A stretch of 32,000 nt of DNA from Candidatus Baldrarchaeum yapensis. Lineage in GTDB: Archaea; Asgardarchaeota; Baldrarchaeia; Baldrarchaeales; Baldrarchaeaceae. Under the pieces are notes generated by a model. That model ran no database searches and had not been told where the DNA came from. It saw only the letters and a program-made list of their open reading frames with translations. Shown here one piece after another: positions 1 through 32,000 of the stretch. The stretch spans positions 60,176 through 92,175 of the forward strand of contig JAEOSH010000003.1 in NCBI GenBank assembly GCA_016840465.1. Reading direction: 5' to 3'. Numbering within the stretch: position 1 is the first letter of the stretch; every line of letters starts with the position of its first letter. A program made the position numbers and the translations under genes.

Positions 1-1041
1 TTACTGACCGCTGATATGCGTATGAAGAACGAGAAGGAGCCCATCGAGGTCACAGCAGAAGAGGCCGTAAAGAAAGGCCTCATACTTACCGAATGGCAGG
101 CGTACTTTATGGTTATTTCCAAGTTCTTCTTGCTGGATCTAGGAATTCCTTGGGAGAAGCAGAGATTCAAAGAACAGTTGCCGTGGGAGAAGGCCCACTA
201 TTCGAAGCAGACATACGACCATGAGGTACTTTTACAAAGATTTGGGTGGGTTGAAGTCGCGGGGCATGCCTACAGAACAGATTATGATCTCTCCAGACAC
301 ATACAACATAGCAAAGAAGACCTCTACGCTTTTAAAGAATTTCCTGAGCCTAAAATCGTAGAAAAGACTGTAGTGAAACCACTTAAGCATGTTATCGGGA
401 AGGAGTTCAGAAAAGATGCTGCAAAGGTCATCGAGGCTATTTCTAAAACTCCCCCTGAGGAGATAATCAAGGCGTTTGAAACAAAGGGCTACTTTGAAGT
501 TGACGGCATAAAAGTAGAGCCGCGGCATGTGAGTATAGAAAAAGTCAAAGAGAAGATAAGTGGGAAGAAGTTCATCCCACATGTGGTGGAGCCAAGTTTC
601 GGTGCAGATAGACTGGTATACGCAACATTAGAACACGCGTACACAGAGAAGGATGGAAGGGTGGTTCTGAGATTACCTATTGATTTGGCACCAATACAGG
701 TTGCTGTATTCCCACTGGTATCAAAGGATGGACTTCCCGAGGTTGCGAAGAGGGTCTACCGTATGTTAAAGGACGAGGGCTTCACGGCAATTTATGACGA
801 GACGGGGTCCATCGGCAGAAGATATGCCCGTGTTGACGAAATAGGTGTGCCTATCGCAGTAACCGTTGATTATATGACCCTAGAGGATAATACAGTGACA
901 TTAAGAAATAGAGATACTTGGAGCCAGGTTAGAACCCGTATTAATGACCTTCCCGAACTCCTGCATAAGTACTTCCGCAAGAAGATAAAATTCGAAAATC
1001 TGGGGATCCCGTACACACCGACCGAAGAAGGGGGTGGTTAG
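1..1041 (+). CDS. glyS: Glycyl-tRNA synthetase (archaeal/eukaryal alpha2 type), 5'-truncated by the window edge
   Basis: Frame 1 is open from base 1. Contains GWVEVAGHAYRTDYDLSRH, class II motif 3 VVEPSFGADRL, and a C-terminal anticodon-binding domain (APIQVAVFPL...GSIGRRYARVDEIG...VTLRNRDT). Confidence 0.96.
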   Translation, partial: LLTADMRMKNEKEPIEVTAEEAVKKGLILTEWQAYFMVISKFFLLDLGIPWEKQRFKEQLPWEKAHYSKQTYDHEVLLQRFGWVEVAGHAYRTDYDLSRHIQHSKEDLYAFKEFPEPKIVEKTVVKPLKHVIGKEFRKDAAKVIEAISKTPPEEIIKAFETKGYFEVDGIKVEPRHVSIEKVKEKISGKKFIPHVVEPSFGADRLVYATLEHAYTEKDGRVVLRLPIDLAPIQVAVFPLVSKDGLPEVAKRVYRMLKDEGFTAIYDETGSIGRRYARVDEIGVPIAVTVDYMTLEDNTVTLRNRDTWSQVRTRINDLPELLHKYFRKKIKFENLGIPYTPTEEGGG

Positions 1042-1317
1042 ATGGGAGTTCCGCAGAGGAGATTGAGATTACGATATAAGGATGTCAAGGAAGGCGAGGC
1101 GTATATGAACCCTGAAATGATGAAGATGCTTGGTCTCGAAGATGGCGATGAGATAGAAGTCGTGGTTGCAAAGAGAAAGTGGTTTACCTTCAAGGCACAT
1201 CCGAGAGAAGAGGTTCCTAGAAACGAGGTCTGGACAAATCCCGACATTCTAAGGTCAAACGGAATTGCAGACAATTCGATAGCAACCGTTAGGAAATACG
1301 TACCAGAATCGGATTAG
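1042..1317 (+). CDS. Small stand-alone double-psi beta-barrel (CDC48-N/AspDC-like) protein, function unknown
   Basis: ATG directly follows the glyS stop. The pattern 'AYMNPEMMKMLGLEDGDEIEV...EVWTNPDILRSNGIADNSIATVRK' has the two-fold internal repeat of DPBB folds. Confidence 0.6.
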   Translation: MGVPQRRLRLRYKDVKEGEAYMNPEMMKMLGLEDGDEIEVVVAKRKWFTFKAHPREEVPRNEVWTNPDILRSNGIADNSIATVRKYVPESD

Positions 1318-2642
1318 ATTTCAAAAACCTCCCCCATCTTCGGCGCTTGCGCGTTTATATTTCTTTGCCTCAGTCTTTCGCTTAAATCCTCAACCTTATG
1401 TTCTTCCCCATGTATGCAGAAAACATACTCCAGATCTTCAAACATTGTGACAAACCTGAAGAGATTAGGCTGATCTGCGTGAGCACTGAATTCGAAAAGC
1501 TTAACATCCGCGTTCACGTCAATAGAGGTGCCATCCGGAAGAGTTACGCGTTTGTTCCTGTTCAGTAATTGCCAGCCTATGGTTCCGGGAACTTGATAAC
1601 CTGTAAGGCAAATCAGGTTGTTGGGATCTTCACCAAATTCCTTCAAGTAGAAAAGTGCAGGCCCTCCCTCAAGCATTCCAGAAGTTGTAACTATAACGAG
1701 GGGTTCCTCACTCCGGACGATGTCTTCCCTTCGGCCAACATACCTAAAAATCTCGGATCTGAAAGGATCATACCCCGTATACCTTATTGAATTCCTTATT
1801 TCCCTGCTGAGGTAAATCCAATACCTTCGATAAAGGTCATTCACCTGCTTTATCATTCCATCTATGAAAACCGATCGCAATTTCGTATTTTCCTGAGAAG
1901 TACACCTAATTCTCGACTCTAAAACCAGCATCACCTCCTGAGCGCGGCCGACCGCAAACGCGGGAATTAATACTTTACCCCCAGACTCCACAACCTCCAT
2001 CACACTTCTGAAAAACTCCTGCTCTATTCTCTTTCTGCTCGGATGCCTGTCAGTGTGATGACCGTATGTCGATTCCATAAGCAATATATCAACATCGCCA
2101 ACTGCAGTATCTGCCTTCTCTAGAGTTTTAGTATTCGTAACCGAGAAATCCCCAGTATACAGCACCGAAACGTCGCCAACCTTAATTTTTATCATAGAGG
2201 ATCCCAATATGTGCCCCGATCTGAAAAAAGTAATGCAAACATCGTCATTAAGCCTGTAGGGTACACGATACTCGGCATCGAGAAAATACTTCCTCAAGTC
2301 CATGATGTCCTGATTCGAATATGGAGGCTCCAAACCGCGCTCCTTGTATAATTTAAGCATATCTCTATTTAATAGCTCAGCGAGGTCCTGCGTCGGCATC
2401 GTTGCCAATACGGTGCATCTATACTTTTTCACAAGAGCGGGTAAATACCCGACATGATCGAGATGTGCATGTGATATTAGGACGACATCTGGAGGGACCG
2501 GCGGATCGAGGGGAAAAATATCATCGCCTCCTCCCAGCTTGACTCCGCAGTCGATAAGTATGTTCAAGGACCTGGTTTCGAGTAATATAGAAACCCTACC
2601 GACTTCCCTCGCACCCCCTAGGAAGTGTATTCGCATTCTCAA
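1314..2642 (-). CDS. Metallo-beta-lactamase / beta-CASP ribonuclease (aCPSF-like, without N-terminal KH domains)
   Basis: Motifs LIDCG, SHAHLDH, GHILGS, YTGDF, MESTYG, PAFAVGRAQE, FSAHAD and CIHGE; 442 aa. Confidence 0.93.
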   Translation of the reverse strand: MRMRIHFLGGAREVGRVSILLETRSLNILIDCGVKLGGGDDIFPLDPPVPPDVVLISHAHLDHVGYLPALVKKYRCTVLATMPTQDLAELLNRDMLKLYKERGLEPPYSNQDIMDLRKYFLDAEYRVPYRLNDDVCITFFRSGHILGSSMIKIKVGDVSVLYTGDFSVTNTKTLEKADTAVGDVDILLMESTYGHHTDRHPSRKRIEQEFFRSVMEVVESGGKVLIPAFAVGRAQEVMLVLESRIRCTSQENTKLRSVFIDGMIKQVNDLYRRYWIYLSREIRNSIRYTGYDPFRSEIFRYVGRREDIVRSEEPLVIVTTSGMLEGGPALFYLKEFGEDPNNLICLTGYQVPGTIGWQLLNRNKRVTLPDGTSIDVNADVKLFEFSAHADQPNLFRFVTMFEDLEYVFCIHGEEHKVEDLSERLRQRNINAQAPKMGEVFEI

Positions 2643-2659
2643 ATATCGACACCCACCGC

Positions 2660-3637
2660 TCAGGTGGGTATGAACTCCTCTTCAAATAAGTATCTTGCAA
2701 CTTTCCTCAGCTGCTCAAGTCCTCTTACCTCGTTGGGAAACAAAGGTAAGTACACTATTGAAAAGTCATCGTAATATTTTACGATTTTCTCTAGGTTCCT
2801 ACGTTGCATCTCATACCTTGACCTACAAAAACTGCAGTCCGGAACCTTGGGATGTATCATGTTCACAATCACGTGTGTCACCGGGATTTCGTACTCATAC
2901 AATGATCTTAACAGCCTCTCGGTCTCGTAAATTGCCATCATCTCCGGAATCATCACAGGAACGAATCGTGTCTTCTTAAGATCACTAAGTTCCTCCTTTG
3001 CCCGTCTTATGGTTTCTTTTAACGCCTCAAGAACTTCAAGTGAGCGATCCTCTTCCTCCTCCCTTCTGCTAAATAGCCTTTTTATGAAAGAAGCCGCCTT
3101 CGAGAACCAAAGGCGAATTTTTATTAATTTGCCGATCCAACTATCCAAAACATCAGGTAAACTCAGAAGTCTTAATGTGTGTCCAGTTGGCGCAGTGTCA
3201 AACACGATCACGTCATACTCGGGCTTCTCTATGAATTCAAGAACCTTAGCAAATGCGAGTGCCTCGTCAACTCCCGGCGCGGTTACCGAAAACATATCCT
3301 CAAACTCTTCTATCCCCATACCCATACTCATTGACAATTCAGCTTCCGCGTACCCGCTCATCTTGCTCCTAAAGTCCTTCATTGCCTTGTTTGGGTCCAC
3401 TTCTAACGCATATAAGTTTTTTATTCCGCTTATTTTCCTAATCTCTCCTCCTATTTTTTGGTCAAAGCTGTCAGAAAGGCTATGAGCCGGATCCGTGCTT
3501 ATAACAAGTGTCTCCATGCCCCGCTCTGCTAACCACAGTGCAGTTGCTGCAGCACATGTTGTCTTCCCTACACCTCCCTTTCCTCCGAATAGAACGAATC
3601 TTATTTTCTCCTCAAATATTGGCGATAGGAGCCCCAT
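2660..3637 (-). CDS. arsA: ArsA/Get3 (TRC40) family ATPase, single domain, Get3-like
   Basis: Deviant Walker A GGKGGVGKTT, switch I STDPAHSLSD, switch II DTAPTGH, C-terminal CxxC (CSFC), and a Met-rich segment LSMSMGMG. Confidence 0.93.
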   Translation of the reverse strand: MGLLSPIFEEKIRFVLFGGKGGVGKTTCAAATALWLAERGMETLVISTDPAHSLSDSFDQKIGGEIRKISGIKNLYALEVDPNKAMKDFRSKMSGYAEAELSMSMGMGIEEFEDMFSVTAPGVDEALAFAKVLEFIEKPEYDVIVFDTAPTGHTLRLLSLPDVLDSWIGKLIKIRLWFSKAASFIKRLFSRREEEEDRSLEVLEALKETIRRAKEELSDLKKTRFVPVMIPEMMAIYETERLLRSLYEYEIPVTHVIVNMIHPKVPDCSFCRSRYEMQRRNLEKIVKYYDDFSIVYLPLFPNEVRGLEQLRKVARYLFEEEFIPT

Positions 3638-3897
3638 ACCGATCCTCTCGATAGTTTCTACACCAGTGAAAAGTCGATGGCCACTAGTATCACATAAGTT
3701 CAGACACCCTCTAAAATGCTTTGTTTAAAGTAGTATGCGATCTCATGTCCTTCATTTGAAGTGCACGGGAGTGGTCACCCGCATGGTCGGAGCATTTCTC
3801 GGCATCTGTAATCAGAAGCGTCACGAGCCCGAATCTTGATAGCGTTAAAAATAAGTGATAATGTGTAAAGTGCACTTTGAGACGAGGTGGATAAAAG

Positions 3898-4218
3898 TTG
3901 GCACTGGATGTGCTCGAAGCTATTAGGGCGGCGGAAAAGGAGGCGGAACAAATAATACAAAAGGCAGAGGAGGACGCGAAGAAAATTATAGAGGAAGCAA
4001 AAAGAAAGGCAATGGAAGAAGAGAAAAAGATAGTCGAGGAAGCGAAGAAGAAAGTCGATGGGATGATGAATGCCGCGGTGAAGGAGGCAGAGGAGGAGAT
4101 TAAGAAAATAGAGACAGAAACGAAGGATAAAATAGAAAAACTCGCAAAAAGTGCAGAAGGCAGGTTGCCTGATGCTGTGAATTTAATTGTAAGAACAATA
4201 ACGGGGGGAGTGTTATGA
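3898..4218 (+). CDS. atpH: A/V-type ATP synthase peripheral stalk subunit H (G-like)
   Basis: 106 aa charged coiled coil 'LEAIRAAEKEAEQIIQKAEEDAKKIIEEA'; TTG start after a GAGGTG SD; ATGA overlap with subunit E. Confidence 0.8.
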   Translation: MALDVLEAIRAAEKEAEQIIQKAEEDAKKIIEEAKRKAMEEEKKIVEEAKKKVDGMMNAAVKEAEEEIKKIETETKDKIEKLAKSAEGRLPDAVNLIVRTITGGVL

Positions 4219-4835
4219 GCGAGGAGGAGAAAATAAAGAAAATTAGAGACAGGATAATTGCGCAGGCGAAGAAGAAGGCCGATGAAATAATAAATGAGGC
4301 TGAGCGTGAGGCAAAAAGGATAATCGAGGAGGCAATCTCCGAAGCAAAGCATAAGGCTGAAGTTATTCTCAGAAGGGGGGTCGAGGAATCCCAGGCATAT
4401 AAACGTAGAAAGATAGCGGAGGCAACACTGAAGTGGAGGATCGAATACATAAAGTCTCGTGAGAAGTTCATAGAGGAAGTCTTCAGAAAGGCAAATGAGG
4501 AACTTCAGAATCTCGTCAGGACCGACAAATATCGCAAAGTGATCAAGAACCTGATACTTGATGCGCTTAATGTTCTCGGCAGCGGCGAATATGAGGTAAT
4601 AATTGCAGGAGACACCGCGGTCAGCATAGATTTGAATGAAATAGCCAGATTATCCAAAGAGAAACTGGGAATCGATGTAAAGTTGTCGATGGCAAGCGAA
4701 CGCGTAAGATCGATGGGAGGCGTCATCGTCAGAACAAAGGACTTGTCATTCGTGGTGGACAATACGTTTGAGGCAAGATTAAAGAGAATGTATGAGCCTC
4801 TTAGAGTCCAAGTGGCTCGAATGCTCTTTAAATAA
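4215..4835 (+). CDS. atpE: A/V-type ATP synthase subunit E
   Basis: N-terminal coiled coil plus C-terminal 'MGGVIVRTKDLSFVVDNTFEARL' signature. Confidence 0.92.
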   Translation: MSEEEKIKKIRDRIIAQAKKKADEIINEAEREAKRIIEEAISEAKHKAEVILRRGVEESQAYKRRKIAEATLKWRIEYIKSREKFIEEVFRKANEELQNLVRTDKYRKVIKNLILDALNVLGSGEYEVIIAGDTAVSIDLNEIARLSKEKLGIDVKLSMASERVRSMGGVIVRTKDLSFVVDNTFEARLKRMYEPLRVQVARMLFK

Positions 4836-5007
4836 AGACTTGCATGATAATATCGTTTGATATTCATCGATGAAGATAACAAGCTTCCGCAAATGATTAT
4901 ACTTGGTTGGAGTTTTGTCTATCTCAATCCAATTTTTAACACAAATTAATGACTGGAAGGTTGGTTTATTTTCCCAAATCGTTCACTCTCGACCCGGTAG
5001 GGGTTCT

Positions 5008-5020
5008 CGAAAAGCTTAAA
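5008..5020 (+). promoter_or_regulatory. BRE-TATA promoter candidate for the membrane-arm operon
   Basis: CGAAAAGCTTAAA lies about 55 nt upstream of the ATG at 5074, matching archaeal BRE(RNWAAW)-TATA(TTAAA) spacing. Confidence 0.55.
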
Positions 5021-5073
5021 CGCCTATGTTATCTAAAAACGACCGCCGAGAAAGAATAATGGGGAGCACACCA

Positions 5074-5319
5074 ATGTACGAACTGTTACATATAACACTG
5101 TTAGTGGCGGCAATAATTTTCGCACTGCTATCTATCGAGGCAAAGAGGTTGCATCGCGCGGCAATGGCTTTTTGCATTTTCAGTGTGATACTTGGAATAA
5201 TTTTCTACATGCTAGCAGCTCCATACGTCGCTGTGGCTCAACTGGTAATCTATGCGGGTGCGGTGACCGTTCTCCTGCTGGTTGTAATAAGTTTGACTAG
5301 GGGTGGGTGGGAAGAATGA
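5074..5319 (+). CDS. nuoJ: Membrane subunit, NuoJ N-half / MbhD-like
   Basis: Three hydrophobic helices with 'AAPYVAVAQLVIYAGAV'. Start moved from 5026 to the ATG at 5074, which follows GGGGAG. Confidence 0.8.
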   Translation: MYELLHITLLVAAIIFALLSIEAKRLHRAAMAFCIFSVILGIIFYMLAAPYVAVAQLVIYAGAVTVLLLVVISLTRGGWEE

Positions 5320-5588
5320 AGATAAGCGCAACTGGGGCGTTCTTCACGATAGTGTTCCTCATAGTTGTACTATGGACACTACTAATGGTAAAACCCGTAT
5401 TAGAGCCCGGAGCTTTCCTTGCACTTCCGCATTTCGTTAAAAGCACAGAAATCTCGGCGATAGTCCAAGATACAAGTATGCTACTGTGGAACGAGAGAGG
5501 ATTGGATGTTCTGGCGCAGGCAGCAATGTTACTAGCAACCGCCGCCGGAGTATCCGCTTTGTTTAGAAGAAAGGAAGTTAGAGAGTAG
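5316..5588 (+). CDS. Membrane subunit, NuoJ C-half / MbhE (MnhB)-like
   Basis: 'LLWNERGLDVLAQAAMLLATAAGVSALFR' signature; the ATG at 5316 overlaps the previous stop (ATGA). Confidence 0.75.
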   Translation: MKISATGAFFTIVFLIVVLWTLLMVKPVLEPGAFLALPHFVKSTEISAIVQDTSMLLWNERGLDVLAQAAMLLATAAGVSALFRRKEVRE

Positions 5589-5601
5589 TGGAGGTGGTTA
5601 G

Positions 5602-5922
5602 ATGGCCATAGATTTATTCTCTTGGTATATTGGAACCGTAGTAGTACTGTATTCAATAGGCCTCTACTGCCTAGCATCTAAGAGAAATCTGGTGAAGATG
5701 GTCATAGCAATAGAAATACTGCTGGCTGCGGCAAACCTGAACTTCATCGTGATGAGCTACTTCATGAGAACAGGATACGTACACACACTGGCTCATGCCA
5801 TAGTCATAATCTCGATGGCAATCGGCGCATGTGTGGCCGCAATAGCCCTTTCGCTTGTTATGAACGCGTATAGGCATTATAAGACTCTGGATACCCGTAA
5901 GATGAGCAGACTCAGATGGTGA
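5602..5922 (+). CDS. nuoK: NuoK / MrpC / MbhG-like membrane subunit
   Basis: 'RNLVKMVIAIEILLAAANLNF' with the conserved Glu; three TM helices; GGAGGTGG SD. Confidence 0.9.
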   Translation: MAIDLFSWYIGTVVVLYSIGLYCLASKRNLVKMVIAIEILLAAANLNFIVMSYFMRTGYVHTLAHAIVIISMAIGACVAAIALSLVMNAYRHYKTLDTRKMSRLRW

Positions 5923-5936
5923 GGGGTGGTCGGGAG

Positions 5937-7958
5937 ATGTTACCGTACGCCCCTTGGTTGTGCTGGTTAATTCCACTCGGATTTGCAGTACTCATACCGC
6001 TGGCGGATAAAATTCACCCAAGAGTAAGAGATGGACTTGCAATACTCGGATCGTTCTTAGCGATGGTGTTTGCTGCCTCTATGATACCGGATGTGTTCGC
6101 AGGAAAAGTAACCATTTGGCCGGATGGAAAAGTCGTAGGCGAAATACCATATGGCCAATCAGTTTCTTGGATCAATGCGACCGTCTATGTGAATGGAAAT
6201 GAAACCAGAATAACACTTGGCGCGGGAGTTCTGGTCGATCCATTGAGTGTGTTCATGGCAAACATTGTTGGAATAATAGGGTTCCTCATAATGGTCTATA
6301 GCCTCGGATACATGGCTGGAGAGCCAGATATGCGACGATACTGGTTCTGGATGTCGACGTTCATAGGCTCCATGATCCTCCTAGTGATGGCTGATAACCT
6401 AATACAGATGTTCGTCGGATGGGAGTTAGTAGGTCTATGCAGCTGGCAGTTGATCGCTTTCTGGTTCAAGGCAACAACGCCCAGCCCAGTGCCCGACTTT
6501 AAGACCGAAGGCGAATACAATGCACATTGTGGAATGAAAGCATGGATAATGACAAGAGCTGGTGACATATGCCTCCTAATAGCAATTGCAGCAATTGGTT
6601 GGGCACAATTAAAGGCCGGTCAGCCGTTAACATTCAAGTTCATGGACCTTCAGGAATCTACTGGCTGGCTGAGGGTACTAGCAGACGTGGGATTGCTTGT
6701 ACCTATTAGTGTGTTGATGTTTGGAGGACCAGTGGGTAAGAGTGCACAATTCCCGTTACACGAGTGGCTACCTGAGGCTATGGCGGGTCCCACAACCGTT
6801 AGTGCACTGATACATGCCGCCACGATGGTTAAGGCTGGAGTATACCTAGTGGCAAGAATGGTACAAGTGTTCTACCTTGCCGGAGAAAGTGCCGGTATGT
6901 TGGTTGCACTCAAGCCGCTCTTCATAACCGTCGCGTGGATAGGTTGCTTCACGGCATTTCTGGCCGCAACACAGGCAATGGTTTCTATGGAGCTTAAGAA
7001 AGTCCTCGCATACTCGACAATAAGCCAAATAGGGTATATGATGCTGGGTCTTGGTGCTGGCGCGTTGCTACTGATACCAGCCCATGGTTATGTTGCCGGA
7101 ACATTCCATCTCATGTCTCATGCTGTCTTTAAGGCATTACTCTTCCTCTGTGCAGGATCGGTACTTCATGCGACCGAGACAAAGTACATGTATGAAATGG
7201 GCGGCCTTAAGGAGGATATGCCTATAACCTACTGGACAATGGTTATAGGTGCGGCCTCTCTTGCCGCAGTTCCCGGACTGGCAGGATTCTTCAGCAAAGA
7301 ACTAATACTTGAAATATTATGGAAGGAAGGACAACTTGCGCTCTTCACTCTCGCGACGGTCACCGCCGCATTGACCGCATTCTACAGCTTCAGAATGATA
7401 GGACTTACTTTCCACGGACCGAAGAGCGAGTACATAAAGAAGAGAGAGGAGGAAGGAAAACACGTCCACGAGGCTCCTCCAGTCATGTGGGTACCATTGG
7501 TGATACTTGCCGTAGCATCGATAGTCCTAGGATGGCTGGGTCCGTACTACGAGGCCTTTGCAACGAGCGGCAGATTCTGGGTAGCTCATGAGCTTGGTTC
7601 CGAAGTAACGCTCGAGAAGTATGCTCACTATTTGACAGAGGTCTTCGCAACACCAACTGCGGCCCTCTCGCTACTCATGCTAGTGATCGGAATAGTTCCC
7701 GCGTACTACATTTACATAAAGCGTAAGATCGATCCTGCCGAACTAGTAAGTAAGAACGTCGTACTAAGAGCGCTTTACACGTTCTTGTACAACAGATGGT
7801 ACATCAATCCGTTCTACTACAAGGTGTTCCTTAATGGAACTCAGGCATTCTCCCAGAGATTCCGAAAGTTGCAGACAGGGATACTCAATGTCAACGTTAT
7901 CCTGATGCTCATAGGATTTGTGGCCTTCATTGCGTATCTGGTGTTTTACCTCCTGTGA
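5937..7958 (+). CDS. nuoL: NuoL/MrpA-like proton-translocating antiporter subunit
   Basis: 'FVGWELVGLCSWQLI', 'GKSAQFPLHEWLPEAMAGPTTVSALIHAATMVKAG', 'KKVLAYSTISQIG'. Start placed at ATG 5937 (ORF track gives 5916). Confidence 0.95.
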   Translation: MLPYAPWLCWLIPLGFAVLIPLADKIHPRVRDGLAILGSFLAMVFAASMIPDVFAGKVTIWPDGKVVGEIPYGQSVSWINATVYVNGNETRITLGAGVLVDPLSVFMANIVGIIGFLIMVYSLGYMAGEPDMRRYWFWMSTFIGSMILLVMADNLIQMFVGWELVGLCSWQLIAFWFKATTPSPVPDFKTEGEYNAHCGMKAWIMTRAGDICLLIAIAAIGWAQLKAGQPLTFKFMDLQESTGWLRVLADVGLLVPISVLMFGGPVGKSAQFPLHEWLPEAMAGPTTVSALIHAATMVKAGVYLVARMVQVFYLAGESAGMLVALKPLFITVAWIGCFTAFLAATQAMVSMELKKVLAYSTISQIGYMMLGLGAGALLLIPAHGYVAGTFHLMSHAVFKALLFLCAGSVLHATETKYMYEMGGLKEDMPITYWTMVIGAASLAAVPGLAGFFSKELILEILWKEGQLALFTLATVTAALTAFYSFRMIGLTFHGPKSEYIKKREEEGKHVHEAPPVMWVPLVILAVASIVLGWLGPYYEAFATSGRFWVAHELGSEVTLEKYAHYLTEVFATPTAALSLLMLVIGIVPAYYIYIKRKIDPAELVSKNVVLRALYTFLYNRWYINPFYYKVFLNGTQAFSQRFRKLQTGILNVNVILMLIGFVAFIAYLVFYLL

Positions 7959-7969
7959 GGTGATTTGTC

Positions 7970-9493
7970 ATGTGGGGTCAAATAGCTGGCAAATATTTGC
8001 CGGCGGCTCCCATTATGGTACCAGTGGCGTTTGCGATTCTGGTATTCATAGTAGGGTATTTTGCCGAGGAAACTCGTGCTAGAAAGGTAGTAGACTGGCT
8101 TGCAACACTAGGAATGTTCTGCACTCTTGCGATCGCGATCAAAATTCTATACAAGGTGGTGTTCGGGGGATTTGTGCTCCAGTTCACGTACCCAATCGCA
8201 ACTCTTTCCATGCTCGGAACGGGCTTAAAGGTAGATGCTCTCAGCGCATTCATGGCAGTTATATTCTCCTCAATAGGTTTCGCCGCATCTCTTTACAGCG
8301 TGAGATACATGGAACACGACACAGGTCTGACACAGTACTATGTGCTACTGCTACTCCTAGTAGCATCGCTGAACGGCGTAGCATACGCTGCTGACCTGTT
8401 TACACTGTTCGTGTTCTATGAGATGATGGGCATATCCTCATATTCGCTGGTTGCCTTTAGAAAACACCAGTGGGAACCTGTCGAGGCAGCAATGAAGTAC
8501 CTCTTCATGGCAGCAATTGGAAGCACGGCTGTCCTCTTAGCAATGTCCATGCTCTATGGACTCACGGGAACGTTAAACTTCGAGGGGATAGCCAATGCCC
8601 TTAAGAACGCGGAGGCACCAACGGGTTACTTATACCTAGTAATTGCTCTACTGATAGGAGGATTTGGAGTAAAGGCGGCAATTGTGCCTATGCACTCATG
8701 GCTGATCGACGCACACCCTGCCGCACCGACAAGCATAAGTGCAATGCTGTCAGGAGTTGTGATAAAGGGCGGAGTATACGCACTGGTCAGAACGCTATTT
8801 ATGTTCTTCCCAGTCACGGTCTACCATTGGGACTGGATGCTCGCGGTAATAGGCGTCGTCACGATGACGGTCGCAAACATAATCGCCCTCGTGCAGGAGG
8901 ATATCAAGAGACTACTGGCGTACTCCAGTATATACAACATAGGCCTGATAATGCTGGGCGTATCAATAGGACACGTGAGCGTCCTTGGACTCACGGGTGC
9001 CATGTTCCATGTGCTGAACCACGCAATCATGAAAGCACTCGCTTTCTTATGTGCAGGGTGCTTCCTTCACGTTGTAGGCACTAGGATGCTCTCTGATCTT
9101 AAGGGAGTTGCGAGAAGAATGCCAATAACTGGAACATGCTTCGGAATAAGCCTACTGGCTCTGATGGGAGTTCCGCCGCTGAACGGGTTCTGGTCAAAGT
9201 TCTGGATAATACTCGCAGTGTTCCTACTACCAGACCCCGTGTACGGTGGAATCCTTGGAATGCTCGCGCTAATCAACGTGCTCCTGGCGACGGGCTATTA
9301 TGCGAAGGTTCTAAGGATAGTGTGGATGGATCCGGAGTCCGAAAAAGTCAAGGAGGCGAAAGAGGCACCACCCGAGATGCTAATCGCACTGATAATACTG
9401 ACACTGGCGATACTCGTGATAGGAGTATATCCGCAACCGTTCTTCGAAATCTCAGAAAAGGCAGCAGAAAGCGTTATAGGAGTACTCGGCTAA
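7970..9493 (+). CDS. MrpD/MbhH/NuoM-N-like antiporter subunit
   Basis: 'FVFYEMM', 'EAAMKYL', 'GFGVKAAIVPMHSWLIDAHPAAPT', 'KRLLAYSSI', 'GVPPLNGFWSK'. Confidence 0.93.
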   Translation: MWGQIAGKYLPAAPIMVPVAFAILVFIVGYFAEETRARKVVDWLATLGMFCTLAIAIKILYKVVFGGFVLQFTYPIATLSMLGTGLKVDALSAFMAVIFSSIGFAASLYSVRYMEHDTGLTQYYVLLLLLVASLNGVAYAADLFTLFVFYEMMGISSYSLVAFRKHQWEPVEAAMKYLFMAAIGSTAVLLAMSMLYGLTGTLNFEGIANALKNAEAPTGYLYLVIALLIGGFGVKAAIVPMHSWLIDAHPAAPTSISAMLSGVVIKGGVYALVRTLFMFFPVTVYHWDWMLAVIGVVTMTVANIIALVQEDIKRLLAYSSIYNIGLIMLGVSIGHVSVLGLTGAMFHVLNHAIMKALAFLCAGCFLHVVGTRMLSDLKGVARRMPITGTCFGISLLALMGVPPLNGFWSKFWIILAVFLLPDPVYGGILGMLALINVLLATGYYAKVLRIVWMDPESEKVKEAKEAPPEMLIALIILTLAILVIGVYPQPFFEISEKAAESVIGVLG

Positions 9494-9525
9494 CAAAAAA
9501 TAACAATTTTTTCCTTTTGTTTGTC
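9494..9525. terminator. Candidate bidirectional oligo-T terminator between convergent operons
   Basis: A6 (T6 on the minus strand) at 9495-9500, and T6 plus further T-runs at 9507-9520, between two convergent stop codons. Confidence 0.45.
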
Positions 9526-10098
9526 TTATTCTTTCTGCTTTTTATTTTGTGCAAAGAATCTTTTTGAAATGACGTCAAGAGCCCTTTTGACAAACTCCTT
9601 TTTGCCAGAAATCCTAATAGTATTTTCACTTTCTGCCTCAATCATCGCTCCCGTCTTTTTTTCAATACCCTTAAGCTCGTCGAAACTAGCTGCTCTCGGC
9701 AGTACTATCCTCACAAAGTCGACGTCTTTATCTCGTGGAATTCCCGGTATAAATGTCCCACCAAGTTGTGGTAGTGGTACGCGGAATTCCCCGCTCTTGG
9801 CCTTCCTTAAAAGCTCCTTCCATTTATTAACGTAGTCTTCTCCAAGAACCGTAGATGCATGTTCAAAGAGAATCTTCCTTGCACTATCTAAGAGCATATC
9901 AATATCTGCAATGAATGCCTCCTCCGTGGCTTTACCCCTCGCGAGATGAAGTTGCCAATGAGAAATTAAAAGACGAGAGTGGCGAAGATCTGCATTCACC
10001 TGTAGTGATGGTGGAACTCCCTTTGAGGTAAGATCTCCCAGCATCTTATTCAAAACAGTCCATATGGAGTATCTTATTTCAAGGTCCCTCTGAGACAA
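9526..10098 (-). CDS. DUF2096-family protein (conserved in methanogens and relatives)
   Basis: Recalled family pattern: W-x-VL..DL..KG...DLR; GEDYV..W..LL.KA..GE; F.PG.PR...VR; C-terminal ISG...VKRAL. Lies 9 bp downstream of hdrB. Confidence 0.7.
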   Translation of the reverse strand: MSQRDLEIRYSIWTVLNKMLGDLTSKGVPPSLQVNADLRHSRLLISHWQLHLARGKATEEAFIADIDMLLDSARKILFEHASTVLGEDYVNKWKELLRKAKSGEFRVPLPQLGGTFIPGIPRDKDVDFVRIVLPRAASFDELKGIEKKTGAMIEAESENTIRISGKKEFVKRALDVISKRFFAQNKKQKE

Positions 10099-10107
10099 GG
10101 TATCACC

Positions 10108-10998
10108 TTAGAGACCGATTTTTCTCAATAGAGGTCTCACGGGTATAATATTGTACTGAAGACCTAATACATGTGGCGATGCACCAAGTGCCAACATTAT
10201 CAACTGGGTTATAAACACAACCGGAAGTCCTAACTTCACTCCCATACGGTCCTCTATTTCCTTCTGTCCCCTATCGAATTGCAGGTGGCAGAACACGCAA
10301 GGTGTGGTCAGGCAATCGGCGCCTGCTCTCATCATGTTCTGAACTTTTTCCCTCGTCATGTCTAAACTCACATCTATCGATCCTGCTCTCACCCCGCCAC
10401 CCGCTCCACAGCACATAAGCTTATCCCTGTAATCTATACTTATGGCGTTCGTGGTTTCGATAATCCTGTCAAGGATCGTTGGTCGCTCGGGATGCTCATG
10501 CCGCCTAACCTCTCTGGGCTTTAAGAAGTGGCAACCATAATGAGCGGCCACTTTCAAGCCGCTGAGATCTCTTTCTATCTCGCTCCTTATTCTATTCAGC
10601 CCTATGTCATGCTCTATCACTTCAATTACATGCTTGACCTCTATGGTCCCCTTAAACTCTTTGTCGATGTTCTTTAGGATTTCATTAACCCACTCCCTGA
10701 GTTCCTTGTTCTCCTTTAAAAGATGATTTGCCTCCTGCAAACTTCCATAGCAGCCGTTACAACATGTTACTATGTCAGCGCCTAGACTCTCGGCAATGCA
10801 CAGGTTTCTTGCAGCTATAACGATCCAAGTGTAGAGATCAAAGGATCCAAACACTCCGGGTGCTGGGCAGCAGGAGGCTCCCTTCATATCTAGAAGTTCT
10901 ATGCCATATCTTGTCATAAGGTATCTTGTCGAGGCCTCAACGCCCGGGTACCTGTTGGGCATTATGCATCCGAGGAAAAACGCATATTTCTTCGCCAT
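10108..10998 (-). CDS. hdrB: Heterodisulfide reductase subunit B, canonical methanogen-like (copy 1)
   Basis: YAFFLGCIMPNRYPG, SCCPAPG, TCCNGC, HYGCH, LMCCGAGGG and TPCVFC: both non-cubane [4Fe-4S] CCG ligand sets are complete. Confidence 0.97.
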   Translation of the reverse strand: MAKKYAFFLGCIMPNRYPGVEASTRYLMTRYGIELLDMKGASCCPAPGVFGSFDLYTWIVIAARNLCIAESLGADIVTCCNGCYGSLQEANHLLKENKELREWVNEILKNIDKEFKGTIEVKHVIEVIEHDIGLNRIRSEIERDLSGLKVAAHYGCHFLKPREVRRHEHPERPTILDRIIETTNAISIDYRDKLMCCGAGGGVRAGSIDVSLDMTREKVQNMMRAGADCLTTPCVFCHLQFDRGQKEIEDRMGVKLGLPVVFITQLIMLALGASPHVLGLQYNIIPVRPLLRKIGL

Positions 10999-11568
10999 TT
11001 AACCACTCTCCTGATAACCAACCATTTGATCGAATTTCATAATTTTTATCAACTTTCTGACTTCATCCAGCGCCTCGGGATAAGAATGAACCGTGGGTGG
11101 CAATTCACTTAAACCTAAAGCCTTTCTGATCTCTTTAAACTCGTCGGTGATCGGAACTGCGTGACCAAATCTTATAAGAAGCCTTGCAACTCGTTTGTGT
11201 TGCTCTTTCATCCTGCCGCTTTTTGCAGCAATGTTTCTGATCACTCTGATGATGTCCGTAGTTCTGACGCCGCGCGGACACCTCTCATAACACGTATAAC
11301 AGGTGGTGCAGTACCAGAGCTCTTCACTTGAAAGCACCTCATCCTTGAGCCCAAGAAGAGCCTTGCGCATAACTAGACGCGTCCTATAAGCAGTTCTTCT
11401 GCCAGATGGGCAACTTCCACTGCACGTTCCGCACTGGAAACATGCAGTGATGGTTTCCATATGTTCTCTTCCGAAAATCTTGGACCCGTACTCTATTATC
11501 TCCTCAACAAACTTAGGATCGGTTTTTTCGAGTTGTATGACCTGTTCGGAAGCACTCATCGCGGACAC
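10999..11568 (-). CDS. hdrC: Heterodisulfide reductase subunit C (copy 1)
   Basis: CFQCGTCSGSCP and LWYCTTCYTCYERCPRGV; its stop abuts the hdrB ATG. Confidence 0.96.
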   Translation of the reverse strand: MSAMSASEQVIQLEKTDPKFVEEIIEYGSKIFGREHMETITACFQCGTCSGSCPSGRRTAYRTRLVMRKALLGLKDEVLSSEELWYCTTCYTCYERCPRGVRTTDIIRVIRNIAAKSGRMKEQHKRVARLLIRFGHAVPITDEFKEIRKALGLSELPPTVHSYPEALDEVRKLIKIMKFDQMVGYQESG

Positions 11569-11679
11569 CCATTACGGATCAGCCGGGAATTACATACCCG
11601 GTGTCCTTTATTTGTTCTTTCCCAAGAAAAGAGGTATCCTCCAGTTATTCTGGTTATTACGTAAAAAATGTATTGGGGG

Positions 11680-12774
11680 TCAATGCGCATTATACGCGGT
11701 CAAAATCGCGTTAACAAAGTCTTCAGGTGAGGTGCCGCTAGTTCTTATTTTTTTACTCTCAAAGACTTCCACAAGTGCGGACTTTAGGAGGTTCTTATCT
11801 AAGCGTAGACCCTTTAATGAGTTTTCCAAATCGGCTATTGCATCTCGAGGCTCGAGCCAAAAGTCCCCGCTTATCAAAATATCCCTGATCACTTCATCCT
11901 CCATCTCGAAAGTCACCCTGATTAAACCACCAGGGGACTTATAGACCCCCTCAACGATGTAAGTATCGCCTGCCACCTTAACTTTCCTTGTAGCAAGATT
12001 CGGATGTCTCTCCTCGTGTATAAATAGCCACTCATGCGAAAGATACTGCTCTCTGAGTTCCCGTATGATTTCCTCCTCTCTTCTCGTCAATTCACCTCTT
12101 TCAAGCTTAACATTGAGGTACTTCTCAAAATTCTTCACTAACAAGTCAACAACTCTGCTTCTATCCGGTACGTACCCTAACTCTCTCCTCAATGAGGTGA
12201 CCCTTTCCTTCAGACTTTTTGCAAACTTGTCCCTGAACTTCTCACTGGGTACCCTGAGAACCTTAACCATTATATCGTAATTAAAGTCGAGAATTATGTT
12301 GCCGACGAAGACAAATGCTTTCTCTATTTCCCCACCGCCGTTTCCACTGATCTTCCTACCGTTAACCTCTATGTCATTAACGGGTCTAAAGTACGCGTCG
12401 ACCCCTAACTCCCTATACGTTTGCACAGGAGCCCTTAAGAAGTACTCAAATCTACCAACGGTGTCCGCGGGGACATCTGACCAGTCCTGGGGAATCACCA
12501 GTTGATAAAATATCTGATTTTCGTCTAAGTATACGGCCCCGCCGCCAATAACTCTCCTCACTATTGGTATTCCCATTTTCCTGCAAAATTCTATGTCTAC
12601 CTCCTTTGAAACCTCCTGAAAATACCCGCAGGAAACCAGAGGTGATGCCGGCCAGTCTATGAAAAGTGTCGGTGGAATGTCCCCCTCGCTTAGAGCAATC
12701 GCCGCTGCATGCCATATTACCTGCGTCAAAACGGGATCTATCGGCCCAAGAAAAACGTATCGCAGCTTCTTCAT
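11680..12774 (-). CDS. lplA: Lipoate-protein ligase, catalytic plus C-terminal accessory domain (Lpl(AB), resembling the sLpl type)
   Basis: RRVIGGGAVYLDENQIFYQ, RPVNDIEVNGRKISGNG and GNIILDF; C-terminal domain YKSPGGLIRV...ISGDF. Confidence 0.92.
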   Translation of the reverse strand: MKKLRYVFLGPIDPVLTQVIWHAAAIALSEGDIPPTLFIDWPASPLVSCGYFQEVSKEVDIEFCRKMGIPIVRRVIGGGAVYLDENQIFYQLVIPQDWSDVPADTVGRFEYFLRAPVQTYRELGVDAYFRPVNDIEVNGRKISGNGGGEIEKAFVFVGNIILDFNYDIMVKVLRVPSEKFRDKFAKSLKERVTSLRRELGYVPDRSRVVDLLVKNFEKYLNVKLERGELTRREEEIIRELREQYLSHEWLFIHEERHPNLATRKVKVAGDTYIVEGVYKSPGGLIRVTFEMEDEVIRDILISGDFWLEPRDAIADLENSLKGLRLDKNLLKSALVEVFESKKIRTSGTSPEDFVNAILTAYNAH

Positions 12775-13217
12775 CTCAACTCTCCCTTCTTAAGCTTCTC
12801 CTCGTCCTCCTTGATCCACTTCTCTATGTTCTCGACACCATGAATTAGATTTTTCAAGTCCTCCTCTAAGTTCGTCGGTTCTATTACCGCGATCCACCCC
12901 TCACCGTACGGATCCTCATTTAATAACTCGACTCTTTTCTCCTTAACGAGTTTTTCATTCACCTCTATGATCTTCCCGCTGACTGGCGAATACAGAGTTC
13001 CGCGCCATTTCCCACTCTCAACAACCGCAAGAGGCTTTCCTTGCTCGACATGCCGCCCAACGGGGAGTACTCGTATTGCTATTGCTCGCCCTAAGGCCTG
13101 TTGCCCCCAGTCATCTATTCCCACACGAACCTTCCCATTTTCAATACGTGCCCACGTGTGCCTTGGATGATAGTAGAGATCCTCGGGGAATTCATATTTT
13201 CCGAGTATTTTTACCAA
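12771..13217 (-). CDS. gcvH: Glycine-cleavage-H-like / LbpA-like lipoyl carrier protein
   Basis: LYYHPRHTWAR, VRVGIDDWGQ, lipoyl-Lys motif VVESGKW, YSPVSG, LLNEDPYGEGWI. TTG start at 13217 after GGAGGT (ORF track gives 13232). Overlaps lplA by 4 bp. Confidence 0.9.
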   Translation of the reverse strand: MVKILGKYEFPEDLYYHPRHTWARIENGKVRVGIDDWGQQALGRAIAIRVLPVGRHVEQGKPLAVVESGKWRGTLYSPVSGKIIEVNEKLVKEKRVELLNEDPYGEGWIAVIEPTNLEEDLKNLIHGVENIEKWIKEDEEKLKKGELR

Positions 13218-13262
13218 TATGCCGACCTCCACAATTTCTGAAGAGAAGTCACCGCATTGAGA

Positions 13263-13406
13263 ATATAAATGATGTACAGAGACTTGTTAGGGTGTATCAT
13301 CCCAATATGCTTTTTCCAAAATAAAACGCAAAGTTGCTGGAAAAATCGAAATTTTGTCCCTGTGGGTTTATTGTTTAAACCCTTTTAATTGACGTATGAT
13401 TTATAT
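13263..13406. promoter_or_regulatory. Divergent promoter region: back-to-back TTTATAT boxes flanking two inverted repeats
   Basis: TTTATAT on the minus strand at 13263-13269 (about 46 nt from the gcvH start) and on the plus strand at 13400-13406 (about 48 nt from the nuoA start). Inverted repeats TTTTTCCA-N19-TGGAAAAA (13311-13345) and GGGTTTA-N5-TAAACCC (13364-13382). Confidence 0.5.
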
Positions 13407-13453
13407 TGGGTACCTTTCGAATAGTTAGCGACTCGCGGAACGAGGGAAGACGG

Positions 13454-13777
13454 ATGAGCGACGCGCTAACTGTCATAATAGCGTTTGTGGTCTGCCTTCT
13501 GACTTCAGCGTTCCTTTACGCGCTCGGACGGAAATTGGCACCACGGGGCAAAGAGAATGACGAGAAAGTAACACCATACGCATGCGGAGAAGACTACCCG
13601 GTCGAATACATACAGTATTACATCCACTGGTTCTACTACGCGGTCTTCTTCACAATACTTGAGGTTGCAGCGATACTCATAGCGTTCTCGCTGTTCGCAC
13701 CAAGCGTGGCGCTCGTGGTGGTAATAATATACACGATTATGGCCCTAATTGCCGCGTTTATGGCACCGCGTGAGTAG
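13454..13777 (+). CDS. nuoA: NuoA-like membrane subunit
   Basis: 'KVTPYACGED' loop, 'YYAVFFTILEVAAI', three TM helices. Start at ATG 13454 (ORF track gives 13406). Confidence 0.88.
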   Translation: MSDALTVIIAFVVCLLTSAFLYALGRKLAPRGKENDEKVTPYACGEDYPVEYIQYYIHWFYYAVFFTILEVAAILIAFSLFAPSVALVVVIIYTIMALIAAFMAPRE

Positions 13778-13787
13778 GTGATGTGAT

Positions 13788-14225
13788 ATGGGAATACTAG
13801 ATCGTATGGTCAAGTGGGCGCGTATAAGATCACCCTGGATACTCCACTTCAACACGGGAGGATGCAACGCGTGTGACATAGAGGTACTAGCAGTATTAAC
13901 TCCAAGATTTGATGTTGAGAGGTTCGGAATACTCCTAAAGGGAAGCCCCAGACATGCTGATGTGCTCGTAGTAACAGGTCCCGTGACGAGACAAGTTGCT
14001 AAGCGGCTAAAAAGAATTTATTATCAAATGCCTGAGCCTAAATTCGTAATGGCAGTAGGTGCATGCGCAGTCAGCGGTGGGGTCTTCAGGGGGGCTTATA
14101 ACGTACATATGGGACTCGACCAAGTACTTCCGGTCGATGTATACGTTCCCGGATGCCCACCAAAGCCGGAGGCCATCATTGATGGTGTTGTTAAGTTGTT
14201 AAAGAAGTTGGAGGAGGGTGGTTAG
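13788..14225 (+). CDS. Group 4 [NiFe]-hydrogenase small subunit (NuoB/MbhJ/EchC-like)
   Basis: TGGCNACDIE (CxxC, hydrogenase type rather than the tandem CC of NuoB), SPRHADVL, GACAVSGG, DVYVPGCPPKP. Confidence 0.93.
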   Translation: MGILDRMVKWARIRSPWILHFNTGGCNACDIEVLAVLTPRFDVERFGILLKGSPRHADVLVVTGPVTRQVAKRLKRIYYQMPEPKFVMAVGACAVSGGVFRGAYNVHMGLDQVLPVDVYVPGCPPKPEAIIDGVVKLLKKLEEGG

Positions 14226-14226
14226 T

Positions 14227-14724
14227 GTGAGCGAACTAAAAGCGGAACAGGAACTCGTCGAGGATGTAAAGAAACAGCTCGGTGACAAAATTGTGGACAC
14301 CAAGATCCAGAGGGCAAAGAGGGTGTATATAAGGGTAAAGGCTGGAGATCACCGTGACGTTATAAAGTACCTCAAGGAGAAATGGGACGCATATCACGTA
14401 TCGACAATCACTGGCGTTGACTTGGGCGAAAATATAGAACTTCTTTATCACCTGTTCGCCTATCGGGGAAATGTTACGGTCACCGTGCGAACCGAGGTTC
14501 CAAAGTCGGATCCCAAGATACAGACAATTGTTGACATAATTCCGGGCGCAACGCTCTATGAGAGAGAAGTTCATGACTTGCTGGGTGTGGTTTTTGAGGG
14601 ACATCCTGAGCTTGAACGTTTAATATTACCGGATGACTGGCCAGAGGGGGTATATCCCCTAAGAAAAGAATACAAACTCGAAGTTGAGGAAGTTGAAGAG
14701 GTTAAGGAGGAGGGTGAGGCATGA
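14227..14724 (+). CDS. nuoC: NuoC/MbhK-like subunit
   Basis: 'STITGVDLG', 'ATLYEREVHDLLGVVFEGHP', 'LPDDWPEGVYPLRK'. GTG start at 14227 or 14218. Confidence 0.92.
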   Translation: MSELKAEQELVEDVKKQLGDKIVDTKIQRAKRVYIRVKAGDHRDVIKYLKEKWDAYHVSTITGVDLGENIELLYHLFAYRGNVTVTVRTEVPKSDPKIQTIVDIIPGATLYEREVHDLLGVVFEGHPELERLILPDDWPEGVYPLRKEYKLEVEEVEEVKEEGEA

Positions 14725-15935
14725 GCGAGGAGAGGATGTTTAGAATTCCCGTTGGTCCTCAGCATCCCGCTCTTAAAGAACCGATAAACTTCACATTCAT
14801 AGTTGATGGAGAAAGGGTCGTGGATGTCAAGCCACGGATAGGATACAATCACCGCGGAATAGAGAAACTCATGGAATCGAAGACGTACATTCAAGGGCTT
14901 TATCTCATCGAGAGAATTTGCGGAATATGCTCGGCGGCGCATCAGGGATGTTACGCTCAGAACATAGAGGAGGCCGCAGGCATCGAGGCACCCCCACGTG
15001 GTGTATACCTCAGAACGCTAATCTGGGAGTTAGAAAGAATTCACAGCCATCTCCTGTGGGTAGGTGTCGCATACCACGAGATAGGGTTTGATACGCTATT
15101 CATGTATGTATGGCGTGACAGAGAGCGGGTTATGGACATATTGGAGATGATATCGGGTAACAGGGTCAACTACGCAATGAACACCATAGGTGGAGTTCGT
15201 AGGGATGTTACTCCCGAAATTGTAGACAATGCCCTAAAGGCCCTCGACTACTTGGAAGAGAGAACGAAGTACTACAAGAAGGTCACCGAAGAGGACGACA
15301 GCATCCTTGCAAGGACCGTCAACGTCGGAATACTGAAGACAGAAGATGCTAAGAGATTATGCGCCGTCGGCCCGACGGCAAGGGCATCAGGACTGAAGGT
15401 TGATGTGAGAAGAGACGACCCATACGGTGCTTACGACGAGTTGGACTTCGACGTCGTAGTTTATGACACCTGCGACCTTACCGCGAGAGTACTCGTACGT
15501 ATAGACGAGGTTCTCGAAAGTATAAAAATGTGCCGCCAGATTCTCCAGAACCTCCCATCTGGGCCCGTTAGAGTGAAATTCAAGAGAAAGGTTCCAGAAG
15601 GAGAGTCAATAAGCAAGGTGGAGGCCCCTCGTGGAGAGGACTTACACTATGTCAAGGCAAATGGCACTGAAAAACCGGAGAGGTACAAGGTGAGAGCACC
15701 TACACTTGCGAATATACCGTCGGTCTGCGAGATGCTAAAGGGAGGATACATTGCCGACATCCCAATAGTATTCGCTGGTATCGATCCCTGTATTGCGTGC
15801 ACCGACAGGATGTTGTTCATAGATGTGAATACTGAGCGAAAGTGGATGTGGACGGAAGAGGAGTTGAGGATGTACGCGCGTAAGTGGTATAAGAAACATC
15901 TTAAGGAAGTGGTGAGGGAAAGATGGAAGTGCTAG
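14721..15935 (+). CDS. Group 4 energy-converting [NiFe]-hydrogenase large subunit (NuoD homologue with Ni ligands)
   Basis: L1 motif ERICGICSAAH and L2 motif DPCIACTDR are both intact; also GYNHRGIEK, EAPRGE, RAPT; about 40 aa extension after the L2 Arg. Confidence 0.93.
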   Translation: MSEERMFRIPVGPQHPALKEPINFTFIVDGERVVDVKPRIGYNHRGIEKLMESKTYIQGLYLIERICGICSAAHQGCYAQNIEEAAGIEAPPRGVYLRTLIWELERIHSHLLWVGVAYHEIGFDTLFMYVWRDRERVMDILEMISGNRVNYAMNTIGGVRRDVTPEIVDNALKALDYLEERTKYYKKVTEEDDSILARTVNVGILKTEDAKRLCAVGPTARASGLKVDVRRDDPYGAYDELDFDVVVYDTCDLTARVLVRIDEVLESIKMCRQILQNLPSGPVRVKFKRKVPEGESISKVEAPRGEDLHYVKANGTEKPERYKVRAPTLANIPSVCEMLKGGYIADIPIVFAGIDPCIACTDRMLFIDVNTERKWMWTEEELRMYARKWYKKHLKEVVRERWKC

Positions 15936-16939
15936 AACTCATACTCCTTATATTGGCAACTGTGTTGTTCCCCGGTGTTGTGTTCTGCACGTATTACGCC
16001 CTATTTCTAGAGTGGGTTGATCGAAAGTTCTTTGCAAGGCTCCAGAACAGAGTGGGGCCTTGGATAACTGGGCCAAAAGGAATACTGCAGCCCATTGCGG
16101 ATATAATAAAGTTACTCGCAAAAGAGGACATAACTCCAAATGGGGTTGATAGAGCCGGTTTCGTCGGTGCACCTTTCTTCGCATTAACCTTAGCGCTGTT
16201 CTCATTGATGTTCGTGCCAATAGCATCAACAAGCGGAATACTCTCATTTAAAGGAGATCTGCTCATAGTGCTGTTCATATCCACGGTATTCGGCATCATA
16301 ATAATATTCGCCGGGTACGTCTCTGCAAGCAGATTCTCGATAGTCGGCACTGCAAGAGCGGGGCTCCAGTTCGTGGGGTACGAAATCCCGCTCTTTGTGT
16401 CAGCAATTATTCCCGCACTTATAGCCAGGTCTCTGACATTGAAGGAAATAGTGGAGTGGCAGATTGCACATTACCCACTGATACTATGCTTCCCTGCAAT
16501 GATAGCATTCGGAATCTTCATAGTATGTTCCCTTGCGAAACTCGAAAAACTGCCGTTTGACATACCCGAAGCAGAAACGGAGATAGTTGCAGGGTGGGCA
16601 ACAGAGTTCAGCGGAAAGAAGTTGGCCCTCTTTAGACTTTCAACGGACCTGAAAATGTTGCTTCTTGCCGGATTGGCGACTGCATTGTTCCTTGGTGGAC
16701 CTGCACCCTGGGGCTTCACACTTCCGGCAGATCTAAATCCGTACCTTGCGGCGCTCATATACTCGATATGGTTCGTGATAAAGACAATAATCGTTGTGCT
16801 TATAATGTCCACGTTGAAAGCGGCATTTGCAAGGTACAGGATAGATCAGGCACTTAGGGGCTTCTGGAGATATCTAACGCCCCTATCGCTTGCAATACTA
16901 ATACTTACGCCTATAGTCGCCTATCATTTCTACTGGTAG
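15923..16939 (+). CDS. nuoH: NuoH/MbhM-like membrane subunit
   Basis: 'DRKFFARLQNRVGP', 'LQPIADIIKLLAKE', 'PFDIPEAETEIVAGWATEFSG', 'RYRIDQ'. Confidence 0.95.
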   Translation: MEVLELILLILATVLFPGVVFCTYYALFLEWVDRKFFARLQNRVGPWITGPKGILQPIADIIKLLAKEDITPNGVDRAGFVGAPFFALTLALFSLMFVPIASTSGILSFKGDLLIVLFISTVFGIIIIFAGYVSASRFSIVGTARAGLQFVGYEIPLFVSAIIPALIARSLTLKEIVEWQIAHYPLILCFPAMIAFGIFIVCSLAKLEKLPFDIPEAETEIVAGWATEFSGKKLALFRLSTDLKMLLLAGLATALFLGGPAPWGFTLPADLNPYLAALIYSIWFVIKTIIVVLIMSTLKAAFARYRIDQALRGFWRYLTPLSLAILILTPIVAYHFYW

Positions 16940-16949
16940 GTGATGTAAG

Positions 16950-17306
16950 ATGAGATTACCCGCAAGGTTCTCACCCGAATTGCTGAGGCATGTGCCGCGC
17001 AAGCCGGCAACAGTAATGTATCCGTTTGTCCCCGTGGAAGCACCGGAGGGCTTCAGGGGAAAACATGAATTTGATATAGAGAAGTGCGTTGGATGCGGCC
17101 TGTGCGCAAGGGATTGCCCCTCAGGAGCAATAGAAATGGTTCCCGATGAGAGAACAAAGGGCAAAAAGCGTCCTGTGATCCACTTGGACAGATGCCTCTT
17201 CTGTGCCCAGTGCGAGGAGTCATGCCCAAGAGGGGCGATAAAGCTAACAAAAGTGTACGAAATGGCGGGCTACAAGAGGGAAGAAATGGTAGTCACCGCC
17301 CCCTGA
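16950..17306 (+). CDS. nuoI: NuoI/MbhN-like 2x[4Fe-4S] subunit
   Basis: 'PATVMYPF...FRGKH', CVGCGLCARDCP, CLFCAQCEESCP. Confidence 0.94.
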   Translation: MRLPARFSPELLRHVPRKPATVMYPFVPVEAPEGFRGKHEFDIEKCVGCGLCARDCPSGAIEMVPDERTKGKKRPVIHLDRCLFCAQCEESCPRGAIKLTKVYEMAGYKREEMVVTAP

Positions 17307-17448
17307 TGCTTTTCCTCAAATATTATCCATTTTCTTATTTTTATCCTAAGACTGACATATTCTTCCCTCCTCGAAGGCCTAATGGTTAGATTTATTCACA
17401 TTACGGTCAGGATTTTTCCAGTATCCACACCCCCCGCGGACAGAGAGA

Positions 17449-18471
17449 GTGCTCCACATGTGTAAAAAGGAGAGTTTGTACAGGCTTGCAAAGGAAATAA
17501 AGGAATTCGTTGGAGTTTCTAGAAAGAGGCCAATCATAAGAGTGACTTCCGCATTAACCGATACCCTAGAATTTTCCGATGCAAAGATTATAAGAAGCTT
17601 CGGGGAGGATGCAGCAATACTCGACATAGGTAATGGAAGACTCCTCTTATTTGCGGCAGACGGAATATGGTATAAGTTGGTATCAGCGGACCCATTCTTT
17701 GCTGGATATTGCGCGGTATTGGTTAACGTGAATGATATTGTGTGTAAAGGCGGGGATCCTTTAGCGCTGGTCGATATACTCGGCGTTCCGAAGGAGTGCG
17801 ATATCGATAAAGTTGTGAGGGGAATAATACGGGGATGCAAGAAGTTTGGTGTTTCCTGCGTAGGAGGGCATTTGCACCCGGATCATCCGATCCCCGAAAT
17901 CTCCGCCGCAATCATAGGAGTTGCGGAATATAATAAGGTGATATTCAGCGATCTTGCAAGACCCGGTGACCTAATAATCATAGGGATAGATCTGGACGGG
18001 AAGTTTCATGAAAAGTTCAAATTGGCGTGGGACACAACATCGCACAAGTCTCCTAAGCAGATCAGAGATATGTTCCAAGCAATGTATATAATAGCGGACG
18101 AGGGACTAGCAACCGCAAGCAAGGATATAAGCAATCCTGGAGTCCTCGGATCTCTCGGGATGTTGCTCGAAGCAAGCCAAGTTGGCGGATACGTGTATCC
18201 TGATAAGATACCTATTCCGGAAAACGTGTCAATATATACATGGGTCAAGACGTACCCCGGATTTGGGGTTGTGCTCACATCACCCGAGGATCTTGCAAAT
18301 AAATGTGTGAAAATACTGGAAGACCATGGAATATCAGCATCCATAGTCGGAAAGGTGATCTCTGATCCTCTTCTTCTCCTAAAAAGCGATAATGAAATGG
18401 CTGAGGTCTTTAACTTCTCAAGAGACAAAATTTCGGGGAGACCTAACAGAGGGCAATTAAAACAAATTTAA
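17449..18471 (+). CDS. AIR-synthase/PurM-superfamily protein, methanogenesis marker protein 2-like
   Basis: 'SFGEDAA', 'LFAADGIW', 'DPFFAGYCAVLVNVNDI', 'GGHLHPD', 'ASKDISNPG.LG.LGMLLEAS'. The start could be ATG 17458. Confidence 0.8.
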   Translation: MLHMCKKESLYRLAKEIKEFVGVSRKRPIIRVTSALTDTLEFSDAKIIRSFGEDAAILDIGNGRLLLFAADGIWYKLVSADPFFAGYCAVLVNVNDIVCKGGDPLALVDILGVPKECDIDKVVRGIIRGCKKFGVSCVGGHLHPDHPIPEISAAIIGVAEYNKVIFSDLARPGDLIIIGIDLDGKFHEKFKLAWDTTSHKSPKQIRDMFQAMYIIADEGLATASKDISNPGVLGSLGMLLEASQVGGYVYPDKIPIPENVSIYTWVKTYPGFGVVLTSPEDLANKCVKILEDHGISASIVGKVISDPLLLLKSDNEMAEVFNFSRDKISGRPNRGQLKQI

Positions 18472-18501
18472 ATTTAAAATCATATAGATAAATTGGGCCG
18501 T

Positions 18502-18596
18502 GGGCCCGTGGCCTAGTCTGGATAGGGCGCCGGCCTCCGGTCAAATTGTTGGGAGAAAGCCGGAGGTCCCGGGTTCAAATCCCGGCGGGCCCGCCA
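18502..18596 (+). tRNA. trnR-CCG: tRNA-Arg(CCG) with a 17-nt canonical 37/38 intron (18541-18557) and encoded CCA
   Basis: Acceptor stem GGGCCCG/CGGGCCC, anticodon stem CCGGC/GCCGG, T-arm CCGGG-TTCAAAT-CCCGG. BHB: bulge GG|T, central helix CTCC/GGAG, bulge AA|A, intron hairpin CAA-ATTG-TTG. TTTAAA boxes at 18466-18478. Confidence 0.97.
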
Positions 18597-18662
18597 CGCA
18601 ATATAGAGCTCATCATCGGCCATTTAAATACTTGAACGAAGCTATGCAGATGAGGTACTTAT

Positions 18663-19499
18663 TTAAGGATATGCGAAGATCCACGTTCTAGTTCTAATAA
18701 TTCTATAACCAAGTCTCCTGTAGACCCTTATAGCGGGCTCGTTACCTACCTCTACGTGGAGGCCTGCAGGGATGCTCGAAGCCATCGCTTCCCTTGTCAA
18801 CGCTGAGGTTACGGCCTTAGCAAAACCCTTTCCTCTGTACTCTTTCCTCGTGAATACACCACCTATTACATGGATTTGTGGAAGGGTTATGTATCTCGCA
18901 GCTATAGAGGCAAGAGCATTATCGATTATTACACCATAATGGGTGTACTCTCTAATGATTTCTCTGGCCTCATCCACGCTCATCTCTGTCCCCCTTTCCA
19001 ACTCCAAGTCCCTATATAGGAGTGCATGCTCCTCCTTCAGCCTCACAGCCATCCTTTCAAGGGGACTAGGCCTGAAATTTTCTGGATCACAGATCATATC
19101 ATGGAACTCCTCGACATTAAACCTTTTAAAACCGAGACTTCTAAAGTGATCGGTAATCATTTCTATATCGCTAGAAGTGCTATTATATAGCTGTATATCC
19201 GCCATCTTACTTGGAGAGATCTTGATTTCCAATATTATGTCGCTAGTAGGATTCCATATGTGGATCTCGTAAATATCTTGAATAGTGAACCTACCACCAT
19301 GCCATATGAGGGCATAGGACTTGATGTCGTCATGCGAAGCAAGCAATAATACCTCGGTTTTATCAGGCTCACGCGTGAGGTAGTAGGTGGCGTAGCAGTG
19401 TGCTGATAAGGGGTCACTCCTACAGAGATCGCTTAGTGCGTTCATCAATCGATTTTGGGCAGAAAGTTGCAAGCCTTTAAATCTAAGTACGGTATTCAT
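18663..19499 (-). CDS. GNAT family N-acetyltransferase (C-terminal GNAT domain)
   Basis: 'IGGVFTRKEYRGKGFAKAV' acetyl-CoA binding motif A and 'NEPAIRVYRRLGY' motif B. Confidence 0.88.
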   Translation of the reverse strand: MNTVLRFKGLQLSAQNRLMNALSDLCRSDPLSAHCYATYYLTREPDKTEVLLLASHDDIKSYALIWHGGRFTIQDIYEIHIWNPTSDIILEIKISPSKMADIQLYNSTSSDIEMITDHFRSLGFKRFNVEEFHDMICDPENFRPSPLERMAVRLKEEHALLYRDLELERGTEMSVDEAREIIREYTHYGVIIDNALASIAARYITLPQIHVIGGVFTRKEYRGKGFAKAVTSALTREAMASSIPAGLHVEVGNEPAIRVYRRLGYRIIRTRTWIFAYP

Positions 19500-20005
19500 A
19501 CCGATTCACTTCCGCCAGTCTGCCTGGTCCTGCTTGCTGATGCGCTCCTAACAATTTGTAAAGCAAATCTTCGTCTTTTTACATTTTCTGCTTATTCTGC
19601 TTATTATTTTAGCAATCTTCACAAATAACTGAATTGCCTAAAGAACTTCTCATAATATTCGATGAAACTTAGTACCTCTAAACTACTTACCAGTGTATGG
19701 ACTCTTTACGGGGAGTACTGGCTTTGTATGTCAAGTCGAACCCTAATAACTTCAGTAACCATTCTCCTATCAGCTATAAGGCGTGCACTGCACATCCATT
19801 GTAGTTCATTTATAGCGGATAGGATGGCCATAGAAAATAGTGCGTTGAGAACAAGCGTCATACGCCAAATAGGTCTCTAAAATGTTTATTTTTAGTTTCG
19901 GGTTTCTAAGCTGGAAGTCCTAGGTTTAAATTCCAACAAGCTCACCGATTTGTTTAGGGAGTTTAAATAAAAGGAAAATATGAAATTTGCACTGCTAGAA
20001 AGATA

Positions 20006-20944
20006 TTAAATTTTCACCCAGATTTCTTTAATCTTTTCGAGCAGAGGTTGCGTACTTATTGCGTGTAGATGTAAGCATAACTGGGTACGAGGATTTAATC
20101 CCAAAACTAGTCCTATTAACTGGCTGAGGTGGAGAACGGGTATTTGAAAATCTATCTTCCCACTTTTGTACAGATCTCTTTGGCAAATATCAAGCCTGTA
20201 CATACACGCAGGGCACCACACGACTATCATATCTGCACCGACTCTATGGATACTTTCTAACTTCCTTATGCATATATTTTCCGATAACTCGTAATGGACT
20301 CGTGACTGTATGCCGGATCCCCCGCAACACAAGTTTTTCTCCGAGTAATCCACGACCTCGGCCCCTAAATCGCTTAATAACTCGTCTACAAATCTTGGGT
20401 TCTTGTGGTCATCGAATTTCCTGAACATCAACTCGCGACGATAATGACATCCATAATGCACTGCAACTCTCAGCCCTTCTAGCGAGAATCTCATCCGACG
20501 CAGAATTTCATCCTTAAATGCATAAAACATCTCAGGTACATGGAAGATGTCAACATCTAAGTCGTTTACATCATCGGGAGTCCGACCAATTATCTCAGCT
20601 ATCCTCCGAGCCAGATCCTCGTTATTACTTAGTTCTCGAAGAGCATGATTAAACGCAGTGTAGCATGCGTTACAAACAACAAGTACTGCCTTGCAAGCGA
20701 GACTCTTTGCTAGGAGCATATTTCGGGCGCAGAGGGAAACCATGACTTCGGGTGGCGACATATTCCAAAAGAATGTGGGAAAGCCGCAACATGTCTGGTC
20801 ATCTGACATCAGGAAGGGTATGTCGAGAAACTTGAGCACAAAGTACGTGGCCACCTCTATCCCAGGATGGGCCTGCACGCAAGGCCGGAAGAGGAAGAAG
20901 GGCACCGTCTCTCTAATAATGCTGAAGTCCCTATCATTAGACAT
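20006..20944 (-). CDS. hdrB: Heterodisulfide reductase subunit B-like, divergent (copy 2)
   Basis: RPCV, QTCCGFP, VVCNAC, AVHYGCH, LCCGGSG, WCPAC: CCG-domain cysteines are retained, but the flanking motifs differ from copy 1. Confidence 0.88.
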   Translation of the reverse strand: MSNDRDFSIIRETVPFFLFRPCVQAHPGIEVATYFVLKFLDIPFLMSDDQTCCGFPTFFWNMSPPEVMVSLCARNMLLAKSLACKAVLVVCNACYTAFNHALRELSNNEDLARRIAEIIGRTPDDVNDLDVDIFHVPEMFYAFKDEILRRMRFSLEGLRVAVHYGCHYRRELMFRKFDDHKNPRFVDELLSDLGAEVVDYSEKNLCCGGSGIQSRVHYELSENICIRKLESIHRVGADMIVVWCPACMYRLDICQRDLYKSGKIDFQIPVLHLSQLIGLVLGLNPRTQLCLHLHAISTQPLLEKIKEIWVKI

Positions 20945-21470
20945 TTCTACTCACCTTTTTCATGTATTCTAAGGCTTCTGACTTCTCAAATATGCGCTTA
21001 ACGTCTCTAAGCGCATCTTCTGAAACAGACCTTGGTGGTATACCGACCTCCCTCTGGAGATTTATCAGATTATCTGTTAGCGGAACAGAAAGCCCCGTTT
21101 CCATGATGTTTTCCGCGAATTTTATTATCTTGCTCATCTTTAATAGCGTGTTTATGTCCTGTAAGAGCACGCCAGCGTATCTGAGATTTATTATGAACAA
21201 CGCCGGGTTTATCGACCGCGGGCACTTCATCGCGCATTCAAAACACAGCAGGCAGTCCCAAATGTTCTCACGTTCAAATATATCACCTAATGAGCATAAA
21301 AGGAAACGCCCGACGATCCTTCGGATATTAAAGTTGGAAAAGCGTGCCGCTGGGCAATCGCCGACGCACATCCCACACTGGTAGCAGGTTTCTATATTGC
21401 CCGCTCTTTTTCTCAAGTCCTCCTTTATTGCCCGTTCCACGGATTCGGGGATCGTCTGCGATCCTCTCAA
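20937..21470 (-). CDS. hdrC: Heterodisulfide reductase subunit C-like (copy 2)
   Basis: CYQCGMCVGDCP and IWDCLLCFECAMKCPRSI; overlaps hdrB2 by 8 bp. Confidence 0.9.
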   Translation of the reverse strand: MRGSQTIPESVERAIKEDLRKRAGNIETCYQCGMCVGDCPAARFSNFNIRRIVGRFLLCSLGDIFERENIWDCLLCFECAMKCPRSINPALFIINLRYAGVLLQDINTLLKMSKIIKFAENIMETGLSVPLTDNLINLQREVGIPPRSVSEDALRDVKRIFEKSEALEYMKKVSRNV

Positions 21471-21650
21471 TACACTTCACACCTTAAGGGGGCGTCGTGA
21501 TATAGTTACATAACGCAATTTAAATAATATGGCATGATTGAAAGTATGCTTAGCGGAATATGAGGCGATTTGCGTGATTACTCTCGCATGTACAAAGTTT
21601 TTCGTAGGATCTCCAAGAATTTGTGAGAGAAGATTATAGGAGGTGTCCAT

Positions 21651-22046
21651 TTGTCAATTTTCAAATACTTAAAGCCAAAAATCACGTATAGGGTCATTAT
21701 AGCTAGAATGCGTCCGAAAGAGGAACGTTCCGAGTACGATAGACTCTCAAATGGATATATGGAAATTGCCGCAGTTGCATATTTTAATCCGAGTGATTAC
21801 GACTCCCTGATAGGTAAGGAGGGTGGTAATGTTAAGGTGAAGGGCAGGGGAGGGGAGGTAGTACTTAAACCGCTAAAGGACGAAAGAGTTCCCAAGAACA
21901 CAATAATCATACCGCCGGGACCTTGGGCTAATGCGTTGATCGATGAGAGTGGCCATGGCGGCATTCCTCATTTTAAGTCCTTAAATGTCGAAGTGATGGT
22001 TGTCAAAGAGCCCGTTACCAAGGTAGAAGAGATTTTAAAAAGGTGA
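21651..22046 (+). CDS. fwdD: Formylmethanofuran dehydrogenase subunit D-like (molybdopterin-dinucleotide binding domain)
   Basis: 'AYFNPSD', 'VKVKGRGGEVVL', 'IIPPGPWANAL', 'GIPHFKS'; TTG start after AGGAGGTG. Confidence 0.85.
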   Translation: MSIFKYLKPKITYRVIIARMRPKEERSEYDRLSNGYMEIAAVAYFNPSDYDSLIGKEGGNVKVKGRGGEVVLKPLKDERVPKNTIIIPPGPWANALIDESGHGGIPHFKSLNVEVMVVKEPVTKVEEILKR

Positions 22047-22050
22047 TGAT

Positions 22051-23601
22051 ATGTCATCTGGAGCGCCTGAAAAGCTTATTATAAAAGGCGGCGTGGTCGT
22101 GGATCCGATTAATGAAATTCGAGGAGATAAACTCGATATTTTCGTTTCTAATGGAAAGATTTGTGAAGAATTCGATGAAAAGAATGCAAAGATAATAGAT
22201 GCGGCTGGAAACATCGTTGTTGCCGGGGCCATCGACCCTCATGCTCATCTCATCACAACAGGATCATTTCTGAGATACTTGGTTCCTGTAGCCCGCAAAG
22301 CACCAACTTATGAAATAATAAGAGAGTATGTGAGGCTGGGATGGACGACGATATCGCTGGTCGGTCCCTCGATTCCCGAAGTACTGCATGTACACACGAT
22401 CTTACGTAATATTGGTTTCATGGATTACGCGATATTTCCCCGCATCGACAATGATCAGATGTTTCTTTCTCTTGTCAGAACGCTGGACATCGCCGGACTT
22501 GCGACCTATTTGAGCATCATCGCTAAGAACTTACAAACGCTCGGTTTTTACATGGTACCGCCTGGCATCCTAGAGGGACAGGTCGCAGGACAAGATATAA
22601 AATCCTTGAAAGAAAAAATCAGAGTGCTGGACATCTCTCCCCTCGAAGCAATTATGGCACTTTTCGATTCCATAAAGAGAATAGGGTCTTTTGTTCCGGT
22701 GCAAATAGAGGCGCCTGGACTGACAAATAGCCCCATCGAAGAATTAAAGGAGATAATTGACGTACTTGGTGATGCAAGTATATTTGTGCCTCATTTATCG
22801 TATCATCTTCTGGGAGAGGACATCAGCACTGAGGAATTGCTGAAGCTTTTCGAGGGTGGCAAAATCTTCGGGGACATCGGAGTGTGCGTAGATAGAAGTA
22901 TTTCGGTAGCGCCCATAAAAAGGGTAGATGGATACAAGAATATACGGTGGTTTGCATCTTATGCTTGTGAAATGGAATCGTTTTCCCTCTATGGTCTTTT
23001 GGACGAAGAGTTTGCAGAGAAGCAGTCTTATGAAATTCTCAAAAACGCCTTAATGCTAGCAATTAAGGGAGGTAGGAAGGATAATTTGTCAATTTCAGGA
23101 GATATTCCACTATGCTCAGAACCTAAAGACCTTGCGATATTTATGTGTTCAATTCTTAGTAAGGAGTGCAGAAAGGAGGTTATAGGTCGGCATGCCACAG
23201 ATGACCTGTCAGCATTACCGGATGTCAATCTTATAGACGTCATACAAATGACCAGGGCGTCTCCTGCTAAAGCTTTAGGAATCGTAGAGAAAAAGGGACA
23301 TTTAGGAATCGGCGCAGATGCAGATATCGTAATCTATGACTTTGACATAGAGAGGCAGGACCCGTCGAGAGACTGGAAGGCATTCATGAAAGCGCTCCTG
23401 AAGCCGAAATATGTCATAAAGAGTGGTCAAGTAGTAGTGGTGGACGGCGAAATTACGAGTTCCGCCAATTCTTCTCCCATAATTGGCCGGGCAAAAGATA
23501 TCGACCAAAAAGAGTTCGAAGAATTTATTAACAGAGTGAGGAGAACCACAGGCCTTTACTACTCTTGCGTCGTTGAGAATAGATACAGAAGTGTCATGTG
23601 A
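22051..23601 (+). CDS. fwdA: Formylmethanofuran dehydrogenase subunit A-like amidohydrolase-fold protein with a degenerate metal site
   Basis: FwdA-like ends ('IIKGGVVVDPIN...DIFVSNGKI', 'IIDAAGNIVVAGAIDPHAH', 'TRASPAKALG...KGHLGIGADADIVIYD', 'YVIKSGQVVVVDGEI'); the core is strongly diverged. Confidence 0.8.
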   Translation: MSSGAPEKLIIKGGVVVDPINEIRGDKLDIFVSNGKICEEFDEKNAKIIDAAGNIVVAGAIDPHAHLITTGSFLRYLVPVARKAPTYEIIREYVRLGWTTISLVGPSIPEVLHVHTILRNIGFMDYAIFPRIDNDQMFLSLVRTLDIAGLATYLSIIAKNLQTLGFYMVPPGILEGQVAGQDIKSLKEKIRVLDISPLEAIMALFDSIKRIGSFVPVQIEAPGLTNSPIEELKEIIDVLGDASIFVPHLSYHLLGEDISTEELLKLFEGGKIFGDIGVCVDRSISVAPIKRVDGYKNIRWFASYACEMESFSLYGLLDEEFAEKQSYEILKNALMLAIKGGRKDNLSISGDIPLCSEPKDLAIFMCSILSKECRKEVIGRHATDDLSALPDVNLIDVIQMTRASPAKALGIVEKKGHLGIGADADIVIYDFDIERQDPSRDWKAFMKALLKPKYVIKSGQVVVVDGEITSSANSSPIIGRAKDIDQKEFEEFINRVRRTTGLYYSCVVENRYRSVM

Positions 23602-24901
23602 GTTTTTTGAATTTCCCCCGCTCTATAAGTCTTCTTATTCCTATTTTCGATATCTCGTCCTCTAGACGCTTTAACCTCTGTTGTAACTCGTCTTTGACAT
23701 CTTCAGGTACACTTGGAACTTCTCGTAACTCTTCCGCTGGAATTCTCTCCTCAATTTCAATTTTCGCATACCGCTGATGCTTTGGTGTTTCACGATTGAT
23801 AGTTGCATCTATTATTGCTCTTTTCCTAGACCCTGCCCACAGAGATGGAACCTCCGGATCAATAATGTTCACCGATGTTATCTCGACTTTAATTATATTT
23901 TCCGGGCATGCTCTCTCACAAGACCCGCAGAATATGCATAGACTCTCATTAACGGCTATCTTGCCTTCCCTTTCTGGGTCCTTTGGAATATACCAGCAAT
24001 TTACGGGACATATGTTTATACAGGCCTTACAACCAAGCGGATCGCACTTCTCTATATGGAAAAGCTTTATCTTTCCCTCGAAGCGCTTTTTTACCTCAAT
24101 GGCGTTTCTGGGACAAGTATTGGTACACCATCCGCAGTAAATGCAGTTTTCCTCGTTTATAACCACGTCTCCCGTGATGCGTGGTATTTCTATTTCTCTT
24201 TCAACTGGTGTTATGCACTTCACCTCTATTGCCTCATCAGGACAAATCTCTGCACAGAGGCCACAAAAATCACATTTCTCCAAGTTCACACTTATTGAGG
24301 AGGCAAAAGTGAGATCTGAGGGATCCGGCTTTTTCCACTCAATTACTATTGCATCGCACAATTCTGCACAAATACCACAAAATGTGCACTTTTCTTCGTT
24401 TATTTTTATTTCACCTTCGATTTTTTCGGGCATCTTCTTATATCTTACCAGATCTTCCTTCTTTTTAAGTTGAATTCTGACCTCTATACACCTCGTTGGG
24501 CAAATAGTCTCGCAAATCCTACAAGGAATGCACTTCTCTTTATCAATTCTTATACTTCCTACAATCCTCGGATACTCTTTCAGTGTCTCGATTCTCTGAC
24601 CATTTATTTCGAAAATTATCGCATTGATAGGACAGATTTCGGCACAAAGACCGCAAAACTGACATTTATCTTGATCAAAGGTTATTTTCGCAAATTTTCC
24701 ATCCATTTTCCCTGTAGCTATCTGGGGTATCGGTCCAAGAGAAATAGCACCCGTTGGGCATACCTCTACACATAATCCACATCCGACACACGTGTCCGTA
24801 TTGTAAATTAGCCTTTTCTTATAATTACGCCCAATCCACGTAACTATCATTTCGTTCTCCGTGAAGTCCAATAATATTTGGGGAGAAAACTCATCCGGCA
24901 C
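23594..24901 (-). CDS. fwdF: FwdF-like polyferredoxin, 8x[4Fe-4S]
   Basis: Eight ferredoxin-type motifs: CVGCGLC, CQFCGLC, CIPCRIC, CTFCGIC, CDFCGLC, CIYCGWC, CDPLGCKAC, CIFCGSC. Overlaps the end of hdrA-mvhD by 11 bp. Confidence 0.85.
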   Translation of the reverse strand: MPDEFSPQILLDFTENEMIVTWIGRNYKKRLIYNTDTCVGCGLCVEVCPTGAISLGPIPQIATGKMDGKFAKITFDQDKCQFCGLCAEICPINAIIFEINGQRIETLKEYPRIVGSIRIDKEKCIPCRICETICPTRCIEVRIQLKKKEDLVRYKKMPEKIEGEIKINEEKCTFCGICAELCDAIVIEWKKPDPSDLTFASSISVNLEKCDFCGLCAEICPDEAIEVKCITPVEREIEIPRITGDVVINEENCIYCGWCTNTCPRNAIEVKKRFEGKIKLFHIEKCDPLGCKACINICPVNCWYIPKDPEREGKIAVNESLCIFCGSCERACPENIIKVEITSVNIIDPEVPSLWAGSRKRAIIDATINRETPKHQRYAKIEIEERIPAEELREVPSVPEDVKDELQQRLKRLEDEISKIGIRRLIERGKFKKLT

Positions 24902-27272
24902 TTTTCATCACCAACTCGGAACCTATCGGACCCAACTTCTTGAGTTCTTCAACAAACTCCCTGACTATGTTTGCGAATCTCTCTCCTTCGGATGCCGAAG
25001 TGCTTGCGATTTTCAATCTGCGTGGATTAATCCCCACATTCTCAAGATACTTTTTGAGCGCAGAAATTCGTCTCTCGGCCTTTGAAAAACCTGTCCTGTA
25101 ATGGCAATCCTGAGGATGACAACCAACCACAAGGACTCCATCAGCTCCCGCCTTAAACGCCTCTAATATCATGAGGGGACTGACCCTTGCTGTGCACATG
25201 ACCCTTATCGGTCTAATGTTGGTTGGGTATTGTATTTTTGTGGTTCCTGCGAAATCAGCAGCCGCATAACCACACCAATTGCATAAGAATGCAACTATGA
25301 GGGGGAATTCGCATTTGTTTTCCAATGTTGCATGTATTTGGGCAATTATCTGTTGATTTGTGAAGTAAGGCATATCTAACGCGCCTGTGGGACAAGCGGC
25401 AACACAGGCGCCACATCCCAAGCAGGCACTTGAGTTTATGATAACCCCTTTCTCTTTATCGAATGTCAAAGCCCCCCAATCGCAGGCCTCCTCACAAAGC
25501 CTGCATCGCTTACATAGATCTGGATTATACGTCGGGACGTAGGGATCCAATTCTATTTTTTCGTGTAGCACAAAGTTCGCTGCATCGAGTGCGGCAGATT
25601 TGGAGTGTGCAACCGTGTCCTGAATGTCCTTAGGACCTTGAATTGTACCCGCAATGTAAATTCCCTGTATCATGGTCTCTGAAGGGGCAAGCTTCGGATG
25701 CCGCTCGAGGAGAAACCCATCAGAGGATTGAGAAATTCCTAGCATTCGTGCCAAGTCCTCGGTATCAGAGGGAGGAACCAGTCCCACGGACAATACCACG
25801 AGATCAGCATTTATTTCCATGATTTCCCCAGTAAGCGTGTTCTCTGCTCTAACTATGAGATCATCGCCGTTTTCATTTGCGGTGACCGAACTCGCCCTAC
25901 CTCTTATTATCTTTATTCCGAAATCTCTCATTGCTTTCAGCAAGAACTCCTCATACCCCTTTCCATACGTTCGTATATCCTGGAAGAGTATGAACACCTC
26001 GGCATCAGGTATCCTTTCCTTAATGCAAATAGCCTCCTTTATGCTGGCCGTACAACAGATCCTAGAACAATAGGGGTTGCCTACGCTTTCGTCCCTACTC
26101 CCAACACACTGGATGAACACGATCCTTCTGGGTTCCTTTCCGTTCGATAACCTGACCACACGTCCGCGCGTTGGGCCACTGGGGCTGAGCAACCTTTCGA
26201 GTTCTAGTGATGTTATAACATCGGGATACCTTCCGTAGCCGTACTCGCTCTTAAGTCGGGCATCAAAGGTTTCATAACCCGTGGCCACAATAATTGCACC
26301 AACATGAATCCTTATCCTTTCTGGCGTTTGATTGAAATCTATTGCATCGCGTTCACACGCATCTTCACAGTTTCTACAACCTATGCAATGATCTGGGTCT
26401 ATCACCGCGAGCAGAGGGACTGCTTGCGGAAACGGTAGATATATTGCCTTTCTTGGCCTCAGTCCCATGTCAAACTCGTTAGGGACCTCCACAGGACATG
26501 TTTTTGAACAAATTTCTATGCATCCGACGCATTTCTCCTCATTTACGTAACGTGGTCGTTTCAGTATCTCTACCTCGAAGTCCCCCGGTCTTCCCTTAAT
26601 GCTTGTTACCTCCGATAACGTTAGGACTTTTATCATAGGATGCTCCGAAACCTCGCTCATGAGAGGGGCCAGTATGCAAATTGAGCAGTCAAGAGTCGGG
26701 AAAAGCTTGTCGAGCATAGCCATATGCCCGCCCAGCGTCGGTTGCTTTTCGACGAGATAAACCTCAATTCCGAGACTTGCAAGGGAGAGTGCAGCCGTTA
26801 TTCCAGCGACTCCTCCGCCTATTACTAGAACTCTTTTCTTCGCACGTGCGTATCTGCGCTGTATTGGGGTTAGAAGCCTTGCCTTTTCGATTCCCATCTT
26901 TATCAGAGCAATAGCCTTGTTTGTCGCGGCGGTTGGAGAATACATGTGAGGCCAAGAGCATTGTTCACGAATATTCACAAATTCTACCAGAAACGGATTC
27001 AAACCCGCCTCTTCTGCTGCTCTTCTAAAAAGTCTCTCATGAAGCCGCGGGCTGCATGCCGCTATTACAACTTTTGATAATTTTTCCTCTGCTATTTTCC
27101 TTTTCAACTCATTAAGCCCTTCCTTGCTACATAGGTACGTGTGATCCATCACGAAAACGTTGGGGGCCCTCGCTATTTCGTTTAGAACCCGCTTGATGTC
27201 TATTACTCCGGCAATGTTCGATCCGCAATGGCATATGAAAACTCCTATTTTGTCGCTGTCCATATACTTCAT
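24891..27272 (-). CDS. hdrA: Heterodisulfide reductase subunit A fused to C-terminal MvhD [2Fe-2S]
   Basis: IGVFICHCG, AACSP, NIREQCSW, FAD motif VIGGGVAG, DKLFPTLDCSIC, inserted ferredoxins, ELERL, IQCVGSRD, YCSRICC...IKE, C-terminal ferredoxins; then the MvhD motifs FLCNWCGY, RVMCTARV and GCHPQDCHY. Confidence 0.96.
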   Translation of the reverse strand: MKYMDSDKIGVFICHCGSNIAGVIDIKRVLNEIARAPNVFVMDHTYLCSKEGLNELKRKIAEEKLSKVVIAACSPRLHERLFRRAAEEAGLNPFLVEFVNIREQCSWPHMYSPTAATNKAIALIKMGIEKARLLTPIQRRYARAKKRVLVIGGGVAGITAALSLASLGIEVYLVEKQPTLGGHMAMLDKLFPTLDCSICILAPLMSEVSEHPMIKVLTLSEVTSIKGRPGDFEVEILKRPRYVNEEKCVGCIEICSKTCPVEVPNEFDMGLRPRKAIYLPFPQAVPLLAVIDPDHCIGCRNCEDACERDAIDFNQTPERIRIHVGAIIVATGYETFDARLKSEYGYGRYPDVITSLELERLLSPSGPTRGRVVRLSNGKEPRRIVFIQCVGSRDESVGNPYCSRICCTASIKEAICIKERIPDAEVFILFQDIRTYGKGYEEFLLKAMRDFGIKIIRGRASSVTANENGDDLIVRAENTLTGEIMEINADLVVLSVGLVPPSDTEDLARMLGISQSSDGFLLERHPKLAPSETMIQGIYIAGTIQGPKDIQDTVAHSKSAALDAANFVLHEKIELDPYVPTYNPDLCKRCRLCEEACDWGALTFDKEKGVIINSSACLGCGACVAACPTGALDMPYFTNQQIIAQIHATLENKCEFPLIVAFLCNWCGYAAADFAGTTKIQYPTNIRPIRVMCTARVSPLMILEAFKAGADGVLVVGCHPQDCHYRTGFSKAERRISALKKYLENVGINPRRLKIASTSASEGERFANIVREFVEELKKLGPIGSELVMKSAG

Positions 27273-27379
27273 CTCTTGAAAATAGTGGATTGTGTGCCAC
27301 CTTGTTGAAAGTAAATAAATGGAACCATATACGTATTTCTGACACTGACCTCCGGTTCATATTCCAGAGGTGTAAGAGT

Positions 27380-27844
27380 TTGAAGCCGTCTCCTCTCGAG
27401 ATATATAAACTACTTCCGAAGACAAATTGCAAAAAATGTGGTTTGCCAAACTGTATGGCATTTGCCGTGAGATTACTGAGCGGTCAGGCAAAAATAGAGG
27501 ACTGCCCCGACCTCGTAGAGAGGGAGGAGTTCAGAGAGAATTATGAAAAACTTAAGGAGTTGCTGGGAGAAAGACCAGCAGCAGAAGTATCATTACCGAG
27601 AATAGATAATGAGGAGGCATGCAATGGATGTGGTATCTGTGTGGTGGTTTGCCCTGCGAATGCTAGGGCAGACCCGGAGGTTGGTAGCGGAAAGGGGGCA
27701 TCCCGAAAGGAAGGTCTCATTTTCGTGGTTGTTAATGGAAAAGTCAAGATAATGGATATAAGTAAGTGCAGGAGACAGGAAGATTTGACAACGTGTCGTG
27801 TGTGCGAGGAGTTCTGCCCAAATAATGTCATAAAAATAGGTTAA
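27380..27844 (+). CDS. fwdG: FwdG-like ferredoxin with an N-terminal small Fe-S domain (AcsC/RnfB N-terminal type)
   Basis: 'LLPKTNCKKCGLPNCMAFA...CP' followed by CNGCGICVVVCPANA...GKG and C..TTCRVCEEFCP. TTG start at 27380 after GAGGTG (ORF track gives 27290). Confidence 0.75.
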   Translation: MKPSPLEIYKLLPKTNCKKCGLPNCMAFAVRLLSGQAKIEDCPDLVEREEFRENYEKLKELLGERPAAEVSLPRIDNEEACNGCGICVVVCPANARADPEVGSGKGASRKEGLIFVVVNGKVKIMDISKCRRQEDLTTCRVCEEFCPNNVIKIG

Positions 27845-27866
27845 AACATAGGAGGTATGCAAAAAT

Positions 27867-29159
27867 ATGAGATCATTTCACAATGTCATATGTACGGGCT
27901 GTTCTCTCCTCTGTGATGACATACAGGTCACTGTCGAGGGCTCGCACATAAAAGAGATTTTAAACGCATGTTCAAAAGGATGCTCAAGGTTCGTTTCGGA
28001 TCCAAAAGAGGGCAGATTATTGTCTCCCTTAATAAAGAGGAATGGTCGAGCCGAAAAGGCAAGCCTCGAGGACGCCGTAAAAGAGACCGTTGAAATACTA
28101 AAGACTTCCGATAGACCTCTGCTTTATGGCTGGAGCAACTGCGTATCGGAAGCTCAAATACTGGGGATAAAAATAGCACGAAAAATCAGAGGAGCAATAG
28201 ACGCAACATCCAGCTTTTGCCAAGGCGTCGTATACCTCGCAGCGTGCGAGGCAAAGGGGTATCACACAGTATCCTTGGGCGAGGTATTTAACAGAGCGGA
28301 TCTACTCGTGTTTTGGGGATGTAACCCTGCTGATGCTCATCTCAGGCACTTCAGTAGGTATACTTTCTTTCCACGTGGTAGATACAGACAAACGGGGTTT
28401 GAAGAGCGAGATAGTATCCTTATCGACGTTAGGGAAAGCGGATCAGCAAAAATTGCAAGGACACCATTGATCATAGAGCCAGAAACTGATTACGAGTTAA
28501 TACAGACAATAAGGGCGATTATTAAGGGACACGAAATTCTACATGGAAAAGTCTCCGGTGTAGACTTTGAAAAAGTAAAATCCATTGCGGATAAAATGGT
28601 CAACTCCAGATTTTGTGTAATATTCTATGGGCTGGGCCTATCCGGAACGAAAGGTACTTATAGAAACGTCTCCGCCCTTCTCTCCCTCGTTGACGACATA
28701 AACAGGAGAGGAACCCGTTGCGCAGTAATTCCTATGGCGGGGCATTTTAACATGGTTGGATTTAACAGGGTGCTCCTCGAGTTGACCGGATACCCGTATG
28801 GTGTGGACTTTCATGACGGTAGCGCTTACTGGAACCCAGGTGAAACCACCGCTTTTGATCTATTGAAAAAGGAAGAAGTCGATGCTCTCGTGGTCGTAGG
28901 TGCGGATCCTGTCTCCCACTTTCCGCGGAAAATTGCAAAGTACATATCAGAAATTCCAACTATCTACATAGGGCCTCACGTGACGCCCACCTCAGCCGTA
29001 AGCAGAGTCTCTATACCGGCGACAATAGCCGGTATAGAACAGGAGGGGGTTGCGTATAGACTCGATGGTCTTCCGCTAAAACTTAAAAAGATAGCAGATC
29101 CGCCGGATGGCGTAATTCCCGACGTAGCCATACTTGAGGCGATCCTTAAGCGCCTATAG
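27867..29159 (+). CDS. fwdB: Formylmethanofuran dehydrogenase subunit B-like W/Mo-bis-MGD protein with altered active-site residues
   Basis: CTGCSLLCDD/ACSKG [4Fe-4S], LYGWSN, SSFCQG, NRADLLVFWGCNP..AHLRHFSRY, PMAGHFN, VVGADP..HFP, YRLDGLP. Confidence 0.88.
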   Translation: MRSFHNVICTGCSLLCDDIQVTVEGSHIKEILNACSKGCSRFVSDPKEGRLLSPLIKRNGRAEKASLEDAVKETVEILKTSDRPLLYGWSNCVSEAQILGIKIARKIRGAIDATSSFCQGVVYLAACEAKGYHTVSLGEVFNRADLLVFWGCNPADAHLRHFSRYTFFPRGRYRQTGFEERDSILIDVRESGSAKIARTPLIIEPETDYELIQTIRAIIKGHEILHGKVSGVDFEKVKSIADKMVNSRFCVIFYGLGLSGTKGTYRNVSALLSLVDDINRRGTRCAVIPMAGHFNMVGFNRVLLELTGYPYGVDFHDGSAYWNPGETTAFDLLKKEEVDALVVVGADPVSHFPRKIAKYISEIPTIYIGPHVTPTSAVSRVSIPATIAGIEQEGVAYRLDGLPLKLKKIADPPDGVIPDVAILEAILKRL

Positions 29160-29181
29160 GTAACATTGCACGGGAACGAAA

Positions 29182-30144
29182 ATGAAGCTAAATCCCCCAA
29201 TAAGTATTAAAGATGCTAAGAAGATTCTGTCTGCACCGGATCAGGAGTTAAAGGCTCTCATGGAACATGCGAGGAAAGTCGCGGAGGATATCCATGGGCC
29301 GAACATTACTTTCTATGTACCAGGTAATAGCTTCCCAGCAATTTCGATAACTGGAACGAAGTGCTGGCTGCTATGTAAGCATTGTGTTGGGCATTACTTA
29401 AAGGGAATGATACCAGCAACAACTCCAGACGAGTTTCGAGAACTCTGTGTAAGACTCTGGAAAAGGGGGGCAAAGGGCTGTCTCATAAGTGGTGGTTACA
29501 CACGCTTCGGTGCACTTCCAATAGAATCTTTCTTTGAGGCAATAAAGTATGTGAAGAAAAACACAAAATTGCTACTAAATGTCCATCCCGGGTTTTTATC
29601 ACGTAATTCAATAATGCGTTTGGTGCAATGCGGCATCGATGCGGCATCGATAGATGTTGTGGGAAGTGAAGAAACAACAAAACAAGTATATGGCATCAGT
29701 AAGGATCCTCAAAGCTATGATAAATTATTATGCGAATTTAAAACGGCAGGAGTACCAATATTAGCCCCACACGTCTGTATAGGATTACATTTTGGTAAGC
29801 TACTCGGGGAACTTCATGCTCTTTCAATAATAAGGAATCATGAACCATCGGTTCTCGTATTCATAATCTTTACACCGACTCGTGGAACTCCCATGGAGGC
29901 GTGCAGTCCTCCGAACATTAAGGATGTTATCAGGCTCATTGTAGCCGCACGTCTGATGATGCCAGGTGTTCCGATATCCCTAGGATGTATGAGACCTAAG
30001 GGAACGTATAGAAGGGTTCTAGACGAAGTGTGCATGAGGGCAGGCGTTAACAGAATAGTTATACCGAGTGGGGTTGCATTAGATGTGGCTCGCGATCTGG
30101 GCTATGAGGTGTTAAGTAAAGATTTATGTTGTGTTTTCGCATGA
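29182..30144 (+). CDS. lipS1: Radical SAM protein, LipS1-type archaeal lipoyl synthase subunit
   Basis: CxxxCxxC (CWLLCKHC) preceded by FPAISITG; GCLISGG; LNVHPG; PHVCIGL; ISLGCMRP; C-terminal LCC. GC(M/A)R and CC are the auxiliary-cluster motifs I recall for T. kodakarensis LipS1. Confidence 0.78.
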   Translation: MKLNPPISIKDAKKILSAPDQELKALMEHARKVAEDIHGPNITFYVPGNSFPAISITGTKCWLLCKHCVGHYLKGMIPATTPDEFRELCVRLWKRGAKGCLISGGYTRFGALPIESFFEAIKYVKKNTKLLLNVHPGFLSRNSIMRLVQCGIDAASIDVVGSEETTKQVYGISKDPQSYDKLLCEFKTAGVPILAPHVCIGLHFGKLLGELHALSIIRNHEPSVLVFIIFTPTRGTPMEACSPPNIKDVIRLIVAARLMMPGVPISLGCMRPKGTYRRVLDEVCMRAGVNRIVIPSGVALDVARDLGYEVLSKDLCCVFA

Positions 30145-30350
30145 GGCCTCGAAGACGGTTCTCCGAATAAAATAACCGCATCCGTTGGGCAAACAGCCTT
30201 ACACACTCCGCATTCTAAACATGCATCTGGTTCTTTCACAACCGCCTTTGACGGGCATCCGACAAGTTTAATTGCCGGAGGAACTGATGGACAAAGGTCT
30301 ACGCACTTACCGCATCCGGAGCACTTCTCTGGTATTATGATTGGTGGCAA
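30102..30350 (-). CDS. 2x[4Fe-4S] ferredoxin
   Basis: CSGCGKCVDLCP and CLECGVCKAVCP; TTG start. Confidence 0.88.
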   Translation of the reverse strand: MPPIIIPEKCSGCGKCVDLCPSVPPAIKLVGCPSKAVVKEPDACLECGVCKAVCPTDAVILFGEPSSRPHAKTQHKSLLNTS

Positions 30351-30373
30351 GGGTTATACCTCTAATTTAAGCA

Positions 30374-30832
30374 CTACGTTTTTCCGAGAAGTTGCTTAAA
30401 CTCTTTTAACAGGTCCTTGTATAGTTGCCCTCTAGAGGGAGATGGAGGAGCTTTAGGAGCTGGAGGTGGTGAGGGTTGAGGCGCTGCTGGCGGGGGTGAA
30501 GGCGTAGTGGTTTGAGAAGATTGTGTTTGTGCAGGGCTCATGGAAGCAGGTGAAGCGGATGGAGAAGGTGGAATCGTGACTTGGCTTTGAGCCCGAGGCA
30601 TTGCCGGTGCTGTGGCATATTGAGGTGTAGCTTGTGGCTGGGGTGATTGTTGCGGCGATACTCTAGTTTCGAGCCCTCTCAACCTCTTCTCTATGGAATC
30701 TATCCTTTGGGAAAATTCATTGCGCATTTCCATCATTATTTCTCCGAGTAATGGTACGATTATATTTCTAACTACCTCCAACATCTGTTCCATCACTATT
30801 TTCTGTACCCTTTTTTCTAGATCCTCGGACAT
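30374..30832 (-). CDS. Hypothetical protein: N-terminal coiled coil, Pro/Gln/Ser-rich linker, C-terminal amphipathic helix
   Basis: ATG start, coding-like composition, same strand as the ferredoxin and 23 bp upstream of it; about 75 aa low-complexity P/Q/S/A tract. Confidence 0.75.
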   Translation of the reverse strand: MSEDLEKRVQKIVMEQMLEVVRNIIVPLLGEIMMEMRNEFSQRIDSIEKRLRGLETRVSPQQSPQPQATPQYATAPAMPRAQSQVTIPPSPSASPASMSPAQTQSSQTTTPSPPPAAPQPSPPPAPKAPPSPSRGQLYKDLLKEFKQLLGKT

Positions 30833-31135
30833 TTATAACAGACTCCATTCACTTGGATAAGCCAGCAAACATCGATTTAATGGGGTTACTCCAACTGTAA
30901 AATATAATGCTATTCGCCTAATTAATTTTCTCCAAGTGAACGAGATTGTAAACTGAAGAATCTGGGGCCGCTAGTAGGTAATAAGATCCAGCATTAAAGT
31001 GTCTAAATGACAAAATGAGTCGATGTGCCACCTCTTCACTTCGTAAAAATCTTTTAAAGCCGTTTGTCACAATTTCGATTTGCGCGCGGAACAACGATTG
31101 TAAAAGAAAAATAAGCAGATGCTTGGGAGTGTGAA

Positions 31136-31936
31136 ATGACGCACAAGGAATGTTTTTCACATGAAAAGCACGACATATACTCGAATTTCAAAAAATTCGA
31201 AATGTTTTCGGTCATTTATGCACCACCAGACACCCCGTGTATTGTGAGATGTGACGGTAGAAACTTCCATCGACTGACAGATGAGGTTGGATTCTCGAAG
31301 CCGTATGACCTGAAATTCATGAAGATAATGGTTGAAAGTGCAAAAGCCGTGTTTAAAGAGGGCTTCAACCCGATACTCGCTTATATTTTCTCGGATGAGA
31401 TAAATTTCCTCTTTCGAGATCTTCCCTTTAATAGAAGAGTTGAGAAAATAGATAGCATCTTGGCAAGTATTGTAAGTAGTGCCTTCTCACTAAAATTACT
31501 TGAATCTATGAGCATTAGGAAGATAATAAGTTTTGACGCACGTATAGTACCTCTGCCCGAAGAATTAGTACCTGCATACTTTATATGGCGGCAATCAGAA
31601 TGCTGGCGGAACCTTCTAAATTCATACGCCTTCTATTCTCTCTTAAAACTCGGATACAGCAAAAGAAAGGCAGCAAACACACTAAAGGGTATGAAGAGCG
31701 ACAAACTTCACGAAATAATATTCAAAACCTCTGGAATAAACCCGGCACGAACCCCCCTGTGGCAACGAAGAGGAGTTATGCTACACTATGTAAAAGTAAT
31801 AAGACGGGCTCTTGACAAGAGGACCGGAGAAGAAGTGCTTTGTACACGTAAGGTTCTTGTAGAAAACTGGAACGTCCCGCTATTTTCAAGTGAACCCGGC
31901 AGGAAGTTCTTGGAAAAAATAATACGCATTTTGTAA
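31136..31936 (+). CDS. thg1: tRNA(His) guanylyltransferase Thg1 / Thg1-like protein
   Basis: IVRCDGRNFHRLT, KPYD, YIFSDEINFLF, FDARI, YFIWRQSECWRN, WQRRG. The start may be ATG 31202. Confidence 0.94.
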   Translation: MTHKECFSHEKHDIYSNFKKFEMFSVIYAPPDTPCIVRCDGRNFHRLTDEVGFSKPYDLKFMKIMVESAKAVFKEGFNPILAYIFSDEINFLFRDLPFNRRVEKIDSILASIVSSAFSLKLLESMSIRKIISFDARIVPLPEELVPAYFIWRQSECWRNLLNSYAFYSLLKLGYSKRKAANTLKGMKSDKLHEIIFKTSGINPARTPLWQRRGVMLHYVKVIRRALDKRTGEEVLCTRKVLVENWNVPLFSSEPGRKFLEKIIRIL

Positions 31937-32000
31937 TCTGCTAGCCGCTAAGATCACGATCTACGCTCTATCGCGAGCTCGTACTTTAACTTCACAATGC

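Follow-up and report, generated by a model that had tools for sequence, protein, structure and literature searches.

A predicted lipoyl carrier and a lipoate ligase encoded beside methanogen-type hdrCB genes in an Asgard archaeon: a candidate partner for heterodisulfide reductase

A five-gene run nested within a hydrogenase gene set

The stretch of DNA analysed here in its entirety (32,000 nucleotides, hereafter called the window) comes from the genome of an uncultured Asgard archaeon, which is 96% complete. The host lineage is strictly anaerobic and carries genes of the Wood-Ljungdahl type. The following features of the window are considered below.

5602-9493, plus strand: NuoK-like, NuoL-like and antiporter-like M/N subunits, the membrane half of a group-4 hydrogenase/Nuo-like set (Pfam Oxidored_q2 and Proton_antipo_M/N/C)
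9526-10098, minus strand: DUF2096 protein with a four-helix bundle and a KH-like domain (PF23100, 1.3e-10; PF09869, 2.3e-4)
10108-10998, minus strand: HdrB1, catalytic subunit with two CCG domains (TIGR03288, 438 bits, cut-off 345)
10999-11568, minus strand: HdrC1, two-[4Fe-4S] subunit (TIGR03290, 234.5 bits, cut-off 160)
11569-11679, minus strand: intergenic gap of 111 bp between lplA and hdrC, read from the sequence
11680-12774, minus strand: lplA, lipoate/octanoate-protein ligase of Lpl(AB) architecture (LplA-B_cat and Lip_prot_lig_C)
12771-13232, minus strand: GcvH3, predicted LbpA-like lipoyl carrier (153-aa ORF, probable start at 13217; PF01597 (GCV_H), 1.6e-34)
13406-17306, plus strand: NuoA, B, C, [NiFe] large subunit, H and I (Pfam matches)
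20006-21470, minus strand: HdrC2-HdrB2, a second, divergent pair (CCG and Fer4 domains; TIGR03288, just 189 bits)
24891-27272, minus strand: HdrA2-MvhD fusion, 793 aa (NF040770, 1106 bits, cut-off 1100)
29182-30144, plus strand: LipS1, lipoyl synthase subunit (NF053742, 270 bits, cut-off 230)

As listed in the first-pass annotation of this DNA, genes for a GcvH-like protein, LplA, HdrC, HdrB and a DUF2096 protein form a co-oriented run of five, all on the minus strand. The lplA gene overlaps gcvH3 by 4 bp, hdrC and hdrB abut, and the DUF2096 gene, which was not seen adjoining hdrB at the loci of relatives, begins 9 bp past hdrB. Given that homologues begin with MVKI, the true start of gcvH3 is likely the TTG at 13217, the coordinate originally assigned to it. 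The arrangement does not stem from misassembly, since its junctions are crossed by independent metagenome contigs that differ from the window by two or three letters (a 73.6-kb contig from run X4 spanning 8500-13399, and a 3.8-kb contig from run X3 spanning 10579-14388). Within the gap between lplA and hdrC, a T6 run is located 14 nt past the stop codon of lplA, and a box rich in A and T, AAATAAAG, lies approximately 45 nt upstream of an in-frame ATG at 11559 (hdrC); a small predicted hairpin and a putative GGGTG ribosome-binding site are also present. Given the T6 run and the AT-rich box, hdrCB may be carried on a separate transcript.

A group-4 [NiFe]-hydrogenase/Nuo-like set, split into two halves on the plus strand, encloses the run, and its half at 13406-17306 diverges from gcvH3 with 173 bp between them. 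The [NiFe] large subunit has both Ni-Fe cysteine pairs (RICGIC, residues 64-70, and DPCIAC, residues 355-360). By gene content, the locus resembles clusters of the Ehe/Ehd type, with a group-4 large subunit and an antiporter subunit co-located with hdrBC and GcvH genes on the opposite strand. This nesting was missed in the first-pass annotation, as were the hdrC2B2 pair, the HdrA2-MvhD fusion and LipS1. Its statement that the window lacks glycine-cleavage P/T/L and 2-oxoacid dehydrogenase genes is borne out by the ORFs of at least 100 aa.

The carrier and its predicted lipoylation

The host genome has three GcvH genes, and GcvH3 is the divergent one. In common with LbpA proteins, it has a GcvH fold with a conserved lipoyl-lysine, here K75 within an ESGKW motif; this lysine does not vary across an alignment of 30 sequences. 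The motif occurs in homologues linked to LplA or Hdr and is also found in an Aquifex aeolicus protein that bears the LbpA cysteine signature. A tree places GcvH3 in a distinct ESGKW clade (SH-aLRT 91). Its score with TIGR00527 falls under the cut-off (94.9 versus 115.85), and it narrowly passes the subfamily model NF002270 (121 versus 117). The protein has a pI of 5.9 and a net charge of -3, compared with pI values of 4.4-4.5 and charges of -15 and -16 for the two other GcvH proteins of the host. Likewise, the median pI of the ESGKW clade is 7.35 versus 4.5 for glycine-cleavage-linked H proteins, and the 25 residues preceding the lysine carry a net charge of approximately +3.5 versus -3. A preprint (10.64898/2026.10.01.755906) describes the LbpA surface as basic or neutral in regions where that of GcvH is acidic, and the charge pattern of the ESGKW clade appears to match this electrostatic discriminator, as does the predicted surface charge of GcvH3 itself.

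Other hallmarks of LbpA proteins are missing. These proteins carry an N-terminal and a C-terminal cysteine, both conserved, certain archaeal LbpAs excepted (PMC6067878), whereas GcvH3 contains no cysteine and the median for the ESGKW clade is zero. The accompanying sulfur transferases are also absent: TusA was not found anywhere in the host genome, and the window has no genes for TusA, DsrE or rhodanese (nor for OsmC or peroxiredoxin). The original description of the carrier as LbpA-like is therefore upheld by its motif and near-neutral pI, and qualified by its lack of the LbpA cysteines and by a genome without TusA. We read GcvH3 as a paralogue outside glycine cleavage and probably as a lipoyl carrier of the LbpA-like kind with a dedicated role.

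We rejected GcvH3 as a glycine cleavage H protein on the basis of its TIGR00527 score, its ESGKW rather than ESVKA-type motif, and the location of the genes for the P and T proteins. The first-pass annotation had asked whether a glycine cleavage system in this genome might use this carrier; gcvPA, gcvPB and gcvT are found on a different contig, accompanied by a gcvH of their own. No dihydrolipoyl dehydrogenase scored above the cut-off in the host genome, the best candidate being a CoA-disulfide-reductase-like protein (143 bits versus 409). One could therefore propose that Hdr stands in for the missing L protein and re-oxidises dihydrolipoyl H proteins (or reduces them, in a reductive glycine pathway), with ferredoxin or H2 taking the place of NAD in the coupling of glycine cleavage. 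The genome does supply gcvPA, gcvPB, gcvT and gcvH, and the lipoamide couple, at approximately -290 mV, lies between H2 and ferredoxin in potential. Nevertheless, we judge this proposal to be quite improbable, given that the paralogue encoded with gcvT/P is not GcvH3, that the acidity usual on the surface of H proteins docking to P, T and L appears to be missing from GcvH3, and that gcvT/P are absent from the Hdr-linked carrier loci described below, L198 excepted.

The ligase consists of an LplA-B_cat domain (residues 29-216) and a Lip_prot_lig_C domain (residues 280-357). It falls under every NCBIfam equivalog cut-off but that for LplB (68.1 versus 65), and the proteins closest to it, from Asgard archaea and Bathyarchaeia, share no more than 55% identity with it. 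The genomic context of sLpl(AB) comprises an Lpl(AB) ligase, the presence of LipS1 and LipS2, and the absence of LipA (PMC10332631). This is also the context here: LipS2 is encoded outside the window (G000:C35:24877-25797; 368 bits, cut-off 270), and neither LipA nor an E2 lipoyl domain was found in the host genome. By this contextual measure, the earlier assignment of the ligase to the sLpl type stands. Based on the families to which these proteins belong, the adjacent ligase would load octanoate or lipoate onto K75 of GcvH3, and LipS1 and LipS2 would together insert two sulfurs.

The Hdr modules and their possible disulfide partner

HdrB1 was initially called canonical and methanogen-like, and our findings agree. 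It is approximately 60% identical to methanogen HdrB (E-value 8.8e-119 with PDB 5ODC chain B), retains 10 of the 10 CCG cysteines that ligate its clusters, and keeps all six of the CoM/CoB contact residues of 5ODR, as taken from PMC13261682 (R16, G48, G201, R204, F236 and R243). HdrB1 and HdrC1 thus have the equivalog matches, CCG cysteines and contact residues of a CoB-CoM heterodisulfide reductase. The remaining attribute, a host that makes CoM-S-S-CoB, is missing: the mcr and com searches advised in the first-pass annotation revealed no McrA, ComA or ComD in the genome, and McrA is likewise absent from all four same-order genomes searched. On the basis of these three markers, the host is apparently unable to make CoM-S-S-CoB. 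Given that all CoM/CoB contacts are kept, the HdrB1 pocket gives no sign of an altered substrate; however, they are equally kept in other non-methanogen HdrB proteins, and therefore this test does not discriminate. Arg243 is kept in just 59 of 120 close HdrB1 homologues. Several disulfides other than the native one serve methanogen Hdr as substrates (PMC13261682), and the substrate of Asgard Hdr has been stated to be unidentified (PMC11291895).

In HdrB2, most of the CoM/CoB contact residues are replaced. Of the proteins in the host genome, the HdrA2-MvhD fusion best matches the HdrA encoded after hdrCB in a same-order genome (G002), and it is probably the ancestral partner of HdrC1B1. Its HdrA2 portion is long and bifurcating in type, unlike the short sHdrA. 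An sHdr complex was ruled out by this 793-aa fusion and by a gene order unlike shdrC1B1AHC2B2.

The exact gcvH-lplA-hdrCB order, whose conservation the first-pass annotation had proposed to examine, was not found among 30 relatives, and none of the other genomes examined shows the five-gene order. A link between carrier and Hdr genes does recur in other archaea. Of the four same-order genomes, three (G001, G002 and G004) have a convergent gene for a GcvH3 orthologue (57-62% identity) after hdrC-hdrB-hdrA, with no other window gene nearby, and hdr-gcvH-lplA runs are present in Bathyarchaeia (loci L045, L058 and L142/L143). The link recurs in bacteria as well. Among the eight independent ESGKW-clade lineages with enough flanking sequence, five or six have Hdr genes at most 5 kb from the carrier gene; only 4.2% of the host genome lies within 5 kb of an Hdr gene. 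No Hdr gene was found within 1.5 kb of approximately 26 other Asgard GcvH3-like loci, or within 4-5 kb in lineages L141 and L151. In other Asgard families, the carrier gene adjoins genes for a group-4 [NiFe]-hydrogenase; in family f32, it lies beside ATP synthase genes.

With these observations in mind, we tentatively favour the reading, to which we would give slightly less than an even chance, that lipoylated GcvH3 is a protein-bound dithiol/disulfide partner of HdrBC-type modules. The dithiolane on GcvH3 would act as a dithiol/disulfide couple that HdrB-type subunits process at their two non-cubane clusters, a role suggested by the conserved gene linkage and by the lack of another known Hdr substrate or lipoyl-dependent enzyme. 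Lipoyl-GcvH3 would thereby replace CoM-S-S-CoB. As in the Ehe model for Culexarchaeia, either the bifurcating HdrA2 module or the membrane [NiFe]-hydrogenase encoded on the flanks could supply the electrons, or the two together. The carrier is a testable candidate Hdr substrate because it and its ligase adjoin a methanogen-type Hdr in the hydrogenase cluster of a host that does not make methane.

The same genes might be neighbours without direct interaction of their products. HdrC1B1 would then reduce a small-molecule disulfide (CoM-S-S-CoB-like or other), and gcvH3-lplA would be a lipoylation cassette in a shared energy-metabolism island (ATP synthase, hydrogenase and Hdr) kept syntenic in Asgard archaea. 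This explanation draws on the canonical HdrB1 pocket, including the variably kept Arg243, on the identity of HdrB1 with methanogen HdrB, on the terminator-like and promoter-like elements within the lplA-hdrC gap, on the location of most Asgard GcvH3-like genes away from Hdr, and on the ATP synthase genes beside the carrier gene in f32. Moreover, Hdr, hydrogenase and ATPase blocks are known to be syntenic (PMC11291895). We nevertheless consider it somewhat unlikely, because no McrA, ComA or ComD turned up in the host, the carrier-Hdr linkage is kept in same-order genomes despite changed surroundings, the link recurs independently in Bathyarchaeia and bacteria, and no other lipoyl-dependent enzyme in the genome would need a third carrier.

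Some related loci hint instead at sulfur chemistry. In Bathyarchaeia locus L045, DsrE is encoded upstream of hdrCBA and an OsmC-like gene lies between gcvH and lplA, and OsmC/Ohr peroxidases are lipoyl-dependent. In G002, genes for an HTH regulator and for a thioredoxin are on the strand of the carrier gene; another thioredoxin-like gene and one for a cysteine desulfurase are nearby. Lipoyl-GcvH3 could accordingly deliver sulfane sulfur to Hdr, in the manner of LbpA in sHdr sulfur oxidation; alternatively, GcvH3 in its dihydrolipoyl form, reduced by Hdr, could feed lipoyl-dependent peroxidases. The GcvH-L protein of Staphylococcus aureus is reported to protect against oxidative stress (PMC12440151). 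Weighed against the genome-wide absence of TusA, the lack of DsrE, rhodanese, OsmC and peroxiredoxin genes in the window, the long HdrA2 and the missing LbpA cysteines, such roles seem very improbable.

A broader form of the partner reading, which we regard as unlikely, is that lipoylated ESGKW carriers are the general 'heterodisulfide' of Hdr in archaea lacking CoM/CoB (Asgard, Bathyarchaeia and Culexarchaeia). Here, GcvH3 would move back and forth between the soluble, bifurcating HdrA2 module and the membrane [NiFe]-hydrogenase whose genes enclose it, giving an ion-coupled H2/ferredoxin:lipoyl-protein redox loop. If this were true, CoB would, through its acyl-thiol arm, mimic the lipoyl arm in the form of a free cofactor.

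Comparison with known systems

The sHdr-LbpA-sLpl(AB)-LipS1/S2 system of the sulfur oxidisers Hyphomicrobium denitrificans, Thioalkalivibrio and Aquifex (PMC6067878, PMC10332631) likewise has a GcvH-derived carrier with a K-W motif and a surface that, as predicted for GcvH3, is non-acidic, its own Lpl(AB) ligase, sulfur insertion by LipS1/LipS2 without LipA, and hdr genes alongside. In contrast, the Hdr described here is of the methanogen type (canonical HdrB/C and a long HdrA-MvhD fusion) rather than shdrC1B1AHC2B2, the sulfur transferases (TusA in the genome; DsrE and rhodanese in the window) and the two carrier cysteines are lacking, and the host belongs to a strictly anaerobic lineage with Wood-Ljungdahl-type genes.

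The MvhAGD-HdrABC and Fdh-HdrABC complexes of methanogens (PDB 5ODC and 7BKB) are close matches to the catalytic subunit (E-values of 1e-95 to 1e-119 at about 60% identity), which keeps all cluster ligands and CoM/CoB contacts. They differ in that the present host is without Mcr or known CoM pathway genes and encodes a lipoyl carrier and ligase beside hdrCB.

A lipoyl-Hdr connection was presented in the first-pass annotation as apparently new, but it had already been proposed in 2022 for Culexarchaeia (Kohtz et al. 2022, PMC9723716). Their Ehe cluster encodes a membrane group-4 [NiFe]-hydrogenase, HdrBC and an antiporter subunit, with HdrA2B2C2 and GcvH co-located, and the GcvH lipoyl group was hypothesized to be the disulfide seen by HdrB. 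By gene content, the parts correspond: a group-4 hydrogenase with an antiporter-like subunit, hdrBC, an HdrA2-type fusion, a second hdrB2C2 and a stand-alone GcvH. Both types of organism also lack CoM/CoB and Mcr (here, by the McrA, ComA and ComD searches). The present locus differs in that no SdhA or CdhA gene is nearby, the phylum (Asgard) is a different one, hdrCB and gcvH are opposite in strand to the hydrogenase genes and nested between their two halves, and a lipoate ligase belongs to the run.

A lipoyl-carrier and Hdr gene run within a hydrogenase gene set

The five co-oriented minus-strand genes described in the first-pass annotation are all present in that order, as judged from gene calls and family models. 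A Nuo-like gene set on the plus strand encloses them, with one half on either side, a context that the annotation had not used, and the resulting arrangement is listed below.

5602-9493, plus strand: NuoK-like, NuoL-like and antiporter-like subunits, first half of the Nuo-like set
10098..9526, minus strand: DUF2096 (PF23100 plus a KH-like C domain)
10998..10108, minus strand: hdrB, abutting hdrC (TIGR03288, 438 bits; cut-off 345)
11568..10999, minus strand: hdrC (TIGR03290, 234 bits; cut-off 160)
11569-11679: 111-bp gap between lplA and hdrC
12774..11680, minus strand: lplA, with a 4-bp overlap with the GcvH-like gene (catalytic domain plus C-terminal LplB domain)
13232..12771, minus strand: GcvH-like carrier gene (PF01597, 1.6e-34)
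13406-17306, plus strand: Nuo A, B, C, D, H and I, the other half of the Nuo-like set

The likely real start of the carrier gene is the TTG at 13217, because homologues of the carrier begin with MVKI. Independent metagenome runs yielded contigs that span 8500-13399 and 10579-14388 and differ from the window by just two or three letters, and therefore the gene order is not an assembly artefact. The metagenomes containing this stretch all derive from sediment, seawater or hydrothermal vents. On the minus strand, the gap carries a T6 run 14 nt past the lplA stop codon and a AAATAAAG box approximately 45 nt upstream of an ATG at 11559, features that would permit hdrCB-DUF2096 to be transcribed separately. 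Directly upstream of the hdrC start is a small inverted repeat (CCGGG, 9 nt, CCCGG; 11575-11598, minus strand).

In the D-like large subunit (14721-15935), both Ni-Fe cysteine pairs are retained (RICGIC and DPCIAC), and thus the Nuo-like set is a group-4 membrane [NiFe]-hydrogenase. Farther downstream in the window are a divergent hdrC2B2 pair, Fwd-like genes, a polyferredoxin gene, and the gene for HdrA2, an HdrA-MvhD fusion that scores above the HdrA2 model cut-off (1106 bits vs 1100). The LipS1 subunit of lipoyl synthase is also encoded in the window (270 bits; cut-off 230). After the hydrogenase genes, an AIR-synthase-related gene (17449-18471) falls exactly at the cut-off for ‘methanogenesis marker 2’ (365.3 vs 365) in a genome where McrA was not found, and a related gene (L265:11503-12228) comes after nuoA-gcvH in another Asgard family, f8.

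A second group-4/Nuo-like operon (C1:650-8012, locus L230) encodes ferredoxin, NuoL, NuoC, a 294-aa HdrB-like CCG protein, a NuoD-like large subunit, NuoH, NuoI and a NuoK-like protein. The CCG protein is encoded between NuoC and the large subunit, at the place expected for a NuoB-type subunit, and no NuoB was found in the stretch scanned. This operon resembles the ‘Ehd-like’ clusters described by Kohtz et al. (2022, PMC9723716).

The lipoyl carrier and its ligase

The genome (2.27 Mb in 100 contigs, 96% complete) is the sole member of its family and shares its order with four genomes. Besides GcvH3, the window's carrier, it encodes a canonical GcvH with gcvPB, gcvPA and gcvT on contig C1 (GcvH1) and an orphan copy on contig C86. 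The nearest homologue of GcvH3 is labelled Baldrarchaeota. A metagenome scan with a GcvH3 alignment also matched many canonical GcvH2-like genes, and a tree built on the 131 GcvH-like sequences of all retrieved loci served to separate these. GcvH3 belongs to a group of 22 rows (SH-aLRT 91), together with Bathyarchaeia proteins and the orthologues from same-order genomes; a different group contains GcvH1, GcvH2 and every gcvT/P-linked row except one. Members of the GcvH3 clade carry E(S/T)GKW at the lipoyl-lysine, with a median pI of 7.35 and a net charge of about +3.5 over the 25 residues before the lysine, compared with ESVKA or ESTKS, 4.5 and about -3 in glycine-cleavage-linked H proteins. 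GcvH3 itself has a pI of 5.9, versus 4.4-4.5 in both paralogues.

The K-W motif is common to nearly all LplA- or Hdr-linked homologues extracted. An Aquifex aeolicus protein with this motif is 48% identical to GcvH3 and has N- and C-terminal cysteines as in LbpA, the lipoyl carrier of the sHdr system of sulfur oxidisers. Ligases distinguish GcvH from LbpA by the same acidic-versus-basic difference (2026 preprint, 10.64898/2026.10.01.755906). The earlier description of the carrier as LbpA-like thus holds for its ESGKW motif, its lower acidity relative to the paralogues and its separate clade, but not for the LbpA cysteines, since GcvH3 contains no cysteine; exceptions to the cysteine criterion are already allowed among archaeal LbpAs (PMC6067878).

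The ligase has the Lpl(AB) architecture and is related to Asgard and Bathyarchaeia proteins at no more than 55% identity. Enzymes of the sLpl(AB) type are indistinguishable from other ligases by profile and are recognised by context, namely the presence of LipS1/S2 and an LbpA neighbour (Tanabe et al., PMC10332631). With LipS1/S2 in the genome and an LbpA-like neighbour, the ligase can be classed as sLpl-like, as had been suggested. A match to NF053751 was considered as a sign that the sLpl(AB) order is reversed and that this ligase is of another type; this was ruled out, because the order in sLpl(AB) is AB and its definition rests on context (PMC10332631).

LipS2 is encoded on contig C35 (368 bits; cut-off 270), where it was missed by tblastn with a LipS1 query and recovered by the family model. 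A second LplA, on contig C12, has the catalytic domain only, and LipA was not found in the genome. From these genes we infer that lipoate is assembled via the ligase-LipS1/S2 route. No E2 gene was detected in the genome, and a domain search of it revealed no biotin/lipoyl domain besides GcvH3; the lipoyl acceptors detected are thus the three GcvH paralogues only.

No dihydrolipoyl dehydrogenase (L protein) in the genome reaches the family cut-off, though P, T and H of glycine cleavage are all encoded there, and the best candidate (C96:17401-18744) resembles CoA-disulfide reductase or NADH oxidase. Hdr might replace this missing L protein, an explanation that we judge quite improbable; the carrier encoded beside Hdr is the paralogue that groups apart from all but one of the gcvT/P-linked H proteins.

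HdrB1 and its candidate substrates

HdrB1, the HdrB of the five-gene run, is approximately 60% identical to the crystallised methanogen HdrB (E-value 8.8e-119 versus 5ODC) and keeps all six CoM/CoB contacts taken from 5ODR (Arg14, Gly46, Gly198, Arg201, Phe233 and Arg240), which, with its TIGR03288 match, bears out its description as canonical and methanogen-like. The contacts are likewise kept in its same-order orthologues. One to three contact arginines are lost in the GcvH-adjacent HdrBs of three Bathyarchaeia loci (L045, L058 and L142) and of the metagenome locus L153. The HdrB1 pocket is therefore canonical, which is not proof of CoM-S-S-CoB as the substrate. Indeed, the contact residues were rejected as a substrate test because five of the six are near-invariant among the 120 closest homologues, regardless of a methanogen, Bathyarchaeia, Jordarchaeia or Freyarchaeia label. 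Arg243 of HdrB1, which corresponds to Arg240 of 5ODR, is kept in 59 of these 120.

No genes for Mcr or CoM synthesis were detected in the genome (McrA, ComA and sulfopyruvate decarboxylase alpha, ComD), and McrA was not found in any of the four same-order genomes. We tentatively favour, at somewhat below an even chance, lipoylated GcvH3 as the dithiol/disulfide partner of HdrBC. LplA, LipS1 and LipS2 would lipoylate K75 of GcvH3, and its dithiolane would be reduced, or its dithiol oxidised, at HdrB, with electrons supplied by HdrA2 or the membrane hydrogenase. A complex prediction for HdrB1 and GcvH3, with each input given as an alignment and run without controls, scored 0.00, which speaks neither for nor against binding.

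The main rival is that HdrC1B1 works on a small disulfide and that the neighbourhood is a conserved energy-gene island, which we regard as rather unlikely. Besides Hdr, hydrogenase genes are a repeated neighbour of the carrier, among others in two further Asgard families. In f8, whose NuoB is 71% identical to that of the window, a GcvH-like gene comes after nuoA and faces nuoB-C-D-H-I, and the carrier of f32 has nuoM/nuoK on one side and ATP synthase genes on the other; the wider flanks of both contain hydrogenase or ATP synthase neighbours and no Hdr. At L153, hdrC-hdrB-nuoM-nuoH lie opposite the carrier.

Recurrence of the linkage and known systems

Synteny anchored on LplA (80 genome loci plus 30 loci of relatives) mostly yielded lplA alone or with gcvH only, and most Asgard ligase genes are solitary. 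Comparisons anchored on HdrB1 or the carrier are more informative, and the carrier, rather than the ligase, is conserved as partner of Hdr. Three same-order genomes (G001, G002 and G004) have hdrC-hdrB-hdrA followed by a convergent GcvH3 orthologue (57-62% identity), with no other window gene nearby. Their HdrA best matches HdrA2 of the window, and therefore the window's hdrCB and hdrA2 were probably once contiguous. In G002, a 652-aa formate-dehydrogenase-like molybdopterin oxidoreductase (L138:6852-8810) is encoded directly upstream of hdrC-hdrB-hdrA, which suggests a formate-linked Hdr in place of the window's hydrogenase genes; the carrier there is on the same strand as an HTH regulator and a thioredoxin.

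The Bathyarchaeia locus L045 (231-9107) is a tight operon of NfnA-like, NfnB/GltD-like, DsrE, hdrC, hdrB, hdrA, gcvH-like, OsmC-like and lplA genes, in which the presence of OsmC and DsrE may point to peroxide or sulfur chemistry around the carrier in that lineage. For the window's carrier, a sulfur-carrier or antioxidant role is weakened by the lack of TusA in the genome and of any peroxidase gene in the window, and we consider it very unlikely. Elsewhere, hdrC-hdrB-gcvH-lplA lies opposite a second hdrCBA (L142/L143), hdrA-C-B is separated by 3 kb from gcvH-lplA (L058), and hdr, gcvH and lplA genes likewise occur together in bacteria (L059, L066 and L067).

Overall, Hdr lies within 5 kb of the carrier in five or six of the eight independent clade lineages with sufficient flank; only 4.2% of the Baldrarchaeum genome is this close to an Hdr homologue. 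The linkage thus recurs in same-order genomes, Bathyarchaeia and bacteria, but is not universal: approximately 26 other Asgard loci have no Hdr within 1.5 kb of the carrier, and lineages L141 and L151 have none within 4-5 kb.

Some Bathyarchaeia Hdr loci (L142:12359-12787, L143 at ~12327 and L080 at ~9301) have a second GcvH-like copy that is not expected to be lipoylatable, because Arg replaces the lipoyl-lysine (ESGRRIV); the L142 copy adjoins an FAD-linked oxidase and an HdrD-like CCG protein. Near HdrA/C/B, L178:4323-4709 and L187:7992-8384 encode GcvH-like proteins (200 aa) with Met at this position (ETWMF), by sequence a further Hdr-linked derivative that cannot be lipoylated.

For the many anaerobic archaea and bacteria without coenzymes M and B, the substrate of HdrABC is a long-standing gap, and that of Asgard Hdr is still “an unidentified heterodisulfide” (Valentin-Alvarado et al. 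2024, PMC11291895). The value of this locus is as a clean, compact and clonable test set for this question from one organism, with a carrier, a ligase, a canonical HdrBC near the crystallised methanogen enzyme and both lipoyl synthase subunits identified. If a lipoyl protein is the substrate, models of energy metabolism in Asgard archaea, Bathyarchaeia and related lineages would have to be revised, and the evolutionary link from methanogen Hdr to sHdr-LbpA would become clearer.

Experiments have established just one lipoyl-protein/Hdr pairing, sHdr-LbpA of sulfur oxidisers (PMC6067878). A lipoyl protein as HdrBC partner is a reasonable idea with a real and recurrent linkage behind it, but it is not new, having been published in 2022 for Culexarchaeia. 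Their Ehe, a membrane [NiFe]-hydrogenase that includes HdrBC plus an antiporter subunit and is related to Ehd, Drh and Ehg, is co-located with HdrA2B2C2 and GcvH, and GcvH was proposed to supply the disulfide of HdrB, the CoM and CoB pathways being missing (Kohtz et al. 2022, PMC9723716). The present locus is a further instance of this still hypothetical kind, with the same parts list, and differs from Ehe in its Asgard host and its added ligase.

Follow-up and report, generated by a model that had tools for sequence, protein, structure and literature searches.

Electron-bifurcating, CO2-fixing supercomplexes of the Fdh/Mvh-Hdr-Fmd type are known from M. hungatei (7BKB), M. marburgensis and M. 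maripaludis (PMC13580544, PMC13518236), and in the solved complexes the polyferredoxin forms the low-potential arm (PMC13580544). Methanosarcina carries a related arrangement, in which fwdG2B2D2 lies beside hdrA2 (MA2868) and a polyferredoxin gene (MA2867) (Rohlin and Gunsalus, 2010, PMC2838876). For M. acetivorans, HdrA2B2C2 has been proven to be a bifurcating heterodisulfide reductase that depends on ferredoxin and F420H2 (Yan et al., 2017, PMC5296606), and the experimental record of the Fwd2 paralog family consists of fwdB2 qPCR in the same species (PMC2838876). A further cluster, called "Fwd-Hdr", was described in Ca. Methanonezhaarchaeum fastidiosum YNP3N (Kohtz et al., Sci Adv 2025, PMC12700198), where a second FwdBD is found with HdrABC, FwdF and FwdG, the Wood-Ljungdahl pathway being left to a separate FwdABCD; formate oxidation is proposed, and active-site residues are not discussed in the searched passages of that paper.

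The cluster analyzed here occupies positions 20006-30350 of the window, that is, the whole 32,000-nt stretch of Candidatus Baldrarchaeum yapensis (GCA_016840465.1 JAEOSH010000003.1:60176-92175). All of the genes that the original prediction named were found by ORF, Pfam and NCBIfam analysis at the positions and on the strands given there, and the gene calls agree with it that the window lacks fwdC, ftr, fdhA and an Mvh-type hydrogenase. At one end, on the minus strand, hdrB2 (20006..20944) encodes a heterodisulfide-reductase B-type protein with two CCG domains (PF02754 twice, E = 2.4e-24; CCG motifs at residues 52 and 206), and hdrC2 (20937..21470, minus strand), overlapping it by 8 bp, encodes an HdrC-type protein with two [4Fe-4S] motifs (CxxCxxCxxxC). 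These domains and motifs are the features of HdrA2B2C2-type subunits. The scores of hdrB2 to TIGR03288 (190 bits) and of hdrC2 to TIGR03290 (87 bits) lie under the respective CoB-CoM equivalog cut-offs of 345 and 160 bits, and hdrB2 homologues occupy the equivalent position in three other loci.

The center of the cluster is formed by hdrA2 (24891..27272, minus strand) and a fwdF-type gene (23594..24901, minus strand), which share the predicted 11-bp overlap. The 793-aa HdrA2 carries a C-terminal MvhD fusion (PF02662, residues 659-781), scores 1106.2 bits to NF040770 over residues 8-786 (cut-off 1100) and matches 8rvu_a with E = 8.8e-227. Its sequence contains ELERL (residue 357) and CCTASIKE (residue 406), and the alignment places these motifs, as had been proposed for ELERL and CC..S.KE, at the Glu and Lys of the bifurcating FAD site in solved HdrA (E356/K409 in M. 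wolfeii numbering; PMC12054007). The fwdF product is a polyferredoxin for about eight [4Fe-4S] clusters (seven CxxCxxCxxxC motifs; 35 Cys). Its score to NF042909 (293 bits) is under the 375-bit cut-off, and we call it FwdF because residues 27-350 match the solved FwdF/FmdF chains 9sw6_H, 5t5i_F and 7bkb_K end to end (E = 3.5e-65 to 7.8e-62).

Two divergent plus-strand operons flank hdrA2-fwdF. The first consists of a fwdD-like gene for a pterin-dinucleotide-binding subunit (21651..22046; PF01568, E = 1.2e-6; TTG start behind GGAGGTG; 67 bits to the FwdD model NF042908, below its cut-off) and fwdA* (22051..23601), a highly divergent FwdA-type amidohydrolase gene. The second contains FeSG (27380..27844) and the FwdB paralog gene fwdB* (27867..29159). 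Since FwdD is encoded together with FwdA*, and FwdB* together with FeSG, the two operons must cooperate. The name fwdG given to FeSG in the original prediction holds for the C-terminal half of the protein, which matches FwdG (5t5i_G, E = 1.6e-9), but the whole is a chimera, whose N-terminal part of 45 residues corresponds to the [4Fe-4S] domain of AcsC/CdhE, the corrinoid/iron-sulfur protein (CFeSP; 4djd_C, E = 1.6e-10; PF04060, E = 4.5e-15). Translation probably begins at TTG in position 27380, preceded by GAGGTG, and not at position 27290 of the listed ORF; the TTG start gives a protein of 154 aa, in line with the homologues. The order of FeSG and then FwdB* recurs in 74 of the 80 loci examined.

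FwdB* passes the equivalog model TIGR03129 (480 bits, cut-off 327.8), and its AF2 model has a pLDDT of 91.6. Aligned with 5t5i_B, it retains Cys118 at the W/Mo-ligating position, which takes Cys or Sec, the [4Fe-4S] cysteines C9, C12, C16 and C35 and the dinucleotide-binding motifs GxNP/DxR/xDP. Two positions of the second shell are replaced, His119 by Gln and Arg288 by Ala (Ala291 in its own numbering). Formate dehydrogenases conserve both residues, and, to our knowledge, all formate/CO2 enzymes of the FwdB family use them. We compiled 104 FwdB homologues, comprising 76 FeSG-linked proteins (that of the window included) and 28 that do not adjoin FeSG. Arg288 is absent from all 76 FeSG-linked proteins, 75 of them from outside the window, and is replaced by G, V, A, I, L and others; His119 is mostly Q or L. 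On the other hand, each of the 28 proteins away from FeSG reads Cys-His-Arg, and a branch with 99% support divides the two sets in the FwdB tree, in which the window copy has the longest branch (0.73). The four cluster cysteines occur in every FeSG-linked protein except one N-terminally short ORF. Cys118 is retained in 67 of the 76 and lost in nine (Ser in Methanotrichaceae, Glu in the Hermodarchaeum type and Ile/Val in the Sigynarchaeum type), and a FwdD gene accompanies the module in all seven loci checked. Because the first-shell ligand, FwdD and the dinucleotide-binding motifs are kept and the second shell is consistently replaced, a changed substrate appears likelier than decay, and the FwdB*/FwdD module appears to have retained its pterin.

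The remodeling of the catalytic end that had been predicted extends to FwdA*. Its score to TIGR03121 (184.5 bits) falls far short of the cut-off of 392.75, and of the six ligands that make up a binuclear Zn site (HxH, carboxy-Lys, His, His, Asp) four are kept (H64, H66, H248 and D351), with Y167 in place of the carboxy-Lys and E220 in place of the strand-5 His. A search of 5.8 billion proteins returned no homologue with more than 30% identity, and its branch of 2.6 changes per site is the longest of its tree. The AF2 model (pLDDT 80.4) finds FwdA as its best PDB match (5t61_G, TMq 0.81, 21% identity) and FhcA as its fifth-best structural match. A predicted FwdB*+FwdA* complex scored 0.93, with a best value of 0.00 among three controls; this score, a mark that 58 of 80 solved complexes but also 2 of 110 mismatched pairs attained, expresses likeness to solved Fwd complexes and is not proof of binding by the window copy. 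Contact agreement between the runs was 85% or more, and the partner pLDDT was at least 84. The orphan-like FwdA* is a new element of the cluster.

The genome, which is 96% complete, encodes a canonical Fwd set on a different contig, C56, where fwdGDB and fwdAC are found with ftr, CODH/ACS and an HdrA::MvhD of their own. Consequently, the second Fwd set is not needed for the Wood-Ljungdahl pathway. The only fwdC above cut-off in the genome follows the canonical fwdA on C56 and thus belongs to this separate set. Canonical catalytic residues in homologous clusters, with fwdC elsewhere, would have counted against the original prediction; they were not seen, as none of the 75 homologues has Arg288 and the fwdC is part of the canonical set. 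Neither mcrA, fdhA nor an Mvh-type hydrogenase turned up in this 96%-complete genome, and among soluble [NiFe] hydrogenases the search detected one set only, with four subunits and of the NAD(P) type, on contig C96. The fused MvhD, which had been predicted to have no local donor, thus has no mvhAG or fdhAB partner that could be found genome-wide.

Downstream of fwdB*, after 22 bp, lies lipS1 (29182..30144, plus strand; NF053742, 270 bits, cut-off 230), a radical-SAM lipoyl synthase gene, followed by a convergent gene for a small 2x[4Fe-4S] ferredoxin (30102..30350, minus strand; Fer4 families, E = 6e-12; two CxxCxxCxxxC motifs) that overlaps it by 43 bp. The sulfur-related role once suggested on account of lipS1 is not supported, as lipS1 adjoins the module in this genome only and no LipS1 was found beside it in any other locus. 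Elsewhere, the genome encodes gcvP, three GcvH homologues and lipS2, which give lipS1 an ordinary job, and it is probably a passenger in the cluster. Lipoate-dependent sulfur oxidation of the sHdr-LbpA type is not supported either, as no lipoate-binding and lipoate-assembly genes are conserved alongside hdr; in same-order relatives, the GcvH-like gene does not adjoin lplA or hdrCB. The ferredoxin is not conserved beside the module in other loci, and its membership of the system is uncertain.

FeSG-FwdB* pairs were found across Asgard archaea, Methanosarcinales, Archaeoglobi and Thermoproteota, and FwdC is absent from the window and from every homologous module examined. In 13 of the 80 loci, HdrA2-FwdF immediately precedes FeSG-FwdB*; these loci belong to Borr-, Hod-, Hermod- and Sif-archaeal MAGs, Hecatellales, Methanohalophilus and Methanosarcina. 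In a genome of the same order, a single strand carries FeSG-FwdB*-HdrA2-FwdF, and FwdD and HdrC2B2 lie beside them. The proposed wiring from Hdr through the polyferredoxin to Fwd is therefore backed by synteny conserved across three archaeal phyla and in a same-order relative. Most Lokiarchaeia-type loci, however, consist of FeSG-FwdB*-FwdD-FwdA* with no adjacent Hdr; the Hdr link is frequent, not obligatory.

How does the locus compare with the described systems? Calling it undescribed, as the original prediction did, was too strong: its gene set matches the Methanosarcina fwdG2B2D2 cluster (PMC2838876) and the "Fwd-Hdr" cluster (PMC12700198). The window shows the features of this cluster type, FeSG ahead of an Arg288-less FwdB and an adjacent HdrA::MvhD and FwdF-type polyferredoxin. 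Four Methanosarcina/Methanohalophilus loci show the same divergent order, FwdF-HdrA2::MvhD on one side and FeSG-FwdB*-FwdD on the other. As in the window, the Methanosarcina-type FwdB lacks Arg288 and His119 (motif C-L-V or C-Q-V), and HdrA is of the HdrA2 (NF040770) type. The Methanosarcina module differs in having no FwdA* and an unlinked hdrC2B2. Moreover, Methanosarcina, as a methanogen, has CoM-S-S-CoB and F420, whereas the window's genome has no detected mcrA, so a different disulfide and a different donor are likely here. With YNP3N, the window shares a second FwdBD beside HdrABC, FwdF and FwdG and a separate Wood-Ljungdahl Fwd (PMC12700198); unlike in that account, both formate-site residues are replaced, a FwdA-like gene is present and the host, an Asgard archaeon, is not a methanogen.

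The Fdh/Mvh-Hdr-Fmd supercomplexes share HdrA, HdrBC, MvhD, FwdF-type and FwdG-type proteins and FwdB, FwdD and FwdA homologues with the window. In contrast to them, the window has no Mvh/Fdh donor and no FwdC, MvhD is fused to HdrA, FwdG has the extra CFeSP-type cluster domain, and the FwdB and FwdA active sites are remodeled. A Fwd-derived complex with other chemistry is FhcABCD of Methylorubrum extorquens (PDB 6S6Y), whose FwdB homologue has no CO2/formate redox chemistry. FhcB has lost the metallopterin (PMC11656701), whereas FwdB* retains the four cluster cysteines and Cys118; FhcC and the Ftr-type FhcD have no counterpart in the window.

The best explanation, to which we give a probability of roughly 45%, is a neofunctionalized W/Mo-pterin module attached to the low-potential arm of a bifurcating core of the HdrA2B2C2 type. 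A second Fwd-type module of FeSG, FwdB* and FwdD, joined in this lineage by FwdA*, would be electrically coupled to the flavin-based electron-bifurcating HdrA2(MvhD)-HdrB2C2. By homology with the solved supercomplexes, an electron pair would be split at the HdrA2 FAD. The low-potential electron would exit through the C-terminal ferredoxin domain of HdrA2 to FwdF, the three FeSG clusters and the FwdB* [4Fe-4S] cluster, arriving at a Cys118-ligated W/Mo-bisPGD held by FwdB* and FwdD; reverse flow (confurcation) may also occur. FwdA* is predicted to dock on FwdB* as canonical FwdA does, with a metal site that would be mononuclear at best. This explanation is supported by the domains and families to which the eight genes were assigned, the sharp residue split between FeSG-linked and canonical FwdB, the HdrA2-FwdF synteny in the 13 loci and the same-order relative, the division of FwdD and FwdB* between the two flanking operons, the complete canonical set on C56, the end-to-end match of FwdF to the solved low-potential-arm polyferredoxin, and, as a prediction, the FwdB*+FwdA* complex. 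Beyond the directly observed gene content, residue changes, conserved synteny and separate canonical Fwd, we infer the physical complex, the electron path, the retained pterin and the non-formate chemistry. Against it stand the lack of Hdr beside most Lokiarchaeia-type loci and the long FwdB* and FwdA* branches, which could reflect relaxed constraint rather than new function.

Could FwdB*, FwdD and FwdA* instead be non-catalytic, an Fe-S (perhaps also pterin) wire or a docking platform that links Hdr, the polyferredoxin and a partner such as CODH/ACS? The altered catalytic residues of FwdB* and FwdA* would fit such an electron relay or scaffold, as would the CFeSP-like FeSG domain and the precedent of the pterin-free FhcB (PDB 6s6y; PMC11656701). 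The loss of Cys118 in nine homologues, in lineages that keep all four cluster cysteines, makes a structural or relay role viable there and counts against the catalytic explanation. However, a wire would need neither pterin-site parts nor a FwdA-like partner whose metal ligands are conserved, and the Cys118 of most homologues, the dinucleotide-binding motifs and the separate FwdD subunit are kept, while the Lokiarchaeia-type FwdA* reads HHKHHHH in 31 of 31 cases. We therefore consider a relay rather unlikely for this locus. It is more doubtful still that FwdB*D oxidizes internal formate and feeds HdrA2, which would reduce ferredoxin and a disulfide. Such a donor has been proposed for the same cluster type in Ca. 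Methanonezhaarchaeum (PMC12700198), and the W/Mo module is the only donor candidate encoded nearby, no MvhAG or FdhAB having been found in the genome; but the two formate-site residues are missing here, Arg288 throughout the FeSG-linked set, and both are present in all 28 canonical FwdB examined, and in solved supercomplexes the FwdF/FwdG/FwdB chain is attached where HdrA releases low-potential electrons rather than at the MvhD input (PMC13580544). An ordinary second, metal-specific (W versus Mo) formylmethanofuran dehydrogenase making formyl-methanofuran from CO2, although FwdB* passes the equivalog cut-off and several Fwd/Fmd isoenzymes are common in archaea (PMC11656701; PMC2838876), is very improbable and already disfavored by the residue tests on FwdB*, by the missing FwdC, by a FwdA* far under its family cut-off without two of six metal ligands and by the complete canonical set elsewhere in the genome.

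On the neofunctionalized-module explanation, the high-potential electron would pass through the non-cubane clusters of HdrB2C2 to reduce a disulfide, which would probably not be CoM-S-S-CoB because the host is not a methanogen. The reaction at the pterin site is most likely not CO2/formate interconversion, since Gln and Ala stand in place of His119 and Arg288. Judging from these residues, the second Fwd copy of this Asgard archaeon probably handles neither CO2 nor formate.

The ORF listing and the Pfam and NCBIfam scans recovered, at the predicted coordinates, every gene that the original prediction had named. Two minus-strand genes, hdrB2 (20006–20944, two CCG domains) and hdrC2 (20937–21470, two [4Fe-4S] motifs), are followed on the plus strand by a fwdD-like gene (21651–22046, PF01568) and by fwdA* (22051–23601), an altered fwdA paralog that scored 184 bits with TIGR03121 against a cut-off of 393. 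On the minus strand again, hdrA::mvhD (24891–27272) encodes HdrA2, an HdrA with a C-terminal MvhD fusion (NF040770, 1106 bits, cut-off 1100), and shares 11 bp with the polyferredoxin gene fwdF (23594–24901). The product of the latter fell below its NCBIfam cut-off (NF042909, 293 bits versus 375), but we named it FwdF because it aligned end to end with the polyferredoxin chains (FwdF/FmdF) of the solved Fwd and Hdr–Fmd complexes. HdrA2 carries the motifs ELERL (residue 357) and CCTASIKE (residue 406), which align with the Glu and Lys at the FAD site of solved HdrA; the roles of these two residues are taken from PMC12054007. The plus strand then encodes an Fe-S protein, the altered fwdB paralog fwdB* (27867–29159; TIGR03129, 480 bits, cut-off 328) and lipS1 (29182–30144; NF053742, 270 bits, cut-off 230), and a 2×[4Fe-4S] ferredoxin gene lies on the minus strand (30102–30350). 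The cluster is flanked by two ORFs with no Pfam family, at 30374–30832 (−) and 19662–19880 (+).

The Fe-S protein gene (27290–27844 (+) as the listed ORF; PF04060 and ferredoxin motifs) had been called fwdG, which describes its C-terminal half, a match to 5t5i_G, but not the whole protein. The 45 residues at the N-terminus match the [4Fe-4S] domain of the corrinoid/iron-sulfur protein AcsC/CdhE (4djd_C), and we refer to this chimera as FeSG. Its start is probably a TTG at 27380, behind GAGGTG, which would make the divergent, AT-rich intergenic region towards hdrA2 107 bp long.

The alignment of FwdB* with FwdB of M. wolfeii (5t5i_B, E 1.6e-113) showed that the N-terminal cluster cysteines and Cys118 are retained, while His119 is replaced by Gln and Arg288 by Ala (Ala291 in FwdB*). 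We then compared these positions in 104 distinct FwdB homologues, 76 of them encoded after a FeSG gene (including that of the window) and 28 not next to one. Arg288 was absent from all 76 FeSG-linked proteins, being replaced by Gly, Val, Ala, Ile, Leu and others, and position 119 was mostly Gln or Leu in place of His; the four cluster cysteines were retained in all except one N-terminally short ORF. The Cys-His-Arg set was present in 28 of 28 homologues away from FeSG. In an unrooted maximum-likelihood tree, a branch with 99% support separated the FeSG-linked proteins from the others. The window's FwdB* formed the longest branch of this tree (0.73), with no starred placement, and the FwdB* proteins from genomes of its GTDB phylum clustered tightly with named Borrarchaeum and Sifarchaeum sequences.

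Could such a protein have lost catalysis altogether? Cys118 was present in 67 of the 76 FeSG-linked proteins, and its losses fall in the Methanotrichaceae (Ser; L098, L102, L108, L109) and in Hermodarchaeum-type (Glu; L070, L081) and Sigynarchaeum-type (Ile/Val) sequences. Loci L073 and L088 have likewise lost Cys118, and the four [4Fe-4S] cysteines are kept in all of these lineages. The family may have become non-catalytic several times over, or it may be Ser-ligated in Methanothrix. A Fwd-like module serving as a relay or scaffold without catalysis would suit the lineages that lack Cys118 and has a precedent in FhcB; it would leave the retention of Cys118 and FwdD elsewhere unexplained, and we consider it rather unlikely. 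Retention of the first-shell ligand, of the pterin-binding subunit and of the dinucleotide-binding motifs, together with the consistent replacement of His119 and Arg288, favors a changed substrate. We estimate, from these residue patterns, a probability of about 45% that the FwdB* module has changed its substrate rather than lost its function.

The FwdA* protein of the window is altered too. Of its metal ligands, the HxH pair, the His of strand 6 and the Asp of strand 8 are retained, but Tyr has replaced the carboxylated Lys and Glu has replaced the His of strand 5. The AF2 model (pLDDT 80.4) has a FwdA-type fold, with 5t61_G as the best match (TMq 0.81, 21% identity), and the strands bearing Y167, E220 and H248 are placed as the alignment predicts; H64, H66, E220 and D351, the ligands that remain, could form a mononuclear metal site. 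No homologue of more than 30% identity was found among 5.8 billion proteins or in 40 related genomes, and the tree branch of FwdA* amounts to 2.6 changes per site. In all 31 Lokiarchaeia-type FwdA* copies that follow FeSG-FwdB*-FwdD (L033–L064 and others), the binuclear-site ligands HHKHHHH are kept, and the catalytic strand-8 Asp (Asp385Asn) and the His next to it (His386Phe/Tyr) are replaced, a conserved active-site change that parallels that of FwdB*. The Borrarchaeum-type FwdA has fully canonical ligands, and the pattern of the window's FwdA* is unique among the FwdA partners compared. Prediction of a FwdB*–FwdA* complex gave a score of 0.93 (best of three controls, 0.00), a mark that 58 of 80 solved complexes attained, as did 2 of 110 mismatched pairs; since Fwd complexes have already been solved, this score shows likeness to them rather than binding by this copy. 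At least 85% of the contacts agreed between runs, and the partner pLDDT was at least 84.

How might the cluster work? In the solved complexes, the polyferredoxin takes a low-potential electron from the C-terminal ferredoxin domain of HdrA and passes it through FwdG and the FwdB cluster to the W/Mo-pterin (PMC13580544). By homology, HdrA2B2C2 would form the bifurcating core, and its low-potential arm would terminate at FwdB*/FwdD. FwdD is encoded together with fwdA* and FwdB* together with FeSG, so the operons on either side of hdrA2-fwdF would have to cooperate. A formate-oxidizing donor module has been proposed in print for a Methanonezhaarchaeum cluster (PMC12700198), but the formate-site residues are missing and the proposal is at odds with the position of FwdF in the solved complexes, which makes it improbable here.

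Scanning species-representative genomes with a FeSG alignment yielded at least 580 relatives, and a FwdB homologue stood directly after FeSG in 74 of the best 80 loci, with HdrA2-FwdF immediately upstream of the pair in 13 of these 80. The order in Borrarchaeum, FwdD-FwdA/FwdF-HdrA2/FeSG-FwdB*, is that of the window. A Hodarchaeota MAG (L067) and a Hecatellales MAG (L080) have HdrB2-HdrC2-FwdD-FwdF-HdrA2/FeSG-FwdB*, and Lokiarchaeia-like MAGs have FeSG-FwdB*-FwdD-FwdA*. Methanosarcina and Methanohalophilus have FwdF-HdrA2/FeSG-FwdB*-FwdD, the order reported for M. acetivorans as fwdG2B2D2 beside hdrA2-pfd (PMC2838876; PMC5296606). In a same-order relative (G002), a single strand carries FeSG-FwdB*-HdrA2-FwdF, FwdD and HdrC2B2 are neighbors, and neither FwdA* nor LipS1 was found in that cluster. 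FwdD-FwdA*-FeSG-FwdB* is the order in G010 and G020, two genomes of the window's GTDB phylum, and in the MAG S9B3_HD70 (L032, "Thermoproteota archaeon isolate S9B3_HD70"), the module of which groups with theirs at 100% support; either the phylum label of that record is doubtful or the module was transferred. On a complete Lokiarchaeia-type chromosome (L085), a divergent gene for a Mrp/NUBPL-type iron-transfer P-loop NTPase (8891–9742 (−)) lies upstream of FeSG-FwdB*-FwdD-FwdA* and may encode a maturation factor.

The assembly is 2.27 Mb in size and 96% complete. The window lies on its contig C84, and contig C56 carries cdhA/cdhB, ftr, a four-cluster polyferredoxin, fwdG, fwdD and a canonical fwdB (648 bits, Cys-His-Arg), as well as a second hdrA::mvhD (837 aa), further hdrA/mvhD genes, fwdA (860 bits) and fwdC (303 bits). 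There (L151, L152), fwdG-fwdD-fwdB is convergent with the 837-aa HdrA::MvhD, between CODH/ACS-ftr and the further hdrA/mvhD genes, and fwdA-fwdC lies ~5 kb beyond. The genome thus has two separate Hdr–Fwd clusters, one canonical and one altered. With this separate canonical set, the residue changes, and no FwdC seen in any instance of the FeSG-FwdB* module examined, it is very improbable that the module is an ordinary isoenzyme of formylmethanofuran dehydrogenase.

The fused MvhD had been predicted to have no local electron donor, and this extends to the whole genome within the limits of the 96% complete draft, in which no mcrA, fdhA or Mvh-type hydrogenase set was found. Two kinds of [NiFe] hydrogenase were found, a soluble NAD(P)-type enzyme of four subunits (C96) and group-4-like membrane-bound enzymes, of which one is encoded in the window. 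Eight DNA sequencing runs, from hydrothermal-vent, sediment and seawater metagenomes, contain the stretch; the search found no RNA run that does.

The suggested link to sulfur or lipoate through lipS1 did not survive comparison. We rejected lipS1 as a member of the system, as it adjoins the module only in this genome and in no other locus; other parts of the genome encode lipS2, gcvP with a GcvH, and two more GcvH homologues, which indicates an ordinary role for lipS1. Elsewhere in the window, inserted between the halves of a gene set for a membrane-bound hydrogenase, an operon at 9526–13232 (−) encodes a GcvH-like lipoyl carrier, LplA, a second HdrC, a second HdrB and a DUF2096 protein. The GcvH-like gene adjoins lplA in some Asgard genomes (as seen in 1.5-kb flanks, too short to show hdrCB beyond lplA), and it is beside neither lplA nor hdrCB in the four same-order genomes. 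This operon has no bearing on the Fwd-like module; a lipoyl protein as an Hdr disulfide substrate in a non-methanogen would be of interest if true.

The cluster type has been in print since 2010 (PMC2838876) and again in 2025 (PMC12700198), and it is known but uncharacterized: our search of the literature on fwdG2B2D2/Fwd2/FwdBD and Asgard Hdr–Fwd clusters turned up neither a biochemical study nor a description of Arg288/His119 loss in this FwdB paralog family. The "Molybdop" protein of PMC12054007 is another protein, FdhA-like and without the Cys. Specific to the window are the presence of all parts, including hdrB2C2 and a FwdA-like gene, within one 10-kb cluster, the second, canonical Fwd-HdrA::MvhD cluster in the same genome, and an orphan-like FwdA* with a rebuilt metal site.

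We tentatively raise the possibility that Fwd2 (FeSG-FwdB*-FwdD, to which the Asgard archaea add FwdA*) is an unrecognized pan-archaeal W/Mo enzyme for a very low-potential reaction that is not the interconversion of CO2 and formate, powered directly by HdrA2 bifurcation and joined here by a unique descendant of FwdA whose metal site is of the mononuclear type. The recruitment of that descendant would point to chemistry in two steps, and the substrate would be one that has so far escaped consideration: an N-carboxy or N-acyl carrier is a candidate, as is a C1 compound that contains sulfur or nitrogen. Methanosarcina acetivorans has orthologous genes and is genetically tractable, so the question is directly testable. 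The paralog family is routinely annotated as formylmethanofuran dehydrogenase and consequently enters metabolic reconstructions for Asgard archaea, Bathyarchaeia, Archaeoglobi, ANME and Methanosarcina. If it cannot handle CO2 or formate, these reconstructions include a wrong enzyme, and doubt falls on the published model of a formate-oxidizing Fwd–Hdr system. The family may catalyze a new low-potential reaction powered by flavin-based bifurcation, and it bears on what HdrABC reduces, and what feeds HdrABC, in non-methanogenic archaea.

Follow-up and report, generated by a model that had tools for sequence, protein, structure and literature searches.

The window, a 32,000-nucleotide stretch of a metagenome-assembled genome from a non-methanogenic Asgard archaeon, carries a locus in which relatives of formylmethanofuran dehydrogenase (Fwd) subunits are interleaved with those of heterodisulfide reductase (Hdr). 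Its gene order, hdrB'C', fwdD', fwdA' (an optional member), polyferredoxin-hdrA2 and FeS184-fwdB', is conserved across Asgard archaea, and we assigned the genes as follows.

20006-20944, minus strand: hdrB', assigned by profile matches and divergently oriented to fwdD'-fwdA'
20937-21470, minus strand: hdrC', likewise assigned by profile matches and divergent from fwdD'-fwdA'
21651-22046, plus strand: fwdD', a divergent FwdD-like pterin-cap subunit (NF042908, 66.6 bits against a cut-off of 175)
22051-23601, plus strand: fwdA' (P0001), a divergent amidohydrolase paralog of FwdA/FhcA fold, 516 amino acids
23594-24901, minus strand: FwdF-like polyferredoxin (NF042909, 292.9 bits; seven Fer4 stretches)
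24891-27272, minus strand: HdrA2 with a fused MvhD domain (NF040770, 1106 bits; cut-off 1100)
27290-27844, plus strand: FeS184, a small Fe-S protein in the FwdG role, with an RnfB/CdhE-N-like domain and a ferredoxin
27867-29159, plus strand: fwdB', a FwdB paralog in which the Fe-S motif and the W/Mo-binding Cys are retained

The divergent arrangement of hdrB' and hdrC' recurs in two further genomes, G060 (f20) and G002 (f2). Four nucleotides separate fwdD' from fwdA', which is preceded by a Shine-Dalgarno-like AGGTGA motif, and the convergent polyferredoxin gene overlaps the end of fwdA' by 8 nt. We used FeS184 as the marker for this locus; a phylum-wide search with TIGR03121 returned mainly canonical copies. 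A FeS184 homologue was present in 142 of 301 Asgard genomes, and of the 29 loci checked in other genomes, 28 had FwdB' after FeS184. The genome also holds separate canonical Fwd genes: contig C56, away from the contig that bears fwdA', encodes FwdA (860 bits), FwdC and Mch as well as FwdD and FwdB (648 bits). We found only this one FwdC in the genome and no second true copy.

Inspection of 22051-23601 confirmed the intact 516-codon frame recorded in the first-pass annotation, encoding a full-length protein of the FwdA/FhcA fold. At the base composition of fwdA', the chance of such a frame staying open under neutral drift is about 4e-13. The termini had also been described as well conserved, and counts agree: of the columns at least 90% conserved in canonical FwdA, FwdA' keeps 36 of 50 in the N- and C-terminal regions but 28 of 95 within the barrel (Fisher p = 1.3e-6). 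The intact frame and the retained termini together argue that fwdA' is still under selection. Sediment and vent metagenomes from several studies contain near-identical copies, none of which showed a frameshift. When contigs from four metagenome runs were compared with the window, the well-covered runs showed one synonymous change in fwdA' at 22638 (Ser196); four more changes (V496M, V507I and two in codon 498, R498K and a silent one) all came from a single low-depth contig near its end. Across the same contigs fwdD' showed one change, E99D. A pseudogene or a wrongly chosen frame was considered and rejected, as homology is strong over the full length and the predicted fold is confident.

The AlphaFold model of FwdA' (pLDDT 88, pTM 0.92) has all eight barrel strands with high confidence. 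Superposed on Methanothermobacter wolfeii FwdA (5T5I_A) it gave a VIA Z of 39.4 with an rmsd of 2.4 A over 494 residues; the FwdA and FhcA structures scored 39.7, 39.4 and 38.6 (the last being FhcA), and the remaining amidohydrolases at most 27. Foldseek likewise returned a TM of 0.83 against FwdA structures and about 0.5 against other amidohydrolases, and the Atlas model reached a TM of 0.88. The protein is thus predicted to have the FwdA fold, and its identification as a FwdA homologue, made at first from the letters, is borne out by these models (Z 39 for FwdA and 38.6 for FhcA, TM 0.83). Compared with FwdA/FmdA (PDB 5T5I/5T61 of M. wolfeii, 8RJA and 7BKB), FwdA' shares the fold along its whole length, including the family-specific C-terminal extension, as well as the C-terminal KGHLGxGADAD motif and a setting beside FwdD-like, FwdB-like and FwdF-like polyferredoxin genes. 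It differs in being about 53 residues shorter, with deletions after the HxH motif and around beta5 and beta7, in lacking a dedicated FwdC, and in an identity of only 21-28%. Although FwdA is its best match in both Pfam and NCBIfam, neither family cut-off is reached (TIGR03121, 184.5 bits against 392.75; NF042911, 183.1 against 950), whereas the canonical copy in the same genome scores 860 bits. The gathering thresholds of the general amidohydrolase models in Pfam are passed (PF07969, Amidohydro_3, 70.5 against 29.7 bits; PF01979, Amidohydro_1, 34.1 against 25).

FwdA binds two zinc ions through four His, one Asp and a carboxylated Lys. FwdA' retains four of these six ligands and has lost two, so that the canonical series H-H-K-H-H-D reads H64, H66, Y167, Q218/E220, H248 and D351, at these positions.

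22240-22248, plus strand: beta1 HxH ligands His64 and His66 (DPHAH), retained in the alignments
22549-22551, plus strand: Tyr167 (TAC), aligned to KCX178, the bridging carboxy-lysine in FwdA of M. wolfeii
22702-22710, plus strand: Q218-I219-E220 in place of the beta5 H-L-H, with Glu220 at the presumed ligand position (from hhalign, DSSP and spacing)
22792-22794, plus strand: beta6 His248 (VPHLSY), retained in the alignments
23101-23103, plus strand: beta8 Asp351 (SGDIP), retained in the alignments; the next conserved H-P-N becomes I-P with a deletion

The first reading of this gene had already placed a Tyr at the bridging Lys, a PVQIE segment at SIHLH, and unchanged His and Asp in DPHAH, VPHLSY(H) and SGDIP, and each assignment stood. 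For the Tyr, phmmer against PDB 5T5I_A paired residues 91-206 of FwdA' with chain residues 102-217, which by count sets KCX178 opposite Tyr167; BLASTP against the canonical FwdA of the same genome, two MAFFT alignments and hhalign against a profile of 141 canonical FwdA sequences agreed. For beta5, hhalign paired S-I-H-L-H with P216-V217-Q218-I219-E220. The alignments disagree here by one or two columns, yet there is no His at all between residues 116 and 247. DSSP places strand beta5 of the model at 217-219, and the spacing from carboxy-lysine to His is 53 residues in the canonical FwdA of the genome, as it is in FhcA (PMC6926001). Both lost residues have been described as perfectly conserved among the studied enzymes (PMC11656701); in our set of 211 FwdA-like sequences, 167 had the full ligand set and only 2 had Tyr in the column of the bridging Lys. 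Loss of the carboxy-lysine and of the beta5 His makes the canonical binuclear site impossible, and to that extent the earlier description of a dismantled site holds. 'Remodelled' fits equally well, since Glu220 occupies the place expected of the beta5 ligand. With four of six ligands and this Glu, one or even two metals could bind, an observation that speaks against a purely structural protein.

Change extends well beyond the metal ligands. FwdA' keeps 70 of 155 near-invariant canonical positions (45%), and the losses concentrate in the barrel, where 6 of 27 and 11 of 37 such positions survive within canonical residues 201-400. The segment after the HxH motif that carries the gate Lys (canonical A-G-P-K-V; K68 in canonical numbering is Lys64 in M. 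wolfeii, PMC11656701) is deleted and offers no Lys. Among the residues assigned to the methanofuran pocket, H388 is replaced by Ile and F276 by Tyr, and N390 and W366 are deleted (residue roles from PMC11656701). The substrate pocket has therefore been eroded, and the barrel has diverged far more than the termini.

Word-based and exhaustive HMMER searches returned no full-length relative of FwdA' above 32% identity, and there was no close homologue among 1.8 billion representatives or in the genome and metagenome contig collections searched for related loci. Its terminal branch is the longest in the family, at 2.1-2.25 about five times the median (0.4-0.46). The tree groups it with another long-branch group (84-88% SH-aLRT), a placement that we do not trust; a tree constrained to unite it with the syntenic f15 genes is just 0.35 lnL worse (AU p = 0.50), which makes that clade compatible with the data rather than proven. 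Other FwdA' paralogs sit in the same Hdr/FeS184/FwdB' module in G057, G041 and G032 (all f15), in f9, f8 and f18, and in Jordarchaeales (P0123) and Freyarchaeota (P0124). The f15 genes likewise lie between fwdD' and the polyferredoxin gene, and the paralogs also lack the canonical A-G-P-K gate segment. They are at most 32% identical to FwdA' of the window, their branches are about five times shorter, and none has Tyr at the Lys position. All ligands are kept in f15 and f18; the only ligand change in f9 is Asp to Asn (six of six genomes), and G010 combines Lys to Glu with His to Asn. Such differing changes at catalytic residues suggest relaxed constraint on catalysis and not one new chemistry. 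We note that the f15 orthologue, at the same position in the locus, keeps six ligands, which makes it quite possible that FwdA' was catalytic in its ancestral form; this too weighs against a structural role.

In other Asgard lineages FwdA' is dispensable at this locus. It is missing from the syntenic position in G002, which belongs to the same order as the window genome, and in f4, f7, f12, f20 and f23, and canonical FwdA was the only FwdA found in G001-G004. FwdB' behaves differently. The first-pass annotation had pointed to substitutions in the neighbouring FwdB, and its formate-site His and Arg are indeed Gln and Ala; it had further proposed that the two subunits changed function together, and here the comparison across the phylum disagrees. 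The formate Arg is missing from all 19 Asgard FwdB' paralogs examined, both beside FwdA' copies with six ligands (f15, f18) and where the locus has no FwdA' (f2, f4, f7, f12, f20, f23). The two subunits therefore did not change together: the FwdB' change is old and spans the family and the phylum, and the Lys-to-Tyr and His-to-Glu replacements of FwdA' are specific to its lineage.

The reading that we favour, at about even chances, is that FwdA' is a fast-evolved FwdA paralog that has ceased to condense formate with methanofuran and serves an Hdr-linked, Fwd-like module as a structural subunit, either non-catalytic or with crippled catalysis. In its favour are the retained fold, the lost ligands and pocket residues, the fast rate, a partner FwdB' without the formate-site His and Arg, the separate canonical set with the sole FwdC, and the dispensability of FwdA' elsewhere. 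Judging from gene order and the solved Hdr-Fmd complexes of methanogens, HdrA2, with its MvhD domain, and HdrB'C' would bifurcate electrons; the polyferredoxin and FeS184 would carry the low-potential electrons to FwdB'D', on which FwdA' would dock as FwdA does in Fwd. We infer the assembly with FwdB'D' from gene order, and we also infer the structural role. The same enzyme family offers a precedent in the bacterial formyltransferase/hydrolase complex (PDB 6S6Y), where FhcB, a subunit of Fwd origin, no longer has cofactors and acts as a scaffold (PMC6926001). The altered partner is a different one, however: FhcA, which shares the fold of FwdA' (Z 38.6), is a catalytic subunit with six ligands (His57/59/229/258, Asp377 and carboxy-Lys176), whereas at this locus it is the A subunit that has changed, keeping four, and the B subunit that retains its Fe-S cluster motif and metal Cys. 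Structures of CRMP are among the fold matches of FwdA'. CRMP/DPYSL and the inactive dihydroorotase-like PyrC' of Pseudomonas aspartate transcarbamoylase are amidohydrolase-fold proteins that have lost their metal ligands and play a structural role in a larger assembly. They belong to unrelated lineages of the superfamily and their sites are fully lost, whereas FwdA' keeps four ligands.

A lesser but substantial possibility is that FwdA' works as a metallohydrolase whose site has been remodelled, acting on a substrate other than formyl-methanofuran, perhaps one that the altered pterin site of FwdB'D' consumes or releases. An alpha metal would be held by His64, His66 and Asp351, and Glu220 and His248, with or without Tyr167, would hold or replace the beta metal. 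The retained HxH, beta6 His and beta8 Asp, the carboxylate at the beta5 ligand position and the confidently modelled eight-stranded barrel all suit such an enzyme, as do the intact frame, apparently translationally coupled to fwdD', and a FwdB' that keeps its Fe-S motif and pterin-metal Cys and may still be a redox enzyme. Some amidohydrolases function with a single metal, or bridge their metals by a residue that is not carboxy-lysine; examples are the 'latent' dihydroorotase of Aquifex (1XRF, another of the fold matches) and D-aminoacylase (1M7J), in which a Cys forms the bridge. We know, however, of no amidohydrolase with Tyr at the bridging position, and most residues of the canonical pocket have been substituted or deleted without any new conserved pattern taking their place. 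The mutually inconsistent changes in related FwdA' paralogs, and the absence of FwdA' from the same locus in many lineages, also tell against it. Taken further, FwdA' and FwdB'D' could form a new Hdr-driven enzyme, in which bifurcated low-potential electrons would be delivered to a pterin site no longer concerned with formate or CO2, and an unprecedented His3/Glu/Asp/Tyr metal site would process the new substrate or product. We regard this as unlikely; if true, it would add a third, Asgard-specific functional branch to the Fwd/Fhc family.

The long branch, the missing close homologues and the lack of FwdA' at this locus in the nearest relatives (order level), with only canonical FwdA found in G001-G004, could also mark a functionless relic heading for loss, freed from selection recently, once the Hdr-linked module no longer required an A subunit. 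We consider this improbable: the frame has remained open through roughly 70% divergence, the fold is confidently predicted, ribosome-binding-site-like motifs are intact and metagenome copies from several studies are near-identical, and the better retention of the termini than of the barrel is unlike uniform decay. That FwdA' is a divergent isoenzyme still forming or hydrolysing formyl-methanofuran is very improbable, for although its fold, its best profile matches and the adjacent FwdD-like and FwdB-like genes are those of Fwd, the carboxy-lysine, beta5 His, gate Lys, H388, N390, W366 and F276 are lost, the HMM score is below half of the curated cut-off, the formate His and Arg are missing from the partner FwdB', and the genome already has a canonical set.

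A search of the full-text literature, incomplete in coverage, found no account of a FwdA with missing ligands or of the Asgard Hdr/FeS184/FwdB' module. The zinc site of FwdA is perfectly conserved in the formylmethanofuran dehydrogenases studied, and FwdA', a natural copy with the fold intact and the bridging carboxy-lysine replaced, provides a test of what that site is for. It is the most derived state of an uncharacterised, Asgard-wide module that wires Fwd-like subunits to a bifurcating heterodisulfide reductase. An A subunit that is optional and variably degenerate argues that this module does something other than fix CO2 to formyl-methanofuran. This is relevant to the use of Hdr by non-methanogenic Asgard archaea and to the automatic 'fwdA/fwdB' annotations that enter their metabolic reconstructions.

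The non-canonical fwdA gene of the window (fwdA'; primes mark non-canonical Fwd and Hdr paralogues) is an uninterrupted ORF encoding a 516-aa protein, P0001. A FwdD-like ORF ends 4 nt before its start, and each is preceded by a Shine-Dalgarno-like motif. The surrounding genes are:
20006-20944 and 20937-21470 (-), hdrB-like and hdrC-like
21651-22046 (+), fwdD'
22051-23601 (+), fwdA' (P0001)
23594-24901 (-), FwdF-like polyferredoxin
24891-27272 (-), HdrA2 and MvhD, fused
27290-27844 (+), FeS184, a small Fe-S protein
27867-29159 (+), FwdB-like gene (fwdB')
29182-30144 (+), LipS1-type radical-SAM gene
Elsewhere in the window, subunits L, B, C, D, H and I of an Fpo/Nuo-like membrane complex are encoded at 5916-17306 and a methanogenesis-marker-2 homologue (365 bits, right at the cut-off) at 17449-18471. 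McrA was looked for in the window's genome and not found.

P0001 belongs to the FwdA/FhcA family by structure but fails tests of functional equivalence. By Pfam it is an amidohydrolase-superfamily protein (PF07969, 70.5 bits), and its top NCBIfam matches are FwdA models, split into three separate stretches and scoring below cut-off (TIGR03121, 184.5 bits against a curated 392.75; NF042911, 183 against 950). The first-pass annotation, which called P0001 a FwdA homologue, had proposed comparing a model with FwdA and FhcA, and the fold bears it out. An AlphaFold2 model built from a 150-sequence alignment was confident (mean pLDDT 88, pTM 0.92) and has all eight barrel strands. Foldseek matched it best to the FwdA structures 8RJA_A and 5T5I_A (TM 0.83), followed by FhcA (0.81), with the remaining amidohydrolases at about 0.5. 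VIA-align superposed it on Methanothermobacter wolfeii FwdA with Z scores of 39.7 and 39.4 (rmsd 2.4 Å over 493-494 residues), on FhcA with 38.6 and on everything else with at most 27; the ESM Atlas model concurs (TM 0.88). Structurally, P0001 thus belongs to the family over its full length, the family-specific C-terminal extension included.

The assembly to which the window belongs (contig C84) comprises 2.27 Mb at 46% G+C and is 96% complete. The separate canonical fwd set that had been suggested as a check is present on contig C56, as FwdA (860 bits)-FwdC-Mch and FwdD-FwdB (648 bits) with another HdrA2 alongside; the genome has only one true FwdC. P0001 is thus a second, non-canonical FwdA copy. 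Between the canonical fwdDB and fwdAC-mch, adjoining a TfrB/HdrC-like protein, is a 1029-aa ORF (L008:9573-12662 (-) on C56) whose NF040770 match (1164 bits, three stretches) reads as a tandem double HdrA.

The ligand set of FwdA is described as perfectly conserved in studied enzymes (PMC11656701). In P0001, Tyr167 (codon TAC, 22549-22551) occupies the carboxy-lysine position in five independent alignments: phmmer against 5T5I_A (by count, chain Lys at residue 178 and HxH at His57/His59), BLASTP against the genome's own canonical FwdA, MAFFT of 211 family members, L-INS-i of Asgard paralogues, and hhalign against a profile of 141 canonical sequences. The last matches S-I-H-L-H to P216-V217-Q218-I219-E220; MAFFT runs displace this beta5 pairing by a column or two. 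Residues 116-247 contain no histidine, so the beta5 ligand is certainly gone. Carboxy-Lys176 and ligand His229 of FhcA are 53 residues apart (PMC6926001), as are K183 and H236 of the genome's canonical FwdA, which leads us to infer that of the two His in H-L-H the second binds the metal, its place in P0001 being taken by Glu220. The beta5 strand of the model spans residues 217-219 (DSSP), which puts Glu220 at its C-terminal end, the usual site of ligands. His64, His66, His248 and Asp351 are all retained. The first-pass reading of the sequence (Tyr for the bridging Lys, PVQIE for SIHLH, other ligands kept) is therefore accurate in every detail, and the canonical carboxy-lysine-bridged binuclear site cannot form. 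The full ligand set occurs in 167 of 211 FwdA-like sequences, and Tyr in the Lys column in only 2. P0136, a Lokiarchaeial protein of 496 aa that is also FwdA-like and very long-branched (ligand signature H-H-E-F-E-Q-D), shares Glu at the beta5 His position; the two are not sisters in the tree.

P0001 is also highly diverged. Neither a word-based search of 5.8 billion proteins nor exhaustive HMMER against 1.84 billion representatives returned a full-length relative above 32% identity; the sole closer match, of 161 aa, was a piece of the same gene cut off at a contig end, and scans of genome and metagenome contigs found no relatives. Its nearest relatives are labelled as coming from Jordarchaeales, Freyarchaeota, Sigynarchaeota and Lokiarchaeia. 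Maximum-likelihood trees, in which its placement is unreliable, give it a terminal branch of 2.1-2.25 substitutions per site, the median being 0.4-0.46. Contigs from its own population are almost invariant, and no RNA run was among those found to contain the sequence. Of 155 near-invariant columns (at least 90% conserved across 141 canonical FwdA sequences), P0001 retains 70, more in the termini (16/25 in canonical residues 1-75, 20/25 in 401-480) than in the barrel (6/27 in 201-300, 11/37 in 301-400; Fisher p = 1.3e-6). Losses include W366, F276, and H388 and N390 just after the catalytic Asp. Relative to canonical FwdA, P0001 is short by about 53 residues, and a deletion removes the A-G-P-K-V segment with the gate lysine, Lys64 in M. 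wolfeii (PMC11656701), leaving no Lys there. Most conserved pocket residues are gone.

The FwdB substitutions invoked alongside these changes are real. In the window's FwdB', 47% identical to its canonical paralogue, the Cys-x2-Cys-x3-Cys Fe-S motif at the N-terminus and the Cys that binds the metal are intact; S-V-C-H-G has become S-F-C-Q-G and P-M-R-G-H has become P-M-A-G-H, so that both residues serving formate/CO2 chemistry, His and Arg, are replaced by Gln and Ala. All 19 Asgard FwdB' paralogues examined lack the Arg and have the Fe-S motif, and in three families (f7, f12, f23) the W/Mo-binding Cys is also replaced, by Gly, Glu or Gln.

Of 301 Asgard genomes sampled, 142 each have one FeS184 homologue; in 28 of the 29 loci checked outside the window's genome, the gene after it is FwdB-like. 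Twenty regions of 11-17 kb share the order hdrB'C' (-), fwdD' (+), polyferredoxin-hdrA2 (-), FeS184-fwdB' (+). FwdA' is optional at this locus.

FwdA' at the Hdr/FeS184/FwdB' locus, by family, and its metal ligands
f2 (G002, of the same taxonomic order as the window), f4, f7, f12, f20, f23: absent
f15 (G057, G041, G032): present, placed as in the window; all six ligands retained
f18: all six ligands retained
f9: present, 3' of fwdB'-fwdD'; Asp to Asn in 6/6 genomes
f8: present, 5' of FeS184; G020, first His of beta5 H-L-H (inferred non-ligand) to Tyr, Asp to Asn; G010, first His of HxH to Asn, Lys to Glu
Window: Lys to Tyr, beta5 His to Glu

Searching four f2 genomes (G001-G004) with P0001 returned canonical FwdA only. 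The A-G-P-K gate segment is missing from FwdA' of f15, f18, f9, f8 and the window alike. Identity between window and f15 is 54% for HdrA2, 50% for FeS184 and 42-43% for FwdB', but just 27-28% for FwdA' and 26-27% for FwdD'. A clade of P0001 with syntenic f15 was not rejected (delta lnL 0.35, AU p = 0.50), so P0001 may be a fast-evolving orthologue of these genes. About 6 kb 3' of the FeS184-FwdB' pair, G057 carries a FwdC-like gene (L092:15530-16327 (-)) that shares 53% identity with the canonical FwdC of the window's genome; as the canonical FwdA of G057 is encoded on a different contig, the module in f15 may have a C subunit of its own. In f9 (G263, G266, G070, G048, G011, G021; L081-L085, L047) FwdA' keeps HxH, Lys and both His, with Asn at the catalytic Asp (S-I/L-N-Y/F-P), a stable, family-wide change rather than random decay. 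Canonical FwdA of three other f9 genomes (734-761 bits) has one in-frame TGA each, which may encode selenocysteine or stem from an insertion or misassembly:
G120:C46:2877-4598
G203:C17:376698-378419
G108:C47:63005-64756
Many f9 FeS184 matches (L054, L056, L059, L060, L062 and others) also contain one or two TGA codons, where they pair with roughly residues 1-35 of the window's FeS184; the codons probably lie 5' of the true start, but may instead reflect recoding.

We favour, at about an even chance, a reading of P0001 as a subunit with a structural role and crippled catalysis in a Fwd-like module linked to Hdr, because erosion is concentrated in the barrel, FwdA' is absent from the same locus in many lineages, and catalytic-residue changes among FwdA' paralogues are mutually inconsistent. 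That inconsistency suggests relaxed constraint on catalysis, not one new chemistry. The family offers a precedent in FhcB, a subunit that has been reduced to scaffolding (PMC6926001). Gene order and solved methanogen complexes suggest that FwdA' would assemble with FwdB'D'; the direction proposed for electron flow has the same basis. The main rival, a remodelled but active site, is a lesser though serious possibility: His64, His66 and Asp351 could still hold the alpha metal, and the beta metal could be held or replaced by Glu220 and His248, perhaps aided by Tyr167. That P0001 is a relic heading for loss agrees with the absence of FwdA' in the sister family, but is improbable for a sequence that is intact and unevenly conserved; the open frame (a 516-codon frame would stay open with a chance of ~4e-13 at its base composition), the confident fold and the better-kept termini argue against simple decay. 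P0001 is very unlikely still to make or hydrolyse formyl-methanofuran. The earlier proposal of a joint change of function in subunits A and B calls for adjustment: FwdB' is altered across the phylum, presumably since long ago, and the alteration of P0001 is later and confined to its lineage.

A full-text literature search of incomplete coverage found no mention of a ligand-deficient FwdA or of the Asgard Hdr/FeS184/FwdB' module, which leaves novelty unproven. Alone, P0001 is a lineage-specific extreme, and the canonical Fwd set of the same genome is available for the real formyl-methanofuran reaction. Its value is as a natural experiment and a marker for an Asgard module that is widespread and uncharacterised.

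Follow-up and report, generated by a model that had tools for sequence, protein, structure and literature searches.

A FwdB-type metallopterin subunit in an Asgard heterodisulfide reductase gene cluster has lost the His and Arg of the CO2/formate site

The FwdB/FmdB subunits of formylmethanofuran dehydrogenase (5T5I chain B; 8RJA, 9SFI, 7BKB and 9SW6) are close described relatives of the protein considered here, FwdB', with which they share a fold and about 41-45% of their residues. Three of their residues are named Cys118, His119 and Arg288 (PMC6926001), and the His and Arg are described as catalytically important (PMC6926001; PMC11656701). The corresponding motifs, C/Sec-H-G and M/I-R-G-H, are found in all five solved FwdB/FmdB structures. 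NuoG (the 75-kDa subunit of complex I) and FhcB are derived from formate dehydrogenase (FDH) and carry no metallopterin; their catalytic residues are gone, and they have been retained for a part in assembly or in electron transfer (PMC6926001). The Cys ligand is missing from both, and in FhcB the [4Fe-4S] domain and the D cap are missing as well.

Two described gene clusters resemble the locus of FwdB'. The "Fwd-Hdr" cluster of Ca. Methanonezhaarchaeum YNP3N (Kohtz et al., Sci Adv 2025, PMC12700198) has a second FwdBD together with HdrABC, a FwdF polyferredoxin and FwdG, in addition to a separate canonical FwdABCD. Formate oxidation is proposed there; the active-site residues are not treated in the portion of the paper that was available. 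The fwdG2B2D2 set of Methanosarcina acetivorans has the gene order G-B-D without A or C (Rohlin and Gunsalus 2010, PMC2838876), which matches the FwdB' type. This set is present in all three compared Methanosarcina genomes and is transcribed constitutively (PMC2838876).

The window, a 32,000-nucleotide stretch of DNA from Candidatus Baldrarchaeum yapensis, carries the FwdB' gene on its forward strand at positions 27867-29159. The open reading frame starts 9 nt 3' of an AGGAGG ribosome-binding site and encodes a FwdB/FmdB-type metallopterin subunit of 430 residues, recognized by its translation, by profile and by a match to solved structures. It scores 480.4 bits against the TIGR03129 FwdB profile (cut-off 327.8) and matches 5T5I chain B with an E value of 1.6e-113 in a sequence search; Pfam yielded no family at E 0.001. 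The AF2 model has a pLDDT of 85.5 and superimposes onto 5T5I_B with a TM score of 0.93, and every one of the nearest folds among solved structures is an Fwd/Fmd or an FDH.

FwdB' has in common with FwdB/FmdB the N-terminal [4Fe-4S] motif (codons C9, C12, C16 and C35, 27891-27971, forward strand), Cys118, the pterin-binding segments, a separate FwdD-type cap and His290 (PMC11656701), here within PMAGH. The four cluster cysteines and Cys118 are invariant in the aligned relatives, the WGCNP..AH.RH.SRY segment is unaltered, and 68 of the 78 columns that are near-invariant in canonical FwdB are kept. However, codons 118-119 (TGC CAA, 28218-28223, forward strand) retain the Cys metal ligand followed by Gln instead of His119, and alignment to M. 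wolfeii FwdB places codon 291 (GCG, 28737-28739, forward strand), encoding Ala, at the Arg288 position of the PMRGH motif. All 37 canonical FwdB sequences compared (100%) have His119 and Arg288. The only radical changes at near-invariant columns are G13S, H119Q, P121V, R288A, V296M and W305E; where canonical FwdB reads CHGP/GHYNV, FwdB' reads CQGV/GHFNM. The sequence-only reading had reported the CQG and PMAGHFN motifs at these positions, together with intact cluster cysteines and pterin-binding segment, and translation and alignment bear this out; its numbering of Cys118, His119 and Arg288 agrees with PMC6926001. Judged from its sequence, the CO2/formate pocket of FwdB' is dismantled, and the FwdB fold, the [4Fe-4S] cysteines, Cys118 and the cofactor-proximal motifs are retained.

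As a single base change suffices to turn His into Gln, FwdB' might be thought a decaying pseudogene or an artefact of assembly or sequencing. This is hardly credible. The frame is unbroken, its ribosome-binding site is strong, and at least five public sequencing runs carry the stretch almost letter for letter, although no RNA data set is listed as carrying positions 27290-30144. A homologue on contig L090, with 69% amino acid identity and the same neighbours, has the same Cys-Gln and Ala encoded by synonymous codons (CAG for CAA and GCT for GCG); since that contig is independent, a sequencing error is unlikely. Comparison of FwdB' with its 69%-identical relative gave a dN of 0.22 and a LWL85 dS of 2.4 (ratio about 0.09 by LWL85); because dS is saturated at this identity, it is claimed only that dN is far below dS. 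The evidence for selection within the lineage comes from this one pair: 40 related genomes yielded no FwdB' orthologue above 50% identity, and a collection of 5.8 billion proteins yielded a single close orthologue, P0004. P0004 shares the substitutions, large clades read CQG with M[AVG]GH, and no solved or characterized FwdB/FmdB carries the same changes. By these comparisons FwdB' is under purifying selection, and its substitutions are neither private nor a sign of decay. The earlier proposal that the catalytic pair had been replaced on a preserved cofactor scaffold, without decay, is supported on all three points on which it might have failed: the absence of the substitutions from solved or characterized proteins, their presence in relatives, and purifying selection with the residues shared through different codons.

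FwdB' also differs from FwdB/FmdB in its partners: its cluster has no FwdC, the FwdA-like partner appears to be without some of its metal ligands, and a three-cluster Fe-S protein stands in place of the small FwdG. The gene for this Fe-S protein (27380-27844, forward strand) occupies the FwdG position and ends 22 bp 5' of FwdB' on the same strand. Its reading frame opens at 27290, and the likely start is a TTG at 27380 after a GAGGTG site, giving a protein of 154 residues with an N-terminal PF04060 four-Cys domain and two ferredoxin motifs. It is 42-52% identical to the Fe-S proteins of 14 other loci, with 12 of 12 cluster cysteines invariant. FwdD' (21651-22046, forward strand) is a molybdopterin dinucleotide-binding cap domain, a divergent FwdD scoring 66.6 bits against a cut-off of 175. 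FwdA' (22051-23601, forward strand) is a divergent FwdA-like amidohydrolase (184 bits, cut-off 393). In the alignment FwdA' keeps the HxH motif and the Asp; the carboxy-lysine is replaced by Tyr, the gate Lys by Gly, and one β5 His is also replaced. In FwdA' of other Asgards the catalytic Asp has become Asn.

The reverse strand encodes a FwdF-like polyferredoxin of 435 residues (23594-24901), which has 35 Cys in all and in which 7 CxxCxxCxxxC motifs are complete. Its gene overlaps by 11 bp that of HdrA2 (24891-27272, reverse strand), a 793-residue protein with a fused MvhD (FlpD) domain (NF040770, 1106 bits, cut-off 1100), which is transcribed divergently from the Fe-S/FwdB' pair. A divergent HdrC (20937-21470) and a divergent HdrB with two CCG motifs (20006-20944) lie on the same reverse strand.

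A LipS1-family radical-SAM lipoyl synthase (29182-30144, forward strand) begins 22 bp 3' of FwdB', an adjacency also seen on contig L090. This LipS1 is the genome's single copy; LipS2 is encoded elsewhere in the genome. A possible lipoyl-protein substrate, suggested by LipS1 on the 3' side and a GcvH-Lpl-HdrCB row on the 5' side, is only a lead, as the association was not seen at the other loci compared.

The Fe-S protein was predicted to dock on FwdB' with a score of 0.89, compared with 0.04 for the best of three controls; 58 of 80 solved complexes attain that mark, as do 2 of 110 pairs of mismatched proteins. Contacts are the same between runs (100% agreement), and the partner has a pLDDT of at least 81. 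In the predicted interface, residues 30-39 of FwdB', around Cys35, face the first CxxCxxC of the partner. A like complex, FwdB-FwdG, has already been solved, and the docking result may reflect memory of it.

A canonical FwdB paralogue (CHG/PMRGH) is encoded with canonical FwdA and FwdC on another contig of the same genome, and the single FwdC above cut-off is the one in this set (contig C56). By sequence, then, a canonical FwdABCD set is separate from the FwdB' module. No McrA was found in the genome, which is 96% complete; this Asgard host is not a methanogen. In this the locus differs from the YNP3N cluster, as far as the available text describes the latter, and also in the loss of both formate-site residues and in its degenerate FwdA-like gene.

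FwdB' homologues linked to the Fe-S gene occur in Asgard archaea, Bathyarchaeia/Thermoproteota and Methanosarcinales. In Asgard archaea, Jordarchaeia, Methanoperedens and Methanolobus, FwdD' and sometimes FwdA' are encoded together with the Fe-S protein and FwdB'. The polyferredoxin-HdrA2 pair adjoins divergently in Bathyarchaeia, Thermoproteota and one relative of the same order, and the HdrA-MvhD fusion with a polyferredoxin (and HdrBC) is repeated at five loci (L015, L022, L032, L047 and L120). FwdB' is thus part of a widespread gene module whose putative electron partner is an electron-splitting heterodisulfide reductase, and the chance that it is just another formylmethanofuran dehydrogenase is very small.

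Arg288 is found in none of the 58 Fe-S-linked loci, a set that includes a few genomes counted twice, compared with 31 of 51 unlinked loci. The residue at position 288 is A, V, G, S or I depending on the clade, and the one at position 119 may be Q, L or H, His119 having been replaced repeatedly by Gln or Leu in the Fe-S-linked proteins. The motif TSSFCQG is identical in lineages whose overall identity is only 37-40%. The Fe-S-linked orthologues of Methanosarcinaceae are about 38% identical to FwdB' and read CQG or CLG and PM[VA]G; some Methanosarcina copies are without Cys118. Gene order and named Methanosarcina matches suggest that the Fe-S-linked clade in Methanosarcinales corresponds to the fwdG2B2D2 set. 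In the tree, FwdB' and P0004 form a branch with support 100/100 on a backbone supported at 59/85, and FastTree, quick IQ-TREE and careful IQ-TREE runs differ on the neighbours of this lineage. Forcing the pair into the canonical clade costs 6.0 lnL (AU p 0.29), and this grouping is not rejected.

The best explanation, with a probability of roughly 45%, is that FwdB' is a predicted cofactor-bearing subunit that has been repurposed to form the low-potential end of a bifurcating Hdr complex and whose chemistry is other than that of formate. It would be the metallopterin subunit of a separate Fwd-like module in which the Fe-S protein is joined by B', D' and, depending on the lineage, A'. Gene order and the solved Hdr-Fwd/Fmd supercomplexes point to an electron path in which the bifurcating FAD of HdrA2-MvhD would be connected, through the polyferredoxin and the three-cluster Fe-S protein, to the [4Fe-4S] cluster of FwdB' and its W/Mo metallopterin, with HdrB/C acting on a disulfide. 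It would follow from this path that FwdB'D' is where electrons enter or leave the complex at low potential. The metal site would still turn over, on something other than formate or CO2 held by Arg and His. With a small side chain in place of the cationic Arg, the substrate may be uncharged or bulkier. Several observations run against this explanation. The varied residues at positions 288 and 119 also fit a relaxed constraint on a dead pocket, and Cys118 is gone in several lineages of the same module. FwdA' appears to be without the carboxy-lysine and one His ligand, and its Asp is Asn in other Asgards, so that a two-step reaction gains no support from a second catalytic site. The tree, moreover, does not reject a position of FwdB' with the canonical clade.

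The sequence-only reading had allowed for two cases, a tungsto/molybdo-enzyme that acts on a different substrate and a subunit that serves electron transfer alone, and the two stand as a pair of alternatives. As the second of these, FwdB' would be an electron relay or scaffold like NuoG or FhcB, kept for its [4Fe-4S] cluster and for Hdr-polyferredoxin assembly, and any metallopterin still bound would have a structural or redox-buffering role. This is a real possibility, although not a probable one. It would account for what appears to be a stepwise erosion, in which Arg288 is lost in all Fe-S-linked members, His119 is variable and Cys118 is lost in several, including cultured Methanosarcina: it is Ser in M. 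mazei, Leu in M. siciliae and Thr in Helarchaeota. Since erosion reaches the Cys ligand in these lineages, the module can persist without a metal ligand, and the family shows a genuine tendency to give up catalysis. The four Fe-S cysteines are held at 96-98%, the A' partner is catalytically altered too, and a similar verdict was reached for another Hdr-linked molybdopterin-family protein (PMC12054007).

However, FwdB' itself retains Cys118 and nearly all cofactor-proximal positions, with its changes focused on the pocket. The fraction of near-invariant columns kept, 0.87 in FwdB' and 0.90 in P0004, is at the top of the range among 312 Arg-less homologues. In homologues that keep Cys118, cofactor-proximal positions are conserved at 0.91-1.0; where Cys118 is kept, conservation is 0.91 for G292, 0.99 for D208 and 0.98 for P348, compared with 0.33, 0.60 and 0.46 where it is lost. 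The hallmarks of a cofactor-less scaffold, namely loss of the Cys/Sec ligand and loss of metallopterin elements or of the D cap, are absent from FwdB', which, unlike FhcB, has the Cys ligand, the [4Fe-4S] domain and a dedicated cap subunit. The SSFCQG motif is conserved or convergent across phyla, and a relay that terminates an electron wire would have to pass its electrons to an acceptor, of which there is no sign.

FwdB'D' could also be a formate oxidizer, or a CO2 reducer, that exchanges electrons with HdrABC through an altered second sphere, as Kohtz et al. proposed for the "Fwd-Hdr" cluster (PMC12700198). Its closest folds, the retained Cys ligand and His290, and a wiring that mirrors the CO2-reducing Hdr-Fwd supercomplexes agree with this. 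Nevertheless it is unlikely, given the universal presence of His and Arg in the solved and canonical proteins and the catalytic importance ascribed to both. Every Fe-S-linked member has a small uncharged residue in place of the Arg, whereas ANME-1 Fwd has a cationic Lys there, and the genome already has a canonical FwdB.

Returning to the repurposed low-potential subunit, a bolder form of this explanation can be put forward tentatively. FwdB'D' would be a W/Mo enzyme of a new, non-formate reaction, driven by Hdr bifurcation through the polyferredoxin and the Fe-S wire and common to Asgard archaea, Bathyarchaeia and Methanosarcinales. Acquisition of Gln119 after loss of Arg288 would have been recurrently adaptive, and in the FwdB' lineage it perhaps arose independently from a canonical-like FwdB.

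The Fwd-Hdr cluster type has been in print since 2025, in an account whose available part contains no active-site analysis. A literature search found no earlier account of the His/Arg loss in this paralogue, which does not prove that none exists. Current pipelines label FwdB' "formylmethanofuran dehydrogenase subunit B", and the altered pocket speaks against this. Because of such a label, genomes can be wrongly assigned a CO2-reducing step of the Wood-Ljungdahl pathway, be it their second or their first.

In methanogens, energy metabolism centres on Hdr-type electron bifurcation. It is also highly expressed in Asgard archaea, where neither its disulfide substrate nor its low-potential partner is known (PMC11291895). 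Nor is it known what the polyferredoxin associated with HdrA2 does (PMC5296606), and the polyferredoxin encoded with HdrA2 in Methanosarcina has had no known partner since 2010-2017. The Fe-S/FwdB'/FwdD' module is a candidate low-potential partner both for Hdr and for that polyferredoxin, and orthologues of FwdB' are present in genetically tractable Methanosarcina.

The FwdB homologue, here FwdB', is encoded by an intact open reading frame of 430 codons (window 27867-29159, forward strand) with an AGGAGG site 9 nt ahead of its ATG. By sequence and fold it is a member of the FwdB/FmdB family. Pfam assigns it no family at E 0.001; it scores 480 bits against NCBIfam TIGR03129 (formylmethanofuran dehydrogenase subunit B; cut-off 328). 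Among solved structures it is closest to FwdB of Methanothermobacter wolfeii (5T5I_B, E 1.6e-113), onto which the AlphaFold model (pLDDT 85.5) superimposes with a TM score of 0.93. In FwdB, Cys118 is the ligand and His119 and Arg288 are a catalytically important pair (PMC6926001); His290 has also been named catalytically important (PMC11656701). Residue-by-residue alignment places SSF-C-Q-G and PM-A-GH of the query opposite C(or Sec)-H-G and [MI]-R-GH, the motifs shared by the five solved FwdB/FmdB sequences; the query's codons are TGC CAA at 28218-28223 and GCG at 28737-28739. His290 is retained, as are all four [4Fe-4S] cysteines (C9, C12, C16 and C35) and the WGxNP...AHxRHxSRY segment. The sequence-only reading had described the same motifs at exactly these codons and the same intact segments, and its names for Cys118, His119 and Arg288 agree with PMC6926001. 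As judged from its sequence, FwdB' is without the two defining catalytic features of the family.

The closest relative among 5.8 billion proteins, and the sole close one, is P0004 (69% identity), whose gene lies on an independent contig of 2.4 kb. P0004 likewise reads Cys-Gln and Ala, specified by the synonymous codons CAG (CAA in the query) and GCT (GCG in the query), and its gene has the same neighbours, an Fe-S gene upstream and LipS1 downstream. Between the two proteins dN is 0.22 and dS is saturated, with a ratio of about 0.09 (LWL85); two further estimators returned no value because of the saturation. The substitutions are thus not an error, not private to the genome, since P0004 shares them and large clades carry CQG with M[AVG]GH, and not decay, in agreement with the sequence-only reading, which had argued against decay. 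Measured on 78 columns with conservation of 90% or more among 37 canonical (CH/R) FwdB sequences, FwdB' retains 68. The only non-conservative differences are G13S, H119Q, P121V, R288A, V296M and W305E, four of them within the two active-site motifs (CHGP to CQGV; RGHYNV to AGHFNM), so that at the sequence level the changes are focused on the pocket. The shares retained by FwdB' (0.87) and P0004 (0.90) are the highest among 312 homologues lacking Arg or Lys (those with a residue at position 118, out of 322), for which the mean is 0.69; canonical sequences retain between 0.82 and 1.0.

A canonical FwdB (P0002, CHG/PMRGH), 47% identical to the query and adjoined by FwdD, is encoded elsewhere in the 2.27-Mb, 96%-complete genome; at a distance of about 10 kb the same contig, C56, carries canonical FwdA and FwdC. 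FwdB' is therefore an additional copy and not the sole Fwd. McrA was not found in this genome. The proteins nearest to the canonical paralogue are named Freyarchaeota, and in the IQ-TREE analysis a locus from a genome labelled as belonging to the query's phylum (L122) groups tightly with that of Candidatus Jordarchaeum (L010).

The cluster around FwdB', some 10 kb long, begins with hdrB (20006-20944) and hdrC (20937-21470), both on the reverse strand, followed on the forward strand by genes for a FwdD-like protein, FwdD' (21651-22046), and a FwdA-like protein, FwdA' (22051-23601). A FwdF-like polyferredoxin (23594-24901) and hdrA2 fused to mvhD (24891-27272) are reverse, and the gene for an Fe-S protein (27380-27844) and fwdB' are forward. 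No FwdC is encoded within the cluster. FwdA' has retained HxH and the catalytic Asp, and aligns Tyr with the carboxy-lysine, Glu/Val/Gln with the beta-5 His region and Gly with the gate Lys64, its divergent middle part making the alignment there somewhat uncertain. It thus appears to be without the carboxy-lysine and one His ligand. Of 35 other A' proteins, 34 have Asn in place of the catalytic Asp, and most have Gln in place of the gate Lys; most Asgard/Jordarchaeia copies (L035, L040, L088, L010-L012) keep the metal ligands. FwdB' is not filed as a formylmethanofuran dehydrogenase because His119 and Arg288 are missing and the cluster does not supply the functional FwdA and FwdC that define the operon.

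The Fe-S protein has an N-terminal four-Cys PF04060 domain, as in RnfB/CdhE, and two ferredoxin motifs, and none of the 12 cysteines varies among 15 homologues. Its reading frame opens at TTG 27290, 17 bp from the divergent hdrA2 start. A GAGGTG site before TTG 27380 and the N-termini of homologues indicate a probable 154-residue product starting there, with a divergent promoter region of 107 bp. The predicted complex sets its first CxxCxxC against the Cys35 region of FwdB' with a score of 0.89, a mark attained by 58 of 80 solved complexes and by 2 of 110 mismatched pairs; the best of three controls scored 0.04. All contacts agreed in three runs (partner pLDDT at least 81). The model supports binding of the Fe-S protein to FwdB', although the pass may reflect likeness to known complexes, since FwdB-FwdG complexes have been solved.

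A pattern scan of one genome per species gave 80 loci, to which 37 regions from related genomes were added. The order Fe-S protein, FwdB', FwdD', in some cases joined by FwdA', is found again in Promethearchaeota, Hod-, Hermod- and Odinarchaeota, Jordarchaeia, Methanoperedens and Methanolobus. Loci of Bathyarchaeia, Thermoproteota and one genome from the same order as the query (L120; G002:C6:117449-130720) have the polyferredoxin and HdrA2 divergently upstream, then HdrBC and FwdD', as in the window. FwdB' thus belongs to a conserved module that has a cap (D') and an Fe-S partner of its own and is repeatedly encoded beside HdrA2-MvhD and a polyferredoxin. Arg288 occurs in none of the 58 FwdB' genes that have the Fe-S gene immediately before them (CQ/G 30, CH/A 10, CQ/V 9, others 9); the 51 unlinked genes include 31 with Arg and 18 with Lys (ANME-1 and relatives), a few loci in these counts being one genome taken twice and related genomes being non-independent. 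The FwdB sequences of ANME-1/Methanophagales, Alkanophaga and some 'Methanosarcinales' MAGs make up a separate clade with C-H-N and PM-K-GH (L016, L018-L021, L023, L025-L027, L029-L031, L033, L034, L036, L038, L044, L058, L063, L081), show no Fe-S gene linkage and may, from their motifs, have a CO2/formate site that functions with Lys in place of Arg.

In named isolates of Methanosarcina, Methanolobus and Methanococcoides the orthologues are annotated 'formylmethanofuran dehydrogenase subunit B' and carry CQG or CLG with PM[VA]G; Cys118 is replaced by Ser in M. mazei and Leu in M. siciliae. The FwdB2-type variants SSFCQG, SSFCLG, SSFSLG and SSFLLG (P0387, M. mazei; P0374, M. siciliae; P0333/P0356, Methanosarcina spp.) show that the metal-ligand Cys varies even among close relatives in this genus, while the [4Fe-4S] cysteines are conserved. 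From the gene order G-B-D without A or C, and from the occurrence of that set in all three Methanosarcina compared, we infer that these are the fwdG2B2D2 set of M. acetivorans, which is constitutively transcribed (PMC2838876). The window module matches this long-known, uncharacterised set.

In a careful IQ-TREE analysis (72 rows, LG+C20 PMSF, three trait columns removed) canonical FwdB is one clade (98/82). Presence or absence of Arg requires one change and His versus Gln at 119 at least four, so that Gln recurs, or reverts, repeatedly after Arg loss. The query and P0004 form a long branch (100/100) on an unresolved backbone (59/85), and forcing them into the canonical clade costs 6.0 log-likelihood units (AU p 0.29). 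As far as the sequences go, the query's substitutions may be an inheritance shared with the Fe-S-linked group or may have arisen separately from a canonical-like ancestor; its assignment to the Fe-S-linked module rests on synteny. In L120 the Hdr cluster (HdrB-HdrC, FwdD', polyferredoxin-HdrA2) is the same and the Fe-S/FwdB' pair is inverted relative to the window, but FwdB' is of a different subclade (CH/A, 34% identical to the query), which suggests that the B' gene is exchanged within a conserved cluster.

LipS1 (29182-30144, forward), the genome's only copy, lies 22 bp downstream of FwdB', an adjacency that the P0004 locus shares and that none of the other loci retrieved showed; LipS2 lies elsewhere, on contig C35. 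A four-gene row on the reverse strand (10108-13232) comprises a GcvH-like lipoyl-carrier protein (12771-13232), a lipoate-protein ligase (11680-12774) overlapping it by 4 bp, and a second HdrC (10999-11568) and HdrB (10108-10998), both scoring above curated cut-offs. The combination is reminiscent of the sHdr-LbpA-sLpl(AB)-LipS1/S2 systems of sulfur oxidisers (PMC10332631), an analogy that makes a lipoyl protein a candidate for the 'heterodisulfide' of Asgard Hdr complexes. Two complex-I/Mrp-like gene sets (5916-9493 and 13406-17306, forward; NuoL-, NuoM/N-like and NuoA, B, C, D, H, I-like) are placed between the HdrBC pairs, with no NuoEFG-type input module within the window. An AIR-synthase-like protein (17449-18471, forward) scores level with the cut-off for 'methanogenesis marker 2' (365.3 against 365), although the search for McrA in this genome gave no hit.

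In FwdB' the [4Fe-4S] and metallopterin scaffold is kept under selection and the formate/CO2-specific second sphere has been removed. In the solved Fdh-Hdr-Fmd and Hdr-Vhu-Fwd assemblies, low-potential electrons travel from HdrA to FwdBD through a polyferredoxin (PMC12054007; PMC13518236). By analogy, the polyferredoxin and the three-cluster Fe-S protein would connect HdrA2 to the cluster and metal site of FwdB'. FwdB'D' would then be the low-potential end of an Hdr bifurcating complex, its W/Mo centre still redox-active, without Arg/His-assisted formate/CO2 chemistry; we put this at a probability of roughly 45%. The window cluster also matches the 'Fwd-Hdr' cluster of a cultured Methanonezhaarchaeum (2025; PMC12700198), and oxidation of formate by such clusters, as suggested there, is improbable here because the His/Arg pair is missing. 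A module becoming, or already, a NuoG-like relay or scaffold is somewhat unlikely, though less so: the residue in place of Arg differs between clades, Cys118 has been lost several times, and the A' partner is itself altered. A live redox centre is favoured over a dead one because TSSFCQG is identical in lineages less than 40% identical overall, and because the cofactor-proximal G292, D208, D347 and P348 are conserved at 0.91-0.99 where Cys118 is present and eroded where it is lost, the Cys-less set being heterogeneous and including distant bacterial relatives.

No description of this active-site loss was found in the literature searched. The query contributes a His/Arg double replacement in the most canonical-like of the members found, an Hdr cluster that contains a degenerate FwdA', the absence of Arg as a rule in Fe-S-linked copies, and a recurrent switch of His to Gln or Leu.
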